Shown: in pieces, positions 1 through 64,000 of the stretch
How positions within the stretch are numbered: position 1 is the stretch's first letter
Layout of the letters: the number at the start of each line of letters is the position of its first letter
Assembly: GCA_001821395.1 (NCBI GenBank)
Contig: MHLM01000001.1
Coordinates: forward strand, 32,001-96,000
Direction: 5' to 3'
DNA length: 64,000 bases
Source of the DNA: Candidatus Lloydbacteria bacterium RIFCSPHIGHO2_02_FULL_50_18
GTDB taxonomy: Bacteria > Patescibacteriota > Minisyncoccia > Phycocordibacterales > UBA6899
Notes under the pieces: generated by a model
What the model was told of the DNA's origin: nothing
Database searches by the model: none
What the model saw: the letters and a program-made list of their open reading frames with translations, nothing else
Translations under genes and position numbers: made by a program

Positions 1-384
1 ATCGTGGATGCGAAGATCGAGGAGGAATTGGGTGCGTTTGAAGGCGAAGAAAAGAAACTCTTCGCAACGGAGCTTGGGGTGAAGGGGGATGGTGTTGACG
101 AGCTTATCGTTGCGGCATACAAGCTGCTCGGTCTGATGACCTATCTCACGACAGGAGAGGATGAAACACGAGCATGGACGATTGTAGCCGGTTCGACTGC
201 GCCCGTCGCAGGAATGGCCATTCACACTGATTTCAAGGAGAAATTCATCCGTGCCGAAGTAATCAATTGGAAAGAACTTCTTGATTCAGGCTCATATGCC
301 GGTGCGCGTGAAAAGGGGCTTGTAAAAACAGTGGGGAAGGATTACATCGTGAATGACGGAGATGTCATCGAGTTTAAGATCTAA
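1..384 (+). CDS. ychF: Ribosome-binding ATPase YchF, C-terminal part (5' end lies outside the window)
   Basis: The ORF is open from the window edge. It ends in a TGS-domain C-terminus (…DGDVIEFKI) typical of YchF/Obg-family proteins. Confidence 0.75.
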   Translation: MVDAKIEEELGAFEGEEKKLFATELGVKGDGVDELIVAAYKLLGLMTYLTTGEDETRAWTIVAGSTAPVAGMAIHTDFKEKFIRAEVINWKELLDSGSYAGAREKGLVKTVGKDYIVNDGDVIEFKI

Positions 385-399
385 AAATTTCATTGCGGC

Positions 400-437
400 A
401 AAAAAATAACCCACGCTGTTGGCGTGGGTTGATTTTG
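400..437. terminator. Bidirectional rho-independent terminator between ychF (+) and the small minus-strand gene
   Basis: A GC hairpin (aacccacgc-tgttg-gcgtgggtt, 408-430) is flanked by an A-run on one side and a T-rich tract on the other. Confidence 0.7.
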
Positions 438-445
438 CGATTCGA

Positions 446-697
446 TCATTTGTCGGATGAATGATTGTCGTCGGCACAGTCCTGGCAGATAGCCCCCGAG
501 GTGAGATAGTTGGTCTTGCTATTGCAGGCGGTGCAAATTTTGTCCGGTTTGGGCGATCCCACTACGCTCATTGCCTTTTTTAGTGCACGGATTGGATTGA
601 TCCGTAACGCGACGAGCGCGAGCCCGATAACGAGCAGCGGCACGAACGCCGCGAGATTTTCCAGTGTCATGGCAGATCCTTTAAAAGTAACGAACAA
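446..697 (-). CDS. Small membrane-anchored zinc-ribbon protein (hypothetical)
   Basis: An 83-aa ORF with one N-terminal TM helix and a C-terminal CxxC…CxxC motif. A terminator lies downstream. No recognisable family. Confidence 0.4.
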   Translation of the reverse strand: MFVTFKGSAMTLENLAAFVPLLVIGLALVALRINPIRALKKAMSVVGSPKPDKICTACNSKTNYLTSGAICQDCADDNHSSDK

Positions 698-775
698 TTA
701 CAGCCTCCATTATATCACGATATCTTATTTATGTAAAGTACCATTGCCGAATAGGCCCCCCGTGGCTTATCATGT

Positions 776-3265
776 ATGTCTATGCGTGAGTATGATCATA
801 AAAAAATTGAGGAGAAATGGCGAAAAGAATGGAAGCAGTCACGTCTGTACCGGACAGAAGACGGGGGGGGCAAGCCGAAGTGTTATGTACTCGATGAATT
901 TCCTTATCCATCGGGAGAGGGTCTGCATACCGGGCACACGCGTATTTACACTGCGAGCGATATTTATGCGCGCATGAAGCGTATGCAGGGTTTTAACGTC
1001 CTGCATCCGAGTGGCTGGGATGCCTTCGGACTTCCTGCTGAACAATATGCGATCAAGAACAAGATCCATCCGTCGATCTCGGTGAAGAAGAATACTGAGC
1101 GATATAAAGAGCAAATGGATCGCGTTGGTCTGTCGTATGATTGGGATCGTGAGATCAATACCTCCGAACCGGAATTCTATCGTTGGACACAATGGATATT
1201 CTTGAAGCTTTATGAGAAAGGGCTTGCATTCGAATCGTTCGAGCCGATCAATTGGTGTCCATCGTGTCAAACAGGATTAGCCAATGAGGACCTTGAGGCC
1301 GGACTGTGTGAGCGGTGCGGTACTGCTATTGAGAAAAAGCCGATGCGGCAGTGGATCCTCAAGATCACCGACTATGCCGAACGATTACTGAATGACCTCA
1401 ATACGCTTGATTGGCCCGAGTCGATGAAGGATGCGCAGCGCAATTGGATCGGGAAAAGCGAGGGTGCCTTGATCCATTTCCGTATCAACAACTTCGACGG
1501 CCACGTGATGGTCTTCACGACTCGCCCCGACACCCTCTGTGGTGCGACATATCTTGTGGTTTCACCCGAGCACGCGCTCGTTGATGCGCTTTCCCCGCTC
1601 ATCACCAACATGAAAGATGTCATAGCGTATCGCACATTCACCGCTCAGAAAACGGAGATCGACCGCACTGCTGATGGAAAGGAGAAGACGGGGGTGCAGC
1701 TGCTTGGGGTCACTGCGATCAACCCCGCCACCAACGAAGAGATGCCGGTATTCATCGCGGATTATGTGCTTGGCCATGTCGGTGTCGGAGCGATCATGGC
1801 CGTCCCGGCGCACGACACACGTGATTATGATTTTGCAAAAAAGTTTGATCTTCCCATAAAGGCGGTCATATGGAACGGAGATACTGCCACTAAAGAGGTG
1901 GTTGCCGCATTGAAGGCAGGTCACACCTCTGTTGCTATTGAAAGTGTGATTCATGCTTATGAAGACGGGATCAAACAGCATGGTCCGTACATGGGGAGCG
2001 GGCTCCTCATCAATTCAGGCGAGTATAACGGGATGAATTCTGTTGACGTAAAAATGCGGATCATTGCTGATGTGGGTGGGCGACCAAAGGTCACGTACAA
2101 ACTTCGGGATTGGGTATTTTCTCGTCAGCGTTATTGGGGGGATCCGATACCGCTTATTCACTGTAAAAAGTGTGGTGTCGTTCCTGTTCCGGAAAATATG
2201 CTGCCGGTTCTTCTTCCAAATGTTACGTCGTATGCTCCAACTGATACCGGCGAATCTCCGCTCGCAGAGATAGCTGAGTGGGTGAATACTGTCTGTCCGA
2301 AATGCGAGGGCCCCGGAAAACGGGAGACCAATACTATGCCGCAATGGGCAGGTTCTTCTTGGTATTATTTGCGTTTTATGGATCCGCATAATACAGAAAG
2401 TCTTGTCAGTCCGGAAAAGGAAAAATACTGGGCGCCTGTTGATATATATGTTGGAGGTGCGGAGCATGTCACGAGACATCTCATTTATGCACGATTTTGG
2501 CATAAATTCCTTTTTGATATCGGCGTGGTTTCGACGAGTGAGCCATTCAAGCGACGATGTGGCGTCGGATTGGTGCTTGGAGAAGGAGGAGTAAAGATGA
2601 GCAAGCGACTCGGTAACGTGATCAATCCTGATGACGTGGTCGAGCGTTTTGGGGCGGACACGTTGCGGATCTACGAAATGTTCATGGGTCCGTTTGGGCA
2701 GGCTATTCCGTGGTCAACCGAAAATCTTATCGGTGCGCGGCGTTTTGTCGAGCGCATTTGGCGATTGCAGGAAAAGCGCAGTGATGTTGCGGTTGAAGAT
2801 AAGGCCACCCTAATCCTGCGTCATCAGACGATCAAGAAGGTTACCGCAGATATTGAAGATTTTGCGTTCAATACCGCGATCTCCCAATTGATGATCTACG
2901 CGAACCATCTCGAAAAACTTTCTTCGATCAATTCGGACACATTCAAGGAATTTGTTGTGCTATTAGCACCTTTCGCTCCTTACGTAGCTGAGGAGATTTG
3001 GCATACACTCGGGGAGTCAGACTCAGTCCACAAAGAATTGTGGCCCATCTTTGATGAAACAAAGACGCTCTCGGAGGCACTCGCTATAGCGGTTCAGGTC
3101 AATGGAAAACTGCGGGATACATTTTCCATCGCCCGAGGAGCGGGAGAGGATGAGATTGTTGCATTAGCCGGGCGGCGTGAGGGAGTACTCAAGTGGCTGG
3201 AAGGGAAAGAGATAAAAAAAGTCATATACGTGAAGGACAAACTTGTGAACATCGTACTTGGCTGA
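776..3265 (+). CDS. leuS: Leucyl-tRNA synthetase
   Basis: 829 aa with a class I HIGH-region (HTGHTRIY) and a KMSKRLGN motif. The N-terminus (YDHKKIEEKW) matches LeuS. Confidence 0.95.
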   Translation: MSMREYDHKKIEEKWRKEWKQSRLYRTEDGGGKPKCYVLDEFPYPSGEGLHTGHTRIYTASDIYARMKRMQGFNVLHPSGWDAFGLPAEQYAIKNKIHPSISVKKNTERYKEQMDRVGLSYDWDREINTSEPEFYRWTQWIFLKLYEKGLAFESFEPINWCPSCQTGLANEDLEAGLCERCGTAIEKKPMRQWILKITDYAERLLNDLNTLDWPESMKDAQRNWIGKSEGALIHFRINNFDGHVMVFTTRPDTLCGATYLVVSPEHALVDALSPLITNMKDVIAYRTFTAQKTEIDRTADGKEKTGVQLLGVTAINPATNEEMPVFIADYVLGHVGVGAIMAVPAHDTRDYDFAKKFDLPIKAVIWNGDTATKEVVAALKAGHTSVAIESVIHAYEDGIKQHGPYMGSGLLINSGEYNGMNSVDVKMRIIADVGGRPKVTYKLRDWVFSRQRYWGDPIPLIHCKKCGVVPVPENMLPVLLPNVTSYAPTDTGESPLAEIAEWVNTVCPKCEGPGKRETNTMPQWAGSSWYYLRFMDPHNTESLVSPEKEKYWAPVDIYVGGAEHVTRHLIYARFWHKFLFDIGVVSTSEPFKRRCGVGLVLGEGGVKMSKRLGNVINPDDVVERFGADTLRIYEMFMGPFGQAIPWSTENLIGARRFVERIWRLQEKRSDVAVEDKATLILRHQTIKKVTADIEDFAFNTAISQLMIYANHLEKLSSINSDTFKEFVVLLAPFAPYVAEEIWHTLGESDSVHKELWPIFDETKTLSEALAIAVQVNGKLRDTFSIARGAGEDEIVALAGRREGVLKWLEGKEIKKVIYVKDKLVNIVLG

Positions 3266-3449
3266 AAAGATTCGATACAGAACACCGAAAGTAAGCCAAT
3301 GGGCTTGAGTGATTAGGATGGGCACACGGTGCGCAGCTACCCCTTGACAAGAATCTTTGGGGTGCTAAAACTATAAACAACCGAGTATTGGAACGAAACT
3401 GTCAATACCGAAGAAGTCATTATTTTTTGTTTCATTTATTTTTTATTTT

Positions 3450-4484
3450 ATGGGCAACGTCAGCATATCGTTCAAACCAAAAGTGGTCACAAAGCATTTC
3501 CTCGGAGTGTTGCCTCGCCGTGCCCAGGACGTTATCACCAAACGCTACGGTCTTGGTGCTGAAACAAAGAAAATGACACTCGAATCTATCGGTGAGAATT
3601 ACGGCATCACTCGTGAGCGTGTTCGTCAGATCGAAAATTTTGCATTGACGACGATCCGTAAATCCGACGCATTTAAGGAGGAGATGCCAACCTTCGATGA
3701 ATTGCGCAAAACCATGCTTTCAATGGGCTCCATCGTTCCCGAATCTGATTTTTTGGCGAGCGTGTCGAGTGATAAGTCAAATCAAAATCATATTCATTTC
3801 CTCCTGGTCTTGGGTGAACTTTTCACGAAACACAAGGAAGATGATGATTTCTCTCATCGCTGGAGCACAGACCCTGAGACTGCGGTCAAGGTTCATGATT
3901 CGTTGCGCAAGCTTTATGCTTCTCTTTCTGACGATGATCTTATCGAAGAATCAAAGATGATTGAGCGTTTCTTGAGCCATCTTAAGGAGGTTTCAGAAGA
4001 GTACAAGAACGAAGAGATATTGCGCCGTTGGCTCTCGCTGTCAAAGAAGATGGGCAAGAACCCGCTTGGTGAATGGGGTATGGCTTCATCGCCGAATGTT
4101 TCGGCGCGCGGAGTTCGCGATTACGCATTTCTGGTGTTACGAAAAAATGGTTCACCGATGCATTTCACTGAAGTGGCAAAAGCGATCGGTGCGCACTTTG
4201 ATAAGCAGGCACACATCGCAACGACACACAACGAACTAATCAAAGATAAGCGTTTCGTGCTTGTCGGGCGTGGACTCTATGCACTCTCTGAGTGGGGATA
4301 CTCGACCGGTGTTGTCCGTGATGTGATCGGTGAGATCATCAAGAAGAGCGGTCCGCTCACTCGCGAAGAGGTTGTCGACAAAGTGATGCGCGAACGTTAT
4401 GTGAAGCCCAACACCATTCTCGTGAATCTGCAGAATCCGAAATATTTCAAAAAGAATAAAGAAGGGAAGTACTCGCTTGTGTAG
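3450..4484 (+). CDS. Sigma-70 region-4 HTH domain protein with a C-terminal HARE-HTH-like winged helix
   Basis: The N-terminus (TLESIGENYGITRERVRQIENFAL) matches sigma-70 region 4. The C-terminus (FTEVAKAIGAHFD…GRGLYALSEWGY) looks like a HARE-HTH. No sigma region 2 is present. Confidence 0.65.
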   Translation: MGNVSISFKPKVVTKHFLGVLPRRAQDVITKRYGLGAETKKMTLESIGENYGITRERVRQIENFALTTIRKSDAFKEEMPTFDELRKTMLSMGSIVPESDFLASVSSDKSNQNHIHFLLVLGELFTKHKEDDDFSHRWSTDPETAVKVHDSLRKLYASLSDDDLIEESKMIERFLSHLKEVSEEYKNEEILRRWLSLSKKMGKNPLGEWGMASSPNVSARGVRDYAFLVLRKNGSPMHFTEVAKAIGAHFDKQAHIATTHNELIKDKRFVLVGRGLYALSEWGYSTGVVRDVIGEIIKKSGPLTREEVVDKVMRERYVKPNTILVNLQNPKYFKKNKEGKYSLV

Positions 4485-4490
4485 TCTAAA

Positions 4491-4516
4491 TGCCGTCCGA
4501 ATGGACGGCATTTTCG
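4491..4516 (+). terminator. Rho-independent terminator
   Basis: Hairpin tgccgtcc-gaat-ggacggca followed by ttttcg. Confidence 0.7.
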
Positions 4517-4552
4517 TTCCACAAATAGCAGATTTACGATATACTCAGTCTT

Positions 4553-5779
4553 ATGTTTGATGTGATGAGCGCGTTTTTCGATAAGCCTTTTTTCCATCTC
4601 TTGGGGCAGATGTATGACATTGCTGCAGTTTTGGCATTCATATGGGGGCCGCTCGTTGCTGTTTGGCTCGCGCAAAAACTTTGGCTTGATTATGTTCGAC
4701 TGGATTTCATTCGAAAGAATTACGAATTCATTCTTCTTGAGATCAAGCTGCCGCGTACGATCGACAAAACCCCAATGGCGATGGAACTCGTACTACAGGC
4801 GCTCCATCAGGGTGGTACGTACAATTGGTACGACAAATGGTGGCTCGGAAAAGTAAGACCATGGTTTTCTCTCGAGATCGTTTCGATCGAGGGGGAAGTA
4901 AGGCTCTTGGTGCGCACACCCTCAAAATTCAAAAAATTGATCGAGAGTCATATCTATGCGCAATATCCGGATATTGAGGTCGTTGAGGTGCAGGACTACA
5001 TTTCGCTTGCACCGTATCTTCATGAAAAGAACGAGTGGAGTATGTGGGGCTGTGAGTTTGCGTTGACGAAACCCGACCCTTATCCGATAAAGACCTATGT
5101 TGATTACGGGCTCGATAAGGCCGGAACAAAAGAAGAATTTAAGAGTGATCCGATTACCTCAATGATCGAATTTCTCGGTAGCATTGGACGAGGTCAGCAG
5201 ATCTGGATGCAGATACTCGTACAGGCAAACGGTGATCGATATGCAACGCCGGGAAAATGGTTCAAGAAGCACAATTGGAAAGAGGAGGGGGGGAGACTCA
5301 TCAAGGAGTTGCAGGCAAAATATTCCGGCATCGATGGTGCGAAACCCTCAAAGTCGGAACAGGAAGCGATAGCGGCCATTGAGCGCTCACTGTCAAAGAT
5401 AGGATTCGATTGCGGAATTCGCACTATCTATATTGCGCAGAAGGAACATTTTGACCCATCAAACATTGCGGGGATTACCGGTGCATTTCGACAATATAGT
5501 TCTCCGACCTTGAATGGCTTCAGGCCGAGTAACACTCCCGGATTTAGCTATCCGTGGCAAGATATCAATGAATGGCGGGAATCGAAGCAGAAAAGAAAAT
5601 TATTCGACGCATACGTTCGTCGCTCGTACTTTTACGCTCCATACAAGAAGACGCCGTTCGTGCTCAATGCTGAGGAGCTCGCAACGATCTATCACTTCCC
5701 CGGTGGTGTCGCGGAGACACCGACATTCTCGCGCGTCGAATCAAGAAAGGGTGAACCCCCGTCTAATCTCCCTATATAA
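4553..5779 (+). CDS. Conserved hypothetical protein with an N-terminal TM segment
   Basis: 408 aa with no recognised domain. A TATACT box lies 7 nt before the ATG, so the transcript is probably leaderless. It is packed 3 bp upstream of mltG. Confidence 0.55.
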   Translation: MFDVMSAFFDKPFFHLLGQMYDIAAVLAFIWGPLVAVWLAQKLWLDYVRLDFIRKNYEFILLEIKLPRTIDKTPMAMELVLQALHQGGTYNWYDKWWLGKVRPWFSLEIVSIEGEVRLLVRTPSKFKKLIESHIYAQYPDIEVVEVQDYISLAPYLHEKNEWSMWGCEFALTKPDPYPIKTYVDYGLDKAGTKEEFKSDPITSMIEFLGSIGRGQQIWMQILVQANGDRYATPGKWFKKHNWKEEGGRLIKELQAKYSGIDGAKPSKSEQEAIAAIERSLSKIGFDCGIRTIYIAQKEHFDPSNIAGITGAFRQYSSPTLNGFRPSNTPGFSYPWQDINEWRESKQKRKLFDAYVRRSYFYAPYKKTPFVLNAEELATIYHFPGGVAETPTFSRVESRKGEPPSNLPI

Positions 5780-5782
5780 TCC

Positions 5783-6814
5783 ATGATCGTAACACTCGAA
5801 AAGAAAGAGGAATTTGAGAATGGCGGAACGGCCATTCTTCCTCATTTGCCGGAAAAACGCACGCATCGGTTGTGGAAGATGGTCGGAGTTTTCATCGTAC
5901 TCCTCTGCGTAATCACCGTTGCTGCTGCTTGGTTCCTTGCTCTTTCACCGAGCGCTGAACGTAAAACGGTCACCGTGGAAATAGCGAGTGGAAGCGGCGT
6001 GAGGGGTATCGCATCCTTGCTTCACGATGAGGGTATCATCCGGTCTCCTCTTTTGTTTACGTTCCTTGCTCGCTATACGAAGGCAGATACGATGCTTGGC
6101 TCGGGAGTCTTTCAGTTTCAAATGCCTATGGATGTGTTTTCAGTGCTGACACAGGTGCGCTTGCATCGCTATGGAATAACGCGCTCGAAAATAACGATCC
6201 CTGAAGGGACACCGCTTTCGATTATGGCCGGGCTGTTTTCAGCATCCTTGCCTAATTTTGATAAGAGTAAGTTCCTTGACGAGACCGAGGGTATGGAGGG
6301 TTATCTATTCCCCGATACCTATTTTTTCTTTGTAAATGCCACCAGTGGACCCGTCATCGCAGTATTGTCGGACAATTTTATAAAAAAAACGGCGGTATTG
6401 AAGAGCGAGGCGGAGATCACTCATGGGAATTGGAATGAGGTGATAGTCATGGCGTCGCTTATCGAAGAGGAGGCGGTTACCGACATGGACCGAAAGATCA
6501 TTTCGGGTATCCTCTGGGCCCGGATCGCTCGAGGAATGAGGCTGCAAGTTGATGCGCCGTTCGTTTATTTTCTTGGAAAAGCTTCTTCCGAGATCACCAT
6601 CGATGATCTTTCTTATGATTCACCTTGGAACACCTATCGTTACAAGGGTCTTCCTCCCACACCCATCAGCAATCCCGGTCTTCTTGCTATCGACGCTGCA
6701 CTCCATCCGACTAAGACAAATTACCTGTTCTATCTGTCCGACAAAGAGGGCGTGATGCATTATGCAAAGACTTTTGAAGAGCACAAGTTGAATAAAGCGA
6801 AGTATCTATATTAA
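5783..6814 (+). CDS. mltG: Endolytic murein transglycosylase MltG/YceG
   Basis: N-terminal TM followed by a YceG-like domain (…DAPFVYFLGK…LPPTPISNPG…). Confidence 0.85.
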   Translation: MIVTLEKKEEFENGGTAILPHLPEKRTHRLWKMVGVFIVLLCVITVAAAWFLALSPSAERKTVTVEIASGSGVRGIASLLHDEGIIRSPLLFTFLARYTKADTMLGSGVFQFQMPMDVFSVLTQVRLHRYGITRSKITIPEGTPLSIMAGLFSASLPNFDKSKFLDETEGMEGYLFPDTYFFFVNATSGPVIAVLSDNFIKKTAVLKSEAEITHGNWNEVIVMASLIEEEAVTDMDRKIISGILWARIARGMRLQVDAPFVYFLGKASSEITIDDLSYDSPWNTYRYKGLPPTPISNPGLLAIDAALHPTKTNYLFYLSDKEGVMHYAKTFEEHKLNKAKYLY

Positions 6815-6824
6815 GATAGGCCAA

Positions 6825-8189
6825 ATGAATATCAACGCAATCACAAAGGCATATTTTATCGGAGTGGGAGGGATTGGTGTTTCCGCGATCGTGAGGCTTT
6901 TTGCGGGCAGGGGAATCATCGTTGCTGGATCGGACGGAACGTTTCCCGGTGCCGGCGCTCTTCCTTCAGGGCAGTATTTCGAGGGAGCAGACAGCAGTCA
7001 TGTTCCGTTTGACGCATCGGTTGTCATCTATTCGCCGGCGGTTCCTCCGACCAATGTTGAACGCATGCGCGCGGAAGAACTGGGGATTCCCACATTGTCA
7101 TATCCTGAGGCATTGGCGCTTGTGACGTCAGGCAGCGATACGATCGCGGTATCGGGAACGCACGGCAAGTCAACCACGACCGCACTGCTTGGAAAACTTT
7201 TTGAAGAAGGCGGCATGGATGCGTCAGTGATCGTTGGTGCGGAGGTTCCCGGCTGGGATCGCAATTATCACAAAGGTCGAGGAGATATGTTCATTGTGGA
7301 GGCATGCGAATACCGAAGGAATATGATGCACCTTTCGCCTCAGGCTATTCTGCTTACGAATCTTGAGCTCGACCACCCTGATTACTATCTTGATCTTGCC
7401 GATGTAAAGAGCGCATTCCGCGACTATATTAAAAAACTTTCCGGGGAAGATCTGCTTATTGTGAATAATGATGATGCAAATATTCGCGACGTGGTAAAAG
7501 GCTCAGATGCGATCATGGTGAGTTTCGGTGTGGGTGGCGGTGCAGATCTTATAGCGAGGAACATAAGAGAAGACGCGGCTGAACAATCATTCGAACTTAT
7601 ATGGAAAGGTACTTCAATAGGTGAGTTCTCAACGCCGCTCCCCGGTCTCTACAACGTCTACAACATTCTTGCAGCGACCGCAGTGTACCTTGCCTATGGA
7701 GGAAGTCGGGATCATATTCAGCCCGTGTTGACGACGTTCGTGGGCGTCGGAAGAAGATTTGAAGTCGTTGGCGAACTTGGTGCTGCTATCATCGTGTCTG
7801 ATTATGCGCACCATCCTACTGCGCTTACGGCGGTCGTTGATGCTGCGCTTTCACGCTACAGAGGAAAGAGTATCCTTACTGTTTTCCGTCCTCACCATCG
7901 CGAGCGTACGATCAAGCTGATGGACGAGTTTGTCGAAACCATGCTCGGTATTCCGCACTGTGTGCTTATCGAGATCTATGATGTCCCCGGGCGTGAAGAA
8001 AATACTCAGGTGAGTTCTCATGACATCATTGACCGCGTCTTCGCGCACGACCCGCAAAAAGATATTGTGTATGCAAAAGACCTTTCCGAAGCGGAAGGGG
8101 TCGTGAGGGGCAAAGCATCCCTGTTTGACGTCATTCTTATCGTCGGTGCGGGAGATGCAGATCAGCTTGCGAAGCGTCTTGTGTCGTAA
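6825..8189 (+). CDS. murC: UDP-N-acetylmuramate--L-alanine ligase
   Basis: Rossmann motif GVGGIGVSAIV and Mur-ligase P-loop GTHGKSTTTA. Confidence 0.9.
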   Translation: MNINAITKAYFIGVGGIGVSAIVRLFAGRGIIVAGSDGTFPGAGALPSGQYFEGADSSHVPFDASVVIYSPAVPPTNVERMRAEELGIPTLSYPEALALVTSGSDTIAVSGTHGKSTTTALLGKLFEEGGMDASVIVGAEVPGWDRNYHKGRGDMFIVEACEYRRNMMHLSPQAILLTNLELDHPDYYLDLADVKSAFRDYIKKLSGEDLLIVNNDDANIRDVVKGSDAIMVSFGVGGGADLIARNIREDAAEQSFELIWKGTSIGEFSTPLPGLYNVYNILAATAVYLAYGGSRDHIQPVLTTFVGVGRRFEVVGELGAAIIVSDYAHHPTALTAVVDAALSRYRGKSILTVFRPHHRERTIKLMDEFVETMLGIPHCVLIEIYDVPGREENTQVSSHDIIDRVFAHDPQKDIVYAKDLSEAEGVVRGKASLFDVILIVGAGDADQLAKRLVS

Positions 8190-8207
8190 ATTCAGCTATT
8201 ACCTTGT

Positions 8208-8765
8208 ATGAAAAATGATCGTCTTGCATTTGTTGACCTTGAAATGACCGGGCTTGATCCGTTCCGCCATGAGATCATAGAGATCGGGATCATACTCGCA
8301 AAACAAAAGCAGGGGGAGGACGGAAGGCGGACATTAGAACTGATATCCGAACACAATATTCAGCTCATTCCGCTCTATATTGAACATGCCGACCCAAAGG
8401 GGCTTGAGGTGAACAAGTATCACTCGCGCGATTGGAGCCTTGCCGTTCCGCAAAAGGATGGACTGTCGCACGCTGCCGAACTCCTGGACGGTACGGTCTT
8501 CGTTGCGCAGAACGTCGCGCTCGATTGGGCATTCTTGCATTATGCGGGCGATAAGGTTGGTATCAATTTTGATAAGCTCGTACATTATCACAAGCTCGAT
8601 CTTGCTTCTATGGCATTTGGAAAATTGTACCATGACCCAAAGCTCTTTAAATTCAGCCTGCGTGAAATGACGGAATATTTTCACGTAGTCAATCAAGACG
8701 CACACACGGCGCTCGCCGATGCGCGAGCAACGTTCGAAGTGTGTAAAAAATTGCTTGCACAATGA
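8208..8765 (+). CDS. DEDDh 3'-5' exonuclease (DnaQ/epsilon-like)
   Basis: Exo I motif FVDLEMTGLDP and a C-terminal H-x4-D (HTALADARAT). Confidence 0.8.
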   Translation: MKNDRLAFVDLEMTGLDPFRHEIIEIGIILAKQKQGEDGRRTLELISEHNIQLIPLYIEHADPKGLEVNKYHSRDWSLAVPQKDGLSHAAELLDGTVFVAQNVALDWAFLHYAGDKVGINFDKLVHYHKLDLASMAFGKLYHDPKLFKFSLREMTEYFHVVNQDAHTALADARATFEVCKKLLAQ

Positions 8766-8833
8766 TCTCACCACGGTTCGCTCCCGCCGAACGTTATACT
8801 TGAACGACACGCACGGTATGTTACTGTATCGTT

Positions 8834-9922
8834 ATGGCGCAGAAGATCCGAAAAGTCTTTGTGGGGATGAGCGGAGGAGTTGATTCCTCTGTGTCTGCTG
8901 CTCTGCTGCAAAGAGAAGGTTACGAGGTCGTTGGTGTTTTTATCAAGGTATGGCAAGCGGATTTTTTGCCGTGCACATGGAGAGAAGAGCGGCGTGATGC
9001 GATGCGCGCAGCCGCGCACCTTGGTATACCTTTGCTGACACTTGATTTGGAAAAGGAATACAAAGAGGGAGTTGTTGATTACATGATAAGGGAATACGGG
9101 GAGGGTCGTGTTCCTAATCCCGACGTCATGTGTAACAAACATGTGAAGTTCGGAGCATTTCTTGATTTTGCAAAAAAGAACGGCGCAGATGCTGTTGCGA
9201 CCGGACATTACGCTCGTGTAGAGCAAGACGACGTTGGGATGTTCCGCTTGTATAAGGGGGTTGACCAAGAAAAAGATCAATCATATTTCTTATGGACGCT
9301 CGATCAGGAGCAGCTTGCTCATGTCTTGTTTCCCATAGGGCATTTGGAGAAAAGTGAAGTACGACGACGAGCTCGAGAATTCGGTCTCTTGAATGCGCAA
9401 AAGAAAGATAGTCAGGGCCTCTGTTTTATGGGTACGATCGATATGAAGGATTTTCTCAAGCACTACCTGCATGCCGCTTCCGGTGCGGTTCTCGATACGA
9501 ACGGCGAGATCATCGGTACGCATGAAGGTGCGATGCTGTACACGATCGGGCAACGGCATGGATTTTTTACGACGAAACAGAGTGCGCATGAGTCGCCGTT
9601 ATTTGTTGTGGAGAAAGACATACAAAAAAACACCATCACTGTTGCTGCTGAGATGAACGTCGACTCAACACCGAATCATAGAGGCATCATACTATTGAAA
9701 GATCATAATTGGATCCCTGTTTCTCCCGACGTAGGGACACAAGTCGCTTGCGTTGCGCGTATTCGCTACAGAGGGGCGCTTCAACCCGCGGTCGTTCAAC
9801 GGGTCTCTATCGATCGGGTTTCGGTCACTCTATCGGTAAACGATGAATTTATCGCTGCGGGTCAGTCGATGGTATTTTACGAGGAGGATAGGTGTTTGGG
9901 AGGAGGGGTCATTGAGCGGTAG
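8834..9922 (+). CDS. mnmA: tRNA-specific 2-thiouridylase
   Basis: PP-loop VGMSGGVDSSV and MnmA-like central and C-terminal regions. Confidence 0.9.
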   Translation: MAQKIRKVFVGMSGGVDSSVSAALLQREGYEVVGVFIKVWQADFLPCTWREERRDAMRAAAHLGIPLLTLDLEKEYKEGVVDYMIREYGEGRVPNPDVMCNKHVKFGAFLDFAKKNGADAVATGHYARVEQDDVGMFRLYKGVDQEKDQSYFLWTLDQEQLAHVLFPIGHLEKSEVRRRAREFGLLNAQKKDSQGLCFMGTIDMKDFLKHYLHAASGAVLDTNGEIIGTHEGAMLYTIGQRHGFFTTKQSAHESPLFVVEKDIQKNTITVAAEMNVDSTPNHRGIILLKDHNWIPVSPDVGTQVACVARIRYRGALQPAVVQRVSIDRVSVTLSVNDEFIAAGQSMVFYEEDRCLGGGVIER

Positions 9923-9962
9923 GTTCTTGCGGAAGAGGTTGCGCGTGCGGTATCATTCACCA

Positions 9963-10442
9963 ATGAACAGAACAAATATTGCTCTTTTTGCATTGCTCGG
10001 GCTTATTTTTTGCTTTGCATTTTTGATTATCAGCGATCGCGATGTGCGATCTGAAGGAGGGCAGGCGGACGATAATTTAATAGTAGCTACTGATACAACA
10101 AATATGAACACAGCGATCGAGGGATTACAGATAGACATTCTTACTCCGGGTACCGGAGCCGGAGCGGAAAGCGGGCAGACGCTGATCGTTGATTATACCG
10201 GTATGTTGACCGATGGAACTATATTTGATTCAAGTATTCCTCGGGGGCAACCGTTCCCCGTGAATCTCGGCAGAGGTGAAGTGATCAGGGGCTGGGATCT
10301 TGGTCTTGTTGGTATGAAGGTCGGTGAAAAGCGGAAACTCACCATTTCTTCCGAGCTTGCGTACGGAAAAGAAGGATTTTCCGGGGTGATACCTCCGAAT
10401 GCAACACTCGTTTTCGAAATTACACTAAAAGCGATACAATAG
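9963..10442 (+). CDS. FKBP-type peptidyl-prolyl cis-trans isomerase, membrane-anchored
   Basis: Signal/TM anchor followed by an FKBP domain (DYTGMLTDGTIFDSS…GWDLGLVGMKVGEKRKL…ATLVFEI). The ATG at 9963 was chosen over the overlapping upstream alternative start. Confidence 0.8.
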   Translation: MNRTNIALFALLGLIFCFAFLIISDRDVRSEGGQADDNLIVATDTTNMNTAIEGLQIDILTPGTGAGAESGQTLIVDYTGMLTDGTIFDSSIPRGQPFPVNLGRGEVIRGWDLGLVGMKVGEKRKLTISSELAYGKEGFSGVIPPNATLVFEITLKAIQ

Positions 10443-10447
10443 GGCAT

Positions 10448-10897
10448 ATGATGAAATGGCCATTCTTTATCGTACTTGCTATCTCCGGGGGAATTCTTTG
10501 GTATCTGTACACGAACCTCGATAATTCCGCTCTTACGTCGAACGGCACCGCTACGAGCGGAATACAGAGCGTTATCGCGGTCACACATTCGTACCAGGAC
10601 GGCGTGCATCGTTTTTCGGGAGAGATCAAGCTTTCTCATTCGTGCTATTCGATCGATACTCAGACGGTTTCGGATCCCAAGTCGGAAGATCGATTGGTCA
10701 TAAAGATCACGACGACCGATCATTTCCTTGAACGCTCTACCTGCGCGAAATTTTCAACGCGCTACGAGTTCCAGGTTATCGCAGAAGCTCCTAAGGATGT
10801 CGCTTACACGTTACAGGTCGATGGCAAAGAGCTTCCGATACGCACGAGCAACGTGGATTGGAATAATCCGAACGCATTTTTTGTGAACCCGCGCTAA
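10448..10897 (+). CDS. Hypothetical secreted or membrane-anchored protein
   Basis: 149 aa with an N-terminal hydrophobic segment and no known domain. Confidence 0.45.
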   Translation: MMKWPFFIVLAISGGILWYLYTNLDNSALTSNGTATSGIQSVIAVTHSYQDGVHRFSGEIKLSHSCYSIDTQTVSDPKSEDRLVIKITTTDHFLERSTCAKFSTRYEFQVIAEAPKDVAYTLQVDGKELPIRTSNVDWNNPNAFFVNPR

Positions 10898-10898
10898 C

Positions 10899-11750
10899 AT
10901 GTACACTCCTTCGCATCCACCAATTTCGGTCATAAAAATGACCGGAGAGCGTGAAAATTGGGATAGAACCAAGCTTGAACGCTCGCTGCGTTTTGCAAAG
11001 GCATCGGACGAACTCATCAGAGAGATCGTTCTTCATATTGAAAAAGATCTTCATGACGGCATGCGCACGGTTGATATCTATGAACATGCATTCAATCTCT
11101 TAAAAAAATATCATCGGCCTGCGGCGGCTGAGTATAGTATCAAGCGCGCGATATTGCAGCTTGGTCCGTCCGGTTTCCCGTTCGAGCGCTTTGTTGCGCA
11201 CATTCTTGAAGCACAAGGATACAGTACACGCGTCGGGGTGATGGTGAGCGGCGTGTGTGTTACGCATGAAGTCGATGTCGTCGCGGAGAAGAAAGACGAA
11301 CGCATCCTCGTTGAGGCGAAATTTCACAACTCCGCTTCCATCAAGTCCGACGTAAAGGTCGCGCTCTATGTGCATGCGCGATTTCAGGATATTCAAAAGA
11401 GACTCGACCTTGAAGAGCAAACGGAGCGTTACACGCATGCATGGCTTATCACAAATACGGAATTTACCTCTCAGGCGATCCAGTACGGCAGTTGTGTGGG
11501 GCTTGCGATGACCGGGTGGAATTATCCGAAAGGGCATACGCTTCAAGACCTTATTCAGGCGACCCAAACCCATCCTGTTACCTGTATGACCACGCTCTCC
11601 GATAAGCAAAAAATCGATCTGCTCAATCATGGCACAGTGCTGGTCCGTGAGGTCGTAGATGATTCTTCTCGTTTGGCGAAAATCGGTATCGGGAAGCAGC
11701 AGATCGCCTCCATCGTGAGCGAGGGCAAAGCATTGTTCAAAGCTGCATAG
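10899..11750 (+). CDS. ATP-cone domain fused to a Mrr-like PD-(D/E)xK restriction-endonuclease domain
   Basis: An N-terminal ATP-cone (VIKMTGERENWDRTKLERSL…) is followed by an Mrr_cat-like core (GFPFERFVAHILEAQGY…EVDVVAEKKDERILVEAKFH). Confidence 0.7.
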   Translation: MYTPSHPPISVIKMTGERENWDRTKLERSLRFAKASDELIREIVLHIEKDLHDGMRTVDIYEHAFNLLKKYHRPAAAEYSIKRAILQLGPSGFPFERFVAHILEAQGYSTRVGVMVSGVCVTHEVDVVAEKKDERILVEAKFHNSASIKSDVKVALYVHARFQDIQKRLDLEEQTERYTHAWLITNTEFTSQAIQYGSCVGLAMTGWNYPKGHTLQDLIQATQTHPVTCMTTLSDKQKIDLLNHGTVLVREVVDDSSRLAKIGIGKQQIASIVSEGKALFKAA

Positions 11751-11825
11751 CACAGACCACTTTTGTCTGCGGTGTATTTCCTGATGTGTTGTATTCATTA
11801 TGGGGAGAGGTATAATGGCAAGCAT

Positions 11826-12341
11826 ATGGAATTATTTGCAGTATCGCAGTGGGAGATCATTCTTCGCCTCACTGTTGCGGTTGTGCTTGGGCTTGCGGTG
11901 GGTGCTGAACGTTCACGCGTCGGAAAACGAGCAGGGATGCGCACCTATGCGCTCGTATGTCTTGGGGCCGCACTCTTTATTGTTATTGCGGGGATGGTTT
12001 CGTTCCAGTATGCGAATACCTTTGTGTTCGACCCGCTGCGCGTCGCTTCCCAGGTCGTCGTTGGTATCGGGTTTCTGGGTGCAGGGATCATTTATGTTCA
12101 GCGTCAGGTTCTTACCGGACTTACGACAGCGGCAGGTCTTTGGGTAGTTGCGGGAGTCGGTGCGGCATGCGGATACGGACTTTATGTTGTCGCAGCCTAC
12201 GTCACATTTCTGACATTAGTGATCTTTGAGGGTCTCTGGTATGTCGAGGAGCGTTTTATTCGTATCGCTCGAACAGATGTGGAAGAGGATTTTATTCAAA
12301 GTGCTACGCATAATCGGCCTCACCATGAAGAAGAAAGTTAG
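11826..12341 (+). CDS. MgtC/SapB family membrane protein
   Basis: MELFAVSQWEIILRLTVAVVLGLAVGAERS… is a typical MgtC N-terminus. Start set at ATG 11826. Confidence 0.75.
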   Translation: MELFAVSQWEIILRLTVAVVLGLAVGAERSRVGKRAGMRTYALVCLGAALFIVIAGMVSFQYANTFVFDPLRVASQVVVGIGFLGAGIIYVQRQVLTGLTTAAGLWVVAGVGAACGYGLYVVAAYVTFLTLVIFEGLWYVEERFIRIARTDVEEDFIQSATHNRPHHEEES

Positions 12342-13191
12342 AAAAGCGGTCATTGCGGTTGCCGGAAGCGGCACGCGTTTTCTGCCGGCGACAAAAGCTC
12401 AGCCAAAGGAGATGCTTCCTATCGTCGACAAACCGATCGTTCAATATGTTGTTGAAGAATTGGTCAGCGCGGGTATCACGGATATCATTCTTGTTACAAA
12501 GTGGGACAAAAAAACGCTTGAGGACCACTTTGATCGCTCGATCGAGCTTGAGCATTCACTTGAAGAGGCGGGAAAGTTAAAGTTGCTCCATGACATTCGC
12601 AAGATCTCATCAATGGCGAACTTCATTTATGTTCGTCAAAAAGGTCCCTATGGGAATGGTACGCCCATTCTCTCCGCCGCGAGCTTGTTGAACGATGAGC
12701 CGTTCGTATTCGCTTGGGGTGACGACCTTGTTCTGTCGAAAACTTCATTCACAAAACAGCTTATCGAAAATTATGAGATCAATGCGTGCCCCGTTATCGG
12801 AGTGCAGAAAGTTGCAAAGGATCATGTGAATCGATACGGTATCGTCAAATTGAAGAAGGGTACTCGTGAGATGGAGGATGTGATAGAAAAACCAAAGATC
12901 GAGGATGCGCCGTCCCAGTTGGCTCAGTTCGGGAGAATGATCCTTACTCCGGAGATCATACACATCTTACAAAAGACCAAACTCGGAAAAGGCGGTGAGC
13001 TATGGGTTACCGACGCCATCAGCGAATATATCAAGCAGGGGGGTAAGTTCATGGTCGAAGAGGTGAAAGATGGAAAGTGGCTTACGACCGGAGACCCGCT
13101 TAACTATCTAAAGGCCATGGTGGAGTATGCGATCGTTCGTGATGATATCGGTGATGAATTCAAGGCATTTCTGAGGGACCTTCATCTCTAG
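12325..13191 (+). CDS. galU: UTP--glucose-1-phosphate uridylyltransferase
   Basis: AVIAVAGSGTRFLPATKAQPKEMLPIVDKP motif. It overlaps the end of the MgtC gene by 17 nt. Confidence 0.85.
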   Translation: MKKKVRKAVIAVAGSGTRFLPATKAQPKEMLPIVDKPIVQYVVEELVSAGITDIILVTKWDKKTLEDHFDRSIELEHSLEEAGKLKLLHDIRKISSMANFIYVRQKGPYGNGTPILSAASLLNDEPFVFAWGDDLVLSKTSFTKQLIENYEINACPVIGVQKVAKDHVNRYGIVKLKKGTREMEDVIEKPKIEDAPSQLAQFGRMILTPEIIHILQKTKLGKGGELWVTDAISEYIKQGGKFMVEEVKDGKWLTTGDPLNYLKAMVEYAIVRDDIGDEFKAFLRDLHL

Positions 13192-13294
13192 TTTATCCTC
13201 ACCCATTCACCTTGTCACGAGCCGAACCCCCTGTCTTCGTTCCTCGGCATAACGGTGCTCGGTCAGCGCGATCCCAATCAGCTATACATTTTTT

Positions 13295-14311
13295 GTGATA
13301 ACTCATACAACAAAACCCATAGTCGGACTGCTTCCTGTCGCGCTTGCACTCATGGGAAATATTTTTGTTGCCATTATTAAATTTTTTGGTTTTACAATAT
13401 CTGGTTCTGGTGCGATGTTCTCAGAATCAGTACATAGCGTCGCGGATACAGTGAACCAATCACTTCTCCTGTTCGGAATTCGTCGCTCAAGACGTCGCCC
13501 AGATGAAGGATTTTCATACGGATATGGAAAGGAGCGTTTCTTTTGGGCGCTCATATCCGCTTGTGGAATATTTTTTCTTGGAGCCGGTGTGACCGTCTAT
13601 CATGGAATAGAACTGCTCATCACGAAGGAAATGCCCGAGCTGTCCCCGATGGTATTCATCATTCTGTTTGTCTCTTTTGTCGTTGAGTCGTTCACACTAT
13701 TCATTGCATGGCGTGAGTTAAAACGGAGTAACGTCGACCGTACATTTGCCGAGGCACTACTGCATGGTGATCCGAGTACCATTGCCGTTTTGTATGAGGA
13801 TGGAGTCGCCGTTCTTGGAGTGCTCGTTGCGCTCGTGAGTTTGACCCTGACGGTACTCACTGGCAATGCGATCTGGGATGCCGTTGGCTCCATTCTTGTT
13901 GGCTTATTGCTTGGCGTCGTGGCCATAATTCTTATTCAAAAAAATCACAAGTATCTGATCGGTATGAATATTCCCGATGAGATTAGGATGCGCATCATTG
14001 AAATACTGGAAGCGGATCCGACCATCGATCGCGTACTTGATTTCAAGTCGTCAGTGCTTGATGTTGGGATTTACCACATAAAATGTGAAATAGAATTCAA
14101 CGGGTCTGCACTCATGTACGAGGTCGCCAAGAGGGGTGAGTTACGCGATGAATATGATTCAATTCGCGATGATTATTCCGAGTTTTTAAAACTCGTTGTT
14201 GGATATTTTGGTCGGGTCCCAAGACTCATGGGTTCTCACATCGATAGGCTTGAAAAGATCGTTCAAAAAGAGATACCTGAGATCAGGCATATCGATATTG
14301 AGATCAACTAG
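13295..14311 (+). CDS. Cation diffusion facilitator family transporter
   Basis: HSVADT motif in TM2, six TM helices, and a C-terminal cytoplasmic domain. The start is uncertain (GTG at 13295 or ATG at 13352). Confidence 0.8.
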   Translation: MITHTTKPIVGLLPVALALMGNIFVAIIKFFGFTISGSGAMFSESVHSVADTVNQSLLLFGIRRSRRRPDEGFSYGYGKERFFWALISACGIFFLGAGVTVYHGIELLITKEMPELSPMVFIILFVSFVVESFTLFIAWRELKRSNVDRTFAEALLHGDPSTIAVLYEDGVAVLGVLVALVSLTLTVLTGNAIWDAVGSILVGLLLGVVAIILIQKNHKYLIGMNIPDEIRMRIIEILEADPTIDRVLDFKSSVLDVGIYHIKCEIEFNGSALMYEVAKRGELRDEYDSIRDDYSEFLKLVVGYFGRVPRLMGSHIDRLEKIVQKEIPEIRHIDIEIN

Positions 14312-14385
14312 GATGGCGACACGCGAGGGTTGCGGGGCCGAACTTTTTCGCTTTTAGTAAGATATTTTCGTATACTAACAGTGTT

Positions 14386-15855
14386 ATGACACGACTTTTT
14401 TTGGGGGCATTGAAATTCATTCTCGTCGTTATGGTATTTACCGCATCGTATCAGTGGTGGAGACCTCTACCCGATACGCTATTGCCGTTTTCGAATGAAT
14501 ACAATGTTCCGGATTCTAGCGTAAAATTTTTTGCAGACTATACCTACGTTGACAAGAATGGAGAACGAAAGACCGAACAAGAGATCTGGGATCGGGCATT
14601 TACGCTTATCGGCGGCGCCTCTCATTATATGCTGTTTGATCTTTCCCTTTTTAATGATTTCCAGTCTCAGGTGCCGGAAACAACGAGGGCTCTCTCTTAT
14701 GAACTTGCACAGAAGATAAGCGATAAGCTTTCCGTCGATCGACACATCGCCGTAGCACTCATTGCGGATCCTGTTAATACGCTGTATGGCGGAATGCTTT
14801 CGGCACAGCAAACAATATTAAGAAAGGCGGGTGTCGTGATCATTGAACCGGATCTCACCGTGTTTCGTGATCCAAACCTTTTGTTCTCATCGCTGTGGAG
14901 ACCATTCTTTTCATGGTGGGGGAATTCGACTACTGGCGGATGGCTTCCTCATCCCTACCAATCCGTGGGGAGTAAAATTACATTGCGCACCTGGCTTCAC
15001 GTACTTAACCTGAAGGCAGACGAACGCAATCTGTTTGTCGTTGATCAAACGGTGGGAAAAGGAGTGAAAACATCATCTCAAAAAATGGTCAGTTTCATAA
15101 CGTCCGCTGTTCTGGCTGACGGCGCAAGTGCCGATGGAAATGTCGCACTCGAGGTCCGTGACGGTATCTGGAAAAACGTCGTAGAAAATGAACGACGCCT
15201 CGCTCAAGTGTCCGGCAGAGCGATTGTGAGCTATGATTCTGCGTTGACACTTGATGAAACAGGCCCCGTTCGGGTTCAGCTTATCTCGGAAACTATGATC
15301 AAAGATGCGATACTACGACTGCTTGCGGGGGCAAAGCACGGTGACATGCTGCAGCTTGTGCTGCATCATTTAAGTGAGCGTGATATCATCGCGGCGATCA
15401 TCGACGCTTCCAATCGGGGGGCGATCATCCGCATCATCCTCGATCCCGGACTATCGGAAGCAAGATTTGACGTGTACGGTTTGCCTAATCGTCCCGTCGC
15501 CAAAGAGTTGGTCAACAAGTCTCTGTCGGGTATCACGATACGTTGGTGCGATACGCACCGTGAGCAGTGTCGGGCGAACTTTTTTTCCGGTCATTCCGCA
15601 TCGTCAACGTTTATGATGCTTGGTTCGGCAGATTTTACCAGAAGAGATTTGGACGGCTTCAATCTTACGACCGATATCCTCGCGTCTGCTGACGCTCCCT
15701 TCACTGCATGGAACGATGGAGCAAAATATTTTAACCGTATGTGGGACAATGAGGATGGATCATTTACGACTTCATACGATGTATATGCCGACAATACGCT
15801 CTGGAGATCTTCCGTGTATCGAATGATGGAGCGCACGGGCCTGAATACCTTTTAG
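14386..15855 (+). CDS. Membrane-anchored hypothetical protein, possibly a degenerate PLD-like fold
   Basis: N-terminal TM. The C-terminal segment HSASSTFMMLGSADFTRRDL resembles an HKD motif with K→A and N→D changes. The assignment is weak. Confidence 0.5.
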   Translation: MTRLFLGALKFILVVMVFTASYQWWRPLPDTLLPFSNEYNVPDSSVKFFADYTYVDKNGERKTEQEIWDRAFTLIGGASHYMLFDLSLFNDFQSQVPETTRALSYELAQKISDKLSVDRHIAVALIADPVNTLYGGMLSAQQTILRKAGVVIIEPDLTVFRDPNLLFSSLWRPFFSWWGNSTTGGWLPHPYQSVGSKITLRTWLHVLNLKADERNLFVVDQTVGKGVKTSSQKMVSFITSAVLADGASADGNVALEVRDGIWKNVVENERRLAQVSGRAIVSYDSALTLDETGPVRVQLISETMIKDAILRLLAGAKHGDMLQLVLHHLSERDIIAAIIDASNRGAIIRIILDPGLSEARFDVYGLPNRPVAKELVNKSLSGITIRWCDTHREQCRANFFSGHSASSTFMMLGSADFTRRDLDGFNLTTDILASADAPFTAWNDGAKYFNRMWDNEDGSFTTSYDVYADNTLWRSSVYRMMERTGLNTF

Positions 15856-15862
15856 TCACTCG

Positions 15863-15871
15863 TGCTATAAT
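15863..15871 (+). promoter_or_regulatory. Extended -10 (TGcTATAAT) upstream of pyrH
   Basis: TGcTATAAT sits 12 nt before the ATG at 15884. Confidence 0.5.
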
Positions 15872-15883
15872 CGCAACAACAAT

Positions 15884-16588
15884 ATGAAGATACTCATTAA
15901 GCTGTCCGGGGAAAGTTTGAGCGGATCAAACAAAGAAGGAGATAGGCAGTTCAGCGAACCAACGCTTGGTAGTATTGTCCTGCACATTAAGATGCTTCAG
16001 GGTGACGGGCATGAGGTAGCGCTCGTCGTCGGTGGGGGTAATCTGTTCCGCGGACATGAACTGACGGGTAAGCTCGCCATTGAACGACCGACCGCAGACT
16101 ACATTGGCATGCTCGCAACAGTGCAGAATGCGTTGATCCTTCGTGATTATTTCGAATCAAAAGGCGTTGAGACGCGGGTCTCGTCGGCCATCACAATGCC
16201 TCAGATCTGTGAGGGGTACATCCCCAAGCGCGTCGAAAGGCACATGAAAAAGGGACGCGTTGTTATTTTTGCTGCAGGTCTTGGTGCTCCATATTTTACG
16301 ACCGATTCAACGTCCGTGCAGCGCGCGCTTGAGATGAAGGCTGACATGCTTATCATGGCGAAGAACGGCGTCGACGGTCTCTATACCGCAGACCCGGATA
16401 CTGATAAATCTGCGGTATTCATAAAAGAAACTACGGCGAGTGAAGTGCTTGAGCGAGACCTAAAGGCTGCCGATCAGTCAGCTATCGCGCTTGCGAAAGA
16501 ACATGGACTTTTGATCAAGGTGATCGGAGTTCCCGATATCGCACGAGCGCTTGATCCGGAAGTCGGTTCATTGATAAGACCCATATAA
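15884..16588 (+). CDS. pyrH: Uridylate kinase
   Basis: MKILIKLSGESL…VVGGGNLFRG matches a UMP-kinase fold. Confidence 0.9.
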   Translation: MKILIKLSGESLSGSNKEGDRQFSEPTLGSIVLHIKMLQGDGHEVALVVGGGNLFRGHELTGKLAIERPTADYIGMLATVQNALILRDYFESKGVETRVSSAITMPQICEGYIPKRVERHMKKGRVVIFAAGLGAPYFTTDSTSVQRALEMKADMLIMAKNGVDGLYTADPDTDKSAVFIKETTASEVLERDLKAADQSAIALAKEHGLLIKVIGVPDIARALDPEVGSLIRPI

Positions 16589-16601
16589 ATGATTGCATCA
16601 C

Positions 16602-17153
16602 ATGGAAACAGATATTGATCAAGCAATAGCAATGATCGAGGGAGGGGGCGTAGGAGTGCTTCCAACAGACACGCTCTACGGGCTCGTCGGTTCGGCATTC
16701 AGTGCGGATGCCGTGGATCGCATTTATGACTTGAAGCAGCGCGACCCGGAGAAGCCGCTCATCGTGCTTATTTCGGATATTCTCCAACTCGAGCAATTCG
16801 GTGTCATTGTTTCTGATGCACTGATCGCGCAGCTTGAAACGTATTGGCCGGGACCATACTCGATCATACTCCCGACGGCGGATGAGCAGTTTGAATATCT
16901 TCATCGTGGAACGAATGCAATCGCATTTCGTTTGCCCGACGATGAGCAGCTTGTAGCGGTAATCACCCAAGCTGGACCGATTGTTGCCCCATCAGCGAAT
17001 GTTGAAGACATGCCTCCTTCAGGAACCATCGAAGAGGCACGCTCATATTTCGGTACAGACGTAGACTTTTATGTCGACGGTGGTGAATTACGCGGTAAAC
17101 CGTCAACGATCATTTTTTTTGACGGAGACGAGGTCGTCGTCGAGCGAGAGTAA
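16602..17153 (+). CDS. tsaC: L-threonylcarbamoyladenylate synthase (Sua5/YrdC/TsaC family)
   Basis: YrdC domain (LPTDTLYGLVGSAF…KQRDPEKPLIVLI). Start set at ATG 16602, because the tracked ORF begins at a TTG. Confidence 0.8.
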   Translation: METDIDQAIAMIEGGGVGVLPTDTLYGLVGSAFSADAVDRIYDLKQRDPEKPLIVLISDILQLEQFGVIVSDALIAQLETYWPGPYSIILPTADEQFEYLHRGTNAIAFRLPDDEQLVAVITQAGPIVAPSANVEDMPPSGTIEEARSYFGTDVDFYVDGGELRGKPSTIIFFDGDEVVVERE

Positions 17154-17203
17154 CGTTTACGGTTTTACCTATCATTTCCGGCAAAGAAAAATTGTCGGGT
17201 AAG

Positions 17204-17232
17204 TTGGCAACACGGACCAATCTGGTTATAAT
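17204..17232 (+). promoter_or_regulatory. Sigma-70-like promoter (TTGGCA-17-TATAAT) for alaS; probably leaderless
   Basis: Near-consensus -35 and -10 boxes with a 17-bp spacer. The -10 box ends 7 nt before ATG 17240. Confidence 0.65.
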
Positions 17233-17239
17233 CCTATCC

Positions 17240-19090
17240 ATGCAAACTATGCTTTCGTCATCGGAGATCCGCTCTCGGTTTCTTCATTTTTTTAAACAGC
17301 GGGGTCATGCGATCATATCGAGTGCACCGCTCGTTCCGCTCAATGATCCGTCCGTGCTTTTTAATACCGCGGGAATGCAGCCATTGGTACCATATCTTTT
17401 GGGTGAGCCGCATCCGGCTGGGGTACGCATTGTCGACTCACAGAAATGTGTACGCACGGTTGATATTGATGAGATCGGAGATAATACACACGCAACTTTT
17501 TTTGAGATGCTCGGAAATTGGTCCCTCGGTGACTACTTTAAAAAAGAAGCGATCAATTGGAGCTATGAATTTCTCACCTCAAAGGAGGATGGTTTAGGAC
17601 TTGATCCGAACAGGCTTTACGTAACCGTCTTTGGTGGTAACCAGGATGCGCCGAAGGATACGGATGCGCATGCGACCTGGACGGAGCTATTTGCACGGGC
17701 CGGAATTAAGGGTGAACGCATCTACTATATGACCGCCGATGCAAGAGGCAAGGAGCCTAACTGGTGGAGCGCCGGGGATTCTGGCCCCTGCGGGCCGGAT
17801 AGTGAGATGTTCTACGACGTGACCGGAACGTTAGATCTTGGCATGACAAAAGAAGAATATATGGCCGCCGATGATAGGCAAGACATCGTCGAGATCTGGA
17901 ACGATGTCTTCATGGAATATCTGAAAAAAGACGGGAGTGTGGTAGGGAAATTGGAAAAACAAAACGTAGATACCGGAAGCGGTCTCGAGCGCGTAACAAT
18001 GGTCGCTCAGGGAAAGAACAACATCTTTGCAACGGATATGTTTTCAGATGTGATGGAATTCCTTAACGGCAGATCTCCGGAGGGAGTCATGAGAACAAAA
18101 CGTATCGTTGCCGATCATATTCGCACCGCGGTTTTCTTGATAGGGGACGGTGTCACTCCTTCAAATACGGACCAGGGCTATATTTTGCGTCGCCTTATTC
18201 GTAGGGCGGTACGCTTTGCCGACGACCTTGGTTTGGCTCAAAAAAAAGGTGAAACGCGAAGTGATCTTTCTGCCGTTGCCGACATGTTCATCAAAAAATA
18301 TTGCGACGTATATCCTGTGCTGCTCGAACATTCGCAGGCGATATTCACGGAGTTGGAAGAAGAGGAGAAGCGATTTCGTGAAACGCTCTCACGCGGGATG
18401 CGGGAATTTGAAAAGTTGGCGACAAAGGATATTTCCGGGGATGACGCGTTCACCTTATTTTCTTCGTATGGATTTCCGTTCGAGCTGACAAAAGAACTTG
18501 CCGATGAAAAGGGTGTCGTCGTCGATGAGCTCGGTTTTTCCGAGAACATGAAAAAACACCAATCGCTCTCGCGTGCAGGTTCTGAGCAAAAATTCAAAGG
18601 AGGACTTGCCGATGACTCTGTCGCAACCATTCGACTTCATACCGCTCATCACCTGCTTCTGCGCGCACTGCAGCTTGTTTTGGGCCCCGATGTGCATCAG
18701 CGCGGGTCAAATATCACTCAGGAACGCCTACGCATTGATTTCGCACACGGAACAAAGATGACTGACGAACAAAAAAAAGCAGTTGAAGATCTCGTGAATG
18801 AGAAGATTGTTGAAAACCTGCCGGTCATCAGAACCGAAATGAATCTTGGCGACGCTGAGCTGCTCGGAGCCGAACATGAGTTCGGAGCAAAATACCCTGA
18901 TCGAGTCTCAGTGTATTCCGTAGGACCAAAAGGTGCGACGCGTGAAGATCCTCAGTTTGACAAAAGATTTTCAATAGAATTCTGCGGAGGCCCACACGTG
19001 AATCGCACCGGAGAGTTGGGGAGGTTTAAAATATTAAAGGAGGAGGCCTCAAGTCAGGGCGTACGTAGAATAAAGGCAATACTCGAATAG
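17240..19090 (+). CDS. alaS: Alanyl-tRNA synthetase, short form lacking the C-terminal DHHA1/oligomerisation domain
   Basis: Class II catalytic core (SAPLVPLNDPSVLFNTAGMQP…FFEMLGNWSLGDYFK) and an editing-domain HxxxH…C motif (HTAHHLLL…FCGGPHV). Only 617 aa. Confidence 0.9.
   Translation: MQTMLSSSEIRSRFLHFFKQRGHAIISSAPLVPLNDPSVLFNTAGMQPLVPYLLGEPHPAGVRIVDSQKCVRTVDIDEIGDNTHATFFEMLGNWSLGDYFKKEAINWSYEFLTSKEDGLGLDPNRLYVTVFGGNQDAPKDTDAHATWTELFARAGIKGERIYYMTADARGKEPNWWSAGDSGPCGPDSEMFYDVTGTLDLGMTKEEYMAADDRQDIVEIWNDVFMEYLKKDGSVVGKLEKQNVDTGSGLERVTMVAQGKNNIFATDMFSDVMEFLNGRSPEGVMRTKRIVADHIRTAVFLIGDGVTPSNTDQGYILRRLIRRAVRFADDLGLAQKKGETRSDLSAVADMFIKKYCDVYPVLLEHSQAIFTELEEEEKRFRETLSRGMREFEKLATKDISGDDAFTLFSSYGFPFELTKELADEKGVVVDELGFSENMKKHQSLSRAGSEQKFKGGLADDSVATIRLHTAHHLLLRALQLVLGPDVHQRGSNITQERLRIDFAHGTKMTDEQKKAVEDLVNEKIVENLPVIRTEMNLGDAELLGAEHEFGAKYPDRVSVYSVGPKGATREDPQFDKRFSIEFCGGPHVNRTGELGRFKILKEEASSQGVRRIKAILE
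19044..19090 (+). repeat. Copy 1 of a direct repeat, covering the last 16 alaS codons
   Basis: Pairs with 19154-19200. Confidence 0.8.
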
Positions 19091-19116
19091 AAAGTTGCGC
19101 GCGAAGCGCTTGCGTG

Positions 19117-19140
19117 AAGTTCATTCCCATGAACTTTTTG
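19117..19140 (+). terminator. Rho-independent terminator after alaS
   Basis: Hairpin aagttcat-tccc-atgaactt followed by tttgag. Confidence 0.7.
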
Positions 19141-19153
19141 AGCCAGAGAGAAG

Positions 19154-19200
19154 AGGCAAGTAGTCAGGGTGTACGCAGAATAAAGGCCATACTCGAATAA
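19154..19200 (+). repeat. Copy 2 of the direct repeat (diverged duplicate of the alaS 3' end)
   Basis: 41 of 47 nt match copy 1. All differences are synonymous, so both copies encode EEASSQGVRRIKAILE-stop. Confidence 0.8.
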
Positions 19201-19270
19201 AAGCTAGCGAACCAAAGTCGGCGCGTGAGGTAAATACCCACAGTAGTACGAGTATTCTTTGTGTCAGGCG

Positions 19271-19279
19271 TGGTATAAT
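19271..19279 (+). promoter_or_regulatory. Extended -10 (TGgTATAAT) upstream of the actin-like ATPase gene
   Basis: The box ends 6 nt before ATG 19286. Confidence 0.6.
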
Positions 19280-19285
19280 TTTCTC

Positions 19286-20482
19286 ATGTCGCTATTTCGC
19301 AGTAATAACAAAAACGGGCAGCACTTCATCATTATTTTCGACATTGGAAGCGCTTCGATTGGCGGTGCATTTGTAAGTATCGATTCGACTCGCACACCCG
19401 AGATCATTTTTTCTATACGTAAAGATATCCCATTTCAGGAAAAACTGAGTTTTGAGCGTTTTTTGGCCTCGATGATAACAACGTTAAAAGAGATGTTTGA
19501 GGTCATGCAAAAGGCTGGTGGGGGAGTAAAAGTAGATCAGGCATTCTGCATCCTTGCGTCGCCTTGGTATGCCTCTCAAACAAGACTCGTGCACTACAAT
19601 CAACCGACTCCATTCTTGGTCACCGAGAAGGGTCTCTCAAAGCTCATTCAAAAAGAGATCAGGCTGTTCAGGGACTCAAAGTTGTTTGAACACGCAAGTA
19701 TCGACAATGTGCTCCCCGAGATCATGGAATCAAAAAGTATCCAGATCAAACTTAACGGATATGAAGTGAGCGATCCCTACGGCAAGCGCGCATCGGAGCT
19801 GGAGATCGCTTTGTACATCAGCATGATCCCTTCAAATATCTTTTCATCGATCAGGGGTGCCATCACGAAATTTTGGCATTTACCCGATGTGCATTTTTCA
19901 TCATTTTCTTTGACTGCTTTTGATACCATTCGCGGCATCTTCGTCGACGAATCAAGTTTTTTGTTCATGGATATCTCAGGAGAAGTGACCGACATTTCGC
20001 TTGCGAGGGACAATGTGCTGCTCGAATCCATTTCGTTCCCCGCAGGAAAGAACATGCTTATTCGCGGGATCATCAAGGGGATGCACTCGACACCGACGGC
20101 GGCGGCTTCTGAAATGAAACTTTATTTGGAGGGAAAGTCCACACACGAGCATGCGAAGCAGATCGAGGAGATCCTCAGTGCGGAAACAAAAGAATGGAGG
20201 ATATTCTTTGAAGACGCCCTTGCTCAATTCGCATCAGAATTTCCAATTCCGAGAACAATCTTTTATACTGCTGATGATGATGTCACAAAGTGGTTCGAGG
20301 GTGCGATCCGTGAGGCAAATTTTATGCGTTTTTCACAAGAGGAAGGGCAATTCTTGGTACGTTCGCTCGGCAATGCATTCTTAAGCAAGTTCATTCAAGT
20401 GCTTGAACCTGACTTTCAAGACCCATTTTTGGCGATCGAGACGATATTTGCGAATAAGGTTACTACATTATCAAAAAAATAA
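19286..20482 (+). CDS. Actin-like ATPase (FtsA/PilM-like ASKHA fold), hypothetical
   Basis: Phosphate-1 motif (FIIIFDIGSASIGG), a second-domain motif (FMDISGEVTDISLA) and …ISFPAGKNMLIRGI. It cannot be assigned to FtsA or PilM. Confidence 0.6.
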   Translation: MSLFRSNNKNGQHFIIIFDIGSASIGGAFVSIDSTRTPEIIFSIRKDIPFQEKLSFERFLASMITTLKEMFEVMQKAGGGVKVDQAFCILASPWYASQTRLVHYNQPTPFLVTEKGLSKLIQKEIRLFRDSKLFEHASIDNVLPEIMESKSIQIKLNGYEVSDPYGKRASELEIALYISMIPSNIFSSIRGAITKFWHLPDVHFSSFSLTAFDTIRGIFVDESSFLFMDISGEVTDISLARDNVLLESISFPAGKNMLIRGIIKGMHSTPTAAASEMKLYLEGKSTHEHAKQIEEILSAETKEWRIFFEDALAQFASEFPIPRTIFYTADDDVTKWFEGAIREANFMRFSQEEGQFLVRSLGNAFLSKFIQVLEPDFQDPFLAIETIFANKVTTLSKK

Positions 20483-20491
20483 TTCATCAGT

Positions 20492-22096
20492 ATGGCGAAA
20501 TATTTAATTCAAGACATTATTCCTCCGGAAAAGCATACCCATAGAGGTGATGGCGATAATACAATTCATCACAAAGCCCCGGAGAAACCGCGTGCCCATA
20601 CGACACATAAGGCGGTCATGCATACTGCAACACATCCTGGAAAAAAGGAGGTCCATGAGTCGGTACATGAGGAGGAAATGCCAACTGAAAACCATGAGCC
20701 AGTGGTGGTCGAGGATCCAAAGGAGATGCTCATTGAGCAATTGAATTCTCCGGAAATCGAAGAAAGAGCGGTCGAAGATGAGGTTCCTCATTCGCAAAAT
20801 TATTTCTCGAGCGTGAAGGACACAGTAACCCCTGCTGCGACTTGGCCGTACGGGCAGAGCAGAGAAAGCACCGGGGCATACGTTCCGCCACGGTCTAGCG
20901 TGAATTTTGGCGGTGGAAGAGGGGGGTCTGGCGAGCGATCTTCTTGGAAGAGAGGGTGGATACCATGGATACTTGGCATCGCACTTGTTTCCGTTGTGTT
21001 TGTGCTCGGGATGAATTATTTTTCGGGTGCTACTGTTACCGTATTGCCAAAGCAGGACAGCATACCAATGGACCAGAAGATAACTATCCTCAAAAATCCG
21101 CTGAATAGCGAATTGCCGTACTCGGTCATGAAGGTCTTTCTGGAAGAGACGCGTGAAGTTCCCGCAACAGGAGAAAAAACGGTCACCGCGAAAGCTTCGG
21201 GGAAGATCATTGTGTACAATACGCAGACAGTTTCACAGCGTCTTATAAAGAATACGCGTTTTCAGAGTCCTGCAGGTAAGATCTATCGTATCAGCGATTC
21301 GATCAATGTTCCAAAGGCCGTTACGTTGAATGGAAAGACGACACCCGGCAGTTTGGAGGTCACCGTATATGCCGATGAAGCGGGCCCCGATTTCAATACC
21401 GAGCCGGTTGACTTCACTGTTCCCGGCCTCAAGGGGTCGCCGACGTTCACTAAGGTTTACGCACGCTCAAAAGGACCCATAACCGGAGGAGCATCCGGTA
21501 CGATAAAAAGTGTCTCTGATCTTGACCTTAAGCAGGCGAGCGATGATCTCCGCATCCAACTTGAGACAAAGCTGCGCACCAAAGCACGCGGCGATCTTGC
21601 GCCTAATCAGATAGGATATGATCGCGGTATGCTTGTGCAGCTCGAAGACGCAGCGCTCTCGAAGGCTCAATCTTCAAGCCCCGATAAGGCAGTTGTCTCC
21701 CAAACTGGGAACGCGTATTTCCTTGTATTTGATAGAACTGAATTAACACGAGCTATCGTTCGGTCTCTAATTCCAACATACAACAACGAGGAGGTCACGA
21801 TAGGTAATCTTGAGAGCCTCGAACTTGAATTAGCGGAAATGAGTGGCGCCGACCTCTGGAAGAGTGAAAAACTAGATATTGTCCTGCGGGGAACCCCTTC
21901 TCTCGATTGGAAGGTCGACGAGGTCGCGATCAAAACGCTAATACTGGGAAAACCAAAAGAGAATTTCAATGCGCTACTCTCTCAATTTCCGACAATAGAC
22001 CGTGCGAGCGCTACGATCCACCCTGTTTGGAAGCGTTCATTCCCAACGGATGAAAAGGATATCACGATCAAAGTAGTCACAGAAATGCCAAAATAG
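20492..22096 (+). CDS. Bitopic membrane protein of unknown function
   Basis: A roughly 150-aa His- and acidic-rich cytoplasmic N-terminus, a single TM (WIPWILGIALVSVVFVLGMNYF), and a roughly 360-aa extracytoplasmic domain with no recognised fold. Confidence 0.55.
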   Translation: MAKYLIQDIIPPEKHTHRGDGDNTIHHKAPEKPRAHTTHKAVMHTATHPGKKEVHESVHEEEMPTENHEPVVVEDPKEMLIEQLNSPEIEERAVEDEVPHSQNYFSSVKDTVTPAATWPYGQSRESTGAYVPPRSSVNFGGGRGGSGERSSWKRGWIPWILGIALVSVVFVLGMNYFSGATVTVLPKQDSIPMDQKITILKNPLNSELPYSVMKVFLEETREVPATGEKTVTAKASGKIIVYNTQTVSQRLIKNTRFQSPAGKIYRISDSINVPKAVTLNGKTTPGSLEVTVYADEAGPDFNTEPVDFTVPGLKGSPTFTKVYARSKGPITGGASGTIKSVSDLDLKQASDDLRIQLETKLRTKARGDLAPNQIGYDRGMLVQLEDAALSKAQSSSPDKAVVSQTGNAYFLVFDRTELTRAIVRSLIPTYNNEEVTIGNLESLELELAEMSGADLWKSEKLDIVLRGTPSLDWKVDEVAIKTLILGKPKENFNALLSQFPTIDRASATIHPVWKRSFPTDEKDITIKVVTEMPK

Positions 22097-22171
22097 CAGA
22101 TGAATATTTCATTAATTTCACAAAAATAGTGAAAAAGTGTCGATTATGCACAGATTAATTGAAGCATGGGC

Positions 22172-22200
22172 TTGACCGAAGTTAGCGCCTCTGCTAGTAT
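22172..22200 (+). promoter_or_regulatory. Promoter TTGACC-17-TAGTAT upstream of infA
   Basis: Good -35 and -10 boxes with a 17-bp spacer, about 20 nt before ATG 22220. Confidence 0.55.
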
Positions 22201-22219
22201 CTGGACACCCATTTTTGAC

Positions 22220-22438
22220 ATGAGTGACGACAAGCAAAAGGAGTCGACGATCATCGGTACGGTCATCGAAGCTCTCCCAAACACAATGTTTCGTGTCCAG
22301 ACAGAACCTGGACTTGAAGTGCTTGCGTACCTTTCCGGCAAAATGCGTATTCATCGCATAAAGGTTCTCGTAGGTGACAAGGTGTCACTCGAAGATAATC
22401 CTTATGGTGGGAAGTTGAGAATCGTTAAACGAATGTAA
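22220..22438 (+). CDS. infA: Translation initiation factor IF-1
   Basis: S1-like OB fold ([33 protein letters not shown]). Confidence 0.9.
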
Positions 22439-22506
22439 TTTGCATCAAAAGGACCGGTCTTGTACGACGATTATGTCGTATTGAGATTTGTTTTTATCAC
22501 AATAAT

Positions 22507-22620
22507 ATGCGCGTAAGAGCTTCAGTTAAAAAAATTTGTGCGAAATGTAAATCCGTCAAACGCCGGGGGACTATTTACGTCATCTGTGAGAATCCCCGAC
22601 ATAAGCAAAAGCAAGGCTAA
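22507..22620 (+). CDS. rpmJ: 50S ribosomal protein L36 (37 aa; below the ORF-track length cutoff)
   Basis: Translation gives [37 protein letters not shown]. It has the conserved position between infA and rpsM. Confidence 0.85.
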
Positions 22621-22632
22621 TTATTTTATTAT

Positions 22633-23013
22633 ATGCGTATCCTTGGTATCACCGTTCCGGAGAATAAACAATTGTGGGTAGGACTCACCGTCTTTTACGG
22701 TATTGGATTTATGACGGCGAAGAAAATTTTAAAAGAGGCCGGTGTTCCTGAGACAAAAAAGCCTGCGGACATATCGACAGAAGAAGAAGCAAAGATCCGT
22801 AAGCAGATTGAAGGAATGACAATCGAGGGTGATCTCAAGCGCGAGAAGGCTGCGAACATTAAGCGCCTTAAAGATATCAAATCATACAGAGGTTCACGTC
22901 ACACGCGCGGACTTCCGTCACGAGGACAGCGCACAAAGACCAATTCCCGTACCGTAAGAGGAAATGTACGAAAGACGATGGGCAGCGGTCGACGCAAGCT
23001 CGAAAAGAAATAA
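22633..23013 (+). CDS. rpsM: 30S ribosomal protein S13
   Basis: MRILGITVPENKQLWVGLTVFYGIG…. Confidence 0.95.
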   Translation: MRILGITVPENKQLWVGLTVFYGIGFMTAKKILKEAGVPETKKPADISTEEEAKIRKQIEGMTIEGDLKREKAANIKRLKDIKSYRGSRHTRGLPSRGQRTKTNSRTVRGNVRKTMGSGRRKLEKK

Positions 23014-23044
23014 TCAATGACATTAACAGCGTAAGCAACGAACA

Positions 23045-23479
23045 ATGGGTAAGAAACGAATAGTCAAAAAGGCGGGAGGCAGCGTAGATCAAGGTCTGAA
23101 AGCGCGGTCACTTTCGCGTGTGCCGAAAAAGAAGATCTCGCATGCGATCCTCAATATCCAGTCAACCTACAACAATACCATCGTCTCGCTTGCGGATTCG
23201 GAAGGAAAGGTGCTTATGTGGTCAACTTCCGGCTCACTCGGATTCAACGGGGCAAAGAAGGGGACTCCGTTCGCAGCCGCAAAGATTGGAGAGCTCCTCG
23301 CAGAAAAGGCGCAATTGATGGGACTGAAGTCTGTAGATGCGATCGTGAAGGGGGTCGGCAGTGGTCGCGAGTCTGCGATCCGCGCGTTCATCGCGAAGGG
23401 GGTTGAGATTACCTCCATCAAGGATAAGACCCCCGTGCCGCATAACGGACCCCGAGCAAAGAAACCCCGCCGCATTTAA
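23045..23479 (+). CDS. rpsK: 30S ribosomal protein S11
   Basis: …WSTSGSLGFNGAKKGTPFAAA…. Confidence 0.95.
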   Translation: MGKKRIVKKAGGSVDQGLKARSLSRVPKKKISHAILNIQSTYNNTIVSLADSEGKVLMWSTSGSLGFNGAKKGTPFAAAKIGELLAEKAQLMGLKSVDAIVKGVGSGRESAIRAFIAKGVEITSIKDKTPVPHNGPRAKKPRRI

Positions 23480-23500
23480 TCCTCACCAATCAAAGAACAT

Positions 23501-24127
23501 ATGTCTGATGCAAAATGTAAAATATGCCGACGTGCAGGAGAAAAACTTTTTTTGAAGGGTGATAAGTGCTTTACCGCAAAATGTATTTTTGAAAAACGTC
23601 CTACCCCTCCCGGAAAACCGATCAGTGAGCGCAAGCACCGCAGTATGGTGACCGAATACGGCACACAGCTGAAAGAGAAGCAGAAGATTCGCAATACCTA
23701 TGGTGTTTCGGAAAAGCAATTCCGTACCTATGTTATCAACTCGACCAGCGAGAAGGGTTCCCCGGTTGACCATTTATTTGAGAACCTAGAACGTCGTCTT
23801 GATAATGTCGTCTACCGACTTGGCTATGCCGTTAATCGTACTCAGGCCCGCCAAATGGTCTCTCACGGTCATTTCGTTATCGGAAAAAGGAAGATTACCA
23901 TCCCGTCATATCGCGTATCCACCGGAGAGGTGATCGTCGTTCGTGAGGGAAGTAGGAAATCTCCACTTTTCACTGGTGCATCCGAGAAATTATCGAAGCA
24001 TTCCGCACCCGCGTGGCTTTCAACCGATCCTGTCAAACTCACTGCTGAAGTTAAGGGTGTACCAAAGTACAGTAAAGACGCACTCAGCTTTAACGTTCAA
24101 TCCGTAATTGAGTTCTACAGTCGCTAG
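23501..24127 (+). CDS. rpsD: 30S ribosomal protein S4
   Basis: N-terminal zinc-ribbon-like KCKICRRAGEKLFLKGDKC and an S4 domain. Confidence 0.95.
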   Translation: MSDAKCKICRRAGEKLFLKGDKCFTAKCIFEKRPTPPGKPISERKHRSMVTEYGTQLKEKQKIRNTYGVSEKQFRTYVINSTSEKGSPVDHLFENLERRLDNVVYRLGYAVNRTQARQMVSHGHFVIGKRKITIPSYRVSTGEVIVVREGSRKSPLFTGASEKLSKHSAPAWLSTDPVKLTAEVKGVPKYSKDALSFNVQSVIEFYSR

Positions 24128-24209
24128 TCGTTGAAGTAGAAGTATTGTATAATGTTTTGTCGAGGATCTATCAAAAGCTATCGTTATTAAGCCATAATCG
24201 CCAATTGCC

Positions 24210-25184
24210 ATGCCTGACTACAATGTCGCGTTGCCATCGAAGCCAAAACCTATCCGCGAGGAGGGTTCTATGGGAGTGTACGAGATAGAGGGACTTTACC
24301 CGGGTTACGGTCATACGCTCGGAAACTCTCTGCGCCGTATCATCCTTTCTTCGCTTCCCGGTGCTGCGCTTACATCACTGAAGATTGATGGCGTTTTGCA
24401 CGAATTTTCCACGATCGAAGGGATCAAGGAGGACGTCATAACGTTGATCCTTAATCTGAAAAAAGTACGCATCAAGATGCTTACCGATGAGCCCCAGACC
24501 ATCACGCTTTCGCTCAAGGGCGCAAAGAAGGTGACCGCCGGAGATATCACGATCAACGGTCAGGTGGAGATATTGAATCCTGAGCAATACATCTGTGAAA
24601 TGACCGATAAGAATGCGGTTGTGAATGCAGAGATGAAAGTTGAAAAAGGACTCGGCTATCTTGCAAAGGAGTCGATTCAGAAGGAGAAGGTTGAGATCGG
24701 AACGATCGCGCTTGATGCGGCATTTACCCCTATTCGACGAGTCAATTACGAAGTGGAGACGATGCGTGTTGGAGATCGCACTGATTACAATCGTCTGAAG
24801 ATCACAATCGAGACCGATGGAACACTCACTCCGCGCTCGGCTGTTGAGAACGCTATTGAGATCATGATTCATCAGTTGAAAGCGATCATCGGATTCAAGG
24901 AAGAGGAACTGATCAAGGAAGAGGTTCACGAGGTCACGGAGGAGTCCCATGAATCGACGGAGGGTGAGGGTGGAGTGGATACGGAGTTCTTGAAAACTCG
25001 CATCGACTCGCTTGATCTTTCTGCCCGAACCCAGAACGCACTCACCGGAGCAAATATCCGTACCGTAGGAGGGCTTGTTCGTAAAAAGGAAGAGGATCTC
25101 ATGGACCTCGACGGACTCGGAGAGAAAGGAGTCCAGGAGATCAAGCGCGCCCTATCGAACTTCGGCGTCACCCTAAAACAATAA
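24210..25184 (+). CDS. rpoA: DNA-directed RNA polymerase alpha subunit
   Basis: Alpha N-terminal domain and C-terminal domain, joined by an acidic linker. Confidence 0.95.
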   Translation: MPDYNVALPSKPKPIREEGSMGVYEIEGLYPGYGHTLGNSLRRIILSSLPGAALTSLKIDGVLHEFSTIEGIKEDVITLILNLKKVRIKMLTDEPQTITLSLKGAKKVTAGDITINGQVEILNPEQYICEMTDKNAVVNAEMKVEKGLGYLAKESIQKEKVEIGTIALDAAFTPIRRVNYEVETMRVGDRTDYNRLKITIETDGTLTPRSAVENAIEIMIHQLKAIIGFKEEELIKEEVHEVTEESHESTEGEGGVDTEFLKTRIDSLDLSARTQNALTGANIRTVGGLVRKKEEDLMDLDGLGEKGVQEIKRALSNFGVTLKQ

Positions 25185-25219
25185 TAGCGATTAACCAGTA
25201 GTCATTACCAAACACGCGT

Positions 25220-25579
25220 ATGAGACATCACAACAAAAACAAGAAATTCGGACGACAGGCAGGAGTACGTGAGGCACTCATGCGCTCTTTGGTGCTTTCG
25301 CTCTTGACGCATGAGAAGATAATGACTTCAGAGGCAAAGGCTAAGGCGCTTCGACCAATGGTTGAAAAGATGATCACCAAGGCTCGTGAGGGCGGAATAC
25401 CGGTGGTTCGTCTCATCAAGTCACGTCTGTACAACAACACCGATATCACCAACAAGCTCGTGAAGGAGATCGCCCCAAGATACAAAGACCGAAAGGGAGG
25501 ATATACGCGTATCACGAAGATCGGTTCACGAAGCGGCCGTGGTGATGCAAGTCCGCTTGCGACGATCGAACTTATTTAA
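25220..25579 (+). CDS. rplQ: 50S ribosomal protein L17
   Basis: MRHHNKNKKFGRQAGVREALMRSL…. Confidence 0.95.
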   Translation: MRHHNKNKKFGRQAGVREALMRSLVLSLLTHEKIMTSEAKAKALRPMVEKMITKAREGGIPVVRLIKSRLYNNTDITNKLVKEIAPRYKDRKGGYTRITKIGSRSGRGDASPLATIELI

Positions 25580-25604
25580 TATTTCTTACCAAAAGAACAC
25601 CATC

Positions 25605-25949
25605 ATGGAACATGTCATAGACGCAACAGGAAGAGCTCTCGGACGAGTCGCAAGTGAAGCGGCGTCGGTACTTTTGGCTAAGAACACCACTTCTGGCGCG
25701 AAGAACGTCGTTGCAAACGTCACCGTGCGAGTGAAGAACGCAAGCGCGCTCTCGATCTCAGACAAAAAGATGAAGCAAAAGACCTATCATAGCCATAGTG
25801 GCTACCTTGGTAGTGATCGGGCACTTACGCTTAGTCATATCATTGAAAAAAAGGGTCACGGAGAAGCGATCATTCGCGCAGTGAAAGGAATGCTCCCAAC
25901 AAATACACTACGGGACAAGAGGCTTAAACATTTAATTATTGAAGACTAA
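25605..25949 (+). CDS. rplM: 50S ribosomal protein L13
   Basis: MEHVIDATGRALGRVASEAASVL…. Start set at ATG 25605. Confidence 0.9.
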   Translation: MEHVIDATGRALGRVASEAASVLLAKNTTSGAKNVVANVTVRVKNASALSISDKKMKQKTYHSHSGYLGSDRALTLSHIIEKKGHGEAIIRAVKGMLPTNTLRDKRLKHLIIED

Positions 25950-25953
25950 ACGT

Positions 25954-26415
25954 ATGCCAACAGCAGCAACACCAAAACCAAAGGCAGCAGCAAAGCCCGC
26001 AACGAAGGCGGCTGCGAAGGGTACCGCAAGATACATTGAAGCAGTGGGTCGCCGAAAGACCGCTATCGCTCGTGTTCGGGCAACGGAATCTTCAAAGAAC
26101 TCATTCAAGATCAATGACCGTACTCTTGAGAGCTATTTTGGCACAATGGAACTTCAGTCAATTGTGAACGCGCCGCTTGATCGCGAAGGATTCGTCGTGA
26201 AGTATGCGGTGACCGTCAAGGTCGTCGGAGGGGGAACACACGCTCAGGCAGAGGCAATCCGCCACGGTCTTTCCCGTATCATCGTTATGGAGGATGCGGA
26301 ACAGAAGGCAGAGCTCAAGAAACTCGGATTCATCAGACGCGACCCTCGTAAGGCAGAGCGCAAGCATTTCGGGCTCAAGAAGGCTCGCAAGGCGTCACAG
26401 TGGAGTAAGCGTTAA
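25954..26415 (+). CDS. rpsI: 30S ribosomal protein S9 with a Lys/Ala/Pro-rich N-terminal extension
   Basis: …GGGTHAQAEAIRHGLSRII…RRDPRKAERKHFGLKKARKASQWSKR. Start set at ATG 25954. Confidence 0.9.
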   Translation: MPTAATPKPKAAAKPATKAAAKGTARYIEAVGRRKTAIARVRATESSKNSFKINDRTLESYFGTMELQSIVNAPLDREGFVVKYAVTVKVVGGGTHAQAEAIRHGLSRIIVMEDAEQKAELKKLGFIRRDPRKAERKHFGLKKARKASQWSKR

Positions 26416-26437
26416 TACACAGCGTATTTTATCGAAG

Positions 26438-26465
26438 AACTCCTCAAAAAGGAGTTTTTTGATTT
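26438..26465 (+). terminator. Rho-independent terminator after the ribosomal-protein cluster
   Basis: Hairpin aactcct-caaaa-aggagtt followed by ttttttgatttt. Confidence 0.8.
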
Positions 26466-26496
26466 TCATTATTTTTTTTGCTACACTCAACACATT

Positions 26497-27135
26497 ATGG
26501 ACGATAAACAACAAACTGGTTCTGACGACCGCACGACGCAAGACTTTCCATTAGGTGGAGGGGTAGATATCGTCGGAAGCGATGACGTTGCCGACGATGT
26601 ACAGATAGAATCATACAATGACGACGTAGACGGAGGCGGAGAAATGACTCCTCGTGATCACATCAAGCTGTTGCGCGAGAAACTGCGCGAGTCGAACGCG
26701 TTAAAACAAGAGTACCTCGACGGATGGCAGCGGCTAAAAGCGGACTGCGTCAATTACAAAAAGCGTGAAGAAGAGGGGAAGGGAGAATTCCTCAAATTCG
26801 CCCGCGAAGGAATCATTACCGACCTGCTTCCGGTGTTAGAGAGTTTTCATATGGCATTTTCGAACAAGGAAGCATGGGGTAAAGTTGACCCCTCCTGGAG
26901 GACTGGCGTTGAGTACATTCACACCCAATTGCTGCAAGTGCTTGCGGGGCACGGCCTCACTCAAGTGGACCCTATCGGTGCCGTATTTGACCCAAATGAG
27001 CATACTTCTATCGGAACGGTGCCGACAGATGATTCGTCGCTTGATCACAAGGTGGCGGAGGTAGCACAGTTGGGGTACCGACTTTCCGGCAAGCTGATCC
27101 GATCTCCAAGAGTGAAAATTTATACCCAAGGATAA
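26497..27135 (+). CDS. grpE: Nucleotide exchange factor GrpE
   Basis: GrpE coiled-coil and beta domain (DYLDGWQRLKADCVNYKKR…ITDLLPVLESF). Confidence 0.9.
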   Translation: MDDKQQTGSDDRTTQDFPLGGGVDIVGSDDVADDVQIESYNDDVDGGGEMTPRDHIKLLREKLRESNALKQEYLDGWQRLKADCVNYKKREEEGKGEFLKFAREGIITDLLPVLESFHMAFSNKEAWGKVDPSWRTGVEYIHTQLLQVLAGHGLTQVDPIGAVFDPNEHTSIGTVPTDDSSLDHKVAEVAQLGYRLSGKLIRSPRVKIYTQG

Positions 27136-27237
27136 CATCATGCAACCTTTTGGAGAAAGCGCAAGTAACAGTGTGTACTCAACGTAATGTTCAAGTTTAT
27201 TTAGCAATACTATTCATAAGCTCACATTCAAACATAT

Positions 27238-29127
27238 ATGGCAAAAGTACTCGGAATTGACTTAGGAACGACAAATTCAGCAATGGCGATCGTCGAAGCG
27301 GGAGAGCCGAAGATCGTCGAAAATATCGAAGGTGTACGAACGACGCCGTCTATTGTCGCACTCTCGAAAACAGGGGAGCGCTTGGTCGGTTTGACCGCAA
27401 AACGTCAGGCGGTAACAAATCCTGAGAACACGCTTTATGAGATAAAGCGCTTGATCGGACATAGCTTCGAAGAGGAGTCTGTGCAGCGTGATCAAAAAGT
27501 AGTCCCGTTCAAGATCGAACAGGGAGACAACAATGGTGTAAAGGTAAAGATGGGCGACAAGTCTTTCCGCCCTGAAGAGATCTCTGCAATGGTGCTTTCG
27601 AAATTGAAGGCTGACGCGGAAGCAAAGCTCGGCGAAACGATCACCGATGCCGTCATTACTGTTCCGGCATACTTCAACGATGCACAGCGTCAGGCGACCA
27701 AAGATGCCGGTACGATTGCGGGCTTCAATGTCCTTCGTATCATCAATGAACCCACTGCGGCGGCACTTGCATACGGCTTTGATAAGAAAAAGAACGAGAA
27801 GATCGTTGTGTACGATTTTGGCGGCGGAACGTTCGACGTTTCGGTACTTGAGGTTGGTGACGATGTGATCGAGGTCAAATCGACCGACGGTGATAGTCAC
27901 ATGGGTGGAGGTGATATCGACCAAAAGATCATGGCGTGGATCGTTTCAGAGTTTAAGAAGGAATCCGGGATCGACGTATCAAAAGACATGCTTGCGACAC
28001 AGCGCCTGAAGGAGGCTGCGGAGAAGACGAAACACGAGCTATCAAATATTCCGGAATCAGAGATCAATATCCCGTTCATTACCTCAAACGCCGACGGGCC
28101 AAAGCATTTGTTGCTGAAGATGTCGCGTGCCAAACTCGAAGAACTCGCGATGGAGTATGTCGATCGATCGATCGAGATCACCAAGCGTGCGCTTGATGCG
28201 TCCGGACTCAAGGTGGGGGACATCAATGAGATACTTCTTGTCGGTGGACAGACGCGCATGCCGCTCATGATCGCACGAGTAAAGGAGCTCTTCGGAAAGG
28301 AGCCAAATCGTACGATCAATCCGGACGAAGTCGTCGCTGTTGGCGCAGCGATCCAAGGAGGGATATTGAAGGGTGACGTGAAAGATATACTTTTGCTTGA
28401 TGTCATTCCACTTTCATTCGGAATCGAAACCATGGGTGGCATTGCTACGAAGCTGATCGAACGAAACACAACGATTCCCGCGTCGCGCTCTCAGATATTT
28501 TCAACGGCAGCAGATAATCAAACTTCAGTCGAAGTGCACGTCTACCAAGGTGAGCGCGGAATGGCCGCAGACAATAAGTCGCTTGGCCGGTTCATTCTTG
28601 ATGGTATTCCACCCGCACCGCGCGGAATGCCTCAGGTTGAGGTGACCTTTGACGTGGACGTTAACGGAATTCTCTCAGTGAAGGCTAAAGATAAAACATC
28701 AGGAAAGGAACAATCGATCCGTATCGAAGCACGCTCATCATTGTCCAAAGATGATATCGAACGCATGAAGAAAGAAGCTGAGGTTCATGCTGATGATGAC
28801 AAAAAGAAACAGGAGGCGGTTGAAGTAAAAAATATCGCTGAGACCCTCGTCTACACTGCAGAAAAAGCACTCAAAGATAACGGGGATAAAATTCCCGCTG
28901 ACATTAAGGCTGACGTCGAGGTAAAGATCGCTGAAGTCAAAAATGTCAAAGATGGTACCGATGTGGAGGCGACAAAGAAGGCAACCGAAGAGCTTTCCTC
29001 GCATATGCAGAAGATCGGCGAAGCAATGGCAAAACAAGCCAGTACCACGGAAGGTGCACCGCAGACACCACCGGAGGGCGGCGAGGCGGCGGGAACTGCA
29101 CCCGAAGGCACCGTGCACGACGTCTAG
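27238..29127 (+). CDS. dnaK: Chaperone DnaK (Hsp70)
   Basis: [15 protein letters not shown]…[14 protein letters not shown]… across the full length. Confidence 0.97.
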
Positions 29128-29225
29128 GAGGAAGGAACGGTTAGGGAATAATATCCCTGAAAAGAAAAGTCGGACGCATGTCCGGCTTTTTGTGCTACAA
29201 AAAACGTCAGCATGAATAATATAGC

Positions 29226-29254
29226 TTGTCAAACATCGTCGATATCTGTATAAT
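29226..29254 (+). promoter_or_regulatory. Promoter TTGTCA-17-TATAAT for dnaJ and the downstream operon; near-leaderless
   Basis: The -10 box ends 8 nt before ATG 29263. A weak hairpin plus T-run follows dnaK at about 29170-29195. Confidence 0.65.
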
Positions 29255-29262
29255 GCTCCCGT

Positions 29263-30339
29263 ATGGCAAAAGACTATTACGAAATATTGGGTGTAGGGAA
29301 GACCGCCACGAAGGAAGAGCTGAAAAAGGCTTTTCACAAACTCGCGCATAAATATCATCCCGATAAAGCCGGTGGCAATGAAGCAAAGTTCAAAGAAATG
29401 AACGAGGCATATCAAGTGCTCTCCGACGAGTCAAAACGCAGTCAGTACGATCAGTATGGGAGCGCATCTTTCGATGGCGGAGGCCCACCTCCAGGAAGCG
29501 GATTTAGCGGGCAAGGGTACGGAGGCGGCGGATTCGAGGGGGTTGATCTCGGTGATATCTTCAATGACTTCTTCGGTGCGGGGTTCAACGGAGGTAGCGG
29601 GCAGCGCGTCGAACGCGGTCGGGATATTTCTGTTGATATAGAGATCTCATTTGAAGAAAGTATTTTTGGCACTAAACGCAAAGTGCTTCTCGGTAAAACC
29701 TCAACATGCGACATGTGCCATGGATCGGGCGCAAAACCAGGTACGAAGCTTAAGAAATGCGTAACGTGCAGCGGAAAAGGACGCGTCAATGAATTGCGAA
29801 AATCATTTCTTGGTACGTTCTCTACCGTAACAACCTGCAATGTCTGTAAAGGTATTGGAGAGATTCCCGAGGAGAAGTGTAAGTCATGCTCCGGATTGGG
29901 CGTGGTAAAAAAACAGGAAGAGATCGAGATCAATGTCCCCGTCGGTATCAATGCCGGCGAAATGCTTCGCATGAGCGGAAAGGGTGAGGCGGTCTCACGT
30001 GGAATTGCCGGGGACCTCTACATCAAAGTACACGTGAAGCCGCATGCACTCTATCATCGTGAAGGGAATAATTTGGTGATGGATCTTGATGTGAAACTCT
30101 CGGATGCACTTCTTGGTGCAACATACAAGATCACGGCGCTTGACGGGAAGCAGCTTGATGTGAAAATTCCGGAGGGCGTGAAATTCGGTGACACACTTCG
30201 GCTTAAGGAAAAAGGGATAGCGAATTCCGGCCGCGGCAGAACGGGCGATATTCTCATTCACGTGAACATCAAGACCCCCACCCGCCTTTCAAGTAAAGCA
30301 AAGAAACTCATTGAAGAATTGAAACAAGAGGGGGTATAA
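29263..30339 (+). CDS. dnaJ: Chaperone DnaJ
   Basis: J-domain with HPD, a G/F-rich linker, and four CxxCxGxG zinc-finger repeats. Confidence 0.95.
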   Translation: MAKDYYEILGVGKTATKEELKKAFHKLAHKYHPDKAGGNEAKFKEMNEAYQVLSDESKRSQYDQYGSASFDGGGPPPGSGFSGQGYGGGGFEGVDLGDIFNDFFGAGFNGGSGQRVERGRDISVDIEISFEESIFGTKRKVLLGKTSTCDMCHGSGAKPGTKLKKCVTCSGKGRVNELRKSFLGTFSTVTTCNVCKGIGEIPEEKCKSCSGLGVVKKQEEIEINVPVGINAGEMLRMSGKGEAVSRGIAGDLYIKVHVKPHALYHREGNNLVMDLDVKLSDALLGATYKITALDGKQLDVKIPEGVKFGDTLRLKEKGIANSGRGRTGDILIHVNIKTPTRLSSKAKKLIEELKQEGV

Positions 30340-30357
30340 TTGGTGTCTCTCAGTTGC

Positions 30358-31434
30358 ATGCCCAGAAAGATCATGACTACAAATATTCAAATCCTTCGCG
30401 ACGAAAATCTATCGGTATATCCTGAGTTCGATCAACATCGAAGAGTGGTCCGTTTTGAAGATTCGACATCCGGTCTTGTGGGATTCATTGCTATTCATCG
30501 CGAGCGTGGACCGCTTTCGACGGGCGGAACGCGATATGTGTCATATCCGAATGAGGCAGATGCGATCCGTGATGCCTTACGCCTCTCTCGTGCGATGACC
30601 GCAAAATGTGTCGTATCGGGATTACCCTATGGGGGTGCAAAGGGGGTGATCATGGCAAGACAGGGTGGAATACAGAAATCCAAAGAGCTCCTTGCTGCAT
30701 ACGCCGGCGTCGTTGAATCCTTAGGCGGAGCATTTCGTACGGGTGAAGATGTGGGAATGACCGAGCAAGACGTACAGATCCTGCTTTCCCATTCGAATTT
30801 TTTCAATGGAAAAAGCGATATCGCCGGAGACCCGTCTCCGTTTGCAGCTGAAAGCGTCGCCCTTGTGATGGATCGTATCTCCCAACTGCATCTCGGCGTA
30901 TCGCCCGAAAAGCTTCGCATAGCGGTGAAAGGGATCGGTAAGGTCGGCGGGGCGCTCGTGAAGATTCTTGCCGCTCAGGGTGCGAATGTCAGCATTGCCG
31001 ATGTGAACAAGGATGCGCTAGAGCAGGTCCGAGGTCTCTATCCCGCTATTGCTGAGATCTCTCCGGAAGAGATTGCGTTCACTGATTCAGATATTTATGC
31101 GCCGTGCGCGCTCGGAAATGAGGTGAATGAAGGAACCATCGATCGTTTTCAAGCGAAGATGCTCTGTGGCGGAGCGAATAATCAGCTGGCCGATCCGCGA
31201 TTCGCAAAGATCCTTGAGTCACACAACATCCTATATGTTCCCGATTATCTTGCAAATGCCGGCGGGCTGATCAACGTTTCGGACGAGCTTGAGCCTGACG
31301 GCTATCATCGCAACCGCGTTACGGAACGTATAAACGCGATCGGCACACTCGCCGAAAAGCTCTATCTCTCTTCTCGTAACAATACGCGGACATTCCTCGA
31401 AGAGGTTGAAGAATATGTACGCGCAAATGTATAA
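30358..31434 (+). CDS. Glu/Leu/Phe/Val dehydrogenase-family amino-acid dehydrogenase (leucine/phenylalanine dehydrogenase-like)
   Basis: Catalytic-lysine motif GLPYGGAKGVI and an N-terminal substrate domain (GFIAIHRERGPLSTGGTRYVSY). About 358 aa, like LeuDH/PheDH. It starts 16 nt after the dnaJ stop. Confidence 0.8.
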   Translation: MPRKIMTTNIQILRDENLSVYPEFDQHRRVVRFEDSTSGLVGFIAIHRERGPLSTGGTRYVSYPNEADAIRDALRLSRAMTAKCVVSGLPYGGAKGVIMARQGGIQKSKELLAAYAGVVESLGGAFRTGEDVGMTEQDVQILLSHSNFFNGKSDIAGDPSPFAAESVALVMDRISQLHLGVSPEKLRIAVKGIGKVGGALVKILAAQGANVSIADVNKDALEQVRGLYPAIAEISPEEIAFTDSDIYAPCALGNEVNEGTIDRFQAKMLCGGANNQLADPRFAKILESHNILYVPDYLANAGGLINVSDELEPDGYHRNRVTERINAIGTLAEKLYLSSRNNTRTFLEEVEEYVRANV

Positions 31435-31437
31435 GAG

Positions 31438-32463
31438 ATGAATTTTCATATGGCACAAAAGATGAACACCGCGGAATTCCCCGATCTCGGCACATTGGAA
31501 GAGCAGGTACTGTTTGCATCGCATTATGCCGTTCGCGCTCCATCGACTCACAATTCGCAACCCTGGCTTTTCCGGATCGGGGCTAATACCGTCGAGGTCC
31601 ACGCAGACTGGGCAAAGAAATTACCCTATGGCGACAAGGACGGCAGAGATATGTGCATCAGCGTCGGCGCATGCATTGAACATACAAGGGTGGCATTCTC
31701 ATATTTTGGGATGCTTGAGGGTCTTGTCGTAAATGAAGCGGTCGTGCTTTCGGATAAAAAGCCGATCGCGATATTCATGGTCCATCGCTCGACGGGGACA
31801 GACGAGACATTGCTTCAGACCATATGTGCGATCGAAGGTCGCTTCAACGCACGAGGACCATTCCTCAAAAAAGAGATCCCCCACGCATTGTTACGCGGCA
31901 TTGAGGAGGCGAGCGAGCCGGGTATATCTTTTGCGATACTTACCGAACATGCGGACATAATGAGATTCGCAGACCTTACTGGAGAGGGAATGCGGGTGGC
32001 ACATCGTGTGCCTGAGTTTCGGGGCGAGATCGCAAAGTGGATGATCAATAATTACTCAAAGAAAAAGGAGGGTATACCCGGGTATACGATGCTTGCCCCG
32101 GGACTGCTATCGCTTATTCTTCCCTCACTCATCGGGAGATTCAACCTCGGGGGAGTTCTCTCAAAGCTCAACCATCTTTCCATTGCTTCTTCGTCAGGAG
32201 TGATCATATTTTCCTCTAAAGACTCACCAAGCAGCTGGGTGCATGTGGGGATGCTATTTGCGAGAATGTCGCTTTCACTCAACGTCGAAAACATTCGCAC
32301 CTCGGTCTATGTTGCCTCGATCGAAATGCCCGACATACGCAGTCGGTTAAAGGAGCTCTTGCCGACCGATGAAATGCCACAATTTGCTTGTGCGTTCGGT
32401 TATCCGAAAGTTACCCTGCGCCAATCTCCTCGCCATGAACCTAAGGATCGTATGATACAATAG
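31438..32463 (+). CDS. Nitroreductase-superfamily protein, probably of the Acg-like 340-aa type (putative FMN-dependent oxidoreductase)
   Basis: RAPSTHNSQPWLF motif and a conserved C-terminal region (…FACAFGYPK). It lies 3 nt after the dehydrogenase gene. Confidence 0.7.
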   Translation: MNFHMAQKMNTAEFPDLGTLEEQVLFASHYAVRAPSTHNSQPWLFRIGANTVEVHADWAKKLPYGDKDGRDMCISVGACIEHTRVAFSYFGMLEGLVVNEAVVLSDKKPIAIFMVHRSTGTDETLLQTICAIEGRFNARGPFLKKEIPHALLRGIEEASEPGISFAILTEHADIMRFADLTGEGMRVAHRVPEFRGEIAKWMINNYSKKKEGIPGYTMLAPGLLSLILPSLIGRFNLGGVLSKLNHLSIASSSGVIIFSSKDSPSSWVHVGMLFARMSLSLNVENIRTSVYVASIEMPDIRSRLKELLPTDEMPQFACAFGYPKVTLRQSPRHEPKDRMIQ

Positions 32464-32468
32464 TTACG

Positions 32469-33542
32469 ATGAATTCACTCTCATTCGACAACCGGACATA
32501 TACGCCGATCATCTTTTCAGGCATTGATGCAGGATCTGAATTTTTGCTGTTTCGCACGCAATGGGAAAAGGCGAATGGCGCCCTTATCATCGTTGATGAT
32601 GAAAAAGAACAAGCAAAAGAATACGGATTGCTGAGAGATCCCTCACTACTTAAATCCGGCACCGAGCCGGAGAGCGACTCTACGCTCGAATTTATTTGGA
32701 TCGTCATTCCTTGGAGAAAAACAGCAGTTCGGACACTCGCCAAAGATGCCTACCGATCACTTCGCTCCTCACGCAATCACGATCTGCTCACAAAGGATGA
32801 GGCGAGTATTCTCTCAAAAAAAAGAATAGGCATTGCAGGACTCAACGTCGGCAACCCCGCGGCAATATGCCTTGCACAGGAGGGCATCGGTTCATATTTA
32901 CGCATGGCGGACAATGACACACTTTCTCTTTCGAATCTTAATCGTTTTCGCGCGAGTATCGCAGATCTTGGTGTGAATAAGGCCGTACTTTCAGCTCGTC
33001 AGGCATACGAGATAGATCCTTTTCTCGAGATCGATGTTTGGGAGAACGGCGTAAGTCCTGAGAGCTTGTCCGAGTTCGTTAAGGGCATTGACCTCCTCAT
33101 TGAGGAGATGGACGCACCACCACTGAAGTTGGCGATACGGGAGGAAGCAAAGAGGCAACACGTCCCCACCATTATGATAACCGGCAATGGGCATGATATC
33201 ATCCTCGACATAGAACGTTTTGATACAGATCACGATCTACCACTTCTCTCGGGGAAGCTTACGAACGAAGTAAAGAGGCAGATAGCGCAGGGTCCAAAGA
33301 ACTTCAAAGAAAAGGTTGCGCTCGCTCAAGATTTTATGGGCAAAGAATATCTTTGCGAACGACTGAACTCCTCATTCCAGGAAGTAGGGGAGACGCTCAT
33401 CGGTATTCCCCAACTTGCGGAGGCTTCATTCCTACGCGGTGCCGTTCTCGCTCACGCATGTCGAGGCATCTTGCTCGGTGAGGAGGTCAAGAGCGGGAGG
33501 TATGCGTTCGGTTTGAGCGACCTTTATAATAAGCCCGTGTAA
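32469..33542 (+). CDS. ThiF/MoeB/HesA-family E1-like adenylyltransferase with a roughly 115-aa N-terminal extension
   Basis: Rossmann segment IGIAGLNVGNPAAICLAQEGIG…MADNDTLSLSNLNR. There is no C-terminal CxxC zinc motif. Confidence 0.75.
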   Translation: MNSLSFDNRTYTPIIFSGIDAGSEFLLFRTQWEKANGALIIVDDEKEQAKEYGLLRDPSLLKSGTEPESDSTLEFIWIVIPWRKTAVRTLAKDAYRSLRSSRNHDLLTKDEASILSKKRIGIAGLNVGNPAAICLAQEGIGSYLRMADNDTLSLSNLNRFRASIADLGVNKAVLSARQAYEIDPFLEIDVWENGVSPESLSEFVKGIDLLIEEMDAPPLKLAIREEAKRQHVPTIMITGNGHDIILDIERFDTDHDLPLLSGKLTNEVKRQIAQGPKNFKEKVALAQDFMGKEYLCERLNSSFQEVGETLIGIPQLAEASFLRGAVLAHACRGILLGEEVKSGRYAFGLSDLYNKPV

Positions 33543-33544
33543 AT

Positions 33545-35035
33545 ATGTCTGATTCTTTCAAGGATACTCTCTGTGCGCTTCATAATAGACCCGAGACTGA
33601 GTGGCAGCGACGTGGTGATGCGTTCATGCTGAAACTCTTTCGCGATACCGCAAAGAACGTTCCGGCATATAAAGCATTCTTACGATCACACGGCGTAACC
33701 CCTGGCTCCATCCGAGACATCGCCACATTCAAAAAAGAGATACCGCTCGTAAGTAAGGAGAATTATTTAAAGGTCTACCCGCTCAATGAACTGCTTCCCG
33801 CCGGCGATATCGCAGGTGCACAGATGATATCAACGAGTTCAGGGTCGTCCGGCATACCATTCTATTGGCCGCGCAGCACGCACAACATCGACGAGGCGGC
33901 GCTCATTCACGAACTATTTCTTGTCGACATATTTCACATCAACAAAAAGCGCACGCTTCTTGTGAACACCTTCGCGATGGGCATGTGGGTTGCCGGAACA
34001 ACGACATTTGAATCAGTTTCGCGCATTGCAGATAAATACCGCATAACCATGGTGACGCCGGGCATCGATATGGAGCAGATACTCACTACGATCAATGCAT
34101 TGGGAAAATATTACGAGCAGATCATCATTGCGGGCTATCCTCCCTTTGTAAAAGATATCATTGATATCGGCAAAGAACGCGGGATCAAATGGCAGAAACT
34201 TAATGTACGATTTCTTTTTGCCGCAGAATCATTTAGCGAAGATTGGCGCGAGCATATGCATAAACTGGTCGGCTGCAAGGATCCGTTATCGGGATCGATC
34301 AATATTTACGGCACCGCAGATGCTCTTTTGGTGGCGCACGAAACGCCGCTTTCAATACTCATTCGCAAGCTCGCAACAAAGAGCGGGCGTCTTCACAAGA
34401 AACTCTTCGGCCCCGATCTGCGTATTCCTACATTGGCGCAATGGAATCCCTCGATGCGCTATTTTGAAGAACTTCCGGACGCAAAGATCATTTTCTCCGC
34501 AAACAGCGGTATACCGCTCATTCGTTATGACATTGGGGATACAGGAAATATTCTACACATCAAGGAAACAGCTGACCTTCTTCGATCAGAAGGTGTCGAC
34601 TTAAAACACGAGGCGAAAGTTCACAATATTTCAAGGACGTTGTGGAATTTACCCATATTGACGATCTATGGTCGTGATCGCATGACCGCATCACTCTACG
34701 GTCTCAAAATCTATCCCGAGCACGTGCGTGGTGCACTCGAAGGCAAGACCGGAAGCAAGTATGCAACGGGGCGGTTCGTGATGACCACAAAACTTGATGC
34801 TGACCGGAACCAATACCTTGAGATACATATTGAGCTTCATTCAAAGATACAAAGCAATAAGAAGATCATCGAACATTTGCAGATGATCATGTTGAAACAA
34901 TTACGAGCCGTCAATAGCGAGTTTAAGCGGCTACACGAATCACTTGGTGAGCGTGCAGTACCCAAGATAGTCCTGCATCAAAATCAGACATCATCATTAT
35001 TCAGCCGCAAAGGGAAGCAGGTTTGGAAAGGCTAA
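33545..35035 (+). CDS. PaaK / coenzyme F390 synthetase / CapK-like adenylate-forming enzyme (ANL superfamily)
   Basis: N-terminal PaaK-like region (VPAYKAFLRSHGVTPGSIRDIATFKKEIPLVSKENYLKVYP…ISTSSGSSGIPFYWPRS, a P-loop analogue of SSGTTGKP). 496 aa. Confidence 0.7.
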   Translation: MSDSFKDTLCALHNRPETEWQRRGDAFMLKLFRDTAKNVPAYKAFLRSHGVTPGSIRDIATFKKEIPLVSKENYLKVYPLNELLPAGDIAGAQMISTSSGSSGIPFYWPRSTHNIDEAALIHELFLVDIFHINKKRTLLVNTFAMGMWVAGTTTFESVSRIADKYRITMVTPGIDMEQILTTINALGKYYEQIIIAGYPPFVKDIIDIGKERGIKWQKLNVRFLFAAESFSEDWREHMHKLVGCKDPLSGSINIYGTADALLVAHETPLSILIRKLATKSGRLHKKLFGPDLRIPTLAQWNPSMRYFEELPDAKIIFSANSGIPLIRYDIGDTGNILHIKETADLLRSEGVDLKHEAKVHNISRTLWNLPILTIYGRDRMTASLYGLKIYPEHVRGALEGKTGSKYATGRFVMTTKLDADRNQYLEIHIELHSKIQSNKKIIEHLQMIMLKQLRAVNSEFKRLHESLGERAVPKIVLHQNQTSSLFSRKGKQVWKG

Positions 35036-35044
35036 CGGCAATAC

Positions 35045-36670
35045 ATGTTATCTCTTACCATTGCCATCATCATATTGAACCTTTCTCTCGGACTAGCAAT
35101 TCTCGTCCAATCTAAGAGGGGTGTCGACGCGGGTGTTTTCTTTTTGATCACGCTGGCATTTTCCGCACTTACTATCGCAAATTATCTCTCACTTACCACC
35201 GATCCCAACGTCGCACTGTATTGGGTTCGCGCGGAGATGTTTATCGCCGCATGGCATACGTTCCTCTTCTTTGTCTTTGTCCACGCATTTGCAAAAAGTC
35301 ACTTTGAATATTCTCTCAAACACAGCCTCATCTTTACGGTACCATTCATCATCATCCTGGTGATCTCTGTCTCGCCCTACCTCTTTTCAGCCGTTGCCCT
35401 CAATAAGAACGGGCTCGTAGAGACGATCCCGGGGAATCTTTTCCCCGTCTTTGCCCTCTGGCTTCTGGGAACAATGTTCCTTTCAATGCGGCGTGTCGTC
35501 ATAAATTTCCGGTCAAGTACTGGTACATTGCGCTCGCAGTGGAAATATCTGCTCATTGGTTCGTGCTCGACCTACCTCTTGCTTATTATTTTCAACTTCA
35601 TTTTGGGGGGTTTTCTGCAAAACACAAGATTCCTTGCATACACTCCGATATTCTCCTTGCCTATTCTCTTTGCGACGGCATACGCGATCGTCAAACATAA
35701 CCTTTTTGATATTAAGGTTCTTGCGACTCAGGCATTCGTCACGATCATTTCGATCTTTTACCTCGTGAGAATCGTCGTTGCAACAACAATGACCGATCGC
35801 GTGATCGGCGGAGTGATCTTTGTCACAACGGTATTCTTTGGCTTCCTGCTCATTCGGAGTGTCAAAGAAGAGATTCGAGCGCGTGAAAAGATTGCACTTA
35901 TGGCGAAGAGCCTCACTGATACAAATTGGGAGTTGGCAAAATCGAACGAGCAGCTTCGCATCATCGACAAGCGCAAGAGCGAGTTTGTTTCCATCGTCTC
36001 ACATCAGTTGCGCACCCCGATCACTGCCATGAAGGGCTACTCATCGCTCCTTCTTGAGGATTCCTACGGACCCATCACCGATGCAGTTCGCGCTCCGATA
36101 GAAAAAATATTCGTGTCGTCAAAACGTCTCGCAGAGATGGTGACCGACTTCTTGAACATCTCGAAGATCGAACAAGGAACAATGACCTACACGTTGACCC
36201 CGGTTGATGTTGGTACAATGATCACGGATCTCACCGAAGAATTTATCCCCGTGGCGCGTCTCAAGAACATTAGACTGCAGGCTGATGTTCCGACCAGTGA
36301 GAAGTTCATCGTGAATGCTGACGATGGAAAACTTCGCCAAGTACTGTCAAATCTTATTGATAATTCGATCAAATATACACCGCAAGGCGGAGTAGACATT
36401 TCTGTTGAAACGTTGCTCGAGCGCGACCTTATCCTCATTAAGATCAAAGACACGGGTATCGGGCTTTCCCAAGAGGACATCCACCATCTCTTCGGTAAAT
36501 TTACCCGCGGTTCGGAAGGACAGCGGCACAACACTGATGGATCAGGGCTCGGTCTCTATGTAGCAAAGAAAATGCTCGAAGCACAAGGAGGAAATGTCTG
36601 GGTGGATTCAGAAGGCCCCGGCAAAGGTTCAACGTTCATCATTGAACTCCACAAGGAAGGAGAAAATTAA
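35045..36670 (+). CDS. Sensor histidine kinase with a multi-TM (7TMR-like) N-terminal sensor; no response regulator is adjacent
   Basis: Six to seven TM helices, HisKA (FVSIVSHQLRTPITAMKGY) and HATPase_c (IKDTGIGLS…GSGLGLYVAKK) motifs. Confidence 0.85.
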   Translation: MLSLTIAIIILNLSLGLAILVQSKRGVDAGVFFLITLAFSALTIANYLSLTTDPNVALYWVRAEMFIAAWHTFLFFVFVHAFAKSHFEYSLKHSLIFTVPFIIILVISVSPYLFSAVALNKNGLVETIPGNLFPVFALWLLGTMFLSMRRVVINFRSSTGTLRSQWKYLLIGSCSTYLLLIIFNFILGGFLQNTRFLAYTPIFSLPILFATAYAIVKHNLFDIKVLATQAFVTIISIFYLVRIVVATTMTDRVIGGVIFVTTVFFGFLLIRSVKEEIRAREKIALMAKSLTDTNWELAKSNEQLRIIDKRKSEFVSIVSHQLRTPITAMKGYSSLLLEDSYGPITDAVRAPIEKIFVSSKRLAEMVTDFLNISKIEQGTMTYTLTPVDVGTMITDLTEEFIPVARLKNIRLQADVPTSEKFIVNADDGKLRQVLSNLIDNSIKYTPQGGVDISVETLLERDLILIKIKDTGIGLSQEDIHHLFGKFTRGSEGQRHNTDGSGLGLYVAKKMLEAQGGNVWVDSEGPGKGSTFIIELHKEGEN

Positions 36671-36715
36671 TATGGGCTATTCCTATGCCTCTATTTCTGC
36701 TAAAATTGCCCCAAT

Positions 36716-37759
36716 ATGAGAAATACTGAGGATCGAGTACTGACGGGGGATAGACCGACCGGAAAGCTTCATTTGGGGCATTTTGCGGGCTCGATACAAA
36801 ATCGACTAAAGATCCAGAACGGTGAGCTCAAGTTCAAAAATCCAATTGAGCAAATTTTCTATATGGTGGCGGACGTGCAGGCACTCACTGACAATGCAGA
36901 CAACCCAGAAAAGGTGCGCTCATCGGTTCTTGAAGTGGCGCTCGACAATCTCGCATGCGGGATGAACCCCAAAAAAACAACGATGTTTATCCAGTCGCAG
37001 GTACCCGAGATTGCCGAACTCACTATTTTTTTTCTCAACCTAGTAACAGTATCTCGCCTCAAGCAAAATCCAACCGTAAAGACAGAGATCAAACAGAAGG
37101 GTTTTGGTGAGAACGTTCCGGCGGGATTTCTTGCATACCCAGTCTCTCAGGCGGCTGATATTCTTACCTTTAAAGCGAATCTCATCCCGGTAGGAGAAGA
37201 TCAGAAGCCAGTCATCGAGCAGGCTAATGAATTGGGTGCTAAATTTAACTCAATGTATGGAGAAACATTTTCTTATATCACCCCGCTGCTACCTCCAAAG
37301 AATTCACCGGAATCTCGCATGCCAGGGATCGATGGCAAGGCAAAGATGTCAAAATCATTGGGGAATGCGATCTTTCTCGCTGATTCGGAAAAAGAGATCG
37401 AACAGAAGGTCATGCAAATGTATACCGACCCGAGCCATATCCATCTCGCAGATCCGGGTGAGGTCAAAGGAAATGTTGTCTTCACCTATCTTGATGTATT
37501 CGATCCAAAGAAAAAGGAGGTTGCGGAGTTAAAAAAACAGTATAAAAAAGGAGGGCTTGGCGACGTCGTGCTGAAAAAACGCCTTGCGGCCGTACTGAAC
37601 GAGATGCTCATGCCCATCCGAGAACGACGTGAGGAGCTTGCACGCAATCCAAAGCATATTATGGACATCCTTGAGGCGGGAACAAAAGAAGCACGTCATA
37701 CCGCAAAAGCTACTCTCGCCGAAGTTCGCGAACATATGAAGATCGATTATTTCGGGTAG
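36716..37759 (+). CDS. trpS: Tryptophanyl-tRNA synthetase
   Basis: HIGH-like motif (GDRPTGKLHLGHFAGS) and KMSKSLGN. 347 aa. Confidence 0.9.
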   Translation: MRNTEDRVLTGDRPTGKLHLGHFAGSIQNRLKIQNGELKFKNPIEQIFYMVADVQALTDNADNPEKVRSSVLEVALDNLACGMNPKKTTMFIQSQVPEIAELTIFFLNLVTVSRLKQNPTVKTEIKQKGFGENVPAGFLAYPVSQAADILTFKANLIPVGEDQKPVIEQANELGAKFNSMYGETFSYITPLLPPKNSPESRMPGIDGKAKMSKSLGNAIFLADSEKEIEQKVMQMYTDPSHIHLADPGEVKGNVVFTYLDVFDPKKKEVAELKKQYKKGGLGDVVLKKRLAAVLNEMLMPIRERREELARNPKHIMDILEAGTKEARHTAKATLAEVREHMKIDYFG

Positions 37760-37789
37760 CCGAAAATGATCTTGTTCAAAAATATAAAA

Positions 37790-37812
37790 CCCCACATTGT
37801 GTGGAGATTTTT
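37790..37812 (+). terminator. Probable terminator after trpS
   Basis: Short hairpin ccaca-ttg-tgtgg followed by agattttt. Confidence 0.5.
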
Positions 37813-37939
37813 CGATTCATTTCGACAGATTTATCTGAAAAAATGCTACCATTGCGAATAGCAGTCATCCATGGGGTACCTGAGACGAATATCTGTGATG
37901 ACTTTGCATATAACCGATAATTCGCTACTATAGAACATT

Positions 37940-39334
37940 ATGACCACACGAACACTGATAGAAAATTTAAAGGATTCCATCGGGGAAACCGTCACCATTG
38001 CGGGATGGGTCGACATACGACGCGATCATGGCAAGCTCATTTTTATCGATATGCGCGATGCAACGGGAAAGGTGCAGGCAGTAGCGCTTCCGAACCATAT
38101 CGAGGCACATGAAGCTGCGAACATGCTTCGTCCCGAATGGGTAGTCGAGATAGAGGGAAAGGTGAATGCGCGACCTGAAAAAATGGTCAAAAAGGACGAA
38201 CTAAACGGAATGCTTGAAATCGAGATAGTTTCGGTCAAAGTGCTCAATAAGTCTGAGACACCGCCGATCGACGTACGCGGGGACGGCCGCGATATCGGAG
38301 AAGAGGTGCGACTCAAATATCGTTATCTCGACCTTCGTCGCCCCAGGCTCCAGCAGAATTTACGTTTGCGACACAAGATCGTACTGTTCATCCGAAATTT
38401 TCTTTCGAACAATGGATTCATTGAGATTGAAACCCCGCTTCTTTCTAAATCAACGCCGGAAGGATCACGCGACTTTCTTGTTCCCTCACGACTCGAGCAG
38501 GGGAAGTTTTACGCGTTACCCCAGTCACCGCAGCAATACAAGCAGCTCCTTATGGTTGCGGGATTTGAGAGGTATTTCCAATTTGCGCGTTGTATGCGCG
38601 ATGAAGATACACGAGGAGACCGCCAACCCGAATTTACTCAACTCGATATGGAGTTGAGCTTCGTCGATCGTGAGGATGTCATGGCCTTGAACGAACAACT
38701 ACTTATCGAGCTCGTGCAAAAGACTGCCCCCCACAAGAAGATCCAGCAGATCCCATTTCCTCGTATGACCTACGCCGAGGCGATGAAGAACTATGGGAAC
38801 GACAAGCCGGATATCCGTACCGACAAAAATGACCCCGACCTGCTCGCATTCTGTTGGGTAATTGATTTTCCTTTCTTCGAAAAAGCCGATAAGGGAGGAT
38901 GGACGTTCACACACAATCCATTCTCAGCCGCAAAAGAAGAACATCGCGAATGGTTAATGAACAAAGAACATATCGAGGAGATCTTAACGACGCAGTATGA
39001 TGTTGCCCTAAACGGTTTTGAGATCGGCGGAGGCAGTATCCGCAATCATGACCCCAAGGCGCTTAGTTGTGTATTTGAGATCATGGGGCATAAAGAAGAG
39101 GACATTAAAGCAAATTTCGGGCACATGCTTGACGCTTTTTCCTACGGAGCACCCCCACACGGCGGTATCGCATGGGGACTCGACCGTCTCATGGCAATCC
39201 TCCAGAATGAACCGAACATTCGCGAGGTGATCGCATTTGCCAAGACCGGAGAAGGGAAGGACCTCATGATGGCCGCACCGTCAGACGTTTCACCCGAACA
39301 GCTTGTCGAGTTAGGTATACATATTGTGAAGTGA
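37940..39334 (+). CDS. aspS: Aspartyl-tRNA synthetase lacking the GAD insertion domain
   Basis: Bacterial-type motif 2 (LPQSPQQYKQLLMVAGFERYFQFARCMRDEDTRGDRQPEFTQLD). …KPDIRTD… runs directly into FCWVIDFPFFE with no GAD insert. 464 aa. Confidence 0.9.
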   Translation: MTTRTLIENLKDSIGETVTIAGWVDIRRDHGKLIFIDMRDATGKVQAVALPNHIEAHEAANMLRPEWVVEIEGKVNARPEKMVKKDELNGMLEIEIVSVKVLNKSETPPIDVRGDGRDIGEEVRLKYRYLDLRRPRLQQNLRLRHKIVLFIRNFLSNNGFIEIETPLLSKSTPEGSRDFLVPSRLEQGKFYALPQSPQQYKQLLMVAGFERYFQFARCMRDEDTRGDRQPEFTQLDMELSFVDREDVMALNEQLLIELVQKTAPHKKIQQIPFPRMTYAEAMKNYGNDKPDIRTDKNDPDLLAFCWVIDFPFFEKADKGGWTFTHNPFSAAKEEHREWLMNKEHIEEILTTQYDVALNGFEIGGGSIRNHDPKALSCVFEIMGHKEEDIKANFGHMLDAFSYGAPPHGGIAWGLDRLMAILQNEPNIREVIAFAKTGEGKDLMMAAPSDVSPEQLVELGIHIVK

Positions 39335-39394
39335 TCAAGTTTGATCTTTCGGGAAACCCGAGAAAAATCTACTTGATTCGACCGCTAAAAGAAT

Positions 39395-39426
39395 TAAAAA
39401 ACACCTCATAATGTGAGGTGTTTTTA
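39395..39426. terminator. Bidirectional rho-independent terminator between aspS (+) and the DUF805 gene (-)
   Basis: Hairpin aacacctca-taatg-tgaggtgtt flanked by an A-run and a T-run. Confidence 0.8.
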
Positions 39427-39442
39427 ATGCTCGATCATGCTT

Positions 39443-39895
39443 TTACGTATTAAGGATCGCATGGAACATTTCCCGTTTGGGGTCGGGAATAGGTCCATAA
39501 CCATTGGCGGACGTGTCTCCCAATTTCCAGCACAGATAGATGACCTCCAAAACCCCTACGAATGGGATGAGGAGCAAAAGAGACGCCCAGCCGGTTTGAT
39601 TAATGTCATGAAGACGACGTACGGTCATACCAAATTCGAGAAGTAAAAGCACGATGGCGACGAGCATTCCGATGAATGGGATGAACGCAAGTAGTAATGC
39701 GAGAGCGATAGACCCGACTGCCCCATAGAGATAGTTCTGTCGATCAATCCGTCCGTAAAAAAGACGTTTCCAGTGAAGATCTTTTGCCGCATTTTTGGCA
39801 TTCGCAAAAAGTCTATTAAGCTCATCTTGCACAGATTGCTCGGTGGTAGAAGTATTCTTTAAAACTTCGGGTACTTGTATTTGTGTATCGTTCAT
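39443..39895 (-). CDS. DUF805-family inner-membrane protein (YhaH-like)
   Basis: …RRLHDINQTGWASLLLLIPFVG…GDTSANGYGPIP matches the DUF805 signature. Confidence 0.7.
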   Translation of the reverse strand: MNDTQIQVPEVLKNTSTTEQSVQDELNRLFANAKNAAKDLHWKRLFYGRIDRQNYLYGAVGSIALALLLAFIPFIGMLVAIVLLLLEFGMTVRRLHDINQTGWASLLLLIPFVGVLEVIYLCWKLGDTSANGYGPIPDPKREMFHAILNT

Positions 39896-39980
39896 ATGTT
39901 CATTAATTCTACCGAACAGTAAAAATATGACAACGTGTCGCAGTTCGCACGATAGTACACTGGGTCAGTAATGACATTTG

Positions 39981-39989
39981 TGCTAATAT
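39981..39989 (+). promoter_or_regulatory. Extended -10 (TGcTAATAT) upstream of scpA
   Basis: The -10 box ends 6 nt before ATG 39996. Confidence 0.5.
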
Positions 39990-39995
39990 CGTTGA

Positions 39996-40775
39996 ATGGA
40001 TGAAGCGCAGGCAGTGCTGGGCGAGTACAAGGTTGGCTATCACGTGAAAACGGAGCATTTTGAGGGTCCGCTTGATCTTTTGCTGACATTGATCGAAAAA
40101 CGAAAGCTTTTTATCAGTGATTTTTCGCTCTCCAAGGTTGCCGATGACTATATCGAACATATTCGCAGCTTCGAGACATTCCCGATGAATGACGTTGCAA
40201 ATTTTCTTCTTGTCGCATCGACACTCGTGCTCATCAAATCAAAGGCGCTCCTCCCAGACCTTGATCTCACCAAAGAGGAAGAAAGTGATATTGATGACCT
40301 GAAGCGCCGCTTGGCGATGTATGAACTTTTTCGGAATCTTTCGCTTCATATTAAATCCAACTTTGGAAAACGGCTGATCTTTGAGCGAAGCGGGCGACCG
40401 GGTGTACAGGTTGTGTTTGCTCCGGACGTGCATATTTCTGCAGCAGAAGTCGGACAGTCAATAAAGAATGTAGTCAATGCACTGCCAAAGAAGGTGACCA
40501 TCCCAAAGGCAACAGTAAAAAAGGTCATTTCATTAGAAGAGATGATGTCCAGGCTTTCGGACAGAGTCACGACGGCGCTGAAAACGAGTTTTACTCAATT
40601 TTCTCGATATAAAAAAGGGGAAGTCATGGAAAAAGAACATCGCGTCCTCATCATCGTATCTTTTCTGGCGATGCTTGAGCTTGTTAAGCAGGGCGTTGTA
40701 CACGTTACTCAACATGAAGAGTATGGAGACATCGACATCGAAACACATTCATTTCAAACACCGAATTATGAGTAG
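39996..40775 (+). CDS. scpA: Segregation and condensation protein A
   Basis: …EHFEGPLDLLLTLIEKRKLFISDFSLSKVADDY…. Confidence 0.85.
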   Translation: MDEAQAVLGEYKVGYHVKTEHFEGPLDLLLTLIEKRKLFISDFSLSKVADDYIEHIRSFETFPMNDVANFLLVASTLVLIKSKALLPDLDLTKEEESDIDDLKRRLAMYELFRNLSLHIKSNFGKRLIFERSGRPGVQVVFAPDVHISAAEVGQSIKNVVNALPKKVTIPKATVKKVISLEEMMSRLSDRVTTALKTSFTQFSRYKKGEVMEKEHRVLIIVSFLAMLELVKQGVVHVTQHEEYGDIDIETHSFQTPNYE

Positions 40776-40840
40776 CAGTATGCGGTGCGTGAGGCGGGCT
40801 TTCTTAAACGCCAATTTTTGTTAGACTATCAAACAACACC

Positions 40841-41578
40841 ATGGAACTCGCAAAAGCCATATCTGCCTTATTGTTTTATCAAGCTGAGCCGATCACGGTA
40901 AAAAGGCTTTCCGGACTGCTCAAGCGGTCAGAAGAAGAAATTCGTGATGCCATAGCATCTCTTCCGGAGCGATTTAAGGATACCGGTATCATGCTCGTCC
41001 AAAATGGGGATGAAATCACACTCGGTACTGCATCTGAAGCAAGTTCGCTCATTGAGAGCATCACGAAGGAAGAACTATCGAAGGACCTATCAAAATCGGC
41101 ACTTGAGACGCTTGCGATCGTGCTGTACAAAGGTCCAATCACGAGAAGTGAGATCGACTATATTCGCGGAGTGAATTCAACATTTATTCTTCGAAACCTG
41201 CTTATCCGTGGCCTCGTCGAAAAAGTAGACAATCCGAATGACCAGCGCAGCTTTCTGTATAAACCGACATTCCAGCTCCTTGAGTACATGGGTGTTCCTG
41301 ACGTCAAAGACTTGCCCGACTATCATGATACACTCGTACAACTTGGATCATTTGTTGCCATAAAACAAGAAGAGGAAAAAACAGAAGGAACGGCGGTTAG
41401 TGCACCTCTCGCGATCGTTCCAGATGATAGCACCGATATCGCAGATACCGCTCGTGCTATGGAATTGAGTGATGAGGAACTTATCGAGGAGGCGGATATT
41501 GCCGAGGAAGACGAGGCGGGCGGGGGGTACGATGACCCTGAACTTCGCGCACACACTGACGCCGATCGACCCGAGTAA
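40841..41578 (+). CDS. scpB: Segregation and condensation protein B with an acidic C-terminal tail
   Basis: Tandem winged helices (…ALETLAIVLYKGPITRSEIDYIRGVNSTFILRNLLIRGLV…). Confidence 0.85.
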   Translation: MELAKAISALLFYQAEPITVKRLSGLLKRSEEEIRDAIASLPERFKDTGIMLVQNGDEITLGTASEASSLIESITKEELSKDLSKSALETLAIVLYKGPITRSEIDYIRGVNSTFILRNLLIRGLVEKVDNPNDQRSFLYKPTFQLLEYMGVPDVKDLPDYHDTLVQLGSFVAIKQEEEKTEGTAVSAPLAIVPDDSTDIADTARAMELSDEELIEEADIAEEDEAGGGYDDPELRAHTDADRPE

Positions 41579-41583
41579 CCATT

Positions 41584-42588
41584 ATGACCACCGCACAGAA
41601 ACTCCAGATCTTCCTCCTTGTACTTATCCTCGGCTTCCTCACGGGACCTCGAGTGATGCTCGCATTGTCTCGCCTCACACCGAACGATAAGATCACTTCT
41701 CCCGACATCGCACAGGTGGACACAGCAAGTGAGGCCATCAATGTGGCCTCCGCGACCTCAACTGCAACGACCTCTCCGTACGTCAAACTTGATCTTGTCG
41801 GAAAAGGTATCTATGTCTGGGATATTTCTGCGGGAAAGAAACTCTATTCCAAAAATGAACATAACCAGATGCCGCTCGCTTCGGTGACCAAGATGATGAT
41901 GGCAGTTGTAGCAAAAGAATTGCTTCCGGATAACACAAAGATTGCTATCCGCCCCATCGACATTCTCACTGAGGGCAATGACGGATTGTTTGTCGGCGAA
42001 ACATGGAGCTTTGATAAGCTGCTGAACTTTACGCTCATCGCATCGTCTAATGACGGTGCAAGCGCAATCGCCGGAGTCGCAGGAGCAACACTGCCGCACG
42101 CATCCTCAACTGACCCCCTCACGAATAAGCGGCTTTTCATTGAGAAAATGAACGAGAAGGCGCAATCGCTCGGTCTCGGAAATACTCATTTTCGCAACGA
42201 GAGCGGGCTGGATATGGCAAGCCTCACGTCGGGAGCATACGGTTCTGCACGTGACATGGCAATGCTTTTCGAATATGTTTTCCGAAAACACCCGGAACTT
42301 TTCGCACCGACCACCTACGCGCACCTAGATCTCACTTCAGAGAACGACATCGTGCATCATGTCACCAATACCAATCAAGACGTATCACGCATTACCGGGA
42401 TCATAGGCTCAAAAACGGGGTATACCGATCTTGCCGGGGGGAATCTCGTTATCGTCGTTGATATCGGGATCGACCATCCGGTCGTGATTGCAGTACTCGG
42501 TTCAACCGTTGACGGTCGATTCACTGACGTTGAACAATTGATCGACGCAACGGTAACGGAAATAACAGGAAAAACGATTACCAGGTAG
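41584..42588 (+). CDS. D-alanyl-D-alanine carboxypeptidase (S11, PBP5-like)
   Basis: SxxK (ASVTKMM), SxN (SSND) and KTG (SKTGYT) motifs, plus an N-terminal signal/TM. Confidence 0.85.
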   Translation: MTTAQKLQIFLLVLILGFLTGPRVMLALSRLTPNDKITSPDIAQVDTASEAINVASATSTATTSPYVKLDLVGKGIYVWDISAGKKLYSKNEHNQMPLASVTKMMMAVVAKELLPDNTKIAIRPIDILTEGNDGLFVGETWSFDKLLNFTLIASSNDGASAIAGVAGATLPHASSTDPLTNKRLFIEKMNEKAQSLGLGNTHFRNESGLDMASLTSGAYGSARDMAMLFEYVFRKHPELFAPTTYAHLDLTSENDIVHHVTNTNQDVSRITGIIGSKTGYTDLAGGNLVIVVDIGIDHPVVIAVLGSTVDGRFTDVEQLIDATVTEITGKTITR

Positions 42589-42726
42589 GCATTGATTCGG
42601 TATTGAAATTTCGCATCGCTGTTTGTCAAAAAACATGAAATCCAAAGTGAATATTATGGGAATTAATCAGAATATCGCACAGCATTTTTGTATTACAATA
42701 AAGCAGTGTGAAATTCTACTATCGGC

Positions 42727-43779
42727 ATGATCACCGACGTCATTAAAATACTCGTTCCTGCAGCGCTCGCCTTTTTTATCGGCATCATCATGACGCCGTT
42801 TCTCGCAAATTTTTTATATAAGAACAAGATGTGGAAAAAATCGAGTGTGAAAAACACGATCGACGGCGCAGCTGCCACTATTACGGGAAAATTGCATAAT
42901 GATGAAGCGCGTAAAACTCCGCGCATGGGAGGAATCCTTATCTGGGGAAGTGTCGGTGTTACGATCGGAATACTCTGGCTCCTTTCTGTGTTTTTTCCAA
43001 ATGACATAACCGGGAAATTAAATTTCTTTTCCCGCAATCAAACATGGTTGCCTGTTTTTACGTTGATTGCTGGCGCACTCTGCGGCCTCATCGACGATTA
43101 TCTTGTTTGCCGTGATGCCGGGTCGTACAAAGGCGGGGGATTATCACTGAAAGCGCGATTATTCTTTGTTTTTCTGCTCGGTGTACTCGGTGCATGGTGG
43201 TTCTACTACAAACTCGATGTGAGCAGTATCTTTATTCCATTCTGGGGAGACCTGCACGTCGGTATATTGCTCATCCCGATATTCATCATTTTTACCATCG
43301 GCATGTACTCCGGTGGCATCATCGACGGTATCGACGGATTGGCCGGCGGAGTCTTTGCGTCGATCTATGCAGCTTACGCCGTCATTGCGTTCGCGAACGG
43401 ACAAGTCGACATCGCCGCTTATGCGTCTGTCGTCGTCGGAGGACTCTTGGCGTTTCTCTGGTTCAATATTCCTCCTGCGCGCTTTTTTTGCTCTGAAACG
43501 GGAACGATGGCGCTCACGACGTCACTCGTCGTCGTAGCATTTCTCACCAATGCAGTCGTCGTGCTGCTGATCATCGGGTTTTTGCTCGTAGCAACGAGTG
43601 CATCGAGCGTCATACAGATAGTGTCAAAAAAATATCGCGGTAAAAAAGTGTTCATCGTTGCGCCGTTGCACAATCATTTTCAAGCTCTTGGTTGGCCACA
43701 TTACAAGGTCACCATGCGTTACTGGGTCATCAGTTTGATACTCGCGGTCATCGGTGTCATCATTCAATTGATCGGATGA
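42727..43779 (+). CDS. mraY: Phospho-N-acetylmuramoyl-pentapeptide transferase
   Basis: Ten TM helices, GIIDGIDGLAGG, and C-terminal HNHFQALGW. Confidence 0.9.
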   Translation: MITDVIKILVPAALAFFIGIIMTPFLANFLYKNKMWKKSSVKNTIDGAAATITGKLHNDEARKTPRMGGILIWGSVGVTIGILWLLSVFFPNDITGKLNFFSRNQTWLPVFTLIAGALCGLIDDYLVCRDAGSYKGGGLSLKARLFFVFLLGVLGAWWFYYKLDVSSIFIPFWGDLHVGILLIPIFIIFTIGMYSGGIIDGIDGLAGGVFASIYAAYAVIAFANGQVDIAAYASVVVGGLLAFLWFNIPPARFFCSETGTMALTTSLVVVAFLTNAVVVLLIIGFLLVATSASSVIQIVSKKYRGKKVFIVAPLHNHFQALGWPHYKVTMRYWVISLILAVIGVIIQLIG

Positions 43780-43861
43780 ACGTGATCTTTGGAGATCACA
43801 ACCCCTACTTCGACGGCAACTTGTGGACAAGCGAATCGGCGGCGTGCTGTATAATGATGTA

Positions 43862-44959
43862 ATGCAGCAACATCGAGATGTCGATAAAATTTTTCTCGCG
43901 ATCGTGATCGTGCTCATTGGTCTTGGCTTCCTGATCTTTGTATCTGCTTCACTAGGCATATGGGCACAGAACGAGGTTAAATTCAGCAATGGCCTTCTGT
44001 CGCAGACGGTCTTCGGGCTGTGTGGAGGGGCTCTGTCTATGTATCTCGCGTCGAGGATCAGATATCAGGTCATTCGCAAACATGCATTTTGGATATTCAT
44101 TGCTGTTGTCATTCTGTCTATACTCGTATTCGTTCCCGGGCTCGGCATGGAACACGGGGGAGCGAAACGGTGGATCAATTTGGGCATCACCACATTTCAG
44201 CCCGGTGAATTATTGAAACTTGGAGTTATCGTCTATTTGGCGGCCTGGCTTACGCTTTTTAAACGAAAGATCCATTCGCCGCTTTTTGGGATCTACCCGT
44301 TACTCACGGTCTTGGGTATCGCATGCTTCATCTTCATGGCTCAAAGGGATACGGGGAGTTTCCTTGTCGCAGCTTTTGCCGGAACGGCAATGTACATTGC
44401 TGCAGGGGCGCGACTTCGTGACCTGGTCTTTCTCTTTTTGATCGCGATCGTTGGACTCGGACTTCTCGCTGTATGGCGTCCGTACGTACTCGATCGATTT
44501 ACCACACTCTGGCATCATGATGACTTTCAAGGCTCGGGGTACCAGCTTCGTCAATCGCTTATTGCGATCGGATCCGGCGGGCTTGTCGGTAAGGGGTTTG
44601 GGCAAAGTGTTCAAAAATTCAACTATCTACCTGAGGCGGACGGAGATTCTATTTTTGCAGTTGCGGGCGAAGAATTCGGTTTTGTCGGCACGACGCTACT
44701 GGTCATTCTCTATGTTCTTTTCGCACTGCGGGGACTTTGGATAGCCGCACACGCACCGGATGTCTTCAGTGGACTCTTTGCCGTTGGGCTTGTTATACTC
44801 ATTACATCGCAGTCATTCATTAATATCGCTTCCATGCTCGCGATAGCCCCGCTGACGGGAGTACCGCTCGTGTTCATCAGTCACGGCGGAACGGCACTAT
44901 TGGTTGCGATGGCTGAAGTTGGAATTCTCCTGAACATCTCTCGATATAGAAGTGCTTGA
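43862..44959 (+). CDS. ftsW: SEDS-family peptidoglycan glycosyltransferase FtsW/RodA
   Basis: …GAKRWINLGITTFQPGELLKLGVIVYLAAWL…. Start set at ATG 43862, 6 nt after TGTATAAT (43848-43855). The tracked ORF begins at GTG 43823. Confidence 0.8.
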   Translation: MQQHRDVDKIFLAIVIVLIGLGFLIFVSASLGIWAQNEVKFSNGLLSQTVFGLCGGALSMYLASRIRYQVIRKHAFWIFIAVVILSILVFVPGLGMEHGGAKRWINLGITTFQPGELLKLGVIVYLAAWLTLFKRKIHSPLFGIYPLLTVLGIACFIFMAQRDTGSFLVAAFAGTAMYIAAGARLRDLVFLFLIAIVGLGLLAVWRPYVLDRFTTLWHHDDFQGSGYQLRQSLIAIGSGGLVGKGFGQSVQKFNYLPEADGDSIFAVAGEEFGFVGTTLLVILYVLFALRGLWIAAHAPDVFSGLFAVGLVILITSQSFINIASMLAIAPLTGVPLVFISHGGTALLVAMAEVGILLNISRYRSA

Positions 44960-45013
44960 ATGTGCGTTATTATTCGTATCATTGCCCGATGAATTAACCC
45001 GTAAGTTCACAAC

Positions 45014-46141
45014 ATGAGAATACTTTTTGCAGGAGGAGGTACCGGCGGACATTTTTTCCCCATCATAGCGGTTGCTGAGGCGGTGAATGAACTCACGACT
45101 AAACAGCACCTTCTTGATATCGATCTTGTCTACATGTCCGATACGCCATTCGACCGCGACATGCTACAGAGGACGCATATGACATTCGTCGAGGTAATGG
45201 CCGGCAAGCGACGTAACTATTTTTCGATCAAAAACTTTGTCGATGTCTTCAAAACGGCGTTCGGCTGCACCGTTGCGGTGTTCAAGCTTTTTTCCCTTTA
45301 CCCTGACGTGGTCTTCGGAAAAGGAGGTTATGCAAGCTTTCCGGCGATGTTTGCCGCAAGATTATTGCATATTCCTGTCGTTATCCACGAATCAGATATC
45401 GTACCGGGAAAGGTCAATCGATGGATCGGGAATTACGCGTCCTATGTTGCGATCTCTTACCCTGAAGCATCGAAATACTTCAAAAACAAAGATCGTATCG
45501 CTTTGACCGGTCAACCAATCAGAAAAGGCATACTTGACGTTCCGGATGAAGATGCGTTTGCGGTGCTTGGTCTTGATCCTGCAATACCGGTGATTCTGGT
45601 CATTGGGGGCTCAATGGGTGCAGAGCGTATTAACGAGAATATCATCGATATACTTCCTCAACTTGTCACTAAATATCAGATCATCCATCAGACCGGTGAG
45701 AATAACATTGAATGGATGAAAAAACGTGCCGAGGGGATCCTTCCGAATGATCCGAATGCCCCTCATTATCATCCTTTTGCCTTTCTTTCGTCCCAACAGC
45801 TGCGTCTTGCGGCAAAGGCGGCAACACTGGTCATTTCACGCGCGGGCTCAGCTATTTTTGAGATTGCGACTTGGCAAAAACCGTCGATCCTTATTCCGCT
45901 TCCGCTTGCGCGGGACGATCATCAACGCGAAAATGCATTTAGTTATGCGCGAGCCGGTGCATGTACGGTCATCGAAGAAGCAAATCTCAGACCTCAGATC
46001 TTTCTTTCGGTGATCGAATCGATCTTTAATGACAAAAGTATGCAAGAGAAAATGATCGAGGGCAGCAAGGCGTTCACAAAGCCGGACGCTGCGGAAAAGA
46101 TCGCGCAGGCCTTGCTTTCGATCGCGACAAAACACACATAA
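45014..46141 (+). CDS. murG: Undecaprenyldiphospho-muramoylpentapeptide beta-N-acetylglucosaminyltransferase
   Basis: MRILFAGGGTGGHFFPIIAVAE…. Confidence 0.9.
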   Translation: MRILFAGGGTGGHFFPIIAVAEAVNELTTKQHLLDIDLVYMSDTPFDRDMLQRTHMTFVEVMAGKRRNYFSIKNFVDVFKTAFGCTVAVFKLFSLYPDVVFGKGGYASFPAMFAARLLHIPVVIHESDIVPGKVNRWIGNYASYVAISYPEASKYFKNKDRIALTGQPIRKGILDVPDEDAFAVLGLDPAIPVILVIGGSMGAERINENIIDILPQLVTKYQIIHQTGENNIEWMKKRAEGILPNDPNAPHYHPFAFLSSQQLRLAAKAATLVISRAGSAIFEIATWQKPSILIPLPLARDDHQRENAFSYARAGACTVIEEANLRPQIFLSVIESIFNDKSMQEKMIEGSKAFTKPDAAEKIAQALLSIATKHT

Positions 46142-46151
46142 GCATCTTCAT

Positions 46152-47525
46152 ATGTCTGAACAAACATTATCTACAAAAAAAGTTGTCACGCGTTTTGCGC
46201 CAAGCCCGACGGGCAAATTTCATGTCGGCGGATTGCGCTCGGCACTCTATAATTATCTTTATGCGCGAAAGCATGGCGGTACGTATATTCTTCGCTGTGA
46301 AGACACTGACCCAATTCGATCAAAGAAGGAATATGAAGACTATTTTCTTGAGCTCTTCAAATGGCTTGGAATAGAGCACGATGCCTACTATCGCCAATCA
46401 GAGCGCACCGAGATATATCGTTCATATCTCAATAAAATGATCGCGGAAGGGCATGCTTATGTTTCAAAAGAACAGCCCAAAGAAGAGGGCGGGAGAACGG
46501 AGGTTATTCGCTTCAAGAATCCGAACGGCGTCGTCACATTCCATGATGACGTACTCGGCAATATCTCCTTCAACACGGCAGAGCTCGGCGATTTCATTAT
46601 TGCGCGAGATTTTGACAGTCCGCTCTACCATCTCACGGTCGTCATAGACGATTTTGAAATGGGCGTGACCCACATCATTCGCGGACAAGAACATGTGTCG
46701 AATACGCCAAGACAGATACTCATCCAGGAGGCGATCGGTGCCCCTCGCCCTACTTATGCCCACGCATCGATCATTTTGAATAATGAACGCGCGAAGCTTT
46801 CAAAGCGCGACCCACTTGTACGTCCGGCACTTGAATACCGCGATGAGGGTTATGTCCCGGAAGCATTGCTCAACTTTATGGCACTGCTTGGCTGGAATCC
46901 CGGCACAGAGCAAGAAATATTTTCGATGCCGGAACTCATTCAAGCATTCTCGATTGAGCGCATGCAAAAGCAAGGAGCGGTTTTCAATCCGGAAAAACTA
47001 GAGTGGATCAACAAAGAATACATAAAGAAGATGCACCCCAAAAGACAAATGGCCATGCTCGATGAGTTTATGCCGGAAGCAATCAGGACGCTTCCCGATT
47101 ACAAAGAAAAACGTGAACATCTTGCACCGATACTGCTCGAGCGCATCGGTCATTTTGGCGAGATAAAAGAGATGGTAGCGCAAGGCGAACTCGCGTACTA
47201 TTTCATCCAGCCGGAATATGAAAAGGAAAAACTTTTTTGGAAAGACGAAAGAGACAGCGCAAAATTGATTGAACGACTGGTGCGAGTGAGCGACACACTC
47301 TCCGCCCTCCCTTCTGAAGTGTTTACCCGAGAAGGGATAAAGGAAGCACTGTGGCCGTATGCTGAAAGTGAGGGGAGGGGACAGATACTCTGGCCGATGC
47401 GCTATGCGCTTTCCGGAAGGGACAAATCACCGGATCCGTTTCAGTTGGCATCATTACTTGGAAAAAAAGAGACCCTTGAACGCTTAGCATTTGCGATTGC
47501 GCTCTATCATGATCAGCATGAGTAG
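46152..47525 (+). CDS. gltX: Glutamyl-tRNA synthetase
   Basis: FAPSPTGKFHVGGLRSAL… and KLSKR. Confidence 0.9.
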   Translation: MSEQTLSTKKVVTRFAPSPTGKFHVGGLRSALYNYLYARKHGGTYILRCEDTDPIRSKKEYEDYFLELFKWLGIEHDAYYRQSERTEIYRSYLNKMIAEGHAYVSKEQPKEEGGRTEVIRFKNPNGVVTFHDDVLGNISFNTAELGDFIIARDFDSPLYHLTVVIDDFEMGVTHIIRGQEHVSNTPRQILIQEAIGAPRPTYAHASIILNNERAKLSKRDPLVRPALEYRDEGYVPEALLNFMALLGWNPGTEQEIFSMPELIQAFSIERMQKQGAVFNPEKLEWINKEYIKKMHPKRQMAMLDEFMPEAIRTLPDYKEKREHLAPILLERIGHFGEIKEMVAQGELAYYFIQPEYEKEKLFWKDERDSAKLIERLVRVSDTLSALPSEVFTREGIKEALWPYAESEGRGQILWPMRYALSGRDKSPDPFQLASLLGKKETLERLAFAIALYHDQHE

Positions 47526-48810
47526 TTACTTACGAGGATCGCTACTTTTCTCCGTCGCGCTATCGCTCATTATCGTCGCCTCGACGATAACCTTCTCCAC
47601 CGCACTCGCTCAAACGACGCACCTCGACGAACTCAAACAAAATATCTCAACGCGCGAGGATACCATCAAGCAGCTCGAGCAAGAAATCGCTGACTTTAAA
47701 CAGCGATTATCCAATGTTGATAGTCAGAAAAAAACGCTTCAAGGAGCATTGCAGACGCTCGATCTTTCACGTGCAAAACTGAGCAAAGATATCAGACTGA
47801 CGCAGATGAAGATCGAGAGAACAAATGATCTTATCTCCGAACTGAACGGAAGCATCTCTCAGAAGCAACTCAAGATCGAAAAAAATAAGACGGCGATATC
47901 GGATATTATTATAAAGATCGACAGAATTGATGCGAATACGCTCGTTGAGGCGCTCTTGTCGAACGATACTATCTCTTCTTTTCTTGAAGATGTCGACAAT
48001 ATGGAGAAACTCCAAGCCTCTATTCGGGATAACATCAAGAGTTTGGAACGCCTAAAATCAGAACTTGGCGGAACAAAGACATCCTACCAGTCGGAACGAA
48101 AGAAATTAACCGGACTCAGCGCGCAACTTTCAGACCAGAAGGAGATATCAGACAGTGAACGCAAGCAACAGTCTGCGCTTCTTCTTGTGACGAAGAATCA
48201 GGAATCAAACTACAAAAAACTTCTGGCAGACCGTGAAGCCCGAAAAAAGCAATTTGAACAGGAGATCAACGACTTTGAAGCGCAGCTACGCGCAGAGATC
48301 GATCCAAATAGTTTTCCCACACCCGGCACAAAGGTCTTCGCATATCCGCTCGATGAACATTTCATCACACAAAAATTCGGGAAAACAGTCGACGCGCAAC
48401 GACTATATGTATCCGGAACGCACAATGGAACCGACTTTCGTGCAACGCCGGGTACGATCATTAAGTCAGTCGCAAACGGAACGGTGACGGCGACCGGGGA
48501 TACGGATAAAACGTGCCCAAATGCATCATACGGCCGCTGGGTGCTCATAAAGCACCGAAATGGCCTTTCGACCCTTTATGGGCATTTAGAGCTCATTAAG
48601 GTTCGTGCAGGACAGGAATTGGAGCAAGGAGATACGATCGGCTACAGTGGAAATACGGGGTATTCTACCGGGCCACACCTACACCTCACTGTCTATGTCT
48701 CAAGCGCTGTCCAGGTCACCCAACTTCCGAGCAAATCATGCAGGGGCGCGATCTTTACTATCCCGGTTGCCCCTCAAAATGCATATCTTGACCCACTGGC
48801 ATATCTTTAA
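47509..48810 (+). CDS. M23-family peptidase (EnvC-like murein endopeptidase with an N-terminal coiled coil)
   Basis: Signal anchor, a long coiled coil, and a C-terminal M23 domain (HNGTDF…GHLELIKVRAGQ…GNTGYSTGPHLHL). It overlaps the end of gltX. Confidence 0.8.
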   Translation: MISMSSYLRGSLLFSVALSLIIVASTITFSTALAQTTHLDELKQNISTREDTIKQLEQEIADFKQRLSNVDSQKKTLQGALQTLDLSRAKLSKDIRLTQMKIERTNDLISELNGSISQKQLKIEKNKTAISDIIIKIDRIDANTLVEALLSNDTISSFLEDVDNMEKLQASIRDNIKSLERLKSELGGTKTSYQSERKKLTGLSAQLSDQKEISDSERKQQSALLLVTKNQESNYKKLLADREARKKQFEQEINDFEAQLRAEIDPNSFPTPGTKVFAYPLDEHFITQKFGKTVDAQRLYVSGTHNGTDFRATPGTIIKSVANGTVTATGDTDKTCPNASYGRWVLIKHRNGLSTLYGHLELIKVRAGQELEQGDTIGYSGNTGYSTGPHLHLTVYVSSAVQVTQLPSKSCRGAIFTIPVAPQNAYLDPLAYL

Positions 48811-48838
48811 TCATTTCGAGCGAATATAATATAAGCAT

Positions 48839-48997
48839 ATGATAAAGCTCTTAATCACATTCGTCATTTTTGCAGGAGTGATCTATTACTTTAATTTAGA
48901 CCTTATCGCACTCGTTAACCGTAGCGGAATACCGGTTTGGCTCGTAGAGCATGGCTATAGCATTCATAAAGAGGTGGCGACGAGCACATTGCCGTAA
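48839..48997 (+). CDS. Possible 52-aa small membrane protein
   Basis: Translation gives MIKLLITFVIFAGVIYYFNLDLIALVNRSGIPVWLVEHGYSIHKEVATSTLP. A TATAAT box lies 9 nt upstream. There is no homology support. Confidence 0.3.
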   Translation: MIKLLITFVIFAGVIYYFNLDLIALVNRSGIPVWLVEHGYSIHKEVATSTLP

Positions 48998-49353
48998 TTT
49001 CGCCTCTAAAGGTAATTTTGAGCTCGATAAATAAGCCTTAAATATTGTGCGACACGAAGAGTTGAAAAAATACCTGTGAATATTCTCGGTATAGATATCT
49101 TTGAATGGACCCGTGACTATGCGGCGGGTGATGACACCGTCTCCGGTTCAAGATAACAGTTGTATAATGGTGGGATTGTTTCTTTCAAGAGAATTTGAAG
49201 GATGAATATGAAGGCACGGGATATCAAAGGTAATCGAGACGAAACCTGTGGCCGTACCGAGCCGTTCTCAATACAGCATTACGTCGCAAAAGATATATTG
49301 TGCGACGTGATGGCGTAAACAGGAAGAACCCAAGAGACGCCCACTTTCCACTC

Positions 49354-49397
49354 ACCTTCTTTATGTGGGTCTCTGACCTTCTTTATGTGGGTCTCTG
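49354..49397. repeat. Perfect 22-bp tandem duplication (accttctttatgtgggtctctg ×2) spanning the NUDIX stop codon
   Basis: Read directly. Copy 2 (49376-49397) encodes the last six codons plus the stop. Copy 1 (49354-49375) lies just downstream of the gene. Confidence 0.9.
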
Positions 49398-49880
49398 TTT
49401 GTTCCGCAAATAAAGTGTCTCTACTTCAACAATTTTCTGTTCGAGCACAATGTCGTCTTTTCCGAAGAGAAATGCTGCTTTGAATTTTTTACGACCCAGT
49501 AAAAGCGGGAACCAGTAGATATCGTCCGGCCACATATCAGCAAAAGGGATCGCATCGACGTGAAACCATTCCGGTAGCATCTCCTCGCTTTCTTCAGGCT
49601 CGCCAACAAAATTATCAGTACGATACACATGCACCTCAAGGAGAACGGGGTCTCCCTCAAATGCAAAATCGATGATCCCAACTTTCTCAAGATCTTTAAC
49701 GAGGATTCCCGCCTCTTCACGCATTTCTCGTATGGCACCTTCCTCGATAGTTTCTCCGGGTTCAACCTTTCCGCCAAACCCATTCCATCTCCCCTTTCCG
49801 AATCCCCGCTTTTTCATTCCTAGCAACACACGCGGATGCTGATGGAGAATGCATAGCGTTAATACTTTTTTTTGATCCAT
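49383..49880 (-). CDS. NUDIX hydrolase
   Basis: Nudix box GKVEPGETIEEGAIREMREEAGI. Confidence 0.8.
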   Translation of the reverse strand: MDQKKVLTLCILHQHPRVLLGMKKRGFGKGRWNGFGGKVEPGETIEEGAIREMREEAGILVKDLEKVGIIDFAFEGDPVLLEVHVYRTDNFVGEPEESEEMLPEWFHVDAIPFADMWPDDIYWFPLLLGRKKFKAAFLFGKDDIVLEQKIVEVETLYLRNKQRPT

Positions 49881-49882
49881 TG

Positions 49883-49953
49883 TCGGGCTAGGCAGAATCG
49901 AACTGCCGCCACATGCACCCCATGCATGTAGACTACCACTATCCGATAGCCCG
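49883..49953 (-). tRNA. tRNA-Pro (anticodon GGG)
   Basis: I folded it by hand on the minus strand. Acceptor cgggcta/tagcccg pairs 7 of 7. The D-arm ggat-agtggta-gtct has G·U at both ends. Anticodon arm catgc-atGGGgt-gcatg. A 4-nt variable loop. T-arm ggcag-TTCGATT-ctgcc. Discriminator A. CCA is not encoded. Its 3' end is 2 nt from the NUDIX ATG. Confidence 0.65.
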
Positions 49954-50397
49954 ATTATTTACTTGTTATTGTACACTGAAATCTCAAACTGGTGCATGCA
50001 CACTATCCCGATATTGCATGTAGACGAGCACTGATACAATAGCCCGAAACTTATTACGTTATTTTACACTCATCACGAACCTCGTGCATGCACACTATCC
50101 CGATATTGCATGTAGACGAGCACTGATACAATAGCCCGATGTTTACTCTTCTACTTCAATTCTCCACTTGATGCACCCCATGCATGTAAGCATCCTCGCG
50201 CAAAGCCGCGAGACCATGGGATGCTTTCTCGATACAGAACGAGCCACCGGCTCGCGCTCTGCACAACTCGCTTTCTCCGCAAAGCCTCCGAAATCGATCT
50301 CGAGTAGACGAGCACTGATACGATAGCCCGAACTTACTTTGTTATTTTACACTCATCGCGAACCTCGTTGCGTGCACACTCTATCCCAAAATGCACT
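49954..50397. repeat. Tandem array of roughly 93-bp units (three or more, diverged), each holding a partial copy of the tRNA-Pro 5' half plus a roughly 60-bp tail
   Basis: The 57-bp core gtgcatgcacactatcccgatattgcatgtagacgagcactgatacaatagcccga occurs exactly at about 49993 and 50084. Degenerate copies sit at 50302-50397 and within the tRNA itself. The inter-core segments are homologous to one another. Confidence 0.8.
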
Positions 50398-50493
50398 AAA
50401 AATCAAAACTCATTCGGCAAACCGAATGAGTTTTGAGTATATCAGAATTGAAGAAATTTGCGACGGACACGAACGAATGTCGATCTCCACACA

Positions 50494-50823
50494 TCAGGCA
50501 TTCTTTTTTGTAAACGATGCTCCCCAATTGTGCATCACCTTGAGTATGGGCTCGAGTGATCGTCCGAGCGCAGTAAGCTTATATTCAACTCGAGGTGGAA
50601 TTTCCGGATATACCTTTCGGTCAACTATCCCATTTTTCTCGAGGTTTCCCAGTCTCATGGAAAGAGTTCTGGGAGAAATACCAATAAGTGACCGTTCAAG
50701 CTCACTAAAGCGCCGAACACTGCCAACAAGTTCACGTAAAACAAGAACCGTCCATTTACTTCCAATGACCTGAAGCGTTGCTTCTACCGGGGAATGCACT
50801 ACTTTTTTTGAGTATTTTTTCAA
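50494..50823 (-). CDS. HxlR-family transcriptional regulator
   Basis: Winged HTH (SPVEATLQVIGSKWTVLVLRELVGSVRRFSELERSL…RKVYPEIPPRVEYKLT). It probably starts at TTG or GTG. Confidence 0.8.
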   Translation of the reverse strand: MKKYSKKVVHSPVEATLQVIGSKWTVLVLRELVGSVRRFSELERSLIGISPRTLSMRLGNLEKNGIVDRKVYPEIPPRVEYKLTALGRSLEPILKVMHNWGASFTKKNA

Positions 50824-50970
50824 GTTGAATTTCGAGAACTTCTCTTATGAAATTTTATAATATGGGAAGCATATGACTTAACGCTTTCGGTGTCAAGAAA
50901 ACCCATCTTTTTTGAGTTTCGATGTAATCCTTATTACGCAAATGTAAAAAGCAGTATGAAGGAGAAGGAG

Positions 50971-51189
50971 TCACTCTACTCCATGGTTCGACTGTTCAAT
51001 CACGCTTTCGGTGTCTGCCCCAGTAAAGACCTGTATTTTCCCGCATTTTCTACATTTTACCTCTACACGACTCGCTGCATCAGTAAGTATCCCCTTTCCA
51101 AGAAGCTTATTACAGACAGTACATTTCAAATCATTAAGACATTTATCATCCATGGAACCAAATTTATTGTTTTGAACAAAAAAACTCAC
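50971..51189 (-). CDS. Mu Com-like zinc-ribbon protein
   Basis: LKCTVCNKLLGKG…VEVKCRKCGKI matches the Com-family pattern C-x2-C-N-K-L-L…[IV]-K-C-x-[RK]-C. GTG start. Confidence 0.55.
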   Translation of the reverse strand: MSFFVQNNKFGSMDDKCLNDLKCTVCNKLLGKGILTDAASRVEVKCRKCGKIQVFTGADTESVIEQSNHGVE

Positions 51190-51235
51190 TCGCGTGAGCC
51201 TCTTGGGCTTCCTTGATATTTACCCGCCAATGGTT

Positions 51236-51463
51236 TTAGCAAATAGTTATCCACGATGTGCTTCGGCCGCACCCTTTGTTGACGCTTTGGTCTTCATAAG
51301 ACTCTCGATCTGAGAACTTATTTCTGAGTTCAGATAAATCGAGCTTTGTGCGGTACATACAATCTTCGATAAATCTTACCACTAATGATACGACCTTAGG
51401 GGCATACCTGTCAATCAATTCAATAGATGCACCCCTCAAACTTCCCACCTCGCGCCCAATCAT
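51236..51463 (-). CDS. Possible small protein (75 aa), unknown function
   Basis: The ORF has an ATG start and fills the gap between the Com-like gene and the membrane-protein gene. There is no homology evidence. Confidence 0.25.
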   Translation of the reverse strand: MIGREVGSLRGASIELIDRYAPKVVSLVVRFIEDCMYRTKLDLSELRNKFSDRESYEDQSVNKGCGRSTSWITIC

Positions 51464-51477
51464 TCGATAAAGCGGGG

Positions 51478-51927
51478 TCAGATCCCCTTGCAGCCGATCG
51501 AAGGTTTATAGCCCCTCGCCAGTGCATCGTCTTTTGATGAGAACCAGATCTTATTTTCTTCCTTGATCCGTTTAACCCCGGCGCACCAAGGGAGATAGTA
51601 GGTCTTTCCAGACCTTGAACCGACGTACATTCCGAAGCTATTTGACTCACCACCTCCCAGAGACAACGCACTATTCTGGGATAGCGAAAGAGGTTCCCTC
51701 GTAGATGAATTATCTACAGTGTCAAAATTTGCAATCGCCGCAGCTTTTCCTGTGGTATCAATGATCCGCAGGCCCTCTGCCTTCGTTGCGCCAATCATGG
51801 AAGAGCGGCCGATGGAAAAAGACCCGATCGCGACCAATATAAGCAGCAAGAACACAAAGGTGTCCTTTGTGAGATCGGGATAATGCTTGATTTTTTGAAT
51901 GGTTTCTGTTAGTCTCATGACACACAA
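51478..51927 (-). CDS. Membrane-anchored protein with a small C-terminal Ada-like/'YxxPxC…GYxP' domain
   Basis: N-terminal TM. The C-terminus (GKTYYLPWCAGVKRIKEENKIWFSSKDDALARGYKPSIGCKG) resembles the Ada metal-binding fold but has only 2 Cys. Confidence 0.5.
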   Translation of the reverse strand: MCVMRLTETIQKIKHYPDLTKDTFVFLLLILVAIGSFSIGRSSMIGATKAEGLRIIDTTGKAAAIANFDTVDNSSTREPLSLSQNSALSLGGGESNSFGMYVGSRSGKTYYLPWCAGVKRIKEENKIWFSSKDDALARGYKPSIGCKGI

Positions 51928-51957
51928 TTAATCAGATATTAGGCAGAAGACCTCACT

Positions 51958-52230
51958 ATGTCAACCAAAAAATCAGGCGGTTCAAGTAAAAATCTCCGCG
52001 ACTCAAACCCGAAGTACCTCGGCATGAAGCTTCACGATGGGCAGGTCGCTGCGGTGGGAAATATTCTCGTTCGTCAGCGCGGTACGCGCGTGGTTCCGGG
52101 AAAGAATGTGAAGGTTGGCAAAGATCACACACTCTACTCAATGGTAGGAGGAAAGGTAACCTACAAAACGGTTCGAAAGACTCGCTTTGACGGCAAGATA
52201 TTGTCAAAGAAGATGGTTTCCGTTAATTAG
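51958..52230 (+). CDS. rpmA: 50S ribosomal protein L27
   Basis: …[43 protein letters not shown]…. Confidence 0.95.
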
Positions 52231-52243
52231 CAAACAGCAGAAC

Positions 52244-52271
52244 AAAAAACCTCGCAAATGCGAGGTTTTTT
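52244..52271. terminator. Bidirectional rho-independent terminator between rpmA (+) and rplI (-)
   Basis: aaaaaa-cctcgc-aaat-gcgagg-tttttt. Confidence 0.85.
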
Positions 52272-52299
52272 GTTGCACGATGTTCTTTTTTATTCTGCC

Positions 52300-52758
52300 T
52301 TATTCTGCTTCTGCTGTTAGCGCTTCGATCTTAAGAGCAAATTCAGCCTTCTTAGCCCCAACGATAACGACGATTGTATGCTCTCCGACATCCTTGATCG
52401 GCTTCTCAAGCTCAATATTATCCGCTGTATATGCAACGTTCACGAGCTTACCGAGCTCAAATGCAAGCTCTTCTTTGGTAACCCCGGCATAAAGGTGTCC
52501 TTCCTCATTCGCATTGCGAGCAAGTGTCATCACGACGCCCTTCAATGATGCAAGCGACTTATCAAGATGGTCATCCTGCTTCTTCTTCTCAACTTCACGC
52601 TTCTTGGTGAGCTCGGCAACGCGCTTACCGTTCGTACGAGTCACCGCCTCTGCGAGTCCACGCGCCAAAAGAAAGTTGCGTGCGTATCCCGGCGCAACTT
52701 CAACGATCGCGTACTTTTTACCGACCTTAGGCACATCCGACAATAAGATAACTTTCAT
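52300..52758 (-). CDS. rplI: 50S ribosomal protein L9
   Basis: MKVILLSDVPKVGKKYAIVEVAPGYARNFLL…. Confidence 0.9.
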   Translation of the reverse strand: MKVILLSDVPKVGKKYAIVEVAPGYARNFLLARGLAEAVTRTNGKRVAELTKKREVEKKKQDDHLDKSLASLKGVVMTLARNANEEGHLYAGVTKEELAFELGKLVNVAYTADNIELEKPIKDVGEHTIVVIVGAKKAEFALKIEALTAEAE

Positions 52759-52879
52759 ATAAATACGTATTTAGTTCGTATAAGACATCCTCGCGAACGA
52801 AGGGTTCACGACAGGTTAAAAGATGTGATGCTGATTATACGTTTCTTTCACTCAATTGCAAGCATTCACTCACGCCTGC

Positions 52880-54271
52880 TTACTTCGTGGTATTTCCTCG
52901 CACAATCTCGATCGCCTTATCTAATTGAGGGTCTTCGCCTTTTTCCGCCTGCTCTTTTGTGAACTCCACCTTCACGTCGGGATCGATCCCCCCCGCAGAG
53001 AGATTAGTCCCGTCTGGAGTGACCCAGCGAGCGATCGTTATCTTGAGTGATGTTTCGGGAGTGATGGGAATAAGCTCTTGAACCGACCCCTTTCCAAATG
53101 AGGTTGTGCCCACCAGCGTCGCAACGCCCTGCTGAGAGAGTGCACCGGCAAGAATTTCAGCGGCTGATGCGGAACCTCCGTCGATCAAGATGACAAAATG
53201 GAATTTATCTCCGAATACATTGTACCCCCTACTGCGATAGACCTGTCCCGCTCCGCCCTTTTCTTCCTCACGCACAACGACCTTTCCTTCAGGAAGGAAC
53301 CAGCTTGCCATATCAACCGCAACCTCAAGATAGCCCCCCGGATTTCCGCGGAGGTCGAGTACGAGTTTGTCCGCACCGGAATCAGCGAATTCTTTCAGTG
53401 CTTTCCTGAACAGATCGGCACCGGTAGCAGGAAAACTGTAGAGACGAATGATGAAGACATCGCCGCGCTTCTCGGTATCGATAGTAGGAACCTGAATGAC
53501 CTGTCGCACGATGCTGATCTCAATCGGGTCCTCCACGCCCGATCGCAAGAGTGTAAGCGAAACGGCTTTGCCTATTTCACCGCGAATGAGGTATAGCGCC
53601 TTGTCTATGGTCATCTCCGTTGTCGTTGCAGTGTCGATGCGATAGACCTTATCACCCTTTAATACCCCCGCGGCTTCAGCCGGTGAACCTTTCAGCGGCG
53701 CGATCACGGTGACAAGACCGTCTTTCATACCTATTTGCATACCCACTCCGCCAAAGGAACCCGAGACGTCCTGCTCAAAGAGTGTTTTTTCTTGCGGAGG
53801 TAAAAAGTATGTATACGGGTCACCGAGTGAATTTGCCAAGCCGGCGATTGCTCCCCATACTTTATCCTGATTTGATACCGCCGCATGCTTTGTTGGAACA
53901 TATTTCTCGTTGATCACATTCCACACTTTCCAAAATTGCGAGAAATCCGCGGGGAGATCACTTTTGGTCGATATTTCAGTCCGATCAATGAGACATGGGA
54001 CCTCGGCACCCTTTGCATCAATGCACATTTTGACCTCCGCCAATGCAGGAGAATTTGATGCATCAGCCGGCAAGGGTTCCGCCACATTGATGACCCCTGC
54101 GACGAGCCCGTCAAATGATGATGCCGTCTTGTGAGTCCCAAGCATATACCCCCCCGCAAAAAGTAATGTTCCCAGAATTACCGAAATTCCAATGCGCGCA
54201 TAACGATGAGTAGGTTGTAACATGGCTGTCATTATCCCAGAGACGACGCTCGTGGTCAAACACGTCCTCAC
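52880..54271 (-). CDS. Carboxyl-terminal processing protease (S41, CtpA/Prc-like)
   Basis: PDZ domain (GGVGMQIGMKDGLVTVIAPLKGSPAEAAGVLKGDKV) and S41 core (VILIDGGSASAAEILAG). Confidence 0.85.
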   Translation of the reverse strand: MRTCLTTSVVSGIMTAMLQPTHRYARIGISVILGTLLFAGGYMLGTHKTASSFDGLVAGVINVAEPLPADASNSPALAEVKMCIDAKGAEVPCLIDRTEISTKSDLPADFSQFWKVWNVINEKYVPTKHAAVSNQDKVWGAIAGLANSLGDPYTYFLPPQEKTLFEQDVSGSFGGVGMQIGMKDGLVTVIAPLKGSPAEAAGVLKGDKVYRIDTATTTEMTIDKALYLIRGEIGKAVSLTLLRSGVEDPIEISIVRQVIQVPTIDTEKRGDVFIIRLYSFPATGADLFRKALKEFADSGADKLVLDLRGNPGGYLEVAVDMASWFLPEGKVVVREEEKGGAGQVYRSRGYNVFGDKFHFVILIDGGSASAAEILAGALSQQGVATLVGTTSFGKGSVQELIPITPETSLKITIARWVTPDGTNLSAGGIDPDVKVEFTKEQAEKGEDPQLDKAIEIVRGNTTK

Positions 54272-54316
54272 CTATTGAACATCACACACTTGGTCAAAAA
54301 AAGTGTGTCACGTATA

Positions 54317-55237
54317 ATGAAACGCATGATATCGAGATACAAATACCACACGCTCACATGGATCGACATGGAGTCGCCGACCAATGAAGAAGTTCGCGAG
54401 ATAATGGAAGAGTTTGATATTCACCCCATTGCCGCCGACGAACTGCTCGGGCCTTCACTTCGACCCAAAGTCGATCACTATGCGAATTTTATTTACCTCA
54501 TCCTCCACTTCCCTGCGATCCGCCACTCTCATCAGACAAAGTCTCAGGAAGTCGACTTCATCATTGGGAAGAAGTTCCTCATCACCGTACGGTATGAGCT
54601 GCTCGACCCACTGCATAAATTCTCCAAAGTATTTGAAGTAAATTCAATTCTCGACAAAAGCGACATCGGAGACCATGCCGGATACTTATTCTTTTATATG
54701 ATCCGCAAGATCTATGCGTCGCTCGGTCACGAACTTTCAATCATTGGTGACACACTGAAGTCGGTTGAGGATAGGATCTTTCATGGGGAAGAACGGGAAA
54801 TGGTCGCCGAGCTTTCGGTCATCCATCGCGATCTTCTTGAATTTCATCGCGCACTGCGTATGCATCGCGGGGTACTCCAGTCCCTTTCCGTCGCTTCTGA
54901 AGAATTCTTTGGCAAAGAGTTCGTTCATTACACCGAGAACATCATTGGTGAATTTTTGAAAGTGGAAGAAATGTTGCAAGACCAGAAAGAAGTGCTCAAT
55001 GACCTCAGGGCGACCAACGATTCTCTGCTCACAACAAAAACCAACGAGATCATGAAATTGCTTACTGCGACGACATTCTTGATGCTCCCTGCAAACTTGA
55101 TCGGAGCGCTCTTTGGAATGAACACCCACGATACCCCGATCATAGGGCGGGATTACGATTTCTGGATCGTCGCAGGAATCATGTTTGCCGTTGCTTTCAC
55201 AACGTTCATTTTCTTCAAATTTAAAAAGTGGATCTGA
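54317..55237 (+). CDS. corA: Magnesium/cobalt transporter CorA
   Basis: C-terminal two TM helices with the GMN motif (LFGMNTHDTPII). TATAAT at 54313-54318 overlaps the first ATG, so a leaderless start at ATG 54326 is possible. Confidence 0.85.
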   Translation: MKRMISRYKYHTLTWIDMESPTNEEVREIMEEFDIHPIAADELLGPSLRPKVDHYANFIYLILHFPAIRHSHQTKSQEVDFIIGKKFLITVRYELLDPLHKFSKVFEVNSILDKSDIGDHAGYLFFYMIRKIYASLGHELSIIGDTLKSVEDRIFHGEEREMVAELSVIHRDLLEFHRALRMHRGVLQSLSVASEEFFGKEFVHYTENIIGEFLKVEEMLQDQKEVLNDLRATNDSLLTTKTNEIMKLLTATTFLMLPANLIGALFGMNTHDTPIIGRDYDFWIVAGIMFAVAFTTFIFFKFKKWI

Positions 55238-55239
55238 TC

Positions 55240-56640
55240 ATGGGACTGCATCTTTACAATACCGCCACGCGAACACTTGAGGAGTTCTCTCCGCTGCATC
55301 CTCCGCAGGTTACCATGTATAATTGCGGCCCCACGGTCTACAATTATCAGCACATAGGCAATATGCGCTCATTTGTATTTGCGGACATTCTCAGGCGTAC
55401 GCTCGAATGGAATACGTACCAAGTGATGCAGATTGTGAACATCACCGATGTCGGACATTTGGTTTCCGATGGTGATGAAGGCGAGGACAAGATGACCATT
55501 GGTGCACGACGTGATAATAAAAGTGTCGAAGAAATCATCACGAAATACTCTGACGCGTTCCTCGCTGACCTTGAAGTACTCAATATAAAAAGGGCTGCAA
55601 GTTATCCTCGTGCGACAAAATATATTGACGAGCAAAAACAACTTATAACGATGCTTGCCAAAAAAGAATATACCTACGTCACCACAGACGGCATTTATTT
55701 TGACACAAGCAAATTCCCTCGCTATCCCGACTTTGCAAAACTTGATGTAAAAGGACTGGAAGCGGGCACGCGCGTCTCTCTTGGCGAGAAAAAAAATATC
55801 ACTGACTTCGCACTTTGGAAATTCTCTCCGAAAGACGGAGCGCAACGTGAGCAAGAATGGGATTCCCCTCTTGGTTATGAGCAAAGGGGTTTCCCGGGGT
55901 GGCATCTCGAATGCTCGGCAATCGCAATGAAATTTCTTGGTAATACACTTGATATTCACACCGGTGGCGTTGACCATATTCCTGTACATCATACGAATGA
56001 GATCGCACAAAGCGAGAGCGCGACGGGAGAAACCTTCGCACGATACTGGCTTCACAATGCGCACGTCCTTATTGATGGAGAAAAAATGTCAAAATCGCTC
56101 GGAAACACATATCGACTTGTTGACCTACATGAGCGTGGTATTCCACCGCTAGCCTACCGTTATTGGCTGCTCACTGCGCACTATCGTACGCAGGTCAATT
56201 TCACTTGGGAGGCACTTGCGGGCGCACAATCCGCATACAATAGACTGACAAATTACGTACTCAGTCTCAACATAAGCTTGGAGGGAATTCCAATCACCGC
56301 GTATATCAATAAATTTACCACTTTCATCAACGACGACCTCAACACCGCGGGCGCGATTGCCCTCATCTGGAAACTCACCAAAGACACGAGTGCATCCGAT
56401 GCGGACAAACTCGCGACGATCTTGAAGATCGACGAAGTACTTGGTCTCGGCCTTTCAGTGATTCAAACACATGCGGAACAAGAAAAGATCCCTAAAGCCG
56501 TCACGGAACTTCTCAGCAAACGCAAAATAGTGAGAGAGCAAAAAAACTTTGCTGAATCCGACCGCCTCCGTGATGAAATAAAAAAACATGGCTACGAAGT
56601 CAAAGACACTTCGGATGGACAAAAACTCGAACAAATTTAA
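55240..56640 (+). CDS. cysS: Cysteinyl-tRNA synthetase
   Basis: …NCGPTVYNYQHIGNMRSFVF… and KMSKSLGN. Confidence 0.9.
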   Translation: MGLHLYNTATRTLEEFSPLHPPQVTMYNCGPTVYNYQHIGNMRSFVFADILRRTLEWNTYQVMQIVNITDVGHLVSDGDEGEDKMTIGARRDNKSVEEIITKYSDAFLADLEVLNIKRAASYPRATKYIDEQKQLITMLAKKEYTYVTTDGIYFDTSKFPRYPDFAKLDVKGLEAGTRVSLGEKKNITDFALWKFSPKDGAQREQEWDSPLGYEQRGFPGWHLECSAIAMKFLGNTLDIHTGGVDHIPVHHTNEIAQSESATGETFARYWLHNAHVLIDGEKMSKSLGNTYRLVDLHERGIPPLAYRYWLLTAHYRTQVNFTWEALAGAQSAYNRLTNYVLSLNISLEGIPITAYINKFTTFINDDLNTAGAIALIWKLTKDTSASDADKLATILKIDEVLGLGLSVIQTHAEQEKIPKAVTELLSKRKIVREQKNFAESDRLRDEIKKHGYEVKDTSDGQKLEQI

Positions 56641-56723
56641 TGCGATGGTATTTCCTCTCAAGCGAGGGTTTTCTCAGTCTAAAAAAGCCCAGCGAGATCT
56701 GCCCGCCAACCTGAGAGTGAGGT

Positions 56724-56810
56724 ATTGCTTTTTGAGGGGCTACGGAGCTCGACGGAGCGGAGTCTGAGCAAAAATTCAGCAGAATTTTATGCGTGCCCTC
56801 AAAAAGCAAT
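56724..56810. repeat. Long-range inverted repeat (15-bp arms attgctttttgaggg / ccctcaaaaagcaat, 57-nt loop) between cysS and marR
   Basis: Read directly from the sequence. Confidence 0.8.
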
Positions 56811-56823
56811 GCCGAACGGATGC

Positions 56824-56853
56824 TTGACATCACAACACTTGTCATGCTAAGTT
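56824..56853 (+). promoter_or_regulatory. Promoter TTGACA-18-TAAGTT upstream of marR
   Basis: Consensus -35 box. The -10 box ends 9 nt before ATG 56863. The same TAAGTT-6nt-ATG arrangement appears before murG (45002-45007). Confidence 0.55.
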
Positions 56854-56862
56854 TCCACCAAT

Positions 56863-57315
56863 ATGAAAACAACATGCCCCGACTTGGACTGGTCGAAGAG
56901 CTTCATGTATTCAATTCACCGGACCTATTTTTTGATCGAAAAACGTCTTGAGCATAAATTGCACGAATCAAAAGGTATCTCATTTTCACAATTCCTCATT
57001 CTCCTGGCACTACACTGCAATGAACGGACCTCACAAAGTGCCATTGCGGATTTTCTCCACATTACGGAAGCAACCGTCTCACGCCACATTGCGCAACTCG
57101 AAAAAGCAAAATACCTGACACACAAAGAAGACCCGATCAACCGCCGAAAACATATTCTTACAATGACTGCACTCGGTACTCGTGCCTTCACAAATGCACA
57201 TACGATCATCGAACGAGAGCTGAAAGACGTCTTTGAAGTCATCCCCGTCGCAGATCGATCACTCATCACAAAAGCATTTGATGGTGTCATCGCCAAATTA
57301 CACGATCGTTCCTGA
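56863..57315 (+). CDS. MarR-family transcriptional regulator
   Basis: Winged HTH (…SQSAIADFLHITEATVSRHIAQLEKAKYLTHKEDPINRRKHIL…). Confidence 0.8.
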   Translation: MKTTCPDLDWSKSFMYSIHRTYFLIEKRLEHKLHESKGISFSQFLILLALHCNERTSQSAIADFLHITEATVSRHIAQLEKAKYLTHKEDPINRRKHILTMTALGTRAFTNAHTIIERELKDVFEVIPVADRSLITKAFDGVIAKLHDRS

Positions 57316-57324
57316 TCTATTCAT

Positions 57325-58920
57325 ATGAAAATTCTCATCCAGACAATCGGAAAGCACATAAAGAAATACGCGGAAGGATTTTGGGCGTTATCGAAGACCA
57401 TGCGTACGATCATTCTTGTCGTAATCGTTCTTGCGTGCGCGTTCTCCATTCGATTCCTCGGGCAAAAAGAAGTCGTGAATGATACCGCCTTTCTCGGTCG
57501 TACGGTTTCCGTTGCACGCGTTCTAGACCTTTCGGTAAACGCCATCCCCCTTCCCCTTCTTGGTACGGTCACCTCACGAAGCGAGGCGACGATCCGTGCC
57601 GAAATCGGAGGAAAGATCATCGCGGTATACCAAAAACTTGGCGACTATGTAGGGGCTGGAACGGTCATCGCTGAATTCGAGAATGCCGGAGAGCGCGCTT
57701 CTGTGCTTCAGGCAGAAGGAGCATATGAGGCTGCGAATGCGGGGAAAGCCATCGCCGAGATCAGCAGAGGATCGTCAGACAACTCTCTCGATGAAGCAAA
57801 GACCCAAGCGCAGAACGTCATTGCTTCGACCTATACAGTGCTTGATGACGCGATACGCACAAAAACGGATACCGCATGGAAGAATCCACAAACCCGCGAA
57901 GCAAAACTGCCCGTTACTATTCCGGATGCAAAACTTGTCATCGAGATTGAAAATGAACGAATCACTATTGAAACGATGTTGCGTACTCGGGATGAAAAAA
58001 ATAAACTCCTCACCTCAAACAGTGACCTCATCAAAGAACTCGATCTTGTAGAAGCGGAAGCAAATATCGTCAAAGATTACCTTGATGATCTTTCGTTCGC
58101 CTTCAATCATGCGCTTCCCGACGGAAACGCATCACAGGCGGCGATCGACGGATTTAAGGCGGTCACCGGCGGTGCGCGCACAAGCGTCAATGGAGCACTG
58201 TCAACGATTGCAAACACAAGAAACACACTGAACGGAAGCCTTGCGGCAAGCAGGATCGCGGAACAAAATTCTTCAACAAGCGGTGTGGACTCCGGTAGCT
58301 CGTCAGATGCGCAGGTCAAATCGGCGCTTGGAAATCTTCGTGCCGCACAGGCACGTCTGGAGAAAACGATCATTCGCAGCCCCATCAGCGGAACGATCAA
58401 CTCGATTTCGATCAATACAGGAGATTTCATCTCACCGTACACCGAGGTTGCCGTAGTCTCAAATAACGGTGCATTAGAGGTGGTGGCGTACGTCACCGAG
58501 GATGACGCGAGAGAACTCGTTATCGGCGGAAGTACCACGATAGAAGGTGGCGGAATGGGAACGATCACACGTATCGCCCCCGCGCTCGATCCAAACACAA
58601 AAAAGATCGAAGTACGTATCGGGATAACCAGGGGTATCGAGACACTTATGAACGGTGCTTCCGTTCGCCTCGAGGCAAAGCGCACAACCAAGAAAATCGT
58701 GGGCACTGATCTCAAAATACCTCTTGCTGCGCTCAAAATCACCCCGGAGGGCGCCATTGTATTCTCAGTATCCGCATCAAGCTCGCTCGTAGCACACGAG
58801 GTCTCGATGGGGACGCTTATGGGAGACCAGGTCGTCATTCCCGTCGGACTGACGCCTGACATGGTCATTGTCACTGATGCCAGAGGACTTCAGGGTGGCA
58901 TGCCGGTATCGCTTAAATAA
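57325..58920 (+). CDS. Efflux-pump periplasmic adaptor (membrane fusion protein, HlyD/AcrA-like)
   Basis: N-terminal TM, a coiled-coil hairpin, and a beta-barrel with the RSPISGTI motif. Confidence 0.8.
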   Translation: MKILIQTIGKHIKKYAEGFWALSKTMRTIILVVIVLACAFSIRFLGQKEVVNDTAFLGRTVSVARVLDLSVNAIPLPLLGTVTSRSEATIRAEIGGKIIAVYQKLGDYVGAGTVIAEFENAGERASVLQAEGAYEAANAGKAIAEISRGSSDNSLDEAKTQAQNVIASTYTVLDDAIRTKTDTAWKNPQTREAKLPVTIPDAKLVIEIENERITIETMLRTRDEKNKLLTSNSDLIKELDLVEAEANIVKDYLDDLSFAFNHALPDGNASQAAIDGFKAVTGGARTSVNGALSTIANTRNTLNGSLAASRIAEQNSSTSGVDSGSSSDAQVKSALGNLRAAQARLEKTIIRSPISGTINSISINTGDFISPYTEVAVVSNNGALEVVAYVTEDDARELVIGGSTTIEGGGMGTITRIAPALDPNTKKIEVRIGITRGIETLMNGASVRLEAKRTTKKIVGTDLKIPLAALKITPEGAIVFSVSASSSLVAHEVSMGTLMGDQVVIPVGLTPDMVIVTDARGLQGGMPVSLK

Positions 58921-58923
58921 CAT

Positions 58924-61900
58924 ATGCATAATCTTTGGATATTTTTTTTAAAAAAGCGCGCTTTCACTTACATGCTGATGGCTGCACTTACAATAGGCGG
59001 GGTCTTCTCGCTTTCCGCGATACCGAAGGAATCAGCGCCTGAAGTCGTTATCCCGATTGGGATCGTCTCCACCACACTTCGCGGTGCGAGTGCGGAAGAT
59101 ATGGAAAAACTCGTCACAAACAAACTCGAAGATGAGATCGCAAATATAGAGAATATCGATACGGTCACCTCTTCATCGCGCGAAGGACTTTCGATCGTCA
59201 CCGCACAATTCAACGCAAAGGCTGATCTCGACAAATCGATCCAAGACCTCAAGGATGCCGTTGAGCGTGCAAAAACAGCCCTGCCAAACGATGCGGATAC
59301 ACCATCGGTTACCAGGGTGAATTTTTCAGACCAACCGATCCTTATCGTTTCAGCATCGACCGACATTCCTCAAATGGCGCTCACGCAGCTTGCACTTGAT
59401 CTGAAAAGTGAGCTGAAAAAGATCGGCGGCGTCTCAAAGGTCGAGATCTCAGGAACACGAAAACGAGAGGTCGGCATAGTGCTCCGGAAGCAACTGCTTG
59501 AAAAATACAACGTCAGCATCGATCAGGTCATGGGGGCGATCGGAGGCGCAAATGCGTCATTTCCCATCGGAAATATCACCGTCGCGGACATAGACTACCC
59601 CGTGAAATTCGCCGGATCGATCAATGAACCGAATGAGCTTCCCGATATCACCATCGCTTCGAAGAATGGGGTCCCCGTCTATCTCCGCGACATTGCATTC
59701 ATCGCAGACGGATTGGAGTCTCCGAAAACATTTTCCAGAGCTTCTGTCGGAGACGCTCCGTCCTCACAAGCGATCACGCTCTCTGTGTATAAAAAATCCG
59801 GAGGTGACGTAACGGTGATCGCGAGGGACGTGAACGCAAGGATACAAGAACTAAGCAAAACAATGCTTGAGGGCGCAGAGGTTGTTGTGTCGTTCGACCG
59901 AGGTGCACTTGTCCAAAAAGATCTTCGCGAGCTGACGCGCGTCGGGCTTGAAACCGTATCACTGGTGATGCTCATGCTCTTTCTCACGATCGGATGGCGT
60001 GAATCCATCGTTGCGGCACTTTCGATTCCGCTCTCTTTCGTGATCGGTTTTATCGGTCTGTATATATCGGGAAATACGATCAATTTTCTTTCACTATTCT
60101 CACTGATCCTTGCGATCGGTATCCTTGTTGACTCCGGTATCGTCATTACCGAGGCAATTCATACAAGATATAAACGCTATACAACTCCCGAGGAGGCTGC
60201 GATCGCATCGATCAAAGAATACGCATGGCCGCTCATCGCAGGTACGATGGCGACAGTGGCATTCTTTGCTCCGCTTTTTTTCCTGTCGGGCATTGTCGGT
60301 AAGTTCATCGCCTCGATCCCCTTCACGCTCATCTTTGTGCTCATTGCGTCACTCGCTGTCGCACTCGGCATGGTTCCGCTTTTAGCGATGGCGATAACGC
60401 GAGAACATAAAAATGCATTCGAGCAAGCGCAGGAAGAGTACTCGGCCAAGATCCAGGACTGGTACAAATCATTCCTTGGCCGCATCCTTGATGACCGTAA
60501 ACTGCAAGATCGCTTTCTATTCCTGATGGGTATCCTTTTTTTCATATCCATCTCACTTCCGATCATTGGGATAGTGAAAGTCTCATTTTTTCCCCAAGAT
60601 GATCAGGACTTCATCTATGTATCGATAGAAAAACCTCAGGGTACCCCGCTTACCGTTACCGATCTTTCAGCACGAGAGGTTGAAGAGTTTCTCTATGATT
60701 ATCCCTATGCCGAATCGTTCGTCACCACGGTCGGCGCAGGCTCTACTTTCAGCGGAAGCGGAGGAGGAAATACAACAAAACTCGCGAATATTACCGTGCT
60801 GCTTAAAAAAGATCGTACAAAGAATTCGACGGAAATAGTTGATGACCTGCGAATCAGACTTGCTCCAATCTCGAGCGCGGACGTTAAGGTCGAGCAGGGT
60901 AAGAACGGTCCTCCGTCAGGCAATCCCGTCGTAATAAAATTTCGCGGTGATGACCTGAATGCACTTACCATGGCTGCCACAAAAGCGGAAAAACAGCTCA
61001 GTGAAACACCGGGGGCGCTCGACGTGGAGACATCACTTCGAGACGACGGTACCCAGTTCACCATCACAATCGACCGCACAAAGGCCGCAGAGGTCGGGCT
61101 CACCGCCGCACGCATCGCTCAAATACTTCGCACTGCAGTATCAGGTGTAACTGCAACCACGATCACAAAACAAGAGAACGATATCAGCGTGCTCGTAAAA
61201 CTCGATCTCAATAGTGCCTTTGTTAATCCAGAGGACACCAATAAGACAACCGTCGACAGCATCAGACAGATACCAATTTCGACACCGAGGGGTACGGTGA
61301 TCATGGGATCATTGATCTCGATCAATGTCGAACAAAGTCATGCGGTCATCAGTCACGACGGGAGAAAACGCATTGTAACGGTTTCTGCTAATCTTAAAAC
61401 GGGAGCAACGGCACTTGAGGTCACGAGCGCCTTCGGTAAAAAGATGGATTTACTGGAGTTGCCAAAGGGGGTTGCGGTCGATTTCGGAGGTGAAAATGCT
61501 GACGTCAATAAAACATTCAAGGAAATGGGGTTCGCACTTCTTGCGGGGATACTGCTCGCACTGGCGATCCTCGTGCTTGAATTCAATTCATTCCGCTTTA
61601 CGCTTTACCTGATTCTGATCATCCCCCTTTCATTCATCGGCGTCCTCCTTGGTTTGGCGCTCTCCCAACAAGCACTATCGTTCTCTTCGATGCTCGGTGT
61701 GATCGCGCTTGCGGGAGTGATCATCAACCATGCGATCATTCTGCTCGATTCGGTGCTGCAGACACTAAGGGGAGAAAAAGGGCTTTCTCTGCGTGAAGCG
61801 GTCGTTACCGCTTCTGCGGTTCGCTTGCGACCCATCTTTCTGACTACGGTCACAACGGTCATTGGGATGATTCCACTCACTGCAGCGTCCGCACTATGGG

Positions 61901-62016
61901 GACCGCTCGCGTTCACCATCATGTTCGGTCTTGCATTTGCGATGGTCCTCACGCTCGTCTTCATTCCCGTCCTCTTCTATCGCTGGCCCGGAAACGAATT
62001 CTCACCGAAAAAGTAA
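58924..62016 (+). CDS. RND-family efflux transporter permease (AcrB-like)
   Basis: 1030 aa with 12 TM helices and two large periplasmic loops. It is co-linear with the MFP and MarR genes. Confidence 0.9.
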   Translation: MHNLWIFFLKKRAFTYMLMAALTIGGVFSLSAIPKESAPEVVIPIGIVSTTLRGASAEDMEKLVTNKLEDEIANIENIDTVTSSSREGLSIVTAQFNAKADLDKSIQDLKDAVERAKTALPNDADTPSVTRVNFSDQPILIVSASTDIPQMALTQLALDLKSELKKIGGVSKVEISGTRKREVGIVLRKQLLEKYNVSIDQVMGAIGGANASFPIGNITVADIDYPVKFAGSINEPNELPDITIASKNGVPVYLRDIAFIADGLESPKTFSRASVGDAPSSQAITLSVYKKSGGDVTVIARDVNARIQELSKTMLEGAEVVVSFDRGALVQKDLRELTRVGLETVSLVMLMLFLTIGWRESIVAALSIPLSFVIGFIGLYISGNTINFLSLFSLILAIGILVDSGIVITEAIHTRYKRYTTPEEAAIASIKEYAWPLIAGTMATVAFFAPLFFLSGIVGKFIASIPFTLIFVLIASLAVALGMVPLLAMAITREHKNAFEQAQEEYSAKIQDWYKSFLGRILDDRKLQDRFLFLMGILFFISISLPIIGIVKVSFFPQDDQDFIYVSIEKPQGTPLTVTDLSAREVEEFLYDYPYAESFVTTVGAGSTFSGSGGGNTTKLANITVLLKKDRTKNSTEIVDDLRIRLAPISSADVKVEQGKNGPPSGNPVVIKFRGDDLNALTMAATKAEKQLSETPGALDVETSLRDDGTQFTITIDRTKAAEVGLTAARIAQILRTAVSGVTATTITKQENDISVLVKLDLNSAFVNPEDTNKTTVDSIRQIPISTPRGTVIMGSLISINVEQSHAVISHDGRKRIVTVSANLKTGATALEVTSAFGKKMDLLELPKGVAVDFGGENADVNKTFKEMGFALLAGILLALAILVLEFNSFRFTLYLILIIPLSFIGVLLGLALSQQALSFSSMLGVIALAGVIINHAIILLDSVLQTLRGEKGLSLREAVVTASAVRLRPIFLTTVTTVIGMIPLTAASALWGPLAFTIMFGLAFAMVLTLVFIPVLFYRWPGNEFSPKK

Positions 62017-62130
62017 ACAACAAAAATGCAAAATGATGCATGCGGAAACTTAAACCAAATGCAGCACGACTGATGACGAAAGTGATCATCCACTACTGAT
62101 GAAAGTAATTTGATCATTCAATCATCGAAA

Positions 62131-62178
62131 TTTCAATTATGTAAATTGTATCGATAGCTTAAAATTACATAATTGAAA
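62131..62178. repeat. AT-rich inverted repeat (tttcaattatgtaaatt … aaaattacataattgaaa)
   Basis: About 17-bp arms around a 13-nt loop that contains ATCGAT. Confidence 0.7.
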
Positions 62179-62186
62179 TAATAAAA

Positions 62187-62207
62187 AACCGATGCGATGC
62201 ATCGGTT
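62187..62207 (-). terminator. Rho-independent terminator for the minus-strand small membrane-protein gene
   Basis: Hairpin ccgatgc-gat-gcatcgg with a U-run on the minus strand. Confidence 0.75.
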
Positions 62208-62215
62208 CGTTCGTT

Positions 62216-62551
62216 CTACTTCTTCGGTCGCTTGAACAAATTGTCCATTTGTTCGGGAGTGGCAGCTTCCCCGGGCAAGTGGAGCGGTCTGTTCGTAATT
62301 TCAGGCAGACCAGCTTCCTGCTTACGCACAAGTGCTTCGAGCAGACGGATTACGTATAAAAATAATGCAAGAACGACCCCAGCAAATTGAAGCAATACCG
62401 CTACGGTCATCGCTTCCGGAAACATTGGCAACACAAACATAAACATCACGATAGCAGCGACTAACAGCCAAGTCACAAATCTTGGTAGGATAACTGAACG
62501 CGATTTCTTTGTATCCACAAATTTCTCCTTAAACAAAACTTCCACCTCCAT
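62216..62551 (-). CDS. Small hypothetical membrane protein
   Basis: Start set at ATG 62551 (MEVEVLFKEKF…). Two TM helices. The tracked ORF extends further upstream without support. Confidence 0.45.
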   Translation of the reverse strand: MEVEVLFKEKFVDTKKSRSVILPRFVTWLLVAAIVMFMFVLPMFPEAMTVAVLLQFAGVVLALFLYVIRLLEALVRKQEAGLPEITNRPLHLPGEAATPEQMDNLFKRPKK

Positions 62552-62599
62552 CACGCTACCCCATAAATCGCATAAGTCAAGAAAACACCCTTTGCGCCA

Positions 62600-62630
62600 T
62601 TTTTTGTCAAGGTTAAACCTTGACAAAAAA
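62600..62630. promoter_or_regulatory. Perfect palindrome ttttttgtcaagg-ttaaa-ccttgacaaaaaa carrying TTGACA on both strands
   Basis: Read directly. It lies between two minus-strand genes, so it may be an operator or a bidirectional -35 element. Confidence 0.5.
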
Positions 62631-62761
62631 CATCGAAAATATGGCTTATTACCGTAAACACACTCGAGCCGGCCGTACTTCATTAGCTTTATCCGCCGTA
62701 TTTAATTAGCCTTGTAAATTATCAAATGACAATATTTCATTGCTTCTTATGAGCGGTCCTA

Positions 62762-63949
62762 CTAGCCTTCCGAGTGTAACCCTGCGGTGATCTTCGCAAG
62801 CAGTTCTTGTTTCTCTTCGTCAGTGATGTATTGCTCGGGGCCACCGGGGGGCATTCCTTCATCGAGCCATTGCGCATAGCGTTCGGATGCCTTGAGCCCC
62901 AAATTCACCAGTACGATGTCGTTGACCGGTCTTTTGATATACTTCTTTGCATCTTCATCCTTAAGCCTGTCGCGCGCAATTTTAAGCTGACCTTCTTTCT
63001 TGTCGAGAATATAACGCGCATTGCTGATGGTGAACTGAACGCCAACGCTTCTTTTTCCTGCCACGTACTCCTCGCGCTCCATACCTTCGGGGACGGTCGC
63101 GACTCCACGCGTCACCGTAGGCAGTACTATCTTGAAATCATATTTCAGCTCCGCGTCTTCACGGGCATTTGAATTTTCTATCTTAAAGTTTTCACCTGAA
63201 TCCTGTCGCCCTAACGCATAAAGAGTGTTCTTTGCCATTCGCTCTCCGATGATCCCGGCAATGCTCCCATTCGTGGGATTAAAGTGCTCAGCGAGCCACT
63301 CTCCGCTGATCGATGTGGTGGGCAAACTCAAACCCTCAACGCTGGCAATTTCGCGATTGATCACCTCGTCAATGTCACGTCGAGCTTCCGCGATATCCAT
63401 GTGTTTGCGGATACTTCTCCAGAGATGCTTAGGCACATCCGGAGAGGGTCGATACATCACCCCCCAATCGATATCGGTCGCAGGATTATCGAGGTGAAAC
63501 GGATGTACGGTGCCGTCTTCACCCACCGTATACAACGAGTCCCTCTCGGCATCATACGAAACAGTAGAGCGATGCGATTGCTCAGCCTCAGGATAGTCGA
63601 TACGCTGATCGATCTCGGCGAGACGTGAGGAGAACTTACGCATGATGCTTGTACGTTCCTCCAGAAATCGATCTGACTCAAGCTGCTCCTGTGCTTTTTT
63701 TTGGATCAACACGTTGCGATTCGCACGCGTCATGCGTGACTTCCCGGGAATATCTTCAATGTCTTCCCTCAGCCGTTCCTCCCAATAGTCCAGCCATCCT
63801 CTTCGCGTTGTCGGATGACCGAGATCTTCCGCAACATCTTCGGGGAGATCATATGTCGCCTCGCGATGAGATTCATCGCGCTCGACGGCCTCATACGACC
63901 TAACAAGGTCGATCGTTTGCTCATCTTCTCCGACATCAAATTTTTCCAT
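62762..63949 (-). CDS. Hypothetical acidic protein (395 aa), no recognisable domain
   Basis: A long ORF with an ATG start (MEKFDVGEDEQ…). It is Glu/Asp/Arg-rich. Confidence 0.5.
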   Translation of the reverse strand: MEKFDVGEDEQTIDLVRSYEAVERDESHREATYDLPEDVAEDLGHPTTRRGWLDYWEERLREDIEDIPGKSRMTRANRNVLIQKKAQEQLESDRFLEERTSIMRKFSSRLAEIDQRIDYPEAEQSHRSTVSYDAERDSLYTVGEDGTVHPFHLDNPATDIDWGVMYRPSPDVPKHLWRSIRKHMDIAEARRDIDEVINREIASVEGLSLPTTSISGEWLAEHFNPTNGSIAGIIGERMAKNTLYALGRQDSGENFKIENSNAREDAELKYDFKIVLPTVTRGVATVPEGMEREEYVAGKRSVGVQFTISNARYILDKKEGQLKIARDRLKDEDAKKYIKRPVNDIVLVNLGLKASERYAQWLDEGMPPGGPEQYITDEEKQELLAKITAGLHSEG

Positions 63950-64000
63950 AATGTAAATTCTATCTTAAAAAATACTTTTGCGCTCGAATGAGATCATCCG

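What the first reader, a model, noticed from the sequence alone, without database searches (positions are those of the whole stretch)
10899..11750. ATP-cone domain fused to a Mrr-like PD-(D/E)xK nuclease
An allosteric nucleotide-sensing ATP-cone (as in NrdR and RNR) sits directly on a restriction-endonuclease-fold domain. That arrangement suggests a nuclease gated by (d)NTP levels, which could act in defence or in nucleotide-pool surveillance. It stands alone among housekeeping genes (mnmA, FKBP, MgtC, galU), with no methyltransferase partner.
Basis: partly seen in the sequence, partly recalled or inferred. Interest (0 to 1): 0.5.

Follow-up and report, generated by a model that had tools for sequence, protein, structure and literature searches.

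The report
ATP-cone fused to AF1548-type nuclease
The gene really does encode an adenine-nucleotide sensor domain joined to an intact restriction-enzyme-type nuclease, but it is a vertically inherited core gene of a large, catalogued and unstudied family, and its contexts point to nucleic-acid turnover, not phage defence.

Summary
ORF 10899..11750 (+, 283 aa) has three domains: an ATP-cone (aa ~9-86), an Mrr/AF1548-type PD-(D/E)xK nuclease (aa ~88-205) and an AF1548-like C-terminal helical domain (aa ~210-281). Both Pfam domains pass their curated cut-offs. PDB 1Y88 matches aa 97-279 at E=3.6e-34, and the AlphaFold model has pLDDT 95.7. The catalytic residues E96, D126, E139 and K141 are invariant across divergent homologues. 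Most residues that align with the E. coli RNR cone nucleotide contacts are kept; the Arg10 equivalent is lost.

The defence reading is not supported. In 39 related Patescibacteria loci the gene sits in the same housekeeping block downstream of mnmA and diverges at the rate of its neighbours. It has no methyltransferase or defence-gene partners. It has no relatives in 50,697 phage records or in IMG/VR, and only 2 full-length hits in 72,556 plasmids.

In Bacteroidota and Chlamydiota the family often (13 of 30 loci) heads an operon with a beta-CASP ribonuclease, usually followed by an AMP-phosphorylase-like enzyme and a PRPP-synthetase-like enzyme.

Best reading: a Mg-dependent nuclease gated by ATP/dATP that serves nucleic-acid turnover or nucleotide salvage. 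The architecture is already named in UniRef and RefSeq ("ATP cone domain-containing protein"). I found no functional study.

The parts
10899..11750 (+). Complete gene, 283 aa plus stop codon: ATP-cone / PD-(D/E)xK nuclease / AF1548-like C-terminal domain
   Evidence: ORF listing. There are 1350 homologues at E<=1e-3, nearly all about 280 aa, and 1097 clusters at 50% identity. The start at 10899 is supported because residues 9-13 (ISVIK) are conserved in homologues. The 270-aa public model of the near-identical Lloydbacteria protein starts at M14 and loses K13.
10923..11156 (+). ATP-cone domain (aa ~9-86): beta-hairpin plus four helices
   Evidence: Pfam PF03477 above its cut-off. Profile hits to NrdD and NrdR cones. 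hhalign to the E. coli NrdA cone at 94% probability, E=1.4e-7. Fold match to NrdR at 1.8 A over 81 residues. Secondary structure from the model.
10935..10937 (+). Codon of K13, which aligns with E. coli NrdA Lys9 (phosphate contact of the cone hairpin). The next codon, M14, aligns with Arg10; this position is Ala/Ser/Met across the family.
   Evidence: Alignment. Contact residues are taken from PMC12662201. K13 is conserved in at least 90% of sequences.
11160..11513 (+). Conserved linker GPSGFPFE plus the Mrr/AF1548-type PD-(D/E)xK nuclease core (aa ~88-205)
   Evidence: Pfam PF04471 above its cut-off. 1Y88 at E=3.6e-34. Foldseek 1Y88 TM 0.82, then Cdn1, MspJI, AspBHI, Can2 and XisH. G89, G92, F95 and E96 are invariant.
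11184..11186 (+). Codon of E96, the helix-1 acidic residue of the active site
   Evidence: Invariant in alignments A1 and A2. Codon gag read.
11274..11276 (+). Codon of D126, the 'D' of PD-(D/E)xK
   Evidence: Invariant. It aligns with the Asp of the EIDVV motif of AF1548 in the alignment. The GOS paper PMC1821046 predicted D38/E51/K53 as the catalytic residues of AF1548.
11313..11321 (+). Codons of E139-A140-K141, the '(D/E)xK' motif
   Evidence: Invariant. Codons gag gcg aaa read.
11526..11741 (+). AF1548-like C-terminal helical domain (aa ~210-281), probably a helix-hairpin-helix type nucleic-acid binding module
   Evidence: Pfam PF22357 is sub-threshold here but precomputed for many homologues. 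A profile of this domain finds 1Y88 residues 125-197 at E=7e-12. The domain model has pLDDT 90. Its next-best fold matches are HhH domains of RadA/Rad51, Hel308 and BAF (TMq 0.5-0.6), but their E-values exceed 1.

Best explanation
The gene encodes a three-domain enzyme. An N-terminal ATP-cone senses adenine nucleotides (ATP, dATP or both). A central AF1548/Mrr-type PD-(D/E)xK domain with a complete E-D-ExK metal site cleaves nucleic acid. A C-terminal AF1548-like helical domain, probably of the helix-hairpin-helix type, holds the substrate without sequence specificity.

By analogy with how ATP-cones work in RNRs and NrdR, nucleotide occupancy of the cone probably changes the enzyme's conformation or oligomeric state and so switches cleavage on or off.

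The physiological role is most likely nucleic-acid turnover or nucleotide salvage tied to the cell's ATP/dATP status, not restriction of foreign DNA. In this Lloydbacteria-like (Patescibacteria) genome it is a vertically inherited core gene.

Shown: the domain composition, the intact catalytic residues, a largely intact nucleotide pocket, vertical inheritance, and the absence of a defence context. Inferred: nucleotide binding, gating, the substrate and the physiological role.
For: - Domains and fold.
- The catalytic residues E96, D126, E139 and K141 are invariant across 34-85% identity homologues.
- Cone positions that align with E. coli NrdA contacts are kept or conservatively replaced: K13=Lys9, E19=Glu15, K25=Lys21, L26=Ile22, Y61=His59, with T57=Thr55 also conserved. 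K13 and K25 are at least 90% conserved or invariant.
- The linker GPSGFPFE between cone and nuclease is nearly invariant and contains catalytic E96. This fits tight coupling between the two domains.
- The architecture is fixed across the best 150 of 1097 clusters.
- Housekeeping synteny and a housekeeping divergence rate.
- No phage or viral relatives, and 2 full-length hits among 72,556 plasmids.
- In non-Patescibacteria the gene is immediately followed by a beta-CASP RNase in 13 of 30 loci. An archaeal-type, AMP-phosphorylase-like nucleoside phosphorylase and a PRPP-synthetase-like gene then follow, with overlapping or abutting reading frames in Pontibacter and Criblamydia.
- From my own knowledge, not tested here: Patescibacteria generally lack de novo nucleotide synthesis and must scavenge nucleic acids.
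Against: - There are no biochemical data for any member. I found no paper linking the ATP-cone to a nuclease.
- The Arg10-equivalent phosphate contact is missing (Met here; Ala/Ser in the family), so ligand identity and affinity are uncertain.
- AF1548 itself has no room for a cone: its match to the nuclease begins at residue 22 of a 199-residue chain. The nuclease module can therefore exist ungated.
- In Patescibacteria the neighbours form a generic housekeeping array and say little about function.
- The salvage-type operon occurs in only about 40% of the non-Patescibacteria loci and is absent from this window.
- The substrate, DNA or RNA, is unknown.
Confidence: 0.45

Rival explanations
1. 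A DNA repair or recombination nuclease, structure-specific in the manner of Hjc or NucS, whose activity is tied to ATP/dATP levels and so to replication or energy state.
For: There is a weak Hjc Pfam hit (16.3 bits), and JGI names some homologues 'Holliday junction resolvase-like predicted endonuclease'. The C-terminal domain resembles HhH modules of RadA/Rad51 and Hel308 (not significant). In other Paceibacteria the gene is followed by a family-4 uracil-DNA glycosylase (18 of 47 loci) and a Cas4-like PD-(D/E)xK nuclease (9 of 47). Its core-gene behaviour fits DNA maintenance.
Against: The Hjc hit is below its cut-off of 21.1. The UDG and Cas4-like adjacency lies inside a long co-directional housekeeping array, and neither gene is next to the target in this window. 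The non-Patescibacteria operon partners are RNA and nucleotide enzymes, not repair enzymes.
Confidence: 0.2
2. A stand-alone defence nuclease, either Type IV-like restriction or abortive infection, that fires when phage infection perturbs ATP/dNTP pools.
For: It has a Mrr-type catalytic domain, and its fold neighbours include the defence nucleases MspJI, AspBHI, Can2, Cdn1 and Avs3. There is a weak PADLOC hit to candidate PDC-S02 (E=6.8e-5, aa 68-132 only). A few non-Patescibacteria neighbours hit defence models (at most 2 of 106 for any one model).
Against: The syntenic position is conserved and the divergence rate is housekeeping-like. No methyltransferase family is among the 25 commonest Pfam families of the non-Patescibacteria neighbours, and none is among the recurrent neighbour clusters I annotated. 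No DNA-modification reader domain was detected. There were no hits in 50,697 phage records or in IMG/VR, and 2 full-length hits in 72,556 plasmids. The most common partners outside Patescibacteria are a beta-CASP RNase, P-type ATPases and Usp proteins.
Confidence: 0.1
3. A non-catalytic, NrdR-like nucleotide-dependent DNA-binding regulator that uses the nuclease fold and the C-terminal domain only to bind DNA.
For: NrdR is the precedent for an ATP-cone controlling DNA binding through oligomerisation. The N-terminal domain matches NrdR cones.
Against: The full catalytic set E-D-ExK is invariant across the family, which would not be expected for a purely binding role. There is no zinc ribbon. 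The NrdR model scores 13 bits against a cut-off of 125. RNR families are not among the 25 commonest Pfam families of the neighbours, nor among the recurrent neighbour clusters I annotated.
Confidence: 0.05

Closest known systems
AF1548 of Archaeoglobus fulgidus (PDB 1Y88; Pfam Mrr_cat plus AF1548-like_C), a structural-genomics protein of unknown function
   Same: The nuclease core and C-terminal domain are homologous: E=3.6e-34 over aa 97-279, 32% identity in the structural alignment, TM 0.82. It has the same D...ExK motif, predicted catalytic in PMC1821046.
   Different: AF1548 has no ATP-cone: the match begins at residue 22 of a 199-residue chain. No function is known for either protein.
ATP-cone regulatory domains of ribonucleotide reductases (NrdA, NrdD) and of the repressor NrdR
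   Same: Same fold and Pfam family. Most residues that align with the nucleotide contacts are conserved. The expected logic is that ATP/dATP occupancy changes quaternary structure and output.
   Different: The output domain here is a nuclease, not a reductase or a zinc-ribbon DNA binder. The Arg10 equivalent is lost, and the His59 equivalent is Tyr. There is no genomic link to nrd genes.
Ligand-gated PD-(D/E)xK nucleases of CRISPR/CBASS signalling (Can2/Card1, Cdn1)
   Same: A small-nucleotide sensor domain is fused to a PD-(D/E)xK nuclease. They are fold neighbours of the nuclease half.
   Different: Their sensor is a CARF domain that binds cyclic oligoadenylates, and they sit in defence loci. 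This protein uses an ATP-cone and sits in housekeeping or metabolic loci.
Mrr and other Type IV, modification-dependent restriction enzymes (Mrr, MspJI, AspBHI)
   Same: The catalytic domain belongs to the Mrr_cat family, and no methyltransferase partner is needed.
   Different: No winged-helix or SRA-type reader of modified DNA was detected. The gene is vertically inherited, syntenic and slowly evolving, and is absent from mobile elements.

Membership tests
ATP-cone domain (Pfam PF03477) | Sequence match above the curated threshold | tested here: met
   30.5 bits against a cut-off of 25.8, aa 10-81. The family profile finds NrdD and NrdR cones. hhalign gives 94% probability against the E. coli NrdA cone.
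ATP-cone domain (Pfam PF03477) | Beta-hairpin plus four-helix fold | tested here: met
   The model has strands at 10-12 and 18-20, followed by helices. It superposes on NrdR at 1.8-1.9 A over 80-82 residues.
ATP-cone domain (Pfam PF03477) | Nucleotide-contact residues (E. coli Lys9, Arg10, Glu15, Lys21, Ile22, His59) | tested here: inconclusive
   K13, E19, K25, L26 and Y61 align with Lys9, Glu15, Lys21, Ile22 and His59. The Arg10 position is Met here and Ala/Ser in the family. Five of six positions are kept or conservatively replaced.
ATP-cone domain (Pfam PF03477) | Binds ATP and/or dATP and changes the oligomeric state | not testable with these tools
   This needs ITC/DSF and SEC-MALS on purified protein.
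PD-(D/E)xK nuclease, Mrr_cat family (PF04471) | Sequence match above the curated threshold | tested here: met
   35.5 bits against a cut-off of 21, aa 92-197.
PD-(D/E)xK nuclease, Mrr_cat family (PF04471) | Catalytic E...D...(D/E)xK residues present and conserved | tested here: met
   E96, D126, E139 and K141 are invariant in 27 close and 40 divergent homologues.
PD-(D/E)xK nuclease, Mrr_cat family (PF04471) | Restriction-endonuclease-like alpha/beta core | tested here: met
   The order helix 94-105, strands 109-117, 122-131 and 134-141, helix 152-171, strand 180-185 fits the core. Fold hits are 1Y88, MspJI, AspBHI, Can2, Cdn1 and XisH.
PD-(D/E)xK nuclease, Mrr_cat family (PF04471) | Metal-dependent cleavage of nucleic acid | not testable with these tools
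   This needs an enzyme assay.
AF1548 family (PDB 1Y88) | Homology over both the nuclease and the C-terminal domain | tested here: met
   E=3.6e-34 over aa 97-279. TM 0.82 normalised to 1Y88. The C-terminal profile alone finds 1Y88 at E=7e-12.
Type IV (Mrr-like) restriction enzyme or R-M system | A domain that reads modified DNA, or a cognate methyltransferase | tested here: not met
   No further Pfam domain was found in the protein. There is no methyltransferase among the window neighbours I scanned. No methyltransferase family is among the 25 commonest Pfam families of 106 neighbours of non-Patescibacteria homologues, and none is among the recurrent Patescibacteria neighbour clusters I annotated.
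Anti-phage defence gene | Match to known defence models, location in variable defence islands, patchy or mobile distribution | tested here: not met
   Only a weak partial PADLOC hit. Neighbour PADLOC hits reach at most 2 of 106 for any model. Synteny is conserved in 37 of 47 Patescibacteria loci. The divergence rate matches the flanking core genes. There are 0 phage or viral hits and 2 full-length plasmid hits.
NrdR transcriptional repressor | N-terminal zinc ribbon plus ATP-cone; match to TIGR00244 | tested here: not met
   TIGR00244 scores 13.2 bits against a cut-off of 124.65, and only over the cone. There is no zinc ribbon.
Archaeal Holliday junction resolvase Hjc (PF01870) | Sequence match above the curated threshold | tested here: not met
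   16.3 bits against a cut-off of 21.1.

The most novel reading that the evidence does not exclude
The ATP-cone nuclease is the energy- or nucleotide-sensing entry gate of a nucleic-acid catabolic and salvage route. When ATP/dATP occupancy of the cone changes, it opens up nucleic acid. A beta-CASP RNase trims the fragments to mononucleotides. An archaeal-type AMP-phosphorylase-like enzyme then releases ribose-1,5-bisphosphate and base, and a PRPP-synthetase-like enzyme feeds the sugar back into metabolism. That would give Bacteroidota and Chlamydiota a bacterial counterpart of the archaeal pentose-bisphosphate pathway, with the gating nuclease alone retained as a core scavenging enzyme in nucleotide-auxotrophic Patescibacteria.
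Probability: 0.2. Interest if true: 0.7.

Novelty: new variant of a known kind. Interest (0 to 1): 0.42.

Why it matters
ATP-cones have been characterised in ribonucleotide reductases and in NrdR. The literature searches here found no study of one attached to a nuclease. This family would be a case of that switch controlling a nuclease. It is large: at least 593 species genomes and 1097 clusters at 50% identity. It is a conserved core gene in a major branch of the ultra-small Patescibacteria, whose dependence on scavenged nucleotides is a central open question. If cleavage is gated by ATP/dATP, that would link nucleotide-pool sensing directly to nucleic-acid breakdown. For annotation, the practical point is that "restriction endonuclease" is a misleading name for these genes.

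Tried and rejected
- **Defence context.** PADLOC on the protein gave a weak partial hit only. PADLOC on 106 neighbours of non-Patescibacteria homologues gave sporadic hits. Phage, plasmid and IMG/VR searches gave 0, 2 full-length and 0 hits. Rejected.
- **RNR or NrdR association.** No nrd families are among the 25 commonest neighbour families or the recurrent clusters I annotated. The NrdR model scores far below its cut-off. Rejected.
- **Literature.** Searches for ATP-cone with restriction endonuclease, nuclease, endonuclease or Mrr found no paper on this architecture. A search for the Bacteroidota operon found nothing. The AF1548 search gave only the GOS paper's prediction that it is a nuclease.
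- **Operon signals.** The promoter and terminator scan around the gene found nothing above the shuffled expectation.
- **Operon partners in this window.** A search for beta-CASP, thymidine-phosphorylase and PRPP-synthetase homologues in the window found none.
- **C-terminal domain.** Fold search of the isolated domain gave HhH-type DNA-binding modules after 1Y88, but at non-significant E-values. I treat this as suggestive only.
- **Antisense ORF.** The 241-aa ORF at 11100..11825 (- strand) was not examined. I assumed it is a shadow of the conserved + strand gene.
Full report

Yes. Window 10899..11750 (+) is an uninterrupted 283-codon ORF with an ATG start.

- Pfam places an ATP-cone (PF03477) at aa 10-81 (30.5 bits, curated cut-off 25.8). 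It places an Mrr_cat restriction-endonuclease domain (PF04471) at aa 92-197 (35.5 bits, cut-off 21). It also gives a sub-threshold AF1548-like_C match at aa 236-278.
- The strongest single piece of evidence is a sequence match to the solved structure of Archaeoglobus AF1548 (PDB 1Y88). The match has E=3.6e-34 and covers aa 97-279, that is, the nuclease and the C-terminal domain together.
- An AlphaFold2 model built on 40 divergent homologues is very confident (pLDDT 95.7, pTM 0.91).
- Foldseek against the PDB returns 1Y88 first (TM 0.82). PD-(D/E)xK nucleases follow (Cdn1, MspJI, AspBHI, Can2, XisH). For the N-terminal third it returns NrdR and E. coli NrdA cones (1.8 A over about 81 residues).
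- A profile of the N-terminal domain alone finds NrdD and NrdR cones in the PDB. It aligns to the E. coli NrdA cone with 94% probability.

The protein therefore has three domains, not two: ATP-cone (aa ~9-86), nuclease (aa ~88-205) and AF1548-like C-terminal domain (aa ~210-281).

**2. Are the functional residues intact?**

D126 lies in EVDVV and E139-A-K141 in VEAKF. E96 lies in the linker motif GPSGFPFE. All four residues are invariant in 27 close homologues (59-83% identity) and in 40 representatives of 50%-identity clusters (34-49% identity).

For the cone I mapped the residues onto E. coli NrdA. I took the contact residues from PMC12662201.

| This protein | E. coli NrdA | Role in E. coli | Conservation in the family |
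|---|---|---|---|
| K13 | Lys9 | phosphates | at least 90% |
| M14 | Arg10 | phosphates | lost; Ala/Ser/Met |
| E19 | Glu15 | adenine N6 | invariant among close homologues; consensus Glu in divergent ones |
| K25 | Lys21 | phosphates, site 2 | invariant |
| L26 | Ile22 | senses the 2'-OH | invariant among close homologues |
| T57 | Thr55 | not named as a contact in the cited text | at least 90% |
| Y61 | His59 | ribose 3'-OH of dATP | invariant among close homologues; consensus Tyr in divergent ones |

The pocket is largely preserved but not canonical. Nucleotide binding is likely. The ligand preference cannot be read from sequence.

**3. How big is the family, and is the architecture fixed?**

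A word-indexed search found 1350 homologues. An exhaustive HMMER search of 1.84 billion representatives found 1097 clusters at E<=1e-3 and 439 at E<=1e-30. Nearly all of the best 150 are about 280 aa and aligned from residue ~10 to ~280.

A scan of one genome per species found relatives in at least 593 species. Among the best 80, most are Patescibacteria of many named lineages. These include Lloyd-, Yonath-, Zambryski-, Taylor-, Kaiser-, Magasanik-, Jorgensen- and Wildermuthbacteria, Gracilibacteria and Chisholmbacteria. The rest include many Bacteroidota (Pontibacter, Kaistella, Cyclobacterium, Chitinophaga, Flavobacteriaceae), Balneolales and Nitrospinaceae.

The window protein clusters at 90% identity or more with a Candidatus Lloydbacteria protein that UniRef calls "ATP-cone domain-containing protein". 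RefSeq uses the same name in Pontibacter and Criblamydia. The architecture is therefore already catalogued. NCBIfam has no model for the family. I found no functional study. The only relevant text is the 2007 GOS paper, which predicted AF1548 to be a nuclease.

**4. Genomic context in Patescibacteria**

The window carries this order of genes: LeuRS, a sigma70-region-4/HARE-HTH protein, a DUF8128-like protein, YceG, MurC, an RNase T-like exonuclease, MnmA, FKBP, a 149-aa membrane-anchored hypothetical, the target, MgtC, a GalU-like transferase, a cation-efflux protein, a PLD-like protein, PyrH, Sua5 and AlaRS. All are on the + strand.

- Homologues at 62-68% identity on contigs of 100-270 kb have exactly this order.
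- I called ORFs in 77 genome loci, clustered them by all-against-all BLASTP and annotated the cluster representatives.
- In 37 of 47 Patescibacteria loci the target lies just downstream of the YceG/MnmA block, and AlaRS follows within a few genes.
- Between the target and AlaRS the occupants vary: MgtC, a family-4 uracil-DNA glycosylase (18 loci), a Cas4-like PD-(D/E)xK nuclease (9 loci) or M3 peptidases.
- No methyltransferase or recognisable defence gene is among the recurrent clusters I annotated.
- Across 39 syntenic loci the target is on average 49% identical to the window protein. This compares with 54% for MnmA, 41% for YceG, 48% for DUF8128 and 57% for AlaRS.

The gene is vertically inherited and evolves like its housekeeping neighbours. 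That is not how defence genes usually behave.

**5. Genomic context outside Patescibacteria**

In 30 loci, mostly Bacteroidota, the gene is immediately followed by a beta-CASP metallo-beta-lactamase RNase in 13 loci. A thymidine-phosphorylase-family gene and a ribose-phosphate-pyrophosphokinase-like gene then follow in 7 loci. Usp proteins and P-type ATPases flank the cluster.

The same four-gene unit occurs in the two full-length plasmid hits, a Pontibacter actiniarum megaplasmid and a Criblamydia sequanensis (Chlamydiota) plasmid. In Criblamydia the four reading frames overlap or abut, and in Pontibacter they are 5-12 bases apart. In Criblamydia it lies between glycogen phosphorylase and phosphoketolase on one side and acetate kinase on the other.

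NCBIfam assigns the partners as follows:

- The phosphorylase belongs to the archaeal-type family (TIGR02645, 602 bits). It scores just under the AMP-phosphorylase cut-off (TIGR03327, 506 bits against 535).
- The RNase is aCPSF1/Cas14-like.
- The third gene belongs to a PRPP-synthetase subfamily.

PADLOC hits among 106 neighbours are sporadic, at most 2 for any model. No methyltransferase family is among the 25 commonest Pfam families. This context points to RNA and nucleotide catabolism or salvage under energy stress. None of these partners is present in the window.

**6. Mobility**

There is no relative in 50,697 phage records or in 2.9 million IMG/VR contigs. There are two full-length hits in 72,556 plasmids.

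**7. The C-terminal domain**

Modelled alone (pLDDT 90), it matches 1Y88 (TMq 0.75). The next matches are the helix-hairpin-helix modules of RadA/Rad51, Hel308 and BAF, with reasonable geometry (TMq 0.5-0.6, rmsd 1.9-2.6 A for the RadA/Rad51 and Hel308 modules, about 4 A for BAF) but non-significant E-values. I take this as a hint of sequence-independent nucleic-acid binding, not as a demonstration.

**8. Most likely mechanism**

Shown:
- A cone with a mostly intact nucleotide pocket.
- A nearly invariant linker that carries one catalytic residue.
- A complete PD-(D/E)xK site.
- A third helical domain.
- Core-gene behaviour in Patescibacteria.
- An operon with RNA and nucleotide enzymes elsewhere.

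Inferred:
- ATP and/or dATP binding to the cone alters conformation or oligomerisation and switches cleavage. This is the established behaviour of cones in RNRs and NrdR (PMC12662201 and the NrdR structures listed).
- The enzyme serves nucleic-acid turnover or nucleotide salvage. This role is attractive for Patescibacteria, which from my own knowledge generally lack de novo nucleotide synthesis.

I give this about 0.45. The rivals are a nucleotide-regulated repair or recombination nuclease (0.2), a defence nuclease (0.1) and a non-catalytic regulator (0.05).

**9. Comparison with known systems**

- It is a member of the AF1548 family and carries bona fide ATP-cone and Mrr_cat domains.
- It is not an NrdR: it has no zinc ribbon, and TIGR00244 scores far below its cut-off.
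- It is not a demonstrable Type IV restriction enzyme: no modified-DNA reader domain was detected, and it is not mobile.
- It is not a Can2/Card1-type effector, because the sensor domain is different. It may work like one in the general sense of a nucleotide-sensor-gated PD-(D/E)xK nuclease.

**10. Verdict**

The domain-fusion inference is reasonable.

The architecture is catalogued but, as far as I could find, uncharacterised. I rate it as a new variant of a known kind (ligand-gated nuclease; ATP-cone switch) and of moderate interest at 0.42. A more ambitious reading is a gated nucleic-acid-to-pentose salvage pathway. I give that a probability of about 0.2, and it would be considerably more interesting if true.

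Noticed in passing
window 10899-10940; protein P0271: The public 270-aa gene model of the near-identical Candidatus Lloydbacteria protein starts at the internal Met14. That start removes the first beta-strand of the ATP-cone and the conserved phosphate-binding Lys13. Conservation of residues 9-13 in homologues supports the upstream ATG at 10899.
   Followed up: partly
L085 1972-6597 (Pontibacter actiniarum plasmid); L086 8001-12608 (Criblamydia sequanensis plasmid); also L030, L042, L046, L055, L059, L066, L077: A conserved four-gene unit, with overlapping or abutting frames in Criblamydia and 5-12 base gaps in Pontibacter: ATP-cone nuclease, beta-CASP RNase (aCPSF1/Cas14-like), archaeal-type AMP-phosphorylase-like nucleoside phosphorylase, and PRPP-synthetase-like protein. 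Usp proteins and P-type ATPases often flank it. In Criblamydia it lies between phosphoketolase and glycogen phosphorylase on one side and acetate kinase on the other. It looks like an undescribed nucleic-acid or nucleotide catabolic module.
   Followed up: partly
window 776-19090, and loci L005-L082: A long same-strand gene block is conserved across many Paceibacteria-type genomes at only 41-57% protein identity: LeuRS, sigma70-region-4/HARE-HTH protein, DUF8128, YceG, (MurC), MnmA, target, ..., AlaRS. That is unusually stable synteny.
   Followed up: partly
window 3450-4484 (+): A 344-aa protein combines a sigma-70 region 4 domain at the N-terminus with a HARE-HTH domain. It has no other sigma regions and is conserved at this position in about half of the Patescibacteria loci.
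   Followed up: no
window 10448-10897 (+): A 149-aa ORF with an N-terminal hydrophobic helix and no Pfam match ends one base before the target's start codon. It is conserved only in the closest (Lloydbacteria-like) loci, so it is probably not a functional partner.
   Followed up: partly
L010, L024, L048, L060, L061, L073-L075 (downstream of the target): In other Paceibacteria a Cas4-like PD-(D/E)xK nuclease with N- and C-terminal cysteine pairs and a family-4 uracil-DNA glycosylase follow the target directly. Neither lies next to the target in this window.
   Followed up: partly
window 57325-62016 (+): A HlyD-like membrane-fusion protein and a 1030-aa AcrB-type RND transporter lie next to each other.
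   Followed up: no
window 19259-22096 (+): Two large ORFs (407 and 534 aa) after AlaRS have no Pfam match. Two unannotated clusters (c6 and c7) recur after AlaRS in the Patescibacteria loci, but I did not test whether these ORFs belong to them.
   Followed up: no

Follow-up and report, generated by a model that had tools for sequence, protein, structure and literature searches.

Start-adjacent promoter -10 elements and probable leaderless messages in a Candidatus Lloydbacteria genome

How does a ribosome find the start codon of a gene when no Shine-Dalgarno (SD) sequence precedes it? The question is raised by a 64,000-nucleotide stretch of the genome of an uncultured, ultrasmall Candidatus Lloydbacteria bacterium of the Parcubacteria, CPR/Patescibacteria (hereafter the window), in which hexamers resembling the bacterial promoter -10 element stand directly ahead of ATG codons. 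A large part of bacterial diversity belongs to the CPR/Patescibacteria, whose transcription and translation starts are almost uncharted. A sequence-only reading of the window had cited ten such cases and proposed that leaderless mRNAs are widespread here. All ten are present in the sequence as cited and are listed first in Table 1, followed by further units of the window.

Table 1. Hexamer-to-start units and associated features of the window; spacings are from the end of one element to the beginning of the next
Feature	Span	Strand	Elements
alaS	17204..17242	+	-35 TTGGCA 17204-09, 17 nt, TATAAT 17227-32, 7 nt, ATG 17240
398-aa gene	19271..19288	+	TGgTATAAT 19271-79 (extended -10), 6 nt, ATG 19286
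dnaJ	29226..29265	+	-35 TTGTCA 29226-31, 17 nt, TATAAT 29249-54, 8 nt, ATG 29263
scpA	39981..39998	+	TGcTAATAT 39981-89, 6 nt, ATG 39996
ftsW	43850..43864	+	TATAAT 43850-55, 6 nt, ATG 43862
DUF8128 gene	4540..4555	+	TATACT 4540-45, 7 nt, ATG 4553
murG	45002..45016	+	TAAGTT 45002-07, 6 nt, ATG 45014
marR	56824..56865	+	perfect -35 TTGACA 56824-29, 18 nt, TGcTAAGTT, 9 nt, ATG 56863
trpS	36698..36718	+	TGcTAAAAT 36698-706, 9 nt, ATG 36716
corA	54291..54328	+	TGGTCA, 16 nt, TATAAT 54313-18; first ATG 54317, second in-frame ATG 54326
S41 peptidase	54221..54259	-	-35 TTGACC, 17 nt, TGgGATAAT 54236-31, 7 nt, ATG 54223
leuS	768..784	+	TATCAT 768-773, 8 nt, ATG 782; first ATG 776 only 2 nt from box
grpE	26431..26499	+	-35 TTGATT, 17 nt, TGcTACACT 26479-87, 9 nt, ATG 26497
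Terminator-like hairpin	26431-63	+	after rpsI, ahead of grpE promoter
ThiF-family gene	32453..32471	+	TGaTACAAT, 7 nt, ATG 32469
Hypothetical 149-aa gene	10435..10450	+	TACAAT, 7 nt, ATG 10448
FKBP isomerase	9951..9965	+	TATCAT, 6 nt, ATG 9963 (start per ENA/JGI gene callers)
mgtC	11811..11828	+	TATAAT, 9 nt, ATG 11826 (start in all public annotations)
PLD-domain gene	14371..14388	+	TATACT, 9 nt, ATG 14386
Class II (D/K/N) aminoacyl-tRNA synthetase	37903..37942	+	TTTGCA, 17 nt, TACTAT, 8 nt, ATG 37940
DUF805 gene	39893..39933	-	-35 TTGTCA, 16 nt, TAGAAT 39911-06, 10 nt, ATG 39895
395-aa hypothetical gene	63947..63962	-	TAGAAT 63962-57, 7 nt, ATG 63949
52-aa hydrophobic small ORF	48825..48841	+	TATAAT, 8 nt, ATG 48839
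M23 peptidase	47505..47520	+	TATCAT, 7 nt, third ATG 47518
Contrast set: rpsM-rpsK-rpsD-rpoA-rplQ-rplM-rpsI and dnaK	22603..27240	+	starts validated

Pfam confirms the names and N-termini of alaS, dnaJ, scpA, ftsW, murG, marR, trpS and corA. The matching domains begin close to the predicted starts, with tRNA-synt_2c from residue 9 of AlaS, the J domain from residue 4 of DnaJ, Glyco_transf_28 from residue 3 of MurG and tRNA-synt_1b from residue 4 of TrpS. The label 'actin-like' attached earlier to the 398-aa protein (19286-20482) finds no support, there being neither a Pfam match at E ≤ 0.01 nor a PDB sequence match. The promoters of alaS and dnaJ each match the sigma-70 consensus at 11 of 12 positions and are the two top sigma-70-like sites within 12-32 kb. 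The TAAGTT shared by murG and marR is a weak -10 hexamer of 3.7 bits. In corA the TATAAT does overlap the first ATG, as had been claimed, and the second in-frame ATG lies at 7 nt and is probably the real start. All public annotations begin at 54317, and the CorA domain is recognized from residue 12 of that longer form.

Other starts are also placed differently by different annotations. For three genes, alaS, leuS and the S41 peptidase, NCBI begins at the ATG next to the box and other callers do not. The NCBI AlaS has 616 residues from 17240, as opposed to a TTG at 17204 that lies within the -35 element. The NCBI LeuS has 827 residues, which places its start at 782, and the NCBIfam leuS profile starts at residue 6 of the 829-aa form. 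For the S41 peptidase, encoded back to back with corA, NCBI gives 447 aa from 54223 and other callers 450 aa from 54232. The length of the M23 peptidase differs between two NCBI MAG annotations, 430 against 433 aa.

Is the placement of the hexamers more than chance? Gene starts were assigned by a naive first-ATG rule to the 58 genes of the window, and a -10 hexamer was called where a position weight matrix (PWM) score of at least 5 bits ended 6-9 nt before the ATG. This is the case at 14 of the 58 starts compared with 2.55% of 982 internal ATGs (p = 1.7e-10), a count made under a rule that ignores the second ATG on which several of the best cases (leuS, corA and the S41 peptidase) depend. Equal 4-nt windows farther upstream of the same genes hold a hexamer in just one to four genes each. 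The observation that near-consensus -10 elements precede many genes by 6-9 nt is confirmed, and their placement is far from chance. The term 'widespread' stands in part: roughly a quarter to a half (~25-45%) of window genes are organized with a start-adjacent promoter, and the ribosomal-protein operon and dnaK are without one.

Two trivial explanations should be considered. The first is that AT-rich stretches in short intergenic regions produce such hexamers by coincidence and that the true promoters lie upstream, with ordinary 5' UTRs; coincidental hexamers behind longer 5' UTRs were what the sequence-only reading had itself named as its refutation. The 20 nt upstream of starts are indeed AT-richer than the genome, and neither TATAAT (22 copies, 22.5 expected) nor full sigma-70-like sites (25, with 23 expected) exceed chance. 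Over-representation of either was rejected on these counts; the placement alone is non-random. A coincidence of composition is nonetheless hard to reconcile with the sharp peak at 6-9 nt relative to flanking positions of the identical upstream regions, with the co-occurrence of TGn and -35 elements with the hexamers, with identically treated control genomes that have no peak and with a box position at alaS that is conserved across genomes. We consider it highly improbable.

The second explanation is an artefact of start calling. Stop codons within TATAAT, TAAnnT or TAGnnT might bound the ORFs, the true starts being elsewhere. Some hexamers do fall on the stop codon that ends the gene before (e.g. 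TAAGAT at 6812), and there are first ATGs at a distance of only 0-2 nt from a box. Against this, the same pipeline gave no 6-9 nt peak in 22 non-CPR loci (300 genes), nor was one seen in controls with the promoter-centric test described below; the modal TATAAT spacing in the window is 7 nt, with its TAA out of frame with the ORF, and domain profiles begin at residues 2-12 of the called proteins. Since control loci put through the same processing show a flat distribution, we rejected the ORF-boundary artefact and regard it as extremely improbable.

The sequence around the hexamers has the character of a promoter. An unsupervised expectation-maximisation (EM) motif search of the 30 nt upstream of starts recovered tGnTAtAAT in 54% of 77 genes on an 83-kb contig comprising the window and its flanks, and TGaTATAAT in 31% of 228 genes from relatives, with a positional peak at 6-9 nt before the start. 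We note that spurious ORFs are called in the left flank, inside a truncated 2923-aa GH94 gene; this flank was excluded from operon-position counts and significance tests but included in the contig for motif discovery and the promoter-centric scan. The TGn extension accompanies 43% of start-proximal hexamers and 5% of hexamers in coding sequence. In an anchored alignment of 88 start-proximal hexamers the two TG positions are T in 57% and G in 56%, whilst positions 23, 22 and 21 nt ahead of the hexamer are enriched for T, T and G respectively, corresponding to a weak TTG -35. A -35 match of at least 4/6 occurs with 31% of start-proximal hexamers versus 13.5%, and one of at least 5/6 with only 11% of the 88. 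A TG at -15/-14, one base ahead of TAnnnT, together with a weak -35 is the signature of the sigma-70 extended -10 promoter.

The promoter-centric test dispenses with gene calls and scores, at offsets of 0-30 nt after extended -10 boxes, any ATG that opens an ORF of at least 100 codons. Such ATGs occur at 6, 7 and 9 nt (four, three and three cases) and almost nowhere else. Only ATG is enriched, at 6-9(10) nt, with GTG, TTG, CTG and ATC flat, and in non-CPR controls the distribution is flat. A pyrimidine directly precedes the ATG at 76% of starts but at 42% of internal ATGs. This matches the Y(-1)R(+1) context of transcription starts (PMC12641261) and was counted for a start of transcription at the ATG. 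In the window the box is found at 12 of 31 first genes of operons and three of 25 internal genes.

The arrangement extends to other genomes. In the closest relatives found, all CPR MAGs, the box precedes 25% of genes over a background of 6% and SD sequences 7-8%; loci labelled Parcubacteria give 25% over 6%, and 8% for SD. The values for box and SD are 4% and 44% in Clostridia, and 4-7% and 36-44% for Clostridia and other control loci together. Orthologues of alaS in about 15 of 24 genomes, sharing 46-60% protein identity, have TGnTAnnnT at 6-9 nt from the ATG, and it is the box arrangement that is conserved and not the surrounding sequence.

What of the SD sequence itself? SD 4-mers precede one of the 58 starts in the window, where 13.6% is expected (p = 0.002), a value below chance, and the EM search upstream of starts returned no SD motif in this genome or its relatives. 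The ribosomal-protein operon with dnaK served as a contrast set. No SD was found in it, and a nearby -10-like hexamer is present only at rpsM, a weak TATTTT at a distance of 5 nt from its ATG. Over the last 20 nt ahead of their start codons the genes of this set are rich in A and C but poor in G (A 41%, C 25%, G 11%). A perfect SD, TAAGGAGGT, does precede one flanking gene (L085 8330, minus strand), so the ribosome may still carry an anti-SD. Three conserved 16S rRNA motifs, searched with up to two mismatches, had no match in the window, the flanks or 85 loci, and Rfam returned tRNA-Pro as the sole match. According to a published survey (Tsurumaki et al. 2022, PMC9297842), some half of the 16S rRNAs of Parcubacteria lack the anti-SD motif, CCUCC(U) at the 3' end; it left open how such ribosomes find start codons.

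TAnnnT could also be read as an RNA-level, non-SD ribosome-binding site or AU-rich enhancer on leadered mRNAs whose transcripts start farther upstream. Its partner might be an altered 16S 3' tail, through base pairing, or ribosomal protein S1, and the element would resemble the non-canonical RBS of GeneMarkS-2 group B or Bacteroidota. Where SD is absent another signal must aid initiation, and the anti-SD has reportedly been lost in some Parcubacteria (PMC9297842). Furthermore, the box in relatives is as frequent before genes abutting their upstream neighbour (37/89) as before first genes (36/126), and GeneMarkS-2 interprets a distribution of this kind as pointing to an RBS and not to a promoter (PMC6028130). 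In the window itself, however, first genes are favoured, and the enrichment is specific to ATG. The conserved positions, T-A-n-n-n-T, form no contiguous block for pairing. The TGn stands at the exact extended -10 position, with TTG at -35; both are contacts of sigma on double-stranded DNA and we know of no role for them in RNA. TGn is, moreover, equally frequent (10 of 23 boxes) ahead of genes separated by no more than 10 nt from their upstream neighbour, which suggests that the boxed internal genes of the relatives have promoters inside the genes upstream. We consider the RNA-level reading unlikely. The results support the assignment of the hexamers as promoter -10 elements, as opposed to random AT-rich sequence or a ribosome site in RNA.

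In 49 mapped bacteria the distribution of transcription starts has its centre 7 bp beyond the -10 element (PMC12641261). A start at that distance would make the A of the ATG position +1 at spacings of 6-7 nt and would leave a leader of 1-3 nt at spacings of 8-9 nt. With SD absent no alternative ribosome-loading signal is visible, and the combination of a -10 box 6-9 nt from the ATG with no SD implies that many messages probably start at or beside the start codon. The earlier proposal that the AUG lies at or within a few nucleotides of the 5' end is thereby supported, by way of the 7-bp spacing, the promoter features and the missing SD. We think it very likely that extended -10 sigma-70 promoters make mRNAs that are leaderless or have leaders of 1-3 nt, the start point and the recruitment of ribosomes being what we infer.

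The mechanism we envisage is as follows. The box-adjacent genes would be driven by promoters of the housekeeping sigma-70 class, in most cases extended -10 promoters (TGnTAnAAT) whose TTG -35 is weak. RNA polymerase, starting about 7 nt past the -10, would open the transcript with the A of the ATG or at a base 1-3 nt ahead of it. The resulting mRNAs would possess no 5' UTR and no SD. By analogy with Actinobacteria, Deinococcus-Thermus and archaea, ribosomes with initiator tRNA would bind the 5'-terminal AUG. Some leaderless genes would have their promoter within the 3' end of the gene upstream; the unit of the ThiF-family gene is so placed, and that of the 149-aa gene falls inside the upstream FKBP gene, the intergenic gap being 5 nt in both cases. 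The DUF805 gene and scpA are divergent. Other SD-less genes probably depend on re-initiation after closely spaced stops, or on short, G-poor, unstructured leaders. At the 8-9 nt spacings of dnaJ, trpS, marR and grpE a purine occupies the canonical +1, which would give leaders of 2-3 nt, and the transcripts of dnaJ, trpS and marR may start at this upstream purine. In Escherichia coli a 5' extension, even a short one, makes leaderless translation weaker.

A bolder proposition, which we regard as quite possible if a little short of probable, is that this CPR branch, Lloydbacteria and the sampled Parcubacteria-type relatives, gave up SD pairing altogether. A third to a half of genes would then be transcribed from ATG-abutting extended -10 promoters, including genes 10 nt or less behind a neighbour whose coding sequence would hold their promoter, in a largely monocistronic and leaderless transcriptome, the rest using G-poor, A/C-rich leaders or re-initiation. 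Such a loss would be the functional counterpart of the anti-SD loss reported in Parcubacteria 16S rRNA. ATG-abutting promoters combined with the lack of SD offer a testable answer to how ribosomes without an anti-SD find starts. There are practical consequences also. If the proposition holds, gene callers trained on SD systematically misplace starts in CPR MAGs, the TTG of alaS being really a -35 box. In this window the wrong N-termini from SD-expecting callers would amount to 12 extra residues in AlaS and two to three in LeuS and the S41 peptidase. A leaderless model could improve start annotation for thousands of CPR MAGs, and constructs for cultivable Patescibacteria may need TGnTATAAT, 6-7 nt and ATG in place of a promoter plus RBS.

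The same arrangement of -10 and start defines the leaderless genes of GeneMarkS-2 group C (PMC6028130) and is seen in Deinococcus-Thermus (PMC12340547). It is known from other phyla, and we found no report for the group to which Lloydbacteria belongs, the literature searched for leaderless mRNAs in CPR, Patescibacteria, Parcubacteria, Saccharibacteria and Minisyncoccota. On SD in CPR the literature search led only to Tsurumaki et al. 2022. The window shares with group C a TANNNT localized near the start, a promoter context and an AUG start codon. Actinobacteria (M. tuberculosis, Streptomyces, Corynebacterium; PMC6028130, PMC3898074, PMC3160421) similarly have TANNNT 6-8 nt before many operon-first genes, and a quarter to a half of transcripts in Actinobacteria and group C are predicted to be leaderless. 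Their other genes, however, use an SD-type RBS at the same distance, whereas SD is absent and depleted here (1/58). Those genomes are high-GC, whilst the GC content here is 48%; M. tuberculosis also opens genes with GTG, whilst ATG alone is enriched here. The Lloydbacteria promoters differ further from those of Actinobacteria in being mostly extended -10 (TGn), and in the relatives closely packed internal genes carry boxes just as often.

The code 4 Mollicutes, also of group C (10.1101/2022.07.25.500264), resemble Lloydbacteria in their reduced, host-dependent genomes, with 30-60% of transcripts predicted leaderless, but they are low-GC, use code 4, keep an RBS model for other genes and belong to a different phylum. 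Bacteroidota (GeneMarkS-2 group B) share a genome-wide lack of SD and an A-rich, G-poor sequence before the start, like that of the ribosomal-protein and dnaK genes here; their motif, in contrast, precedes every gene, stands on leadered mRNAs and has no promoter character, whereas the dominant motif here is an extended -10 promoter. In archaea (Haloferax, Sulfolobus; group D) most transcripts are likewise free of a 5' UTR and depend little on SD, but the transcription machinery is different and the TATA box, some 22-26 nt upstream, is read by TBP/TFB. In Deinococcus-Thermus TANNNT lies about 6-7 bp upstream of some 30% of ORFs (de Groot 2014; PMC12340547). There the motif is known from experiment to be the promoter -10 of leaderless mRNAs, and it too gives rise to mis-annotated starts (PMC12340547). 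Deinococcus has in addition a second motif, a GGAG RBS, for other genes, and the Lloydbacteria lineage has none. Deinococcus-Thermus has been called the most prominent phylum for the ORF-adjacent -10 (PMC12340547), and the value of about 25% obtained here by a cruder method is comparable.

The signal lies in the placement of the -10-like hexamers, not in their number. TATAAT is not over-represented in the window (22 copies against 22.5 expected), and 20 kb held no excess of full sigma-70-like sites (25 against 23). AlaS, DnaJ and LeuS of the window have exact matches in Candidatus Lloydbacteria bacterium RIFCSPHIGHO2_01_FULL_49_22, of the Parcubacteria group of Patescibacteria. The analysis covered 83 kb of the Lloydbacteria genome, from the window and 10-kb flanks on both sides, and about 20 kb per relative. 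The 58 ORFs of at least 100 aa were given their first in-frame ATG as start, a naive rule that is blind to upstream motifs, and hexamers were scored with the E. coli -10 position weight matrix. A sequence-only reading had proposed that a -10 box recurs shortly before the ATG and this is borne out, with a hexamer of at least 5 bits ending 6-9 nt upstream in 14 of the 58 genes. The same criterion picks out 2.55% of internal ATGs (n=982; binomial p = 1.7e-10), and equally wide windows (4 nt) at 15-38 nt before these starts give 1-4 genes each. Counting later in-frame ATGs as well, approximately 27 of the 58 have, at 5-10 nt, a hexamer that scores 3.5 bits or more. In leuS (ATG 782), corA (54326, 7 nt past a box that overlaps the first ATG at 54317), the S41 peptidase (54223) and M23 (47518) the first ATG lies within the box or too near it, and a later ATG follows the box by 7-8 nt. 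Within 12-32 kb the best two sigma-70-like sites (11/12 matches) are those of alaS and dnaJ, and 5 of the 17 best in the window are followed at 7-10 nt by the ATG of a long ORF. Given the positional peak and the controls, coincidental AT-rich sequence is excluded as an explanation of the hexamers.

The ten arrangements cited in that reading all read back with the hexamers and spacings claimed. Pfam and NCBIfam profiles confirm gene names and N-termini; the J domain of DnaJ and the TrpS domain begin at residue 4 and that of MurG at residue 3, so a later alternative start would remove conserved domain sequence. The label 'actin-like' for the gene at 19286-20482 was not upheld, the product having no Pfam match (E <=0.01) and no sequence match among PDB chains. 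The S41 peptidase and corA promoters are back-to-back and divergent, sharing an intergenic region of 84-102 nt. The TTG at 17204 where ENA, Logan and JGI start alaS (628 aa) is the -35 hexamer; NCBI starts the gene at ATG 17240 (616 aa). In alaS, leuS and the S41 peptidase gene the NCBI annotation independently takes the ATG next to the box; public calls for the last two (776-784 and 54221-54234) differ by 2-3 residues. Gene callers trained on Shine-Dalgarno (SD) sequences appear unreliable for the Lloydbacteria lineage.

Features of the window and its left flank (L085)
Feature	Coordinates	Strand	Elements
S41 peptidase promoter	within 54221-54328	minus	TTGACC-17-TGgGATAAT-7-ATG
corA promoter	within 54221-54328	plus	TGGTCA-16-TATAAT-7-ATG
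344-aa protein	3450-4484		sigma-70 region 4 match (residues 15-73); RNA polymerase delta/HARE-HTH-like match (residues 224-283)
Candidate small RNA	51183-51414	minus	TTGACA-18-TATCAT (11/12); hairpin and T-run (ctcacgcgagtgag ttttt)
Segment near tRNA-Pro	49160-49400		TGTATAAT at 49161-68
22-nt tandem duplication	~49350-49397		two copies of ACCTTCTTTATGTGGGTCTCTG
Start region of a 180-aa gene	L085 8328-8350	minus	perfect SD ttaAGGAGGtagcATG
Start region of the ychF GTPase gene	L085 8483-8505		TATACT-6-ATG

The 30 nt upstream of starts were searched by expectation-maximisation, using no prior motif. The Lloydbacteria genome gave tGnTAtAAT, with an estimated share of 54% among 77 genes, and the 228 genes of 11 related CPR loci gave TGaTATAAT, with 31%. 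In both gene sets the sites peak 6-9 nt before the ATG, and nothing resembling SD was seen. The TG of an extended -10 element accompanies 43% of 88 box-aligned, start-proximal hexamers against 5% of 1548 intragenic hexamers of equal score. Positions 23, 22 and 21 nt before the box are enriched for T, T and G respectively, corresponding to the TTG of a -35 element at 17-nt spacing, and a -35 match of at least 4/6 occurs with 31% of start-proximal hexamers versus 13.5%. Since TGn and -35 are contacts of the sigma factor with double-stranded DNA, these features argue for a promoter rather than a ribosome site acting at the RNA level. In addition, a pyrimidine immediately precedes 76% of starts against 42% of internal ATGs, in agreement with the Y(-1)R(+1) transcription start context described across bacteria in a paper (PMC12641261) that also puts the centre of transcription starts 7 bp past the -10 element.

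Independently of gene calls, we recorded the codons following every extended -10 box on both strands, with ORFs of at least 100 codons. ATGs that open an ORF fall 6, 7 and 9 nt past the box in 4, 3 and 3 cases in Lloydbacteria, and at 6 to 10 nt in 14, 10, 4, 6 and 3 cases in the relatives, with nearly none at the remaining offsets within 0-30 nt. GTG, TTG, CTG and ATC give flat profiles, as do 22 non-CPR loci. Stop codons within the hexamers could in principle create such a pattern at ORF boundaries, an artefact that the flat controls and the validated N-termini exclude.

Gene order lends some support to a different reading, in which the motif is an RNA-level non-SD signal. Boxes in the window precede 12 of 31 genes with a preceding gap or divergent neighbour versus 3 of 25 tightly following genes; in the relatives the motif is as frequent before the internal, tightly following genes (37/89) as before the others (36/126). 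An RNA-level signal is disfavoured by the TGn and -35 elements that accompany the box and by the restriction of the enrichment to ATG. TGn is equally frequent where the upstream gap is at most 10 nt (10/23), and with the similar box frequency this means that many promoters must sit in the 3′-terminal part of the preceding gene, as at ATG 10448 and ATG 32469 in the window.

GGAG, GAGG or AGGA occurs at -18 to -4 of one of the 58 starts versus 13.6% of internal ATGs (p = 0.002). The same pipeline recovers an SD peak 5-10 nt upstream of 36-44% of genes in Clostridia, spirochaete and Chloroflexi loci, and can therefore detect SD where present. The starts of rpsK, rpsD, rpoA, rplQ, rplM, rpsI and dnaK are validated with neither a nearby box nor SD; that of rpsM, likewise validated and lacking SD, has a weak TATTTT box 5 nt before the ATG. 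Across the rpsM-rpsK-rpsD-rpoA-rplQ-rplM-rpsI operon and dnaK (22603-29127) the 20 nt before the ATG comprise 41% A, 25% C and 11% G, for example 'caccaatcaaagaacatATG'. This A/C-rich, G-poor context hints at a second SD-independent initiation route on leadered or internal genes. The sole strong SD in 83 kb precedes the 180-aa gene, about 0.9 kb before window position 1, and could be a chance match, belong to a recently acquired gene or signal a retained ribosomal anti-SD. In Tsurumaki et al. 2022 (PMC9297842) no anti-SD motif was detected in roughly half of the Parcubacteria 16S rRNAs, the consequence having been left open.

Start-adjacent -10 boxes and SD 4-mers by lineage (background, -10 rate at other offsets; TGn counted among -10 matches)
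Loci	Genes	-10 at 6-9 nt	Background	TGn	SD
Parcubacteria-labelled MAGs	192	25%	6%	~45%	8% (4-mer)
MAGs auto-labelled Saccharibacteria	227	25%	5-8%	~45%	7% (4-mer)
Clostridia/Bacillota	267	4%	8-12%		44% (4-mer)
Other control bacteria	192	7%	4-5%		36% (4-mer)

The closest AlaS relatives in the species-level genome collection share 46-60% identity and are nearly all CPR MAGs. Approximately 15 of 24 alaS orthologues in this identity range keep (TGn)TAnnnT 6-9 nt from the ATG; the sequence around the box is not conserved. Five Uhr-/Magasanikbacteria loci (L018, L020, L021, L023, L079; 78 genes) show 9% SD and 8% start-adjacent -10, and may represent a third initiation regime within CPR. The AlaS proteins of four DPANN-labelled MAGs (L012, L016, L024, L054; Woesearchaeota, Micrarchaeia) are 49-52% identical to Lloydbacteria AlaS, as near as those of many CPR relatives, which could reflect mis-binning, mislabelling or transfer between ultrasmall lineages.

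We propose that sigma-70 holoenzyme would recognise TGnTAnAAT; with a 6-7 nt spacing it would begin transcription at the A of the ATG, and with 8-9 nt at a purine 1-3 nt before it. The mRNA would then lack a leader and be translated from its 5′-terminal AUG. Ribosome recruitment at that AUG is likely by analogy with Actinobacteria, Deinococcus-Thermus and archaea, where leaderless translation is established (PMC6028130, PMC3898074, PMC12340547, PMC3160421). Box-less genes might be translated from short G-poor leaders or, given the many same-strand gaps of 1-10 nt, by re-initiation. In the left flank the ychF gene has a start-adjacent box; its product is named as a regulator of leaderless-mRNA translation in a paper about ribosome biogenesis in CPR.

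Other elements of the window merit description. The 344-aa protein, which lacks sigma regions 2 and 3, has a domain layout that is unusual in a transcription factor. At 51183-51414 no start codon follows a sigma-70-like site that is among the best in the window; about 190 nt of non-coding sequence lead to a hairpin and T-run, and this may be an unannotated small RNA, with no Rfam match and a fold z-score of only -1.6. The segment at 49160-49400, also without an Rfam match, has about 200 nt with no convincing ORF after its first element, and the duplication adjoins a convergent gene end and tRNA-Pro.

Full-text literature searches found no paper tying leaderless mRNAs to CPR, Patescibacteria or Parcubacteria. 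Start-abutting promoters offer a testable answer to how Parcubacteria ribosomes locate start codons, and expose systematic start-codon errors in CPR annotations. The arrangement seen in Lloydbacteria also defines 'group C' of GeneMarkS-2 and, in Deinococcus-Thermus, the '-10 region adjacent to ORFs'. Three things set it apart from these: no SD class alongside, promoters of the extended -10 type and, among the relatives of Lloydbacteria, promoters embedded in upstream genes.

Follow-up and report, generated by a model that had tools for sequence, protein, structure and literature searches.

The region analysed lies in a 64-kb window (the whole stretch of DNA under study, 64,000 nucleotides) and is centred on alaS, which encodes a short-form alanyl-tRNA synthetase (AlaRS) (Table 1). 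The product lacks the C-Ala domain, and the Pfam families tRNA-synt_2c and tRNA_SAD are found on the identical alaS at locus L081. Public gene calls place the start 36 nt upstream of ATG 17240, giving 628 aa; a -10-like box, GTTATAAT, lies 7 nt ahead of that ATG. The neighbouring genes are PLD-like, AA kinase, Sua5, hyp398, hyp534, IF-1 and ribosomal protein genes. Downstream of alaS, the extended -10 promoter of the 398-aa gene is invariant in the window and in the relatives L166, L167 and L168, and its 6-nt gap to the ATG suggests a leaderless mRNA. The exact 398-aa protein occurs on 16 public contigs, and this promoter and ATG are the right limit for any rearrangement. A consensus scan of the region for promoters and terminators gave nothing useful, because promoters in this genome have no -35 element.

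Table 1. Features of the alaS region (positions in the window).
Feature	Position	Strand	Basis
alaS, short-form alanyl-tRNA synthetase, 616 aa from ATG 17240	17240..19090	+	ORF list; homologues of 100-60% identity
Tract with a history unlike its flanks (relative to the closest relative, L166), approximate bounds	18000..19200	+	sliding nucleotide identity, fourfold-site identity, codon alignment
Copy 1, functional last 16 alaS codons and TAG; putative incoming (foreign-allele) tail	19040..19090	+	
59-nt spacer, putatively acquired with copy 1	19091..19149	+	no counterpart in single-copy L167, L172
Mechanical 28-aa ORF holding copy 2 (GTG 19114; internal ATG 19129)	19114..19200	+	ORF list
Copy 2, orphan alaS tail EEASSQGVRRIKAILE and TAA; putative native end, now a relic	19150..19200	+	
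Native alaS downstream flank with conserved motif TAAATACCCACAG (19231-19243)	19201..19268	+	alignment with L166, L167, L168
Extended -10 promoter TGGTATAAT (19271-19279) and ATG 19286 of the 398-aa gene	19271..19288	+	upstream-region survey

The last 17 codons of alaS, stop included, recur head to tail and in the same orientation 59 nt past the alaS stop, with a start-to-start period of 110 nt. Copy 1 reads GAG GAG GCC TCA AGT CAG GGC GTA CGT AGA ATA AAG GCA ATA CTC GAA TAG and copy 2 reads GAA GAG GCA AGT AGT CAG GGT GTA CGC AGA ATA AAG GCC ATA CTC GAA TAA. An earlier note on this DNA had claimed that the 3' end of alaS recurs 110 nt downstream with the same 16-aa C-terminus, and both copies do translate to EEASSQGVRRIKAILE followed by a stop. 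The repeat is longer and more diverged than the 47 nt and six differences given there: it measures 51 nt (17 codons with the stop) and carries nine differences, eight of which fall within the 47 nt originally described. These affect seven codons (six sense codons and the stop), and all nine are synonymous, as the note had said of its six, including the TCA/AGT serine switch and TAG/TAA. Seven lie at third positions, and the remaining two complete the serine codon switch. Upstream of 19040 and 19150 the similarity ends abruptly.

The local-alignment score of the pair was 30.5, compared with 7.2 +/- 1.0 (maximum 12.5) in 2000 shuffles. Only 22% of all single substitutions in this stretch are synonymous. 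In simulation, six random substitutions were all synonymous with P = 9e-5, and nine never were in 300,000 trials (P < 3e-6). Origin of the pair by chance or through neutral decay is thus excluded (P < 3e-6), in line with the earlier argument that decay of a non-coding copy should not keep the peptide. The region is base-for-base identical in seven contigs from six samples (ENA ERZ27254752, ERZ27254846, ERZ27254745 and ERZ978281; Logan SRR3989338 and SRR2090155), and the repeat is therefore not an assembly artefact. The copies are too diverged for Tandem Repeats Finder to call them as a pair. Comparison of the codon usage of each copy with that of the genome, a check proposed in the note, proved uninformative (log-likelihood -21.7 vs -22.1).

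A protein index and look-ups of exact proteins supplied the useful relatives; among GTDB species representatives and JGI metagenomes there was no AlaRS closer than 60% identity, and no single-copy relative closer than L166 (AlaRS 90%) was found in the databases searched. The C-terminal peptide, KEEA(SS/VA)QG(V/I)RRIKA(V/I)LE, is conserved family-wide and nearly invariant, and functional alleles therefore differ there only synonymously. In the single-copy relatives L167 and L172 the alaS stop is followed by a few nucleotides, then by the TAAATACCCACAG hairpin, then by the promoter, which is the context of copy 2, and the functional end of single-copy relatives lies at the position of copy 2 relative to this motif. 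The motif forms the 5' arm of an ancestral post-alaS hairpin. In RNA folds this hairpin was strong in L167 (z = -2.5) and was also present in L168; in the window it was weak (z = 0.2), and so the ancestral structure behind copy 2 is predicted to be degraded in this genome.

A second hairpin is predicted between the copies. It has 9 bp, GAAGUUCAU-UCCC-AUGAACUUU (19116-19137), and is followed by a U-run; as modelled it is terminator-like and looks able to work. This makes it plausible that the second copy lies past the alaS terminator, as had been proposed. The further proposal that the two downstream flanks are related is weakly supported: GCGTGAAGTTCATTCCCA and GCGTGAGGTAAATACCCA match at 14 of 18 positions at a nearly equal offset past each stop, with p ~ 0.075 from the score alone. 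The two units appear collinear through the terminator up to TTTG.G.CAG. The putative illegitimate joint, ...CCAGAGA|GAAGAGG, was inspected for microhomology and is purine-rich.

A tract with a different history was revealed by comparison with L166. In a sliding window, nucleotide identity to L166 was about 90% on both sides, fell to 61-83% from about 18000 to about 19200, and recovered at about 19200; the flank contiguous with copy 2 is 87-91% identical. At fourfold sites, identity was 42.9% in alaS codons 251-616, compared with 72.5% in codons 1-250 and 69-72% in Sua5, hyp398 and hyp534 (tract vs flanks, Fisher p = 2.4e-6). This contrast marks a sharp recombination tract that begins near alaS codon ~255, takes in copy 1, the spacer and copy 2, and ends just past copy 2. 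Within it, codon alignment shows a 75-nt island (~18955-19030) that is 96% identical to L166, and the putative foreign patch starts within about 10 nt of the start of copy 1. The island lies between the 1.1-kb diverged tract and the 110-nt insert, and the two may have arisen separately. The functional end of L166 matches copy 1 at 44/51 nt (86%) and copy 2 at 42/51 nt. L166 has its own insert of ~135 nt without a significant copy 2; a candidate decayed copy (GGGTGT-CG--GAAT.AAG) was equalled or bettered in 96 of 500 shuffles. One or both of the two lineages must have been hit. The window spacer and the L166 insert show a weak similarity (p = 0.03), which was the only homology found when spacers were compared across lineages. 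The donor allele was not found among 120 family proteins (N and C halves split).

The tail-duplicate architecture recurs in two other Patescibacteria lineages. In L168-170, a second tail, AASSQGVRRIKAVLE followed by a stop, lies 124 nt beyond the first. Fourfold identity to L167 was 38% in alaS codons 101-610 and 59-60% in alaS codons 1-100 and hyp398, a tract-like pattern similar to that between the window and L166 but weaker. In L116 the second tail lies 114 nt beyond the first, with almost all codons synonymously different. The functional end of L177/L178 matches copy 2 of L116 at 58/63 nt (92%) and copy 1 at 41/63 (65%), and most AlaRS of the L116 clade end in the peptide encoded by copy 2. 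Ahead of copy 1, the last 50 codons of L116 and L177 are 77-93% identical per 10-codon block, and the foreign patch starts exactly at the first codon of copy 1; the foreign piece, about 114 nt, is exactly in register. Copy 2 of L116 is directly identified as native by these alignments. One further contig of the L116 clade has a 221-nt gap after alaS and might hold another case. Elsewhere in these genomes, the Y1_Tnp gene of L173-176 carries a perfect, 100%-identical tandem duplication of ~100 nt that spans its stop codon.

We consider it probable that copy 2, with the decayed hairpin behind it, represents the native end of alaS, and that copy 1 with its 59-nt terminator flank represents the tail of a foreign allele that recombined in, in register, upstream. 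For the window, we infer that copy 2 is native from its position and from the analogy with L116; the same analogy, with copy 1 of L116 being foreign, points to copy 1 as the foreign-allele tail. In the proposed sequence of events, copy 2 and its hairpin would have been the original 3' end and terminator of this lineage. The incoming DNA would have been a piece of an alaS allele that was related but diverged. It would have carried roughly the last 17 codons of that allele, the stop and, from the allele's own flank, ~59 nt that include a terminator hairpin, and would have been recombined in directly ahead of the native tail, in register. The gene would now end in copy 1 and terminate at the foreign hairpin, and the native tail would have been left behind as an untranslated orphan. 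Both tails would have evolved as ends of working AlaRS genes, and the near-invariance of the C-terminal peptide would explain why their differences are all synonymous; the non-coding flanks of the two alleles would have diverged freely. Copy 2 has no non-synonymous change, which places the event long after the split from L166.

The earlier suggestion that the ends of two alaS alleles were joined by past recombination is thus supported by the invariant C-terminal peptide, the tract relative to L166, the single-copy context and the parallel in L116. Its version of the event, a replacement of the 3' end that left the original or donor end behind, is also supported and can be refined: the end left behind is most likely the original one (copy 2), with copy 1 as the incoming end. 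Since the L116 piece is about 114 nt and in register, the event resembles a short tail-plus-flank insertion and not necessarily a long 3'-end replacement. Our best guess for the join is a one-ended homologous invasion by homeologous DNA with an illegitimate or end-joining junction at the opposite end, which could have come about through homology-facilitated illegitimate recombination or through break repair copied from a foreign template.

Homology-facilitated illegitimate recombination is described for natural transformation (de Vries & Wackernagel 2002; Prudhomme et al. 2002; Meier & Wackernagel 2003, all cited in PMC5361080; PMC3240628), and the organisms for which these sources give experimental evidence are Acinetobacter, Pseudomonas, Streptococcus and E. 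coli, not Patescibacteria. It resembles the present case in having a one-sided homologous anchor with an illegitimate joint at the other end, and in trapping short foreign segments and producing small insertions or duplications at the homology border. It does not predict a joint like that in L116, which falls in exact register with the point where the foreign tract starts. C-terminal displacement leaving orphan 3' ends at Rhs, CdiA and T6SS effector loci is attributed to the same process (PMC5361080; Jackson et al. 2009, PMC2935791, cited therein). There, too, incoming DNA is anchored by homology in a conserved 5' part, the old 3' end is pushed downstream as a truncated orphan, and events recur at the same locus. 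The 3' ends at those loci are, however, different toxins with immunity genes and their displacement is adaptive, whereas the alaS pair encodes the same housekeeping peptide twice, with no gain at the protein level and an insert of only ~110 nt.

The same arrangement could also be reached by an alternative route, which we regard as unlikely, in which a tandem duplication of ~110 nt across the alaS stop came first and homologous recombination with a related allele later overwrote the first unit. Such a duplication would be harmless because the first copy keeps its stop. The Y1_Tnp case indicates that stop-spanning duplications do occur in these genomes, and at the right size for units of 110, 114 and 124 nt; homologous exchange within alaS is evident, and the apparent collinearity of the window units through the terminator would also fit. 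An independently acquired patch, however, need not start where the repeat starts, as it does exactly in L116 and to within about 10 nt in the window, and its right crossover would require homology in a flank of ~50 nt that can barely be aligned.

Direct recombination of a foreign tail, the reading we prefer, has a weak point of its own. The remnants measure 45, 51 and 63 nt (with left edges 14, 16 and 20 codons before the stop in L168, the window and L116 respectively) and the spacings are 110-124 nt, a near-equality that random illegitimate joints do not predict. Three (possibly four) independent events of near-identical size suggest a hot spot. Tail duplicates were present in two among roughly 160 other alaS lineages scanned, and a comparison scan of 1554 ORFs of >= 150 aa gave one plain duplication among non-alaS ORFs. 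We therefore considered, as a decidedly doubtful candidate, a site-directed process that would repeatedly insert a foreign tail-plus-terminator cassette of ~110-125 nt in register, 14-20 codons before the stop, making the alaS tail a hot spot in Patescibacteria. Such a process could begin with a nuclease cut in the sequence coding for KEEA..GVRRIKA, repaired by short copying from a homeologous allele. The synonymous changes of the repaired allele would then confer resistance to cutting, giving a homing-like drive that leaves no element behind.

Present-day selection on copy 2, either as a translated micro-ORF (28/23 aa in the window, 17 aa in L168) or as another element encoding the AlaRS C-terminal peptide, is very unlikely. 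The frame and stop are intact in three lineages, and candidate starts exist in the window (GTG 19114, ATG 19129) and in L168 (ATG). The copy 2 sequences of the window and L168 differ at 9/45 nt, eight of these at third positions, and both use an AGY serine codon not seen in six functional ends from this clade; selection on copy 2 could account for this. However, both TCN and AGY are used at this site in functional genes, with AGY in 25/95 (26%), and copy 2 of L116 simply matches the working gene end of a relative, in an open frame without ATG, GTG or TTG. The frame of copy 2 relative to alaS is +2 in the window, +1 in L168 and 0 in L116, which leaves no recoding route. Copy 2 is absent from L167, L172, L173-176 and L177 and undetectable in L166. 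At several real genes in this genome a -10-like box precedes the ATG by 6-10 nt; neither such a box nor a Shine-Dalgarno sequence is seen at GTG 19114 or ATG 19129, and the latter lies within the 3' arm of the terminator hairpin. The copy 2 region has no Rfam match and its fold is not unusually stable. From these sequence features, the 28-aa ORF is probably not expressed. Joining of copy 2 to alaS by stop readthrough, frameshift or bypass was rejected in view of a TGA nine codons past the TAG and the three different frames.

Also very unlikely is a scar of the attL/attR type, in which a site-specific integrative element at the alaS 3' end would have brought a replacement tail and since been deleted. 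The model is e14 in icd: the icd/icdC pair of E. coli K-12 bears the same signature, and a site-specific process would fit the finding that three lineages are affected at a single gene and have remnants of similar size. With e14 (and phage 21), as here, the intact gene ends in a foreign-derived tail, with the displaced native tail downstream in the same orientation, and the differences are nearly all synonymous: the 165-nt orphan native tail in E. coli has 12 differences, 11 at third positions, with two conservative amino acid changes, and the alaS pair has nine over 51 nt with none. Unlike the alaS copies, those in E. coli lie 15.2 kb of prophage apart, with an integrase, an excisionase and a site-specific join. 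Only 59-79 nt separate the alaS copies, there is no recombinase, and no integrase is among the called genes around alaS. No tail pair with a larger insert was seen at 180 loci or in the rest of the 64-kb window, and a search of 2.9 million viral contigs (IMG/VR) turned up no orphan alaS tails. The unequal left edges of the remnants and the unrelated spacers also argue against a fixed site.

Diversity-generating retroelements (DGRs) occur commonly in these phyla, with a repeat placed downstream of the 3' end of a gene, and the source genome is metagenome-derived, but the chance that the pair is a DGR template and variable repeat, an artefact of assembly, a chimera of strains, or a neutral tandem duplicate that kept its peptide by luck is negligible: adenine differences number 4/9 (copy 2 as template) or 2/9 (copy 1), the protein is never changed, the opposite of DGR action, and no reverse transcriptase gene is among the called genes around alaS; the sequence recurs unchanged across samples and de Bruijn chimeras do not make tandem diverged copies; and the simulated probability, the non-random codon positions of the differences and the 100%-identical neutral example in Y1_Tnp argue against luck.

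Copy 2 is most likely a small recombination scar, not a new functional element. Events of this kind, in which allele replacement leaves an orphan 3' end, are already known, and the sole unusual point is the possible recurrence at alaS; if this is true beyond sampling, it would reflect an undescribed site-preferring process, for now only a possibility. Annotation should mark the second tail as a pseudogene fragment and give no gene call to the 28-aa ORF. An aminoacyl-tRNA synthetase gene can be mosaic over lengths of about 100 nt to 1 kb, and this matters for phylogenies based on alaS or concatenated markers and for strain typing. The alaS tail pair is a clean, datable footprint, in an essential gene, of recombination between diverged lineages of uncultivated small-genome Patescibacteria. 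It indicates that gene segments are exchanged across roughly genus-level divergence in these Patescibacteria, and that such exchange can employ a non-homologous joint.

The window encodes a short form of AlaRS that stops directly behind the editing domain, and the last 17 codons of its gene recur downstream as an orphan tail (copy 2), which is separated from the functional tail (copy 1) by a spacer. The two copies differ at nine nucleotides spread over seven codons (copy 1/copy 2: GAG/GAA, GCC/GCA, TCA/AGT, GGC/GGT, CGT/CGC, GCA/GCC and TAG/TAA), and both translate as EEASSQGVRRIKAILE-stop. The earlier note's figures of 47 nt and six differences were thus too low; its statement that all changes between the tails are synonymous was borne out for all nine. 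The match between the copies scored 30.5, against 7.2 ± 1.0 in shuffled sequences. Only 22% of single substitutions in this stretch are synonymous, and nine random substitutions, simulated on the tail repeat, kept the peptide in 0 of 300,000 trials. Similarity breaks off abruptly upstream of 19040/19150, and the flanks downstream of the tails are only weakly similar, matching in 14/18 positions at the same offset (p ~ 0.075 by score alone).

Features around the end of alaS in the window
Feature	Position	Strand	Remarks
alaS	17240-19090	+	616 aa; ATG preceded by a -10-like box
Copy 1	19040-19090	+	last 17 alaS codons including stop
Copy 2	19150-19200		repeat of the last 17 alaS codons including stop; 110 nt downstream of copy 1
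Spacer hairpin	19116-19137		9 bp, plus U-run; within the 59 nt separating the copies
Mechanical ORF	GTG 19114; ATG 19129		28 aa; encloses copy 2
Flank motif TAAATACCCACAG	19231-19243		downstream of copy 2
Extended -10 box TGGTATAAT	19271-19279		ATG of the next gene 6 nt further on

The exact 398-aa protein encoded downstream of alaS was found on 16 public contigs. Six of these, together with one contig encoding a 99%-identical protein, were compared base for base; these seven contigs, from six samples, match the window at every base of the alaS end, spacer, second copy and flank, which rules out an assembly artefact for the tail repeat. In one public contig from the same strain (ENA ERZ27254846, L084), a G->T change at L084:1326-1328 (window 18986-18988) converts TGC GGA (FCGG) to TGC TGA, a premature stop in the alaS editing domain 34 codons ahead of the normal end. 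Either a sequencing error or a genuine variant of this essential gene may explain it.

The GTDB representatives and JGI metagenomes held no AlaRS closer than 60% identity to that of the window. Relatives from the protein index were L166 (90%), L167 (84%), and L168-170 and L173-176 (75%); a further locus, L172, was reached through the downstream gene. The tail of L167 and L172 is single, and the hairpin motif and promoter follow it at a distance of up to about 15 nt, which is the context of copy 2 in the window. In single-copy relatives TAAATACCCACAG provides the 5' arm of a hairpin that is strong (z = -2.5 in L167) and directly follows the alaS stop; in the window this hairpin is degraded (z = 0.2). 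L173-176 have a single tail and then an extra 122-aa gene. L166 has a 135-nt insert behind the alaS stop that is common with the window in its last ~45 nt only, the native flank, and holds no significant second tail. The ~113 nt at L166:2478-2590, which differ from the window's insert, include a perfect 8-bp inverted repeat (TTTCTCAG...CTGAGAAA), and their only match to the window's spacer is TGAA(C)TTTTGAG(A)CCA.

A second tail is present in L168-170 (GCC AGC AGT CAG GGT GTG CGG AGA ATT AAA GCA GTA CTC GAA TAG, encoding ASSQGVRRIKAVLE*), 124 nt from the first, and the hairpin motif follows it immediately. Compared with the functional tail of the same loci, 10 of its codons are different, nine of them synonymously and one as I/V. 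A scan of all loci examined gave one further two-tail case, the distant, Staskawiczbacteria-like lineage L116, whose AlaRS is 50% identical to that of the window.

The tails of L116 lie 114 nt apart in the same frame, with a synonymous difference at nearly every codon. Its single-copy relatives L177 and L178 (AlaRS 85%) have a functional tail that agrees with copy 2 of L116 in 58 of 63 nt and with copy 1 in 41 of 63. In blocks of 10 codons, L116 and L177 share 77-93% identity throughout the 50 codons ending in ...GGG CAT TTT; once copy 1 begins, almost all codons differ. The peptide encoded by copy 2, which is an open frame with no start codon, is the exact AlaRS end in most members of the clade. 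L116 thus has a 114-nt foreign piece (tail, stop and 51 nt of flank) placed in register directly upstream of an intact native tail. This parallel and its position suggest that copy 2 is the native tail in the window as well. Another relative of L116, a 20014-nt contig (ENA ERZ1426829) encoding P0242, an AlaRS 85% identical, has a gap of 221 nt from alaS to the next gene, compared with 24-29 nt in sister contigs, which may be another tail insertion.

Nucleotide identity between the window and L166 is ~90% on both sides of a tract from ~18000 (alaS codon ~255) to ~19200, falls to 61-83% within it, and recovers directly after copy 2. At fourfold-degenerate sites, identity is 72.5% for alaS 1-250 and 42.9% for alaS 251-616 (Fisher p = 2.4e-6), compared with 69% for Sua5, 71.7% for the 398-aa gene and 69.7% for the 534-aa gene. 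Since the drop falls at silent sites, it reflects a different history, not weaker constraint. A comparison of L168 with L167 points the same way, with more noise: 38% identity for codons 101-610 of alaS, as against 59-60% for codons 1-100 and for the 398-aa gene. The pattern is complicated by a 75-nt island directly before copy 1 that has 96% identity to L166; for copy 1 itself the value is 86%. The alaS end was evidently altered in L166 too. Silent-site divergence from L166 implies roughly 0.2 substitutions per neutral site per lineage since the split, so an orphan of that age should hold several non-synonymous changes. As copy 2 holds none, the insertion event is probably much younger.

Gene content around alaS is variable within the window's clade. 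Two genes of relatives are missing from the window: a 120-aa gene between AA-kinase and Sua5 (L167:1553-1915, L168:2560-2925) and one for a response regulator, located between Sua5 and alaS (L167:2513-2914, L168:3522-3941). In L173-176, alaS is instead preceded by a Y1 transposase gene and followed by a 122-aa ORF. Among P0042-P0053 and P0060 (AlaRS, ~70% identity), several lack the usual stop after ...AVLE and extend 4-11 residues (ESTMM, ESMMMQIHDRPR, EKHLQ), so in some lineages the alaS end has been altered by stop-codon loss as well.

We propose that incoming homeologous alaS DNA would use the conserved stretch FCGGPHV...G.F just ahead of the tail as its homology anchor, bring along its own tail with ~50-80 nt of flanking sequence, and be joined non-homologously to native sequence where the native tail starts. 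Such an anchor and joint would constitute homology-facilitated illegitimate recombination (PMC5361080 and references there; PMC3240628). Alternatively, because the register in L116 is exact, a break at this point may have been repaired by copying a short stretch of the foreign template and then joining the ends. The route may also have had two steps, with tandem duplication across the stop and later homologous overwriting of unit 1; one perfect ~100-nt duplication across a stop codon is present in related contigs. At L173:2580-2730 (also L174, L175 and L176), just upstream of alaS, an IS200/IS605-type Y1 transposase gene has its last 14 codons, stop and downstream flank duplicated in tandem over ~100 nt with 100% identity; this duplication across the stop codon is plain and recent.

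Recombination between alleles needs no selection on copy 2 to account for the peptide. The C-terminal motif KEEA(SS/VA)QG(V/I)RRIKA(V/I)LE is almost invariant in 120 family members (60-100% identity), so two functional alaS alleles differ here only synonymously. At the serine site, functional alaS genes of the loci examined encode S, V or I and in rare cases A or C, and 25 of the 95 genes with serine there use an AGY codon, so the TCA/AGT switch is normal between alleles. Selection on copy 2 is weakly favoured by the AGY codon common to the window and L168 orphans, whose differences are nearly all at third positions; the argument is weak because AGY makes up 26% in functional alleles. A translated micro-ORF or recoding signal is disfavoured, as second-tail frames vary (+2, +1, 0), the L116 frame has no start codon, the distribution is sporadic, and expression signals, an Rfam match or an unusual fold are lacking. 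No Shine-Dalgarno motif precedes any of the 37 window genes inspected, and in several a TATAAT-like -10 box ends 6-10 nt before the start codon (start-proximal regions inspected include 17222-17239, 19271-19285, 29240-29262 and 32445-32468), which together suggest that leaderless mRNAs are widespread in this genome. Such a box is missing at both candidate starts of the 28-aa ORF, whose ATG is located in the terminator stem; the spacer hairpin and U-run look like a working alaS terminator.

The pair also resembles an integrase att scar, as in the E. coli icd/icdC pair, for which we counted 12 differences in 165 nt, 11 of them at third positions. However, neither element nor integrase is present at the window's alaS, 180 loci contained no widely separated alaS tails, phage-borne tails were not found, and the remnants have no common edge. 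A DGR pair was ruled out by the pattern of differences.

The alaS feature works like the C-terminal displacement of Rhs, CDI and T6SS loci and like icd/icdC. Unlike these, it involves no mobile element and leaves the encoded peptide unchanged, and its insert, in a housekeeping gene of an uncultivated lineage, measures only ~110 nt. What is unusual is that three, perhaps four, events of near-equal size fell at one gene end; in view of the way the loci were sampled, alaS is only marginally enriched over other genes. The alaS tail pair is a further example of an already known type of scar.
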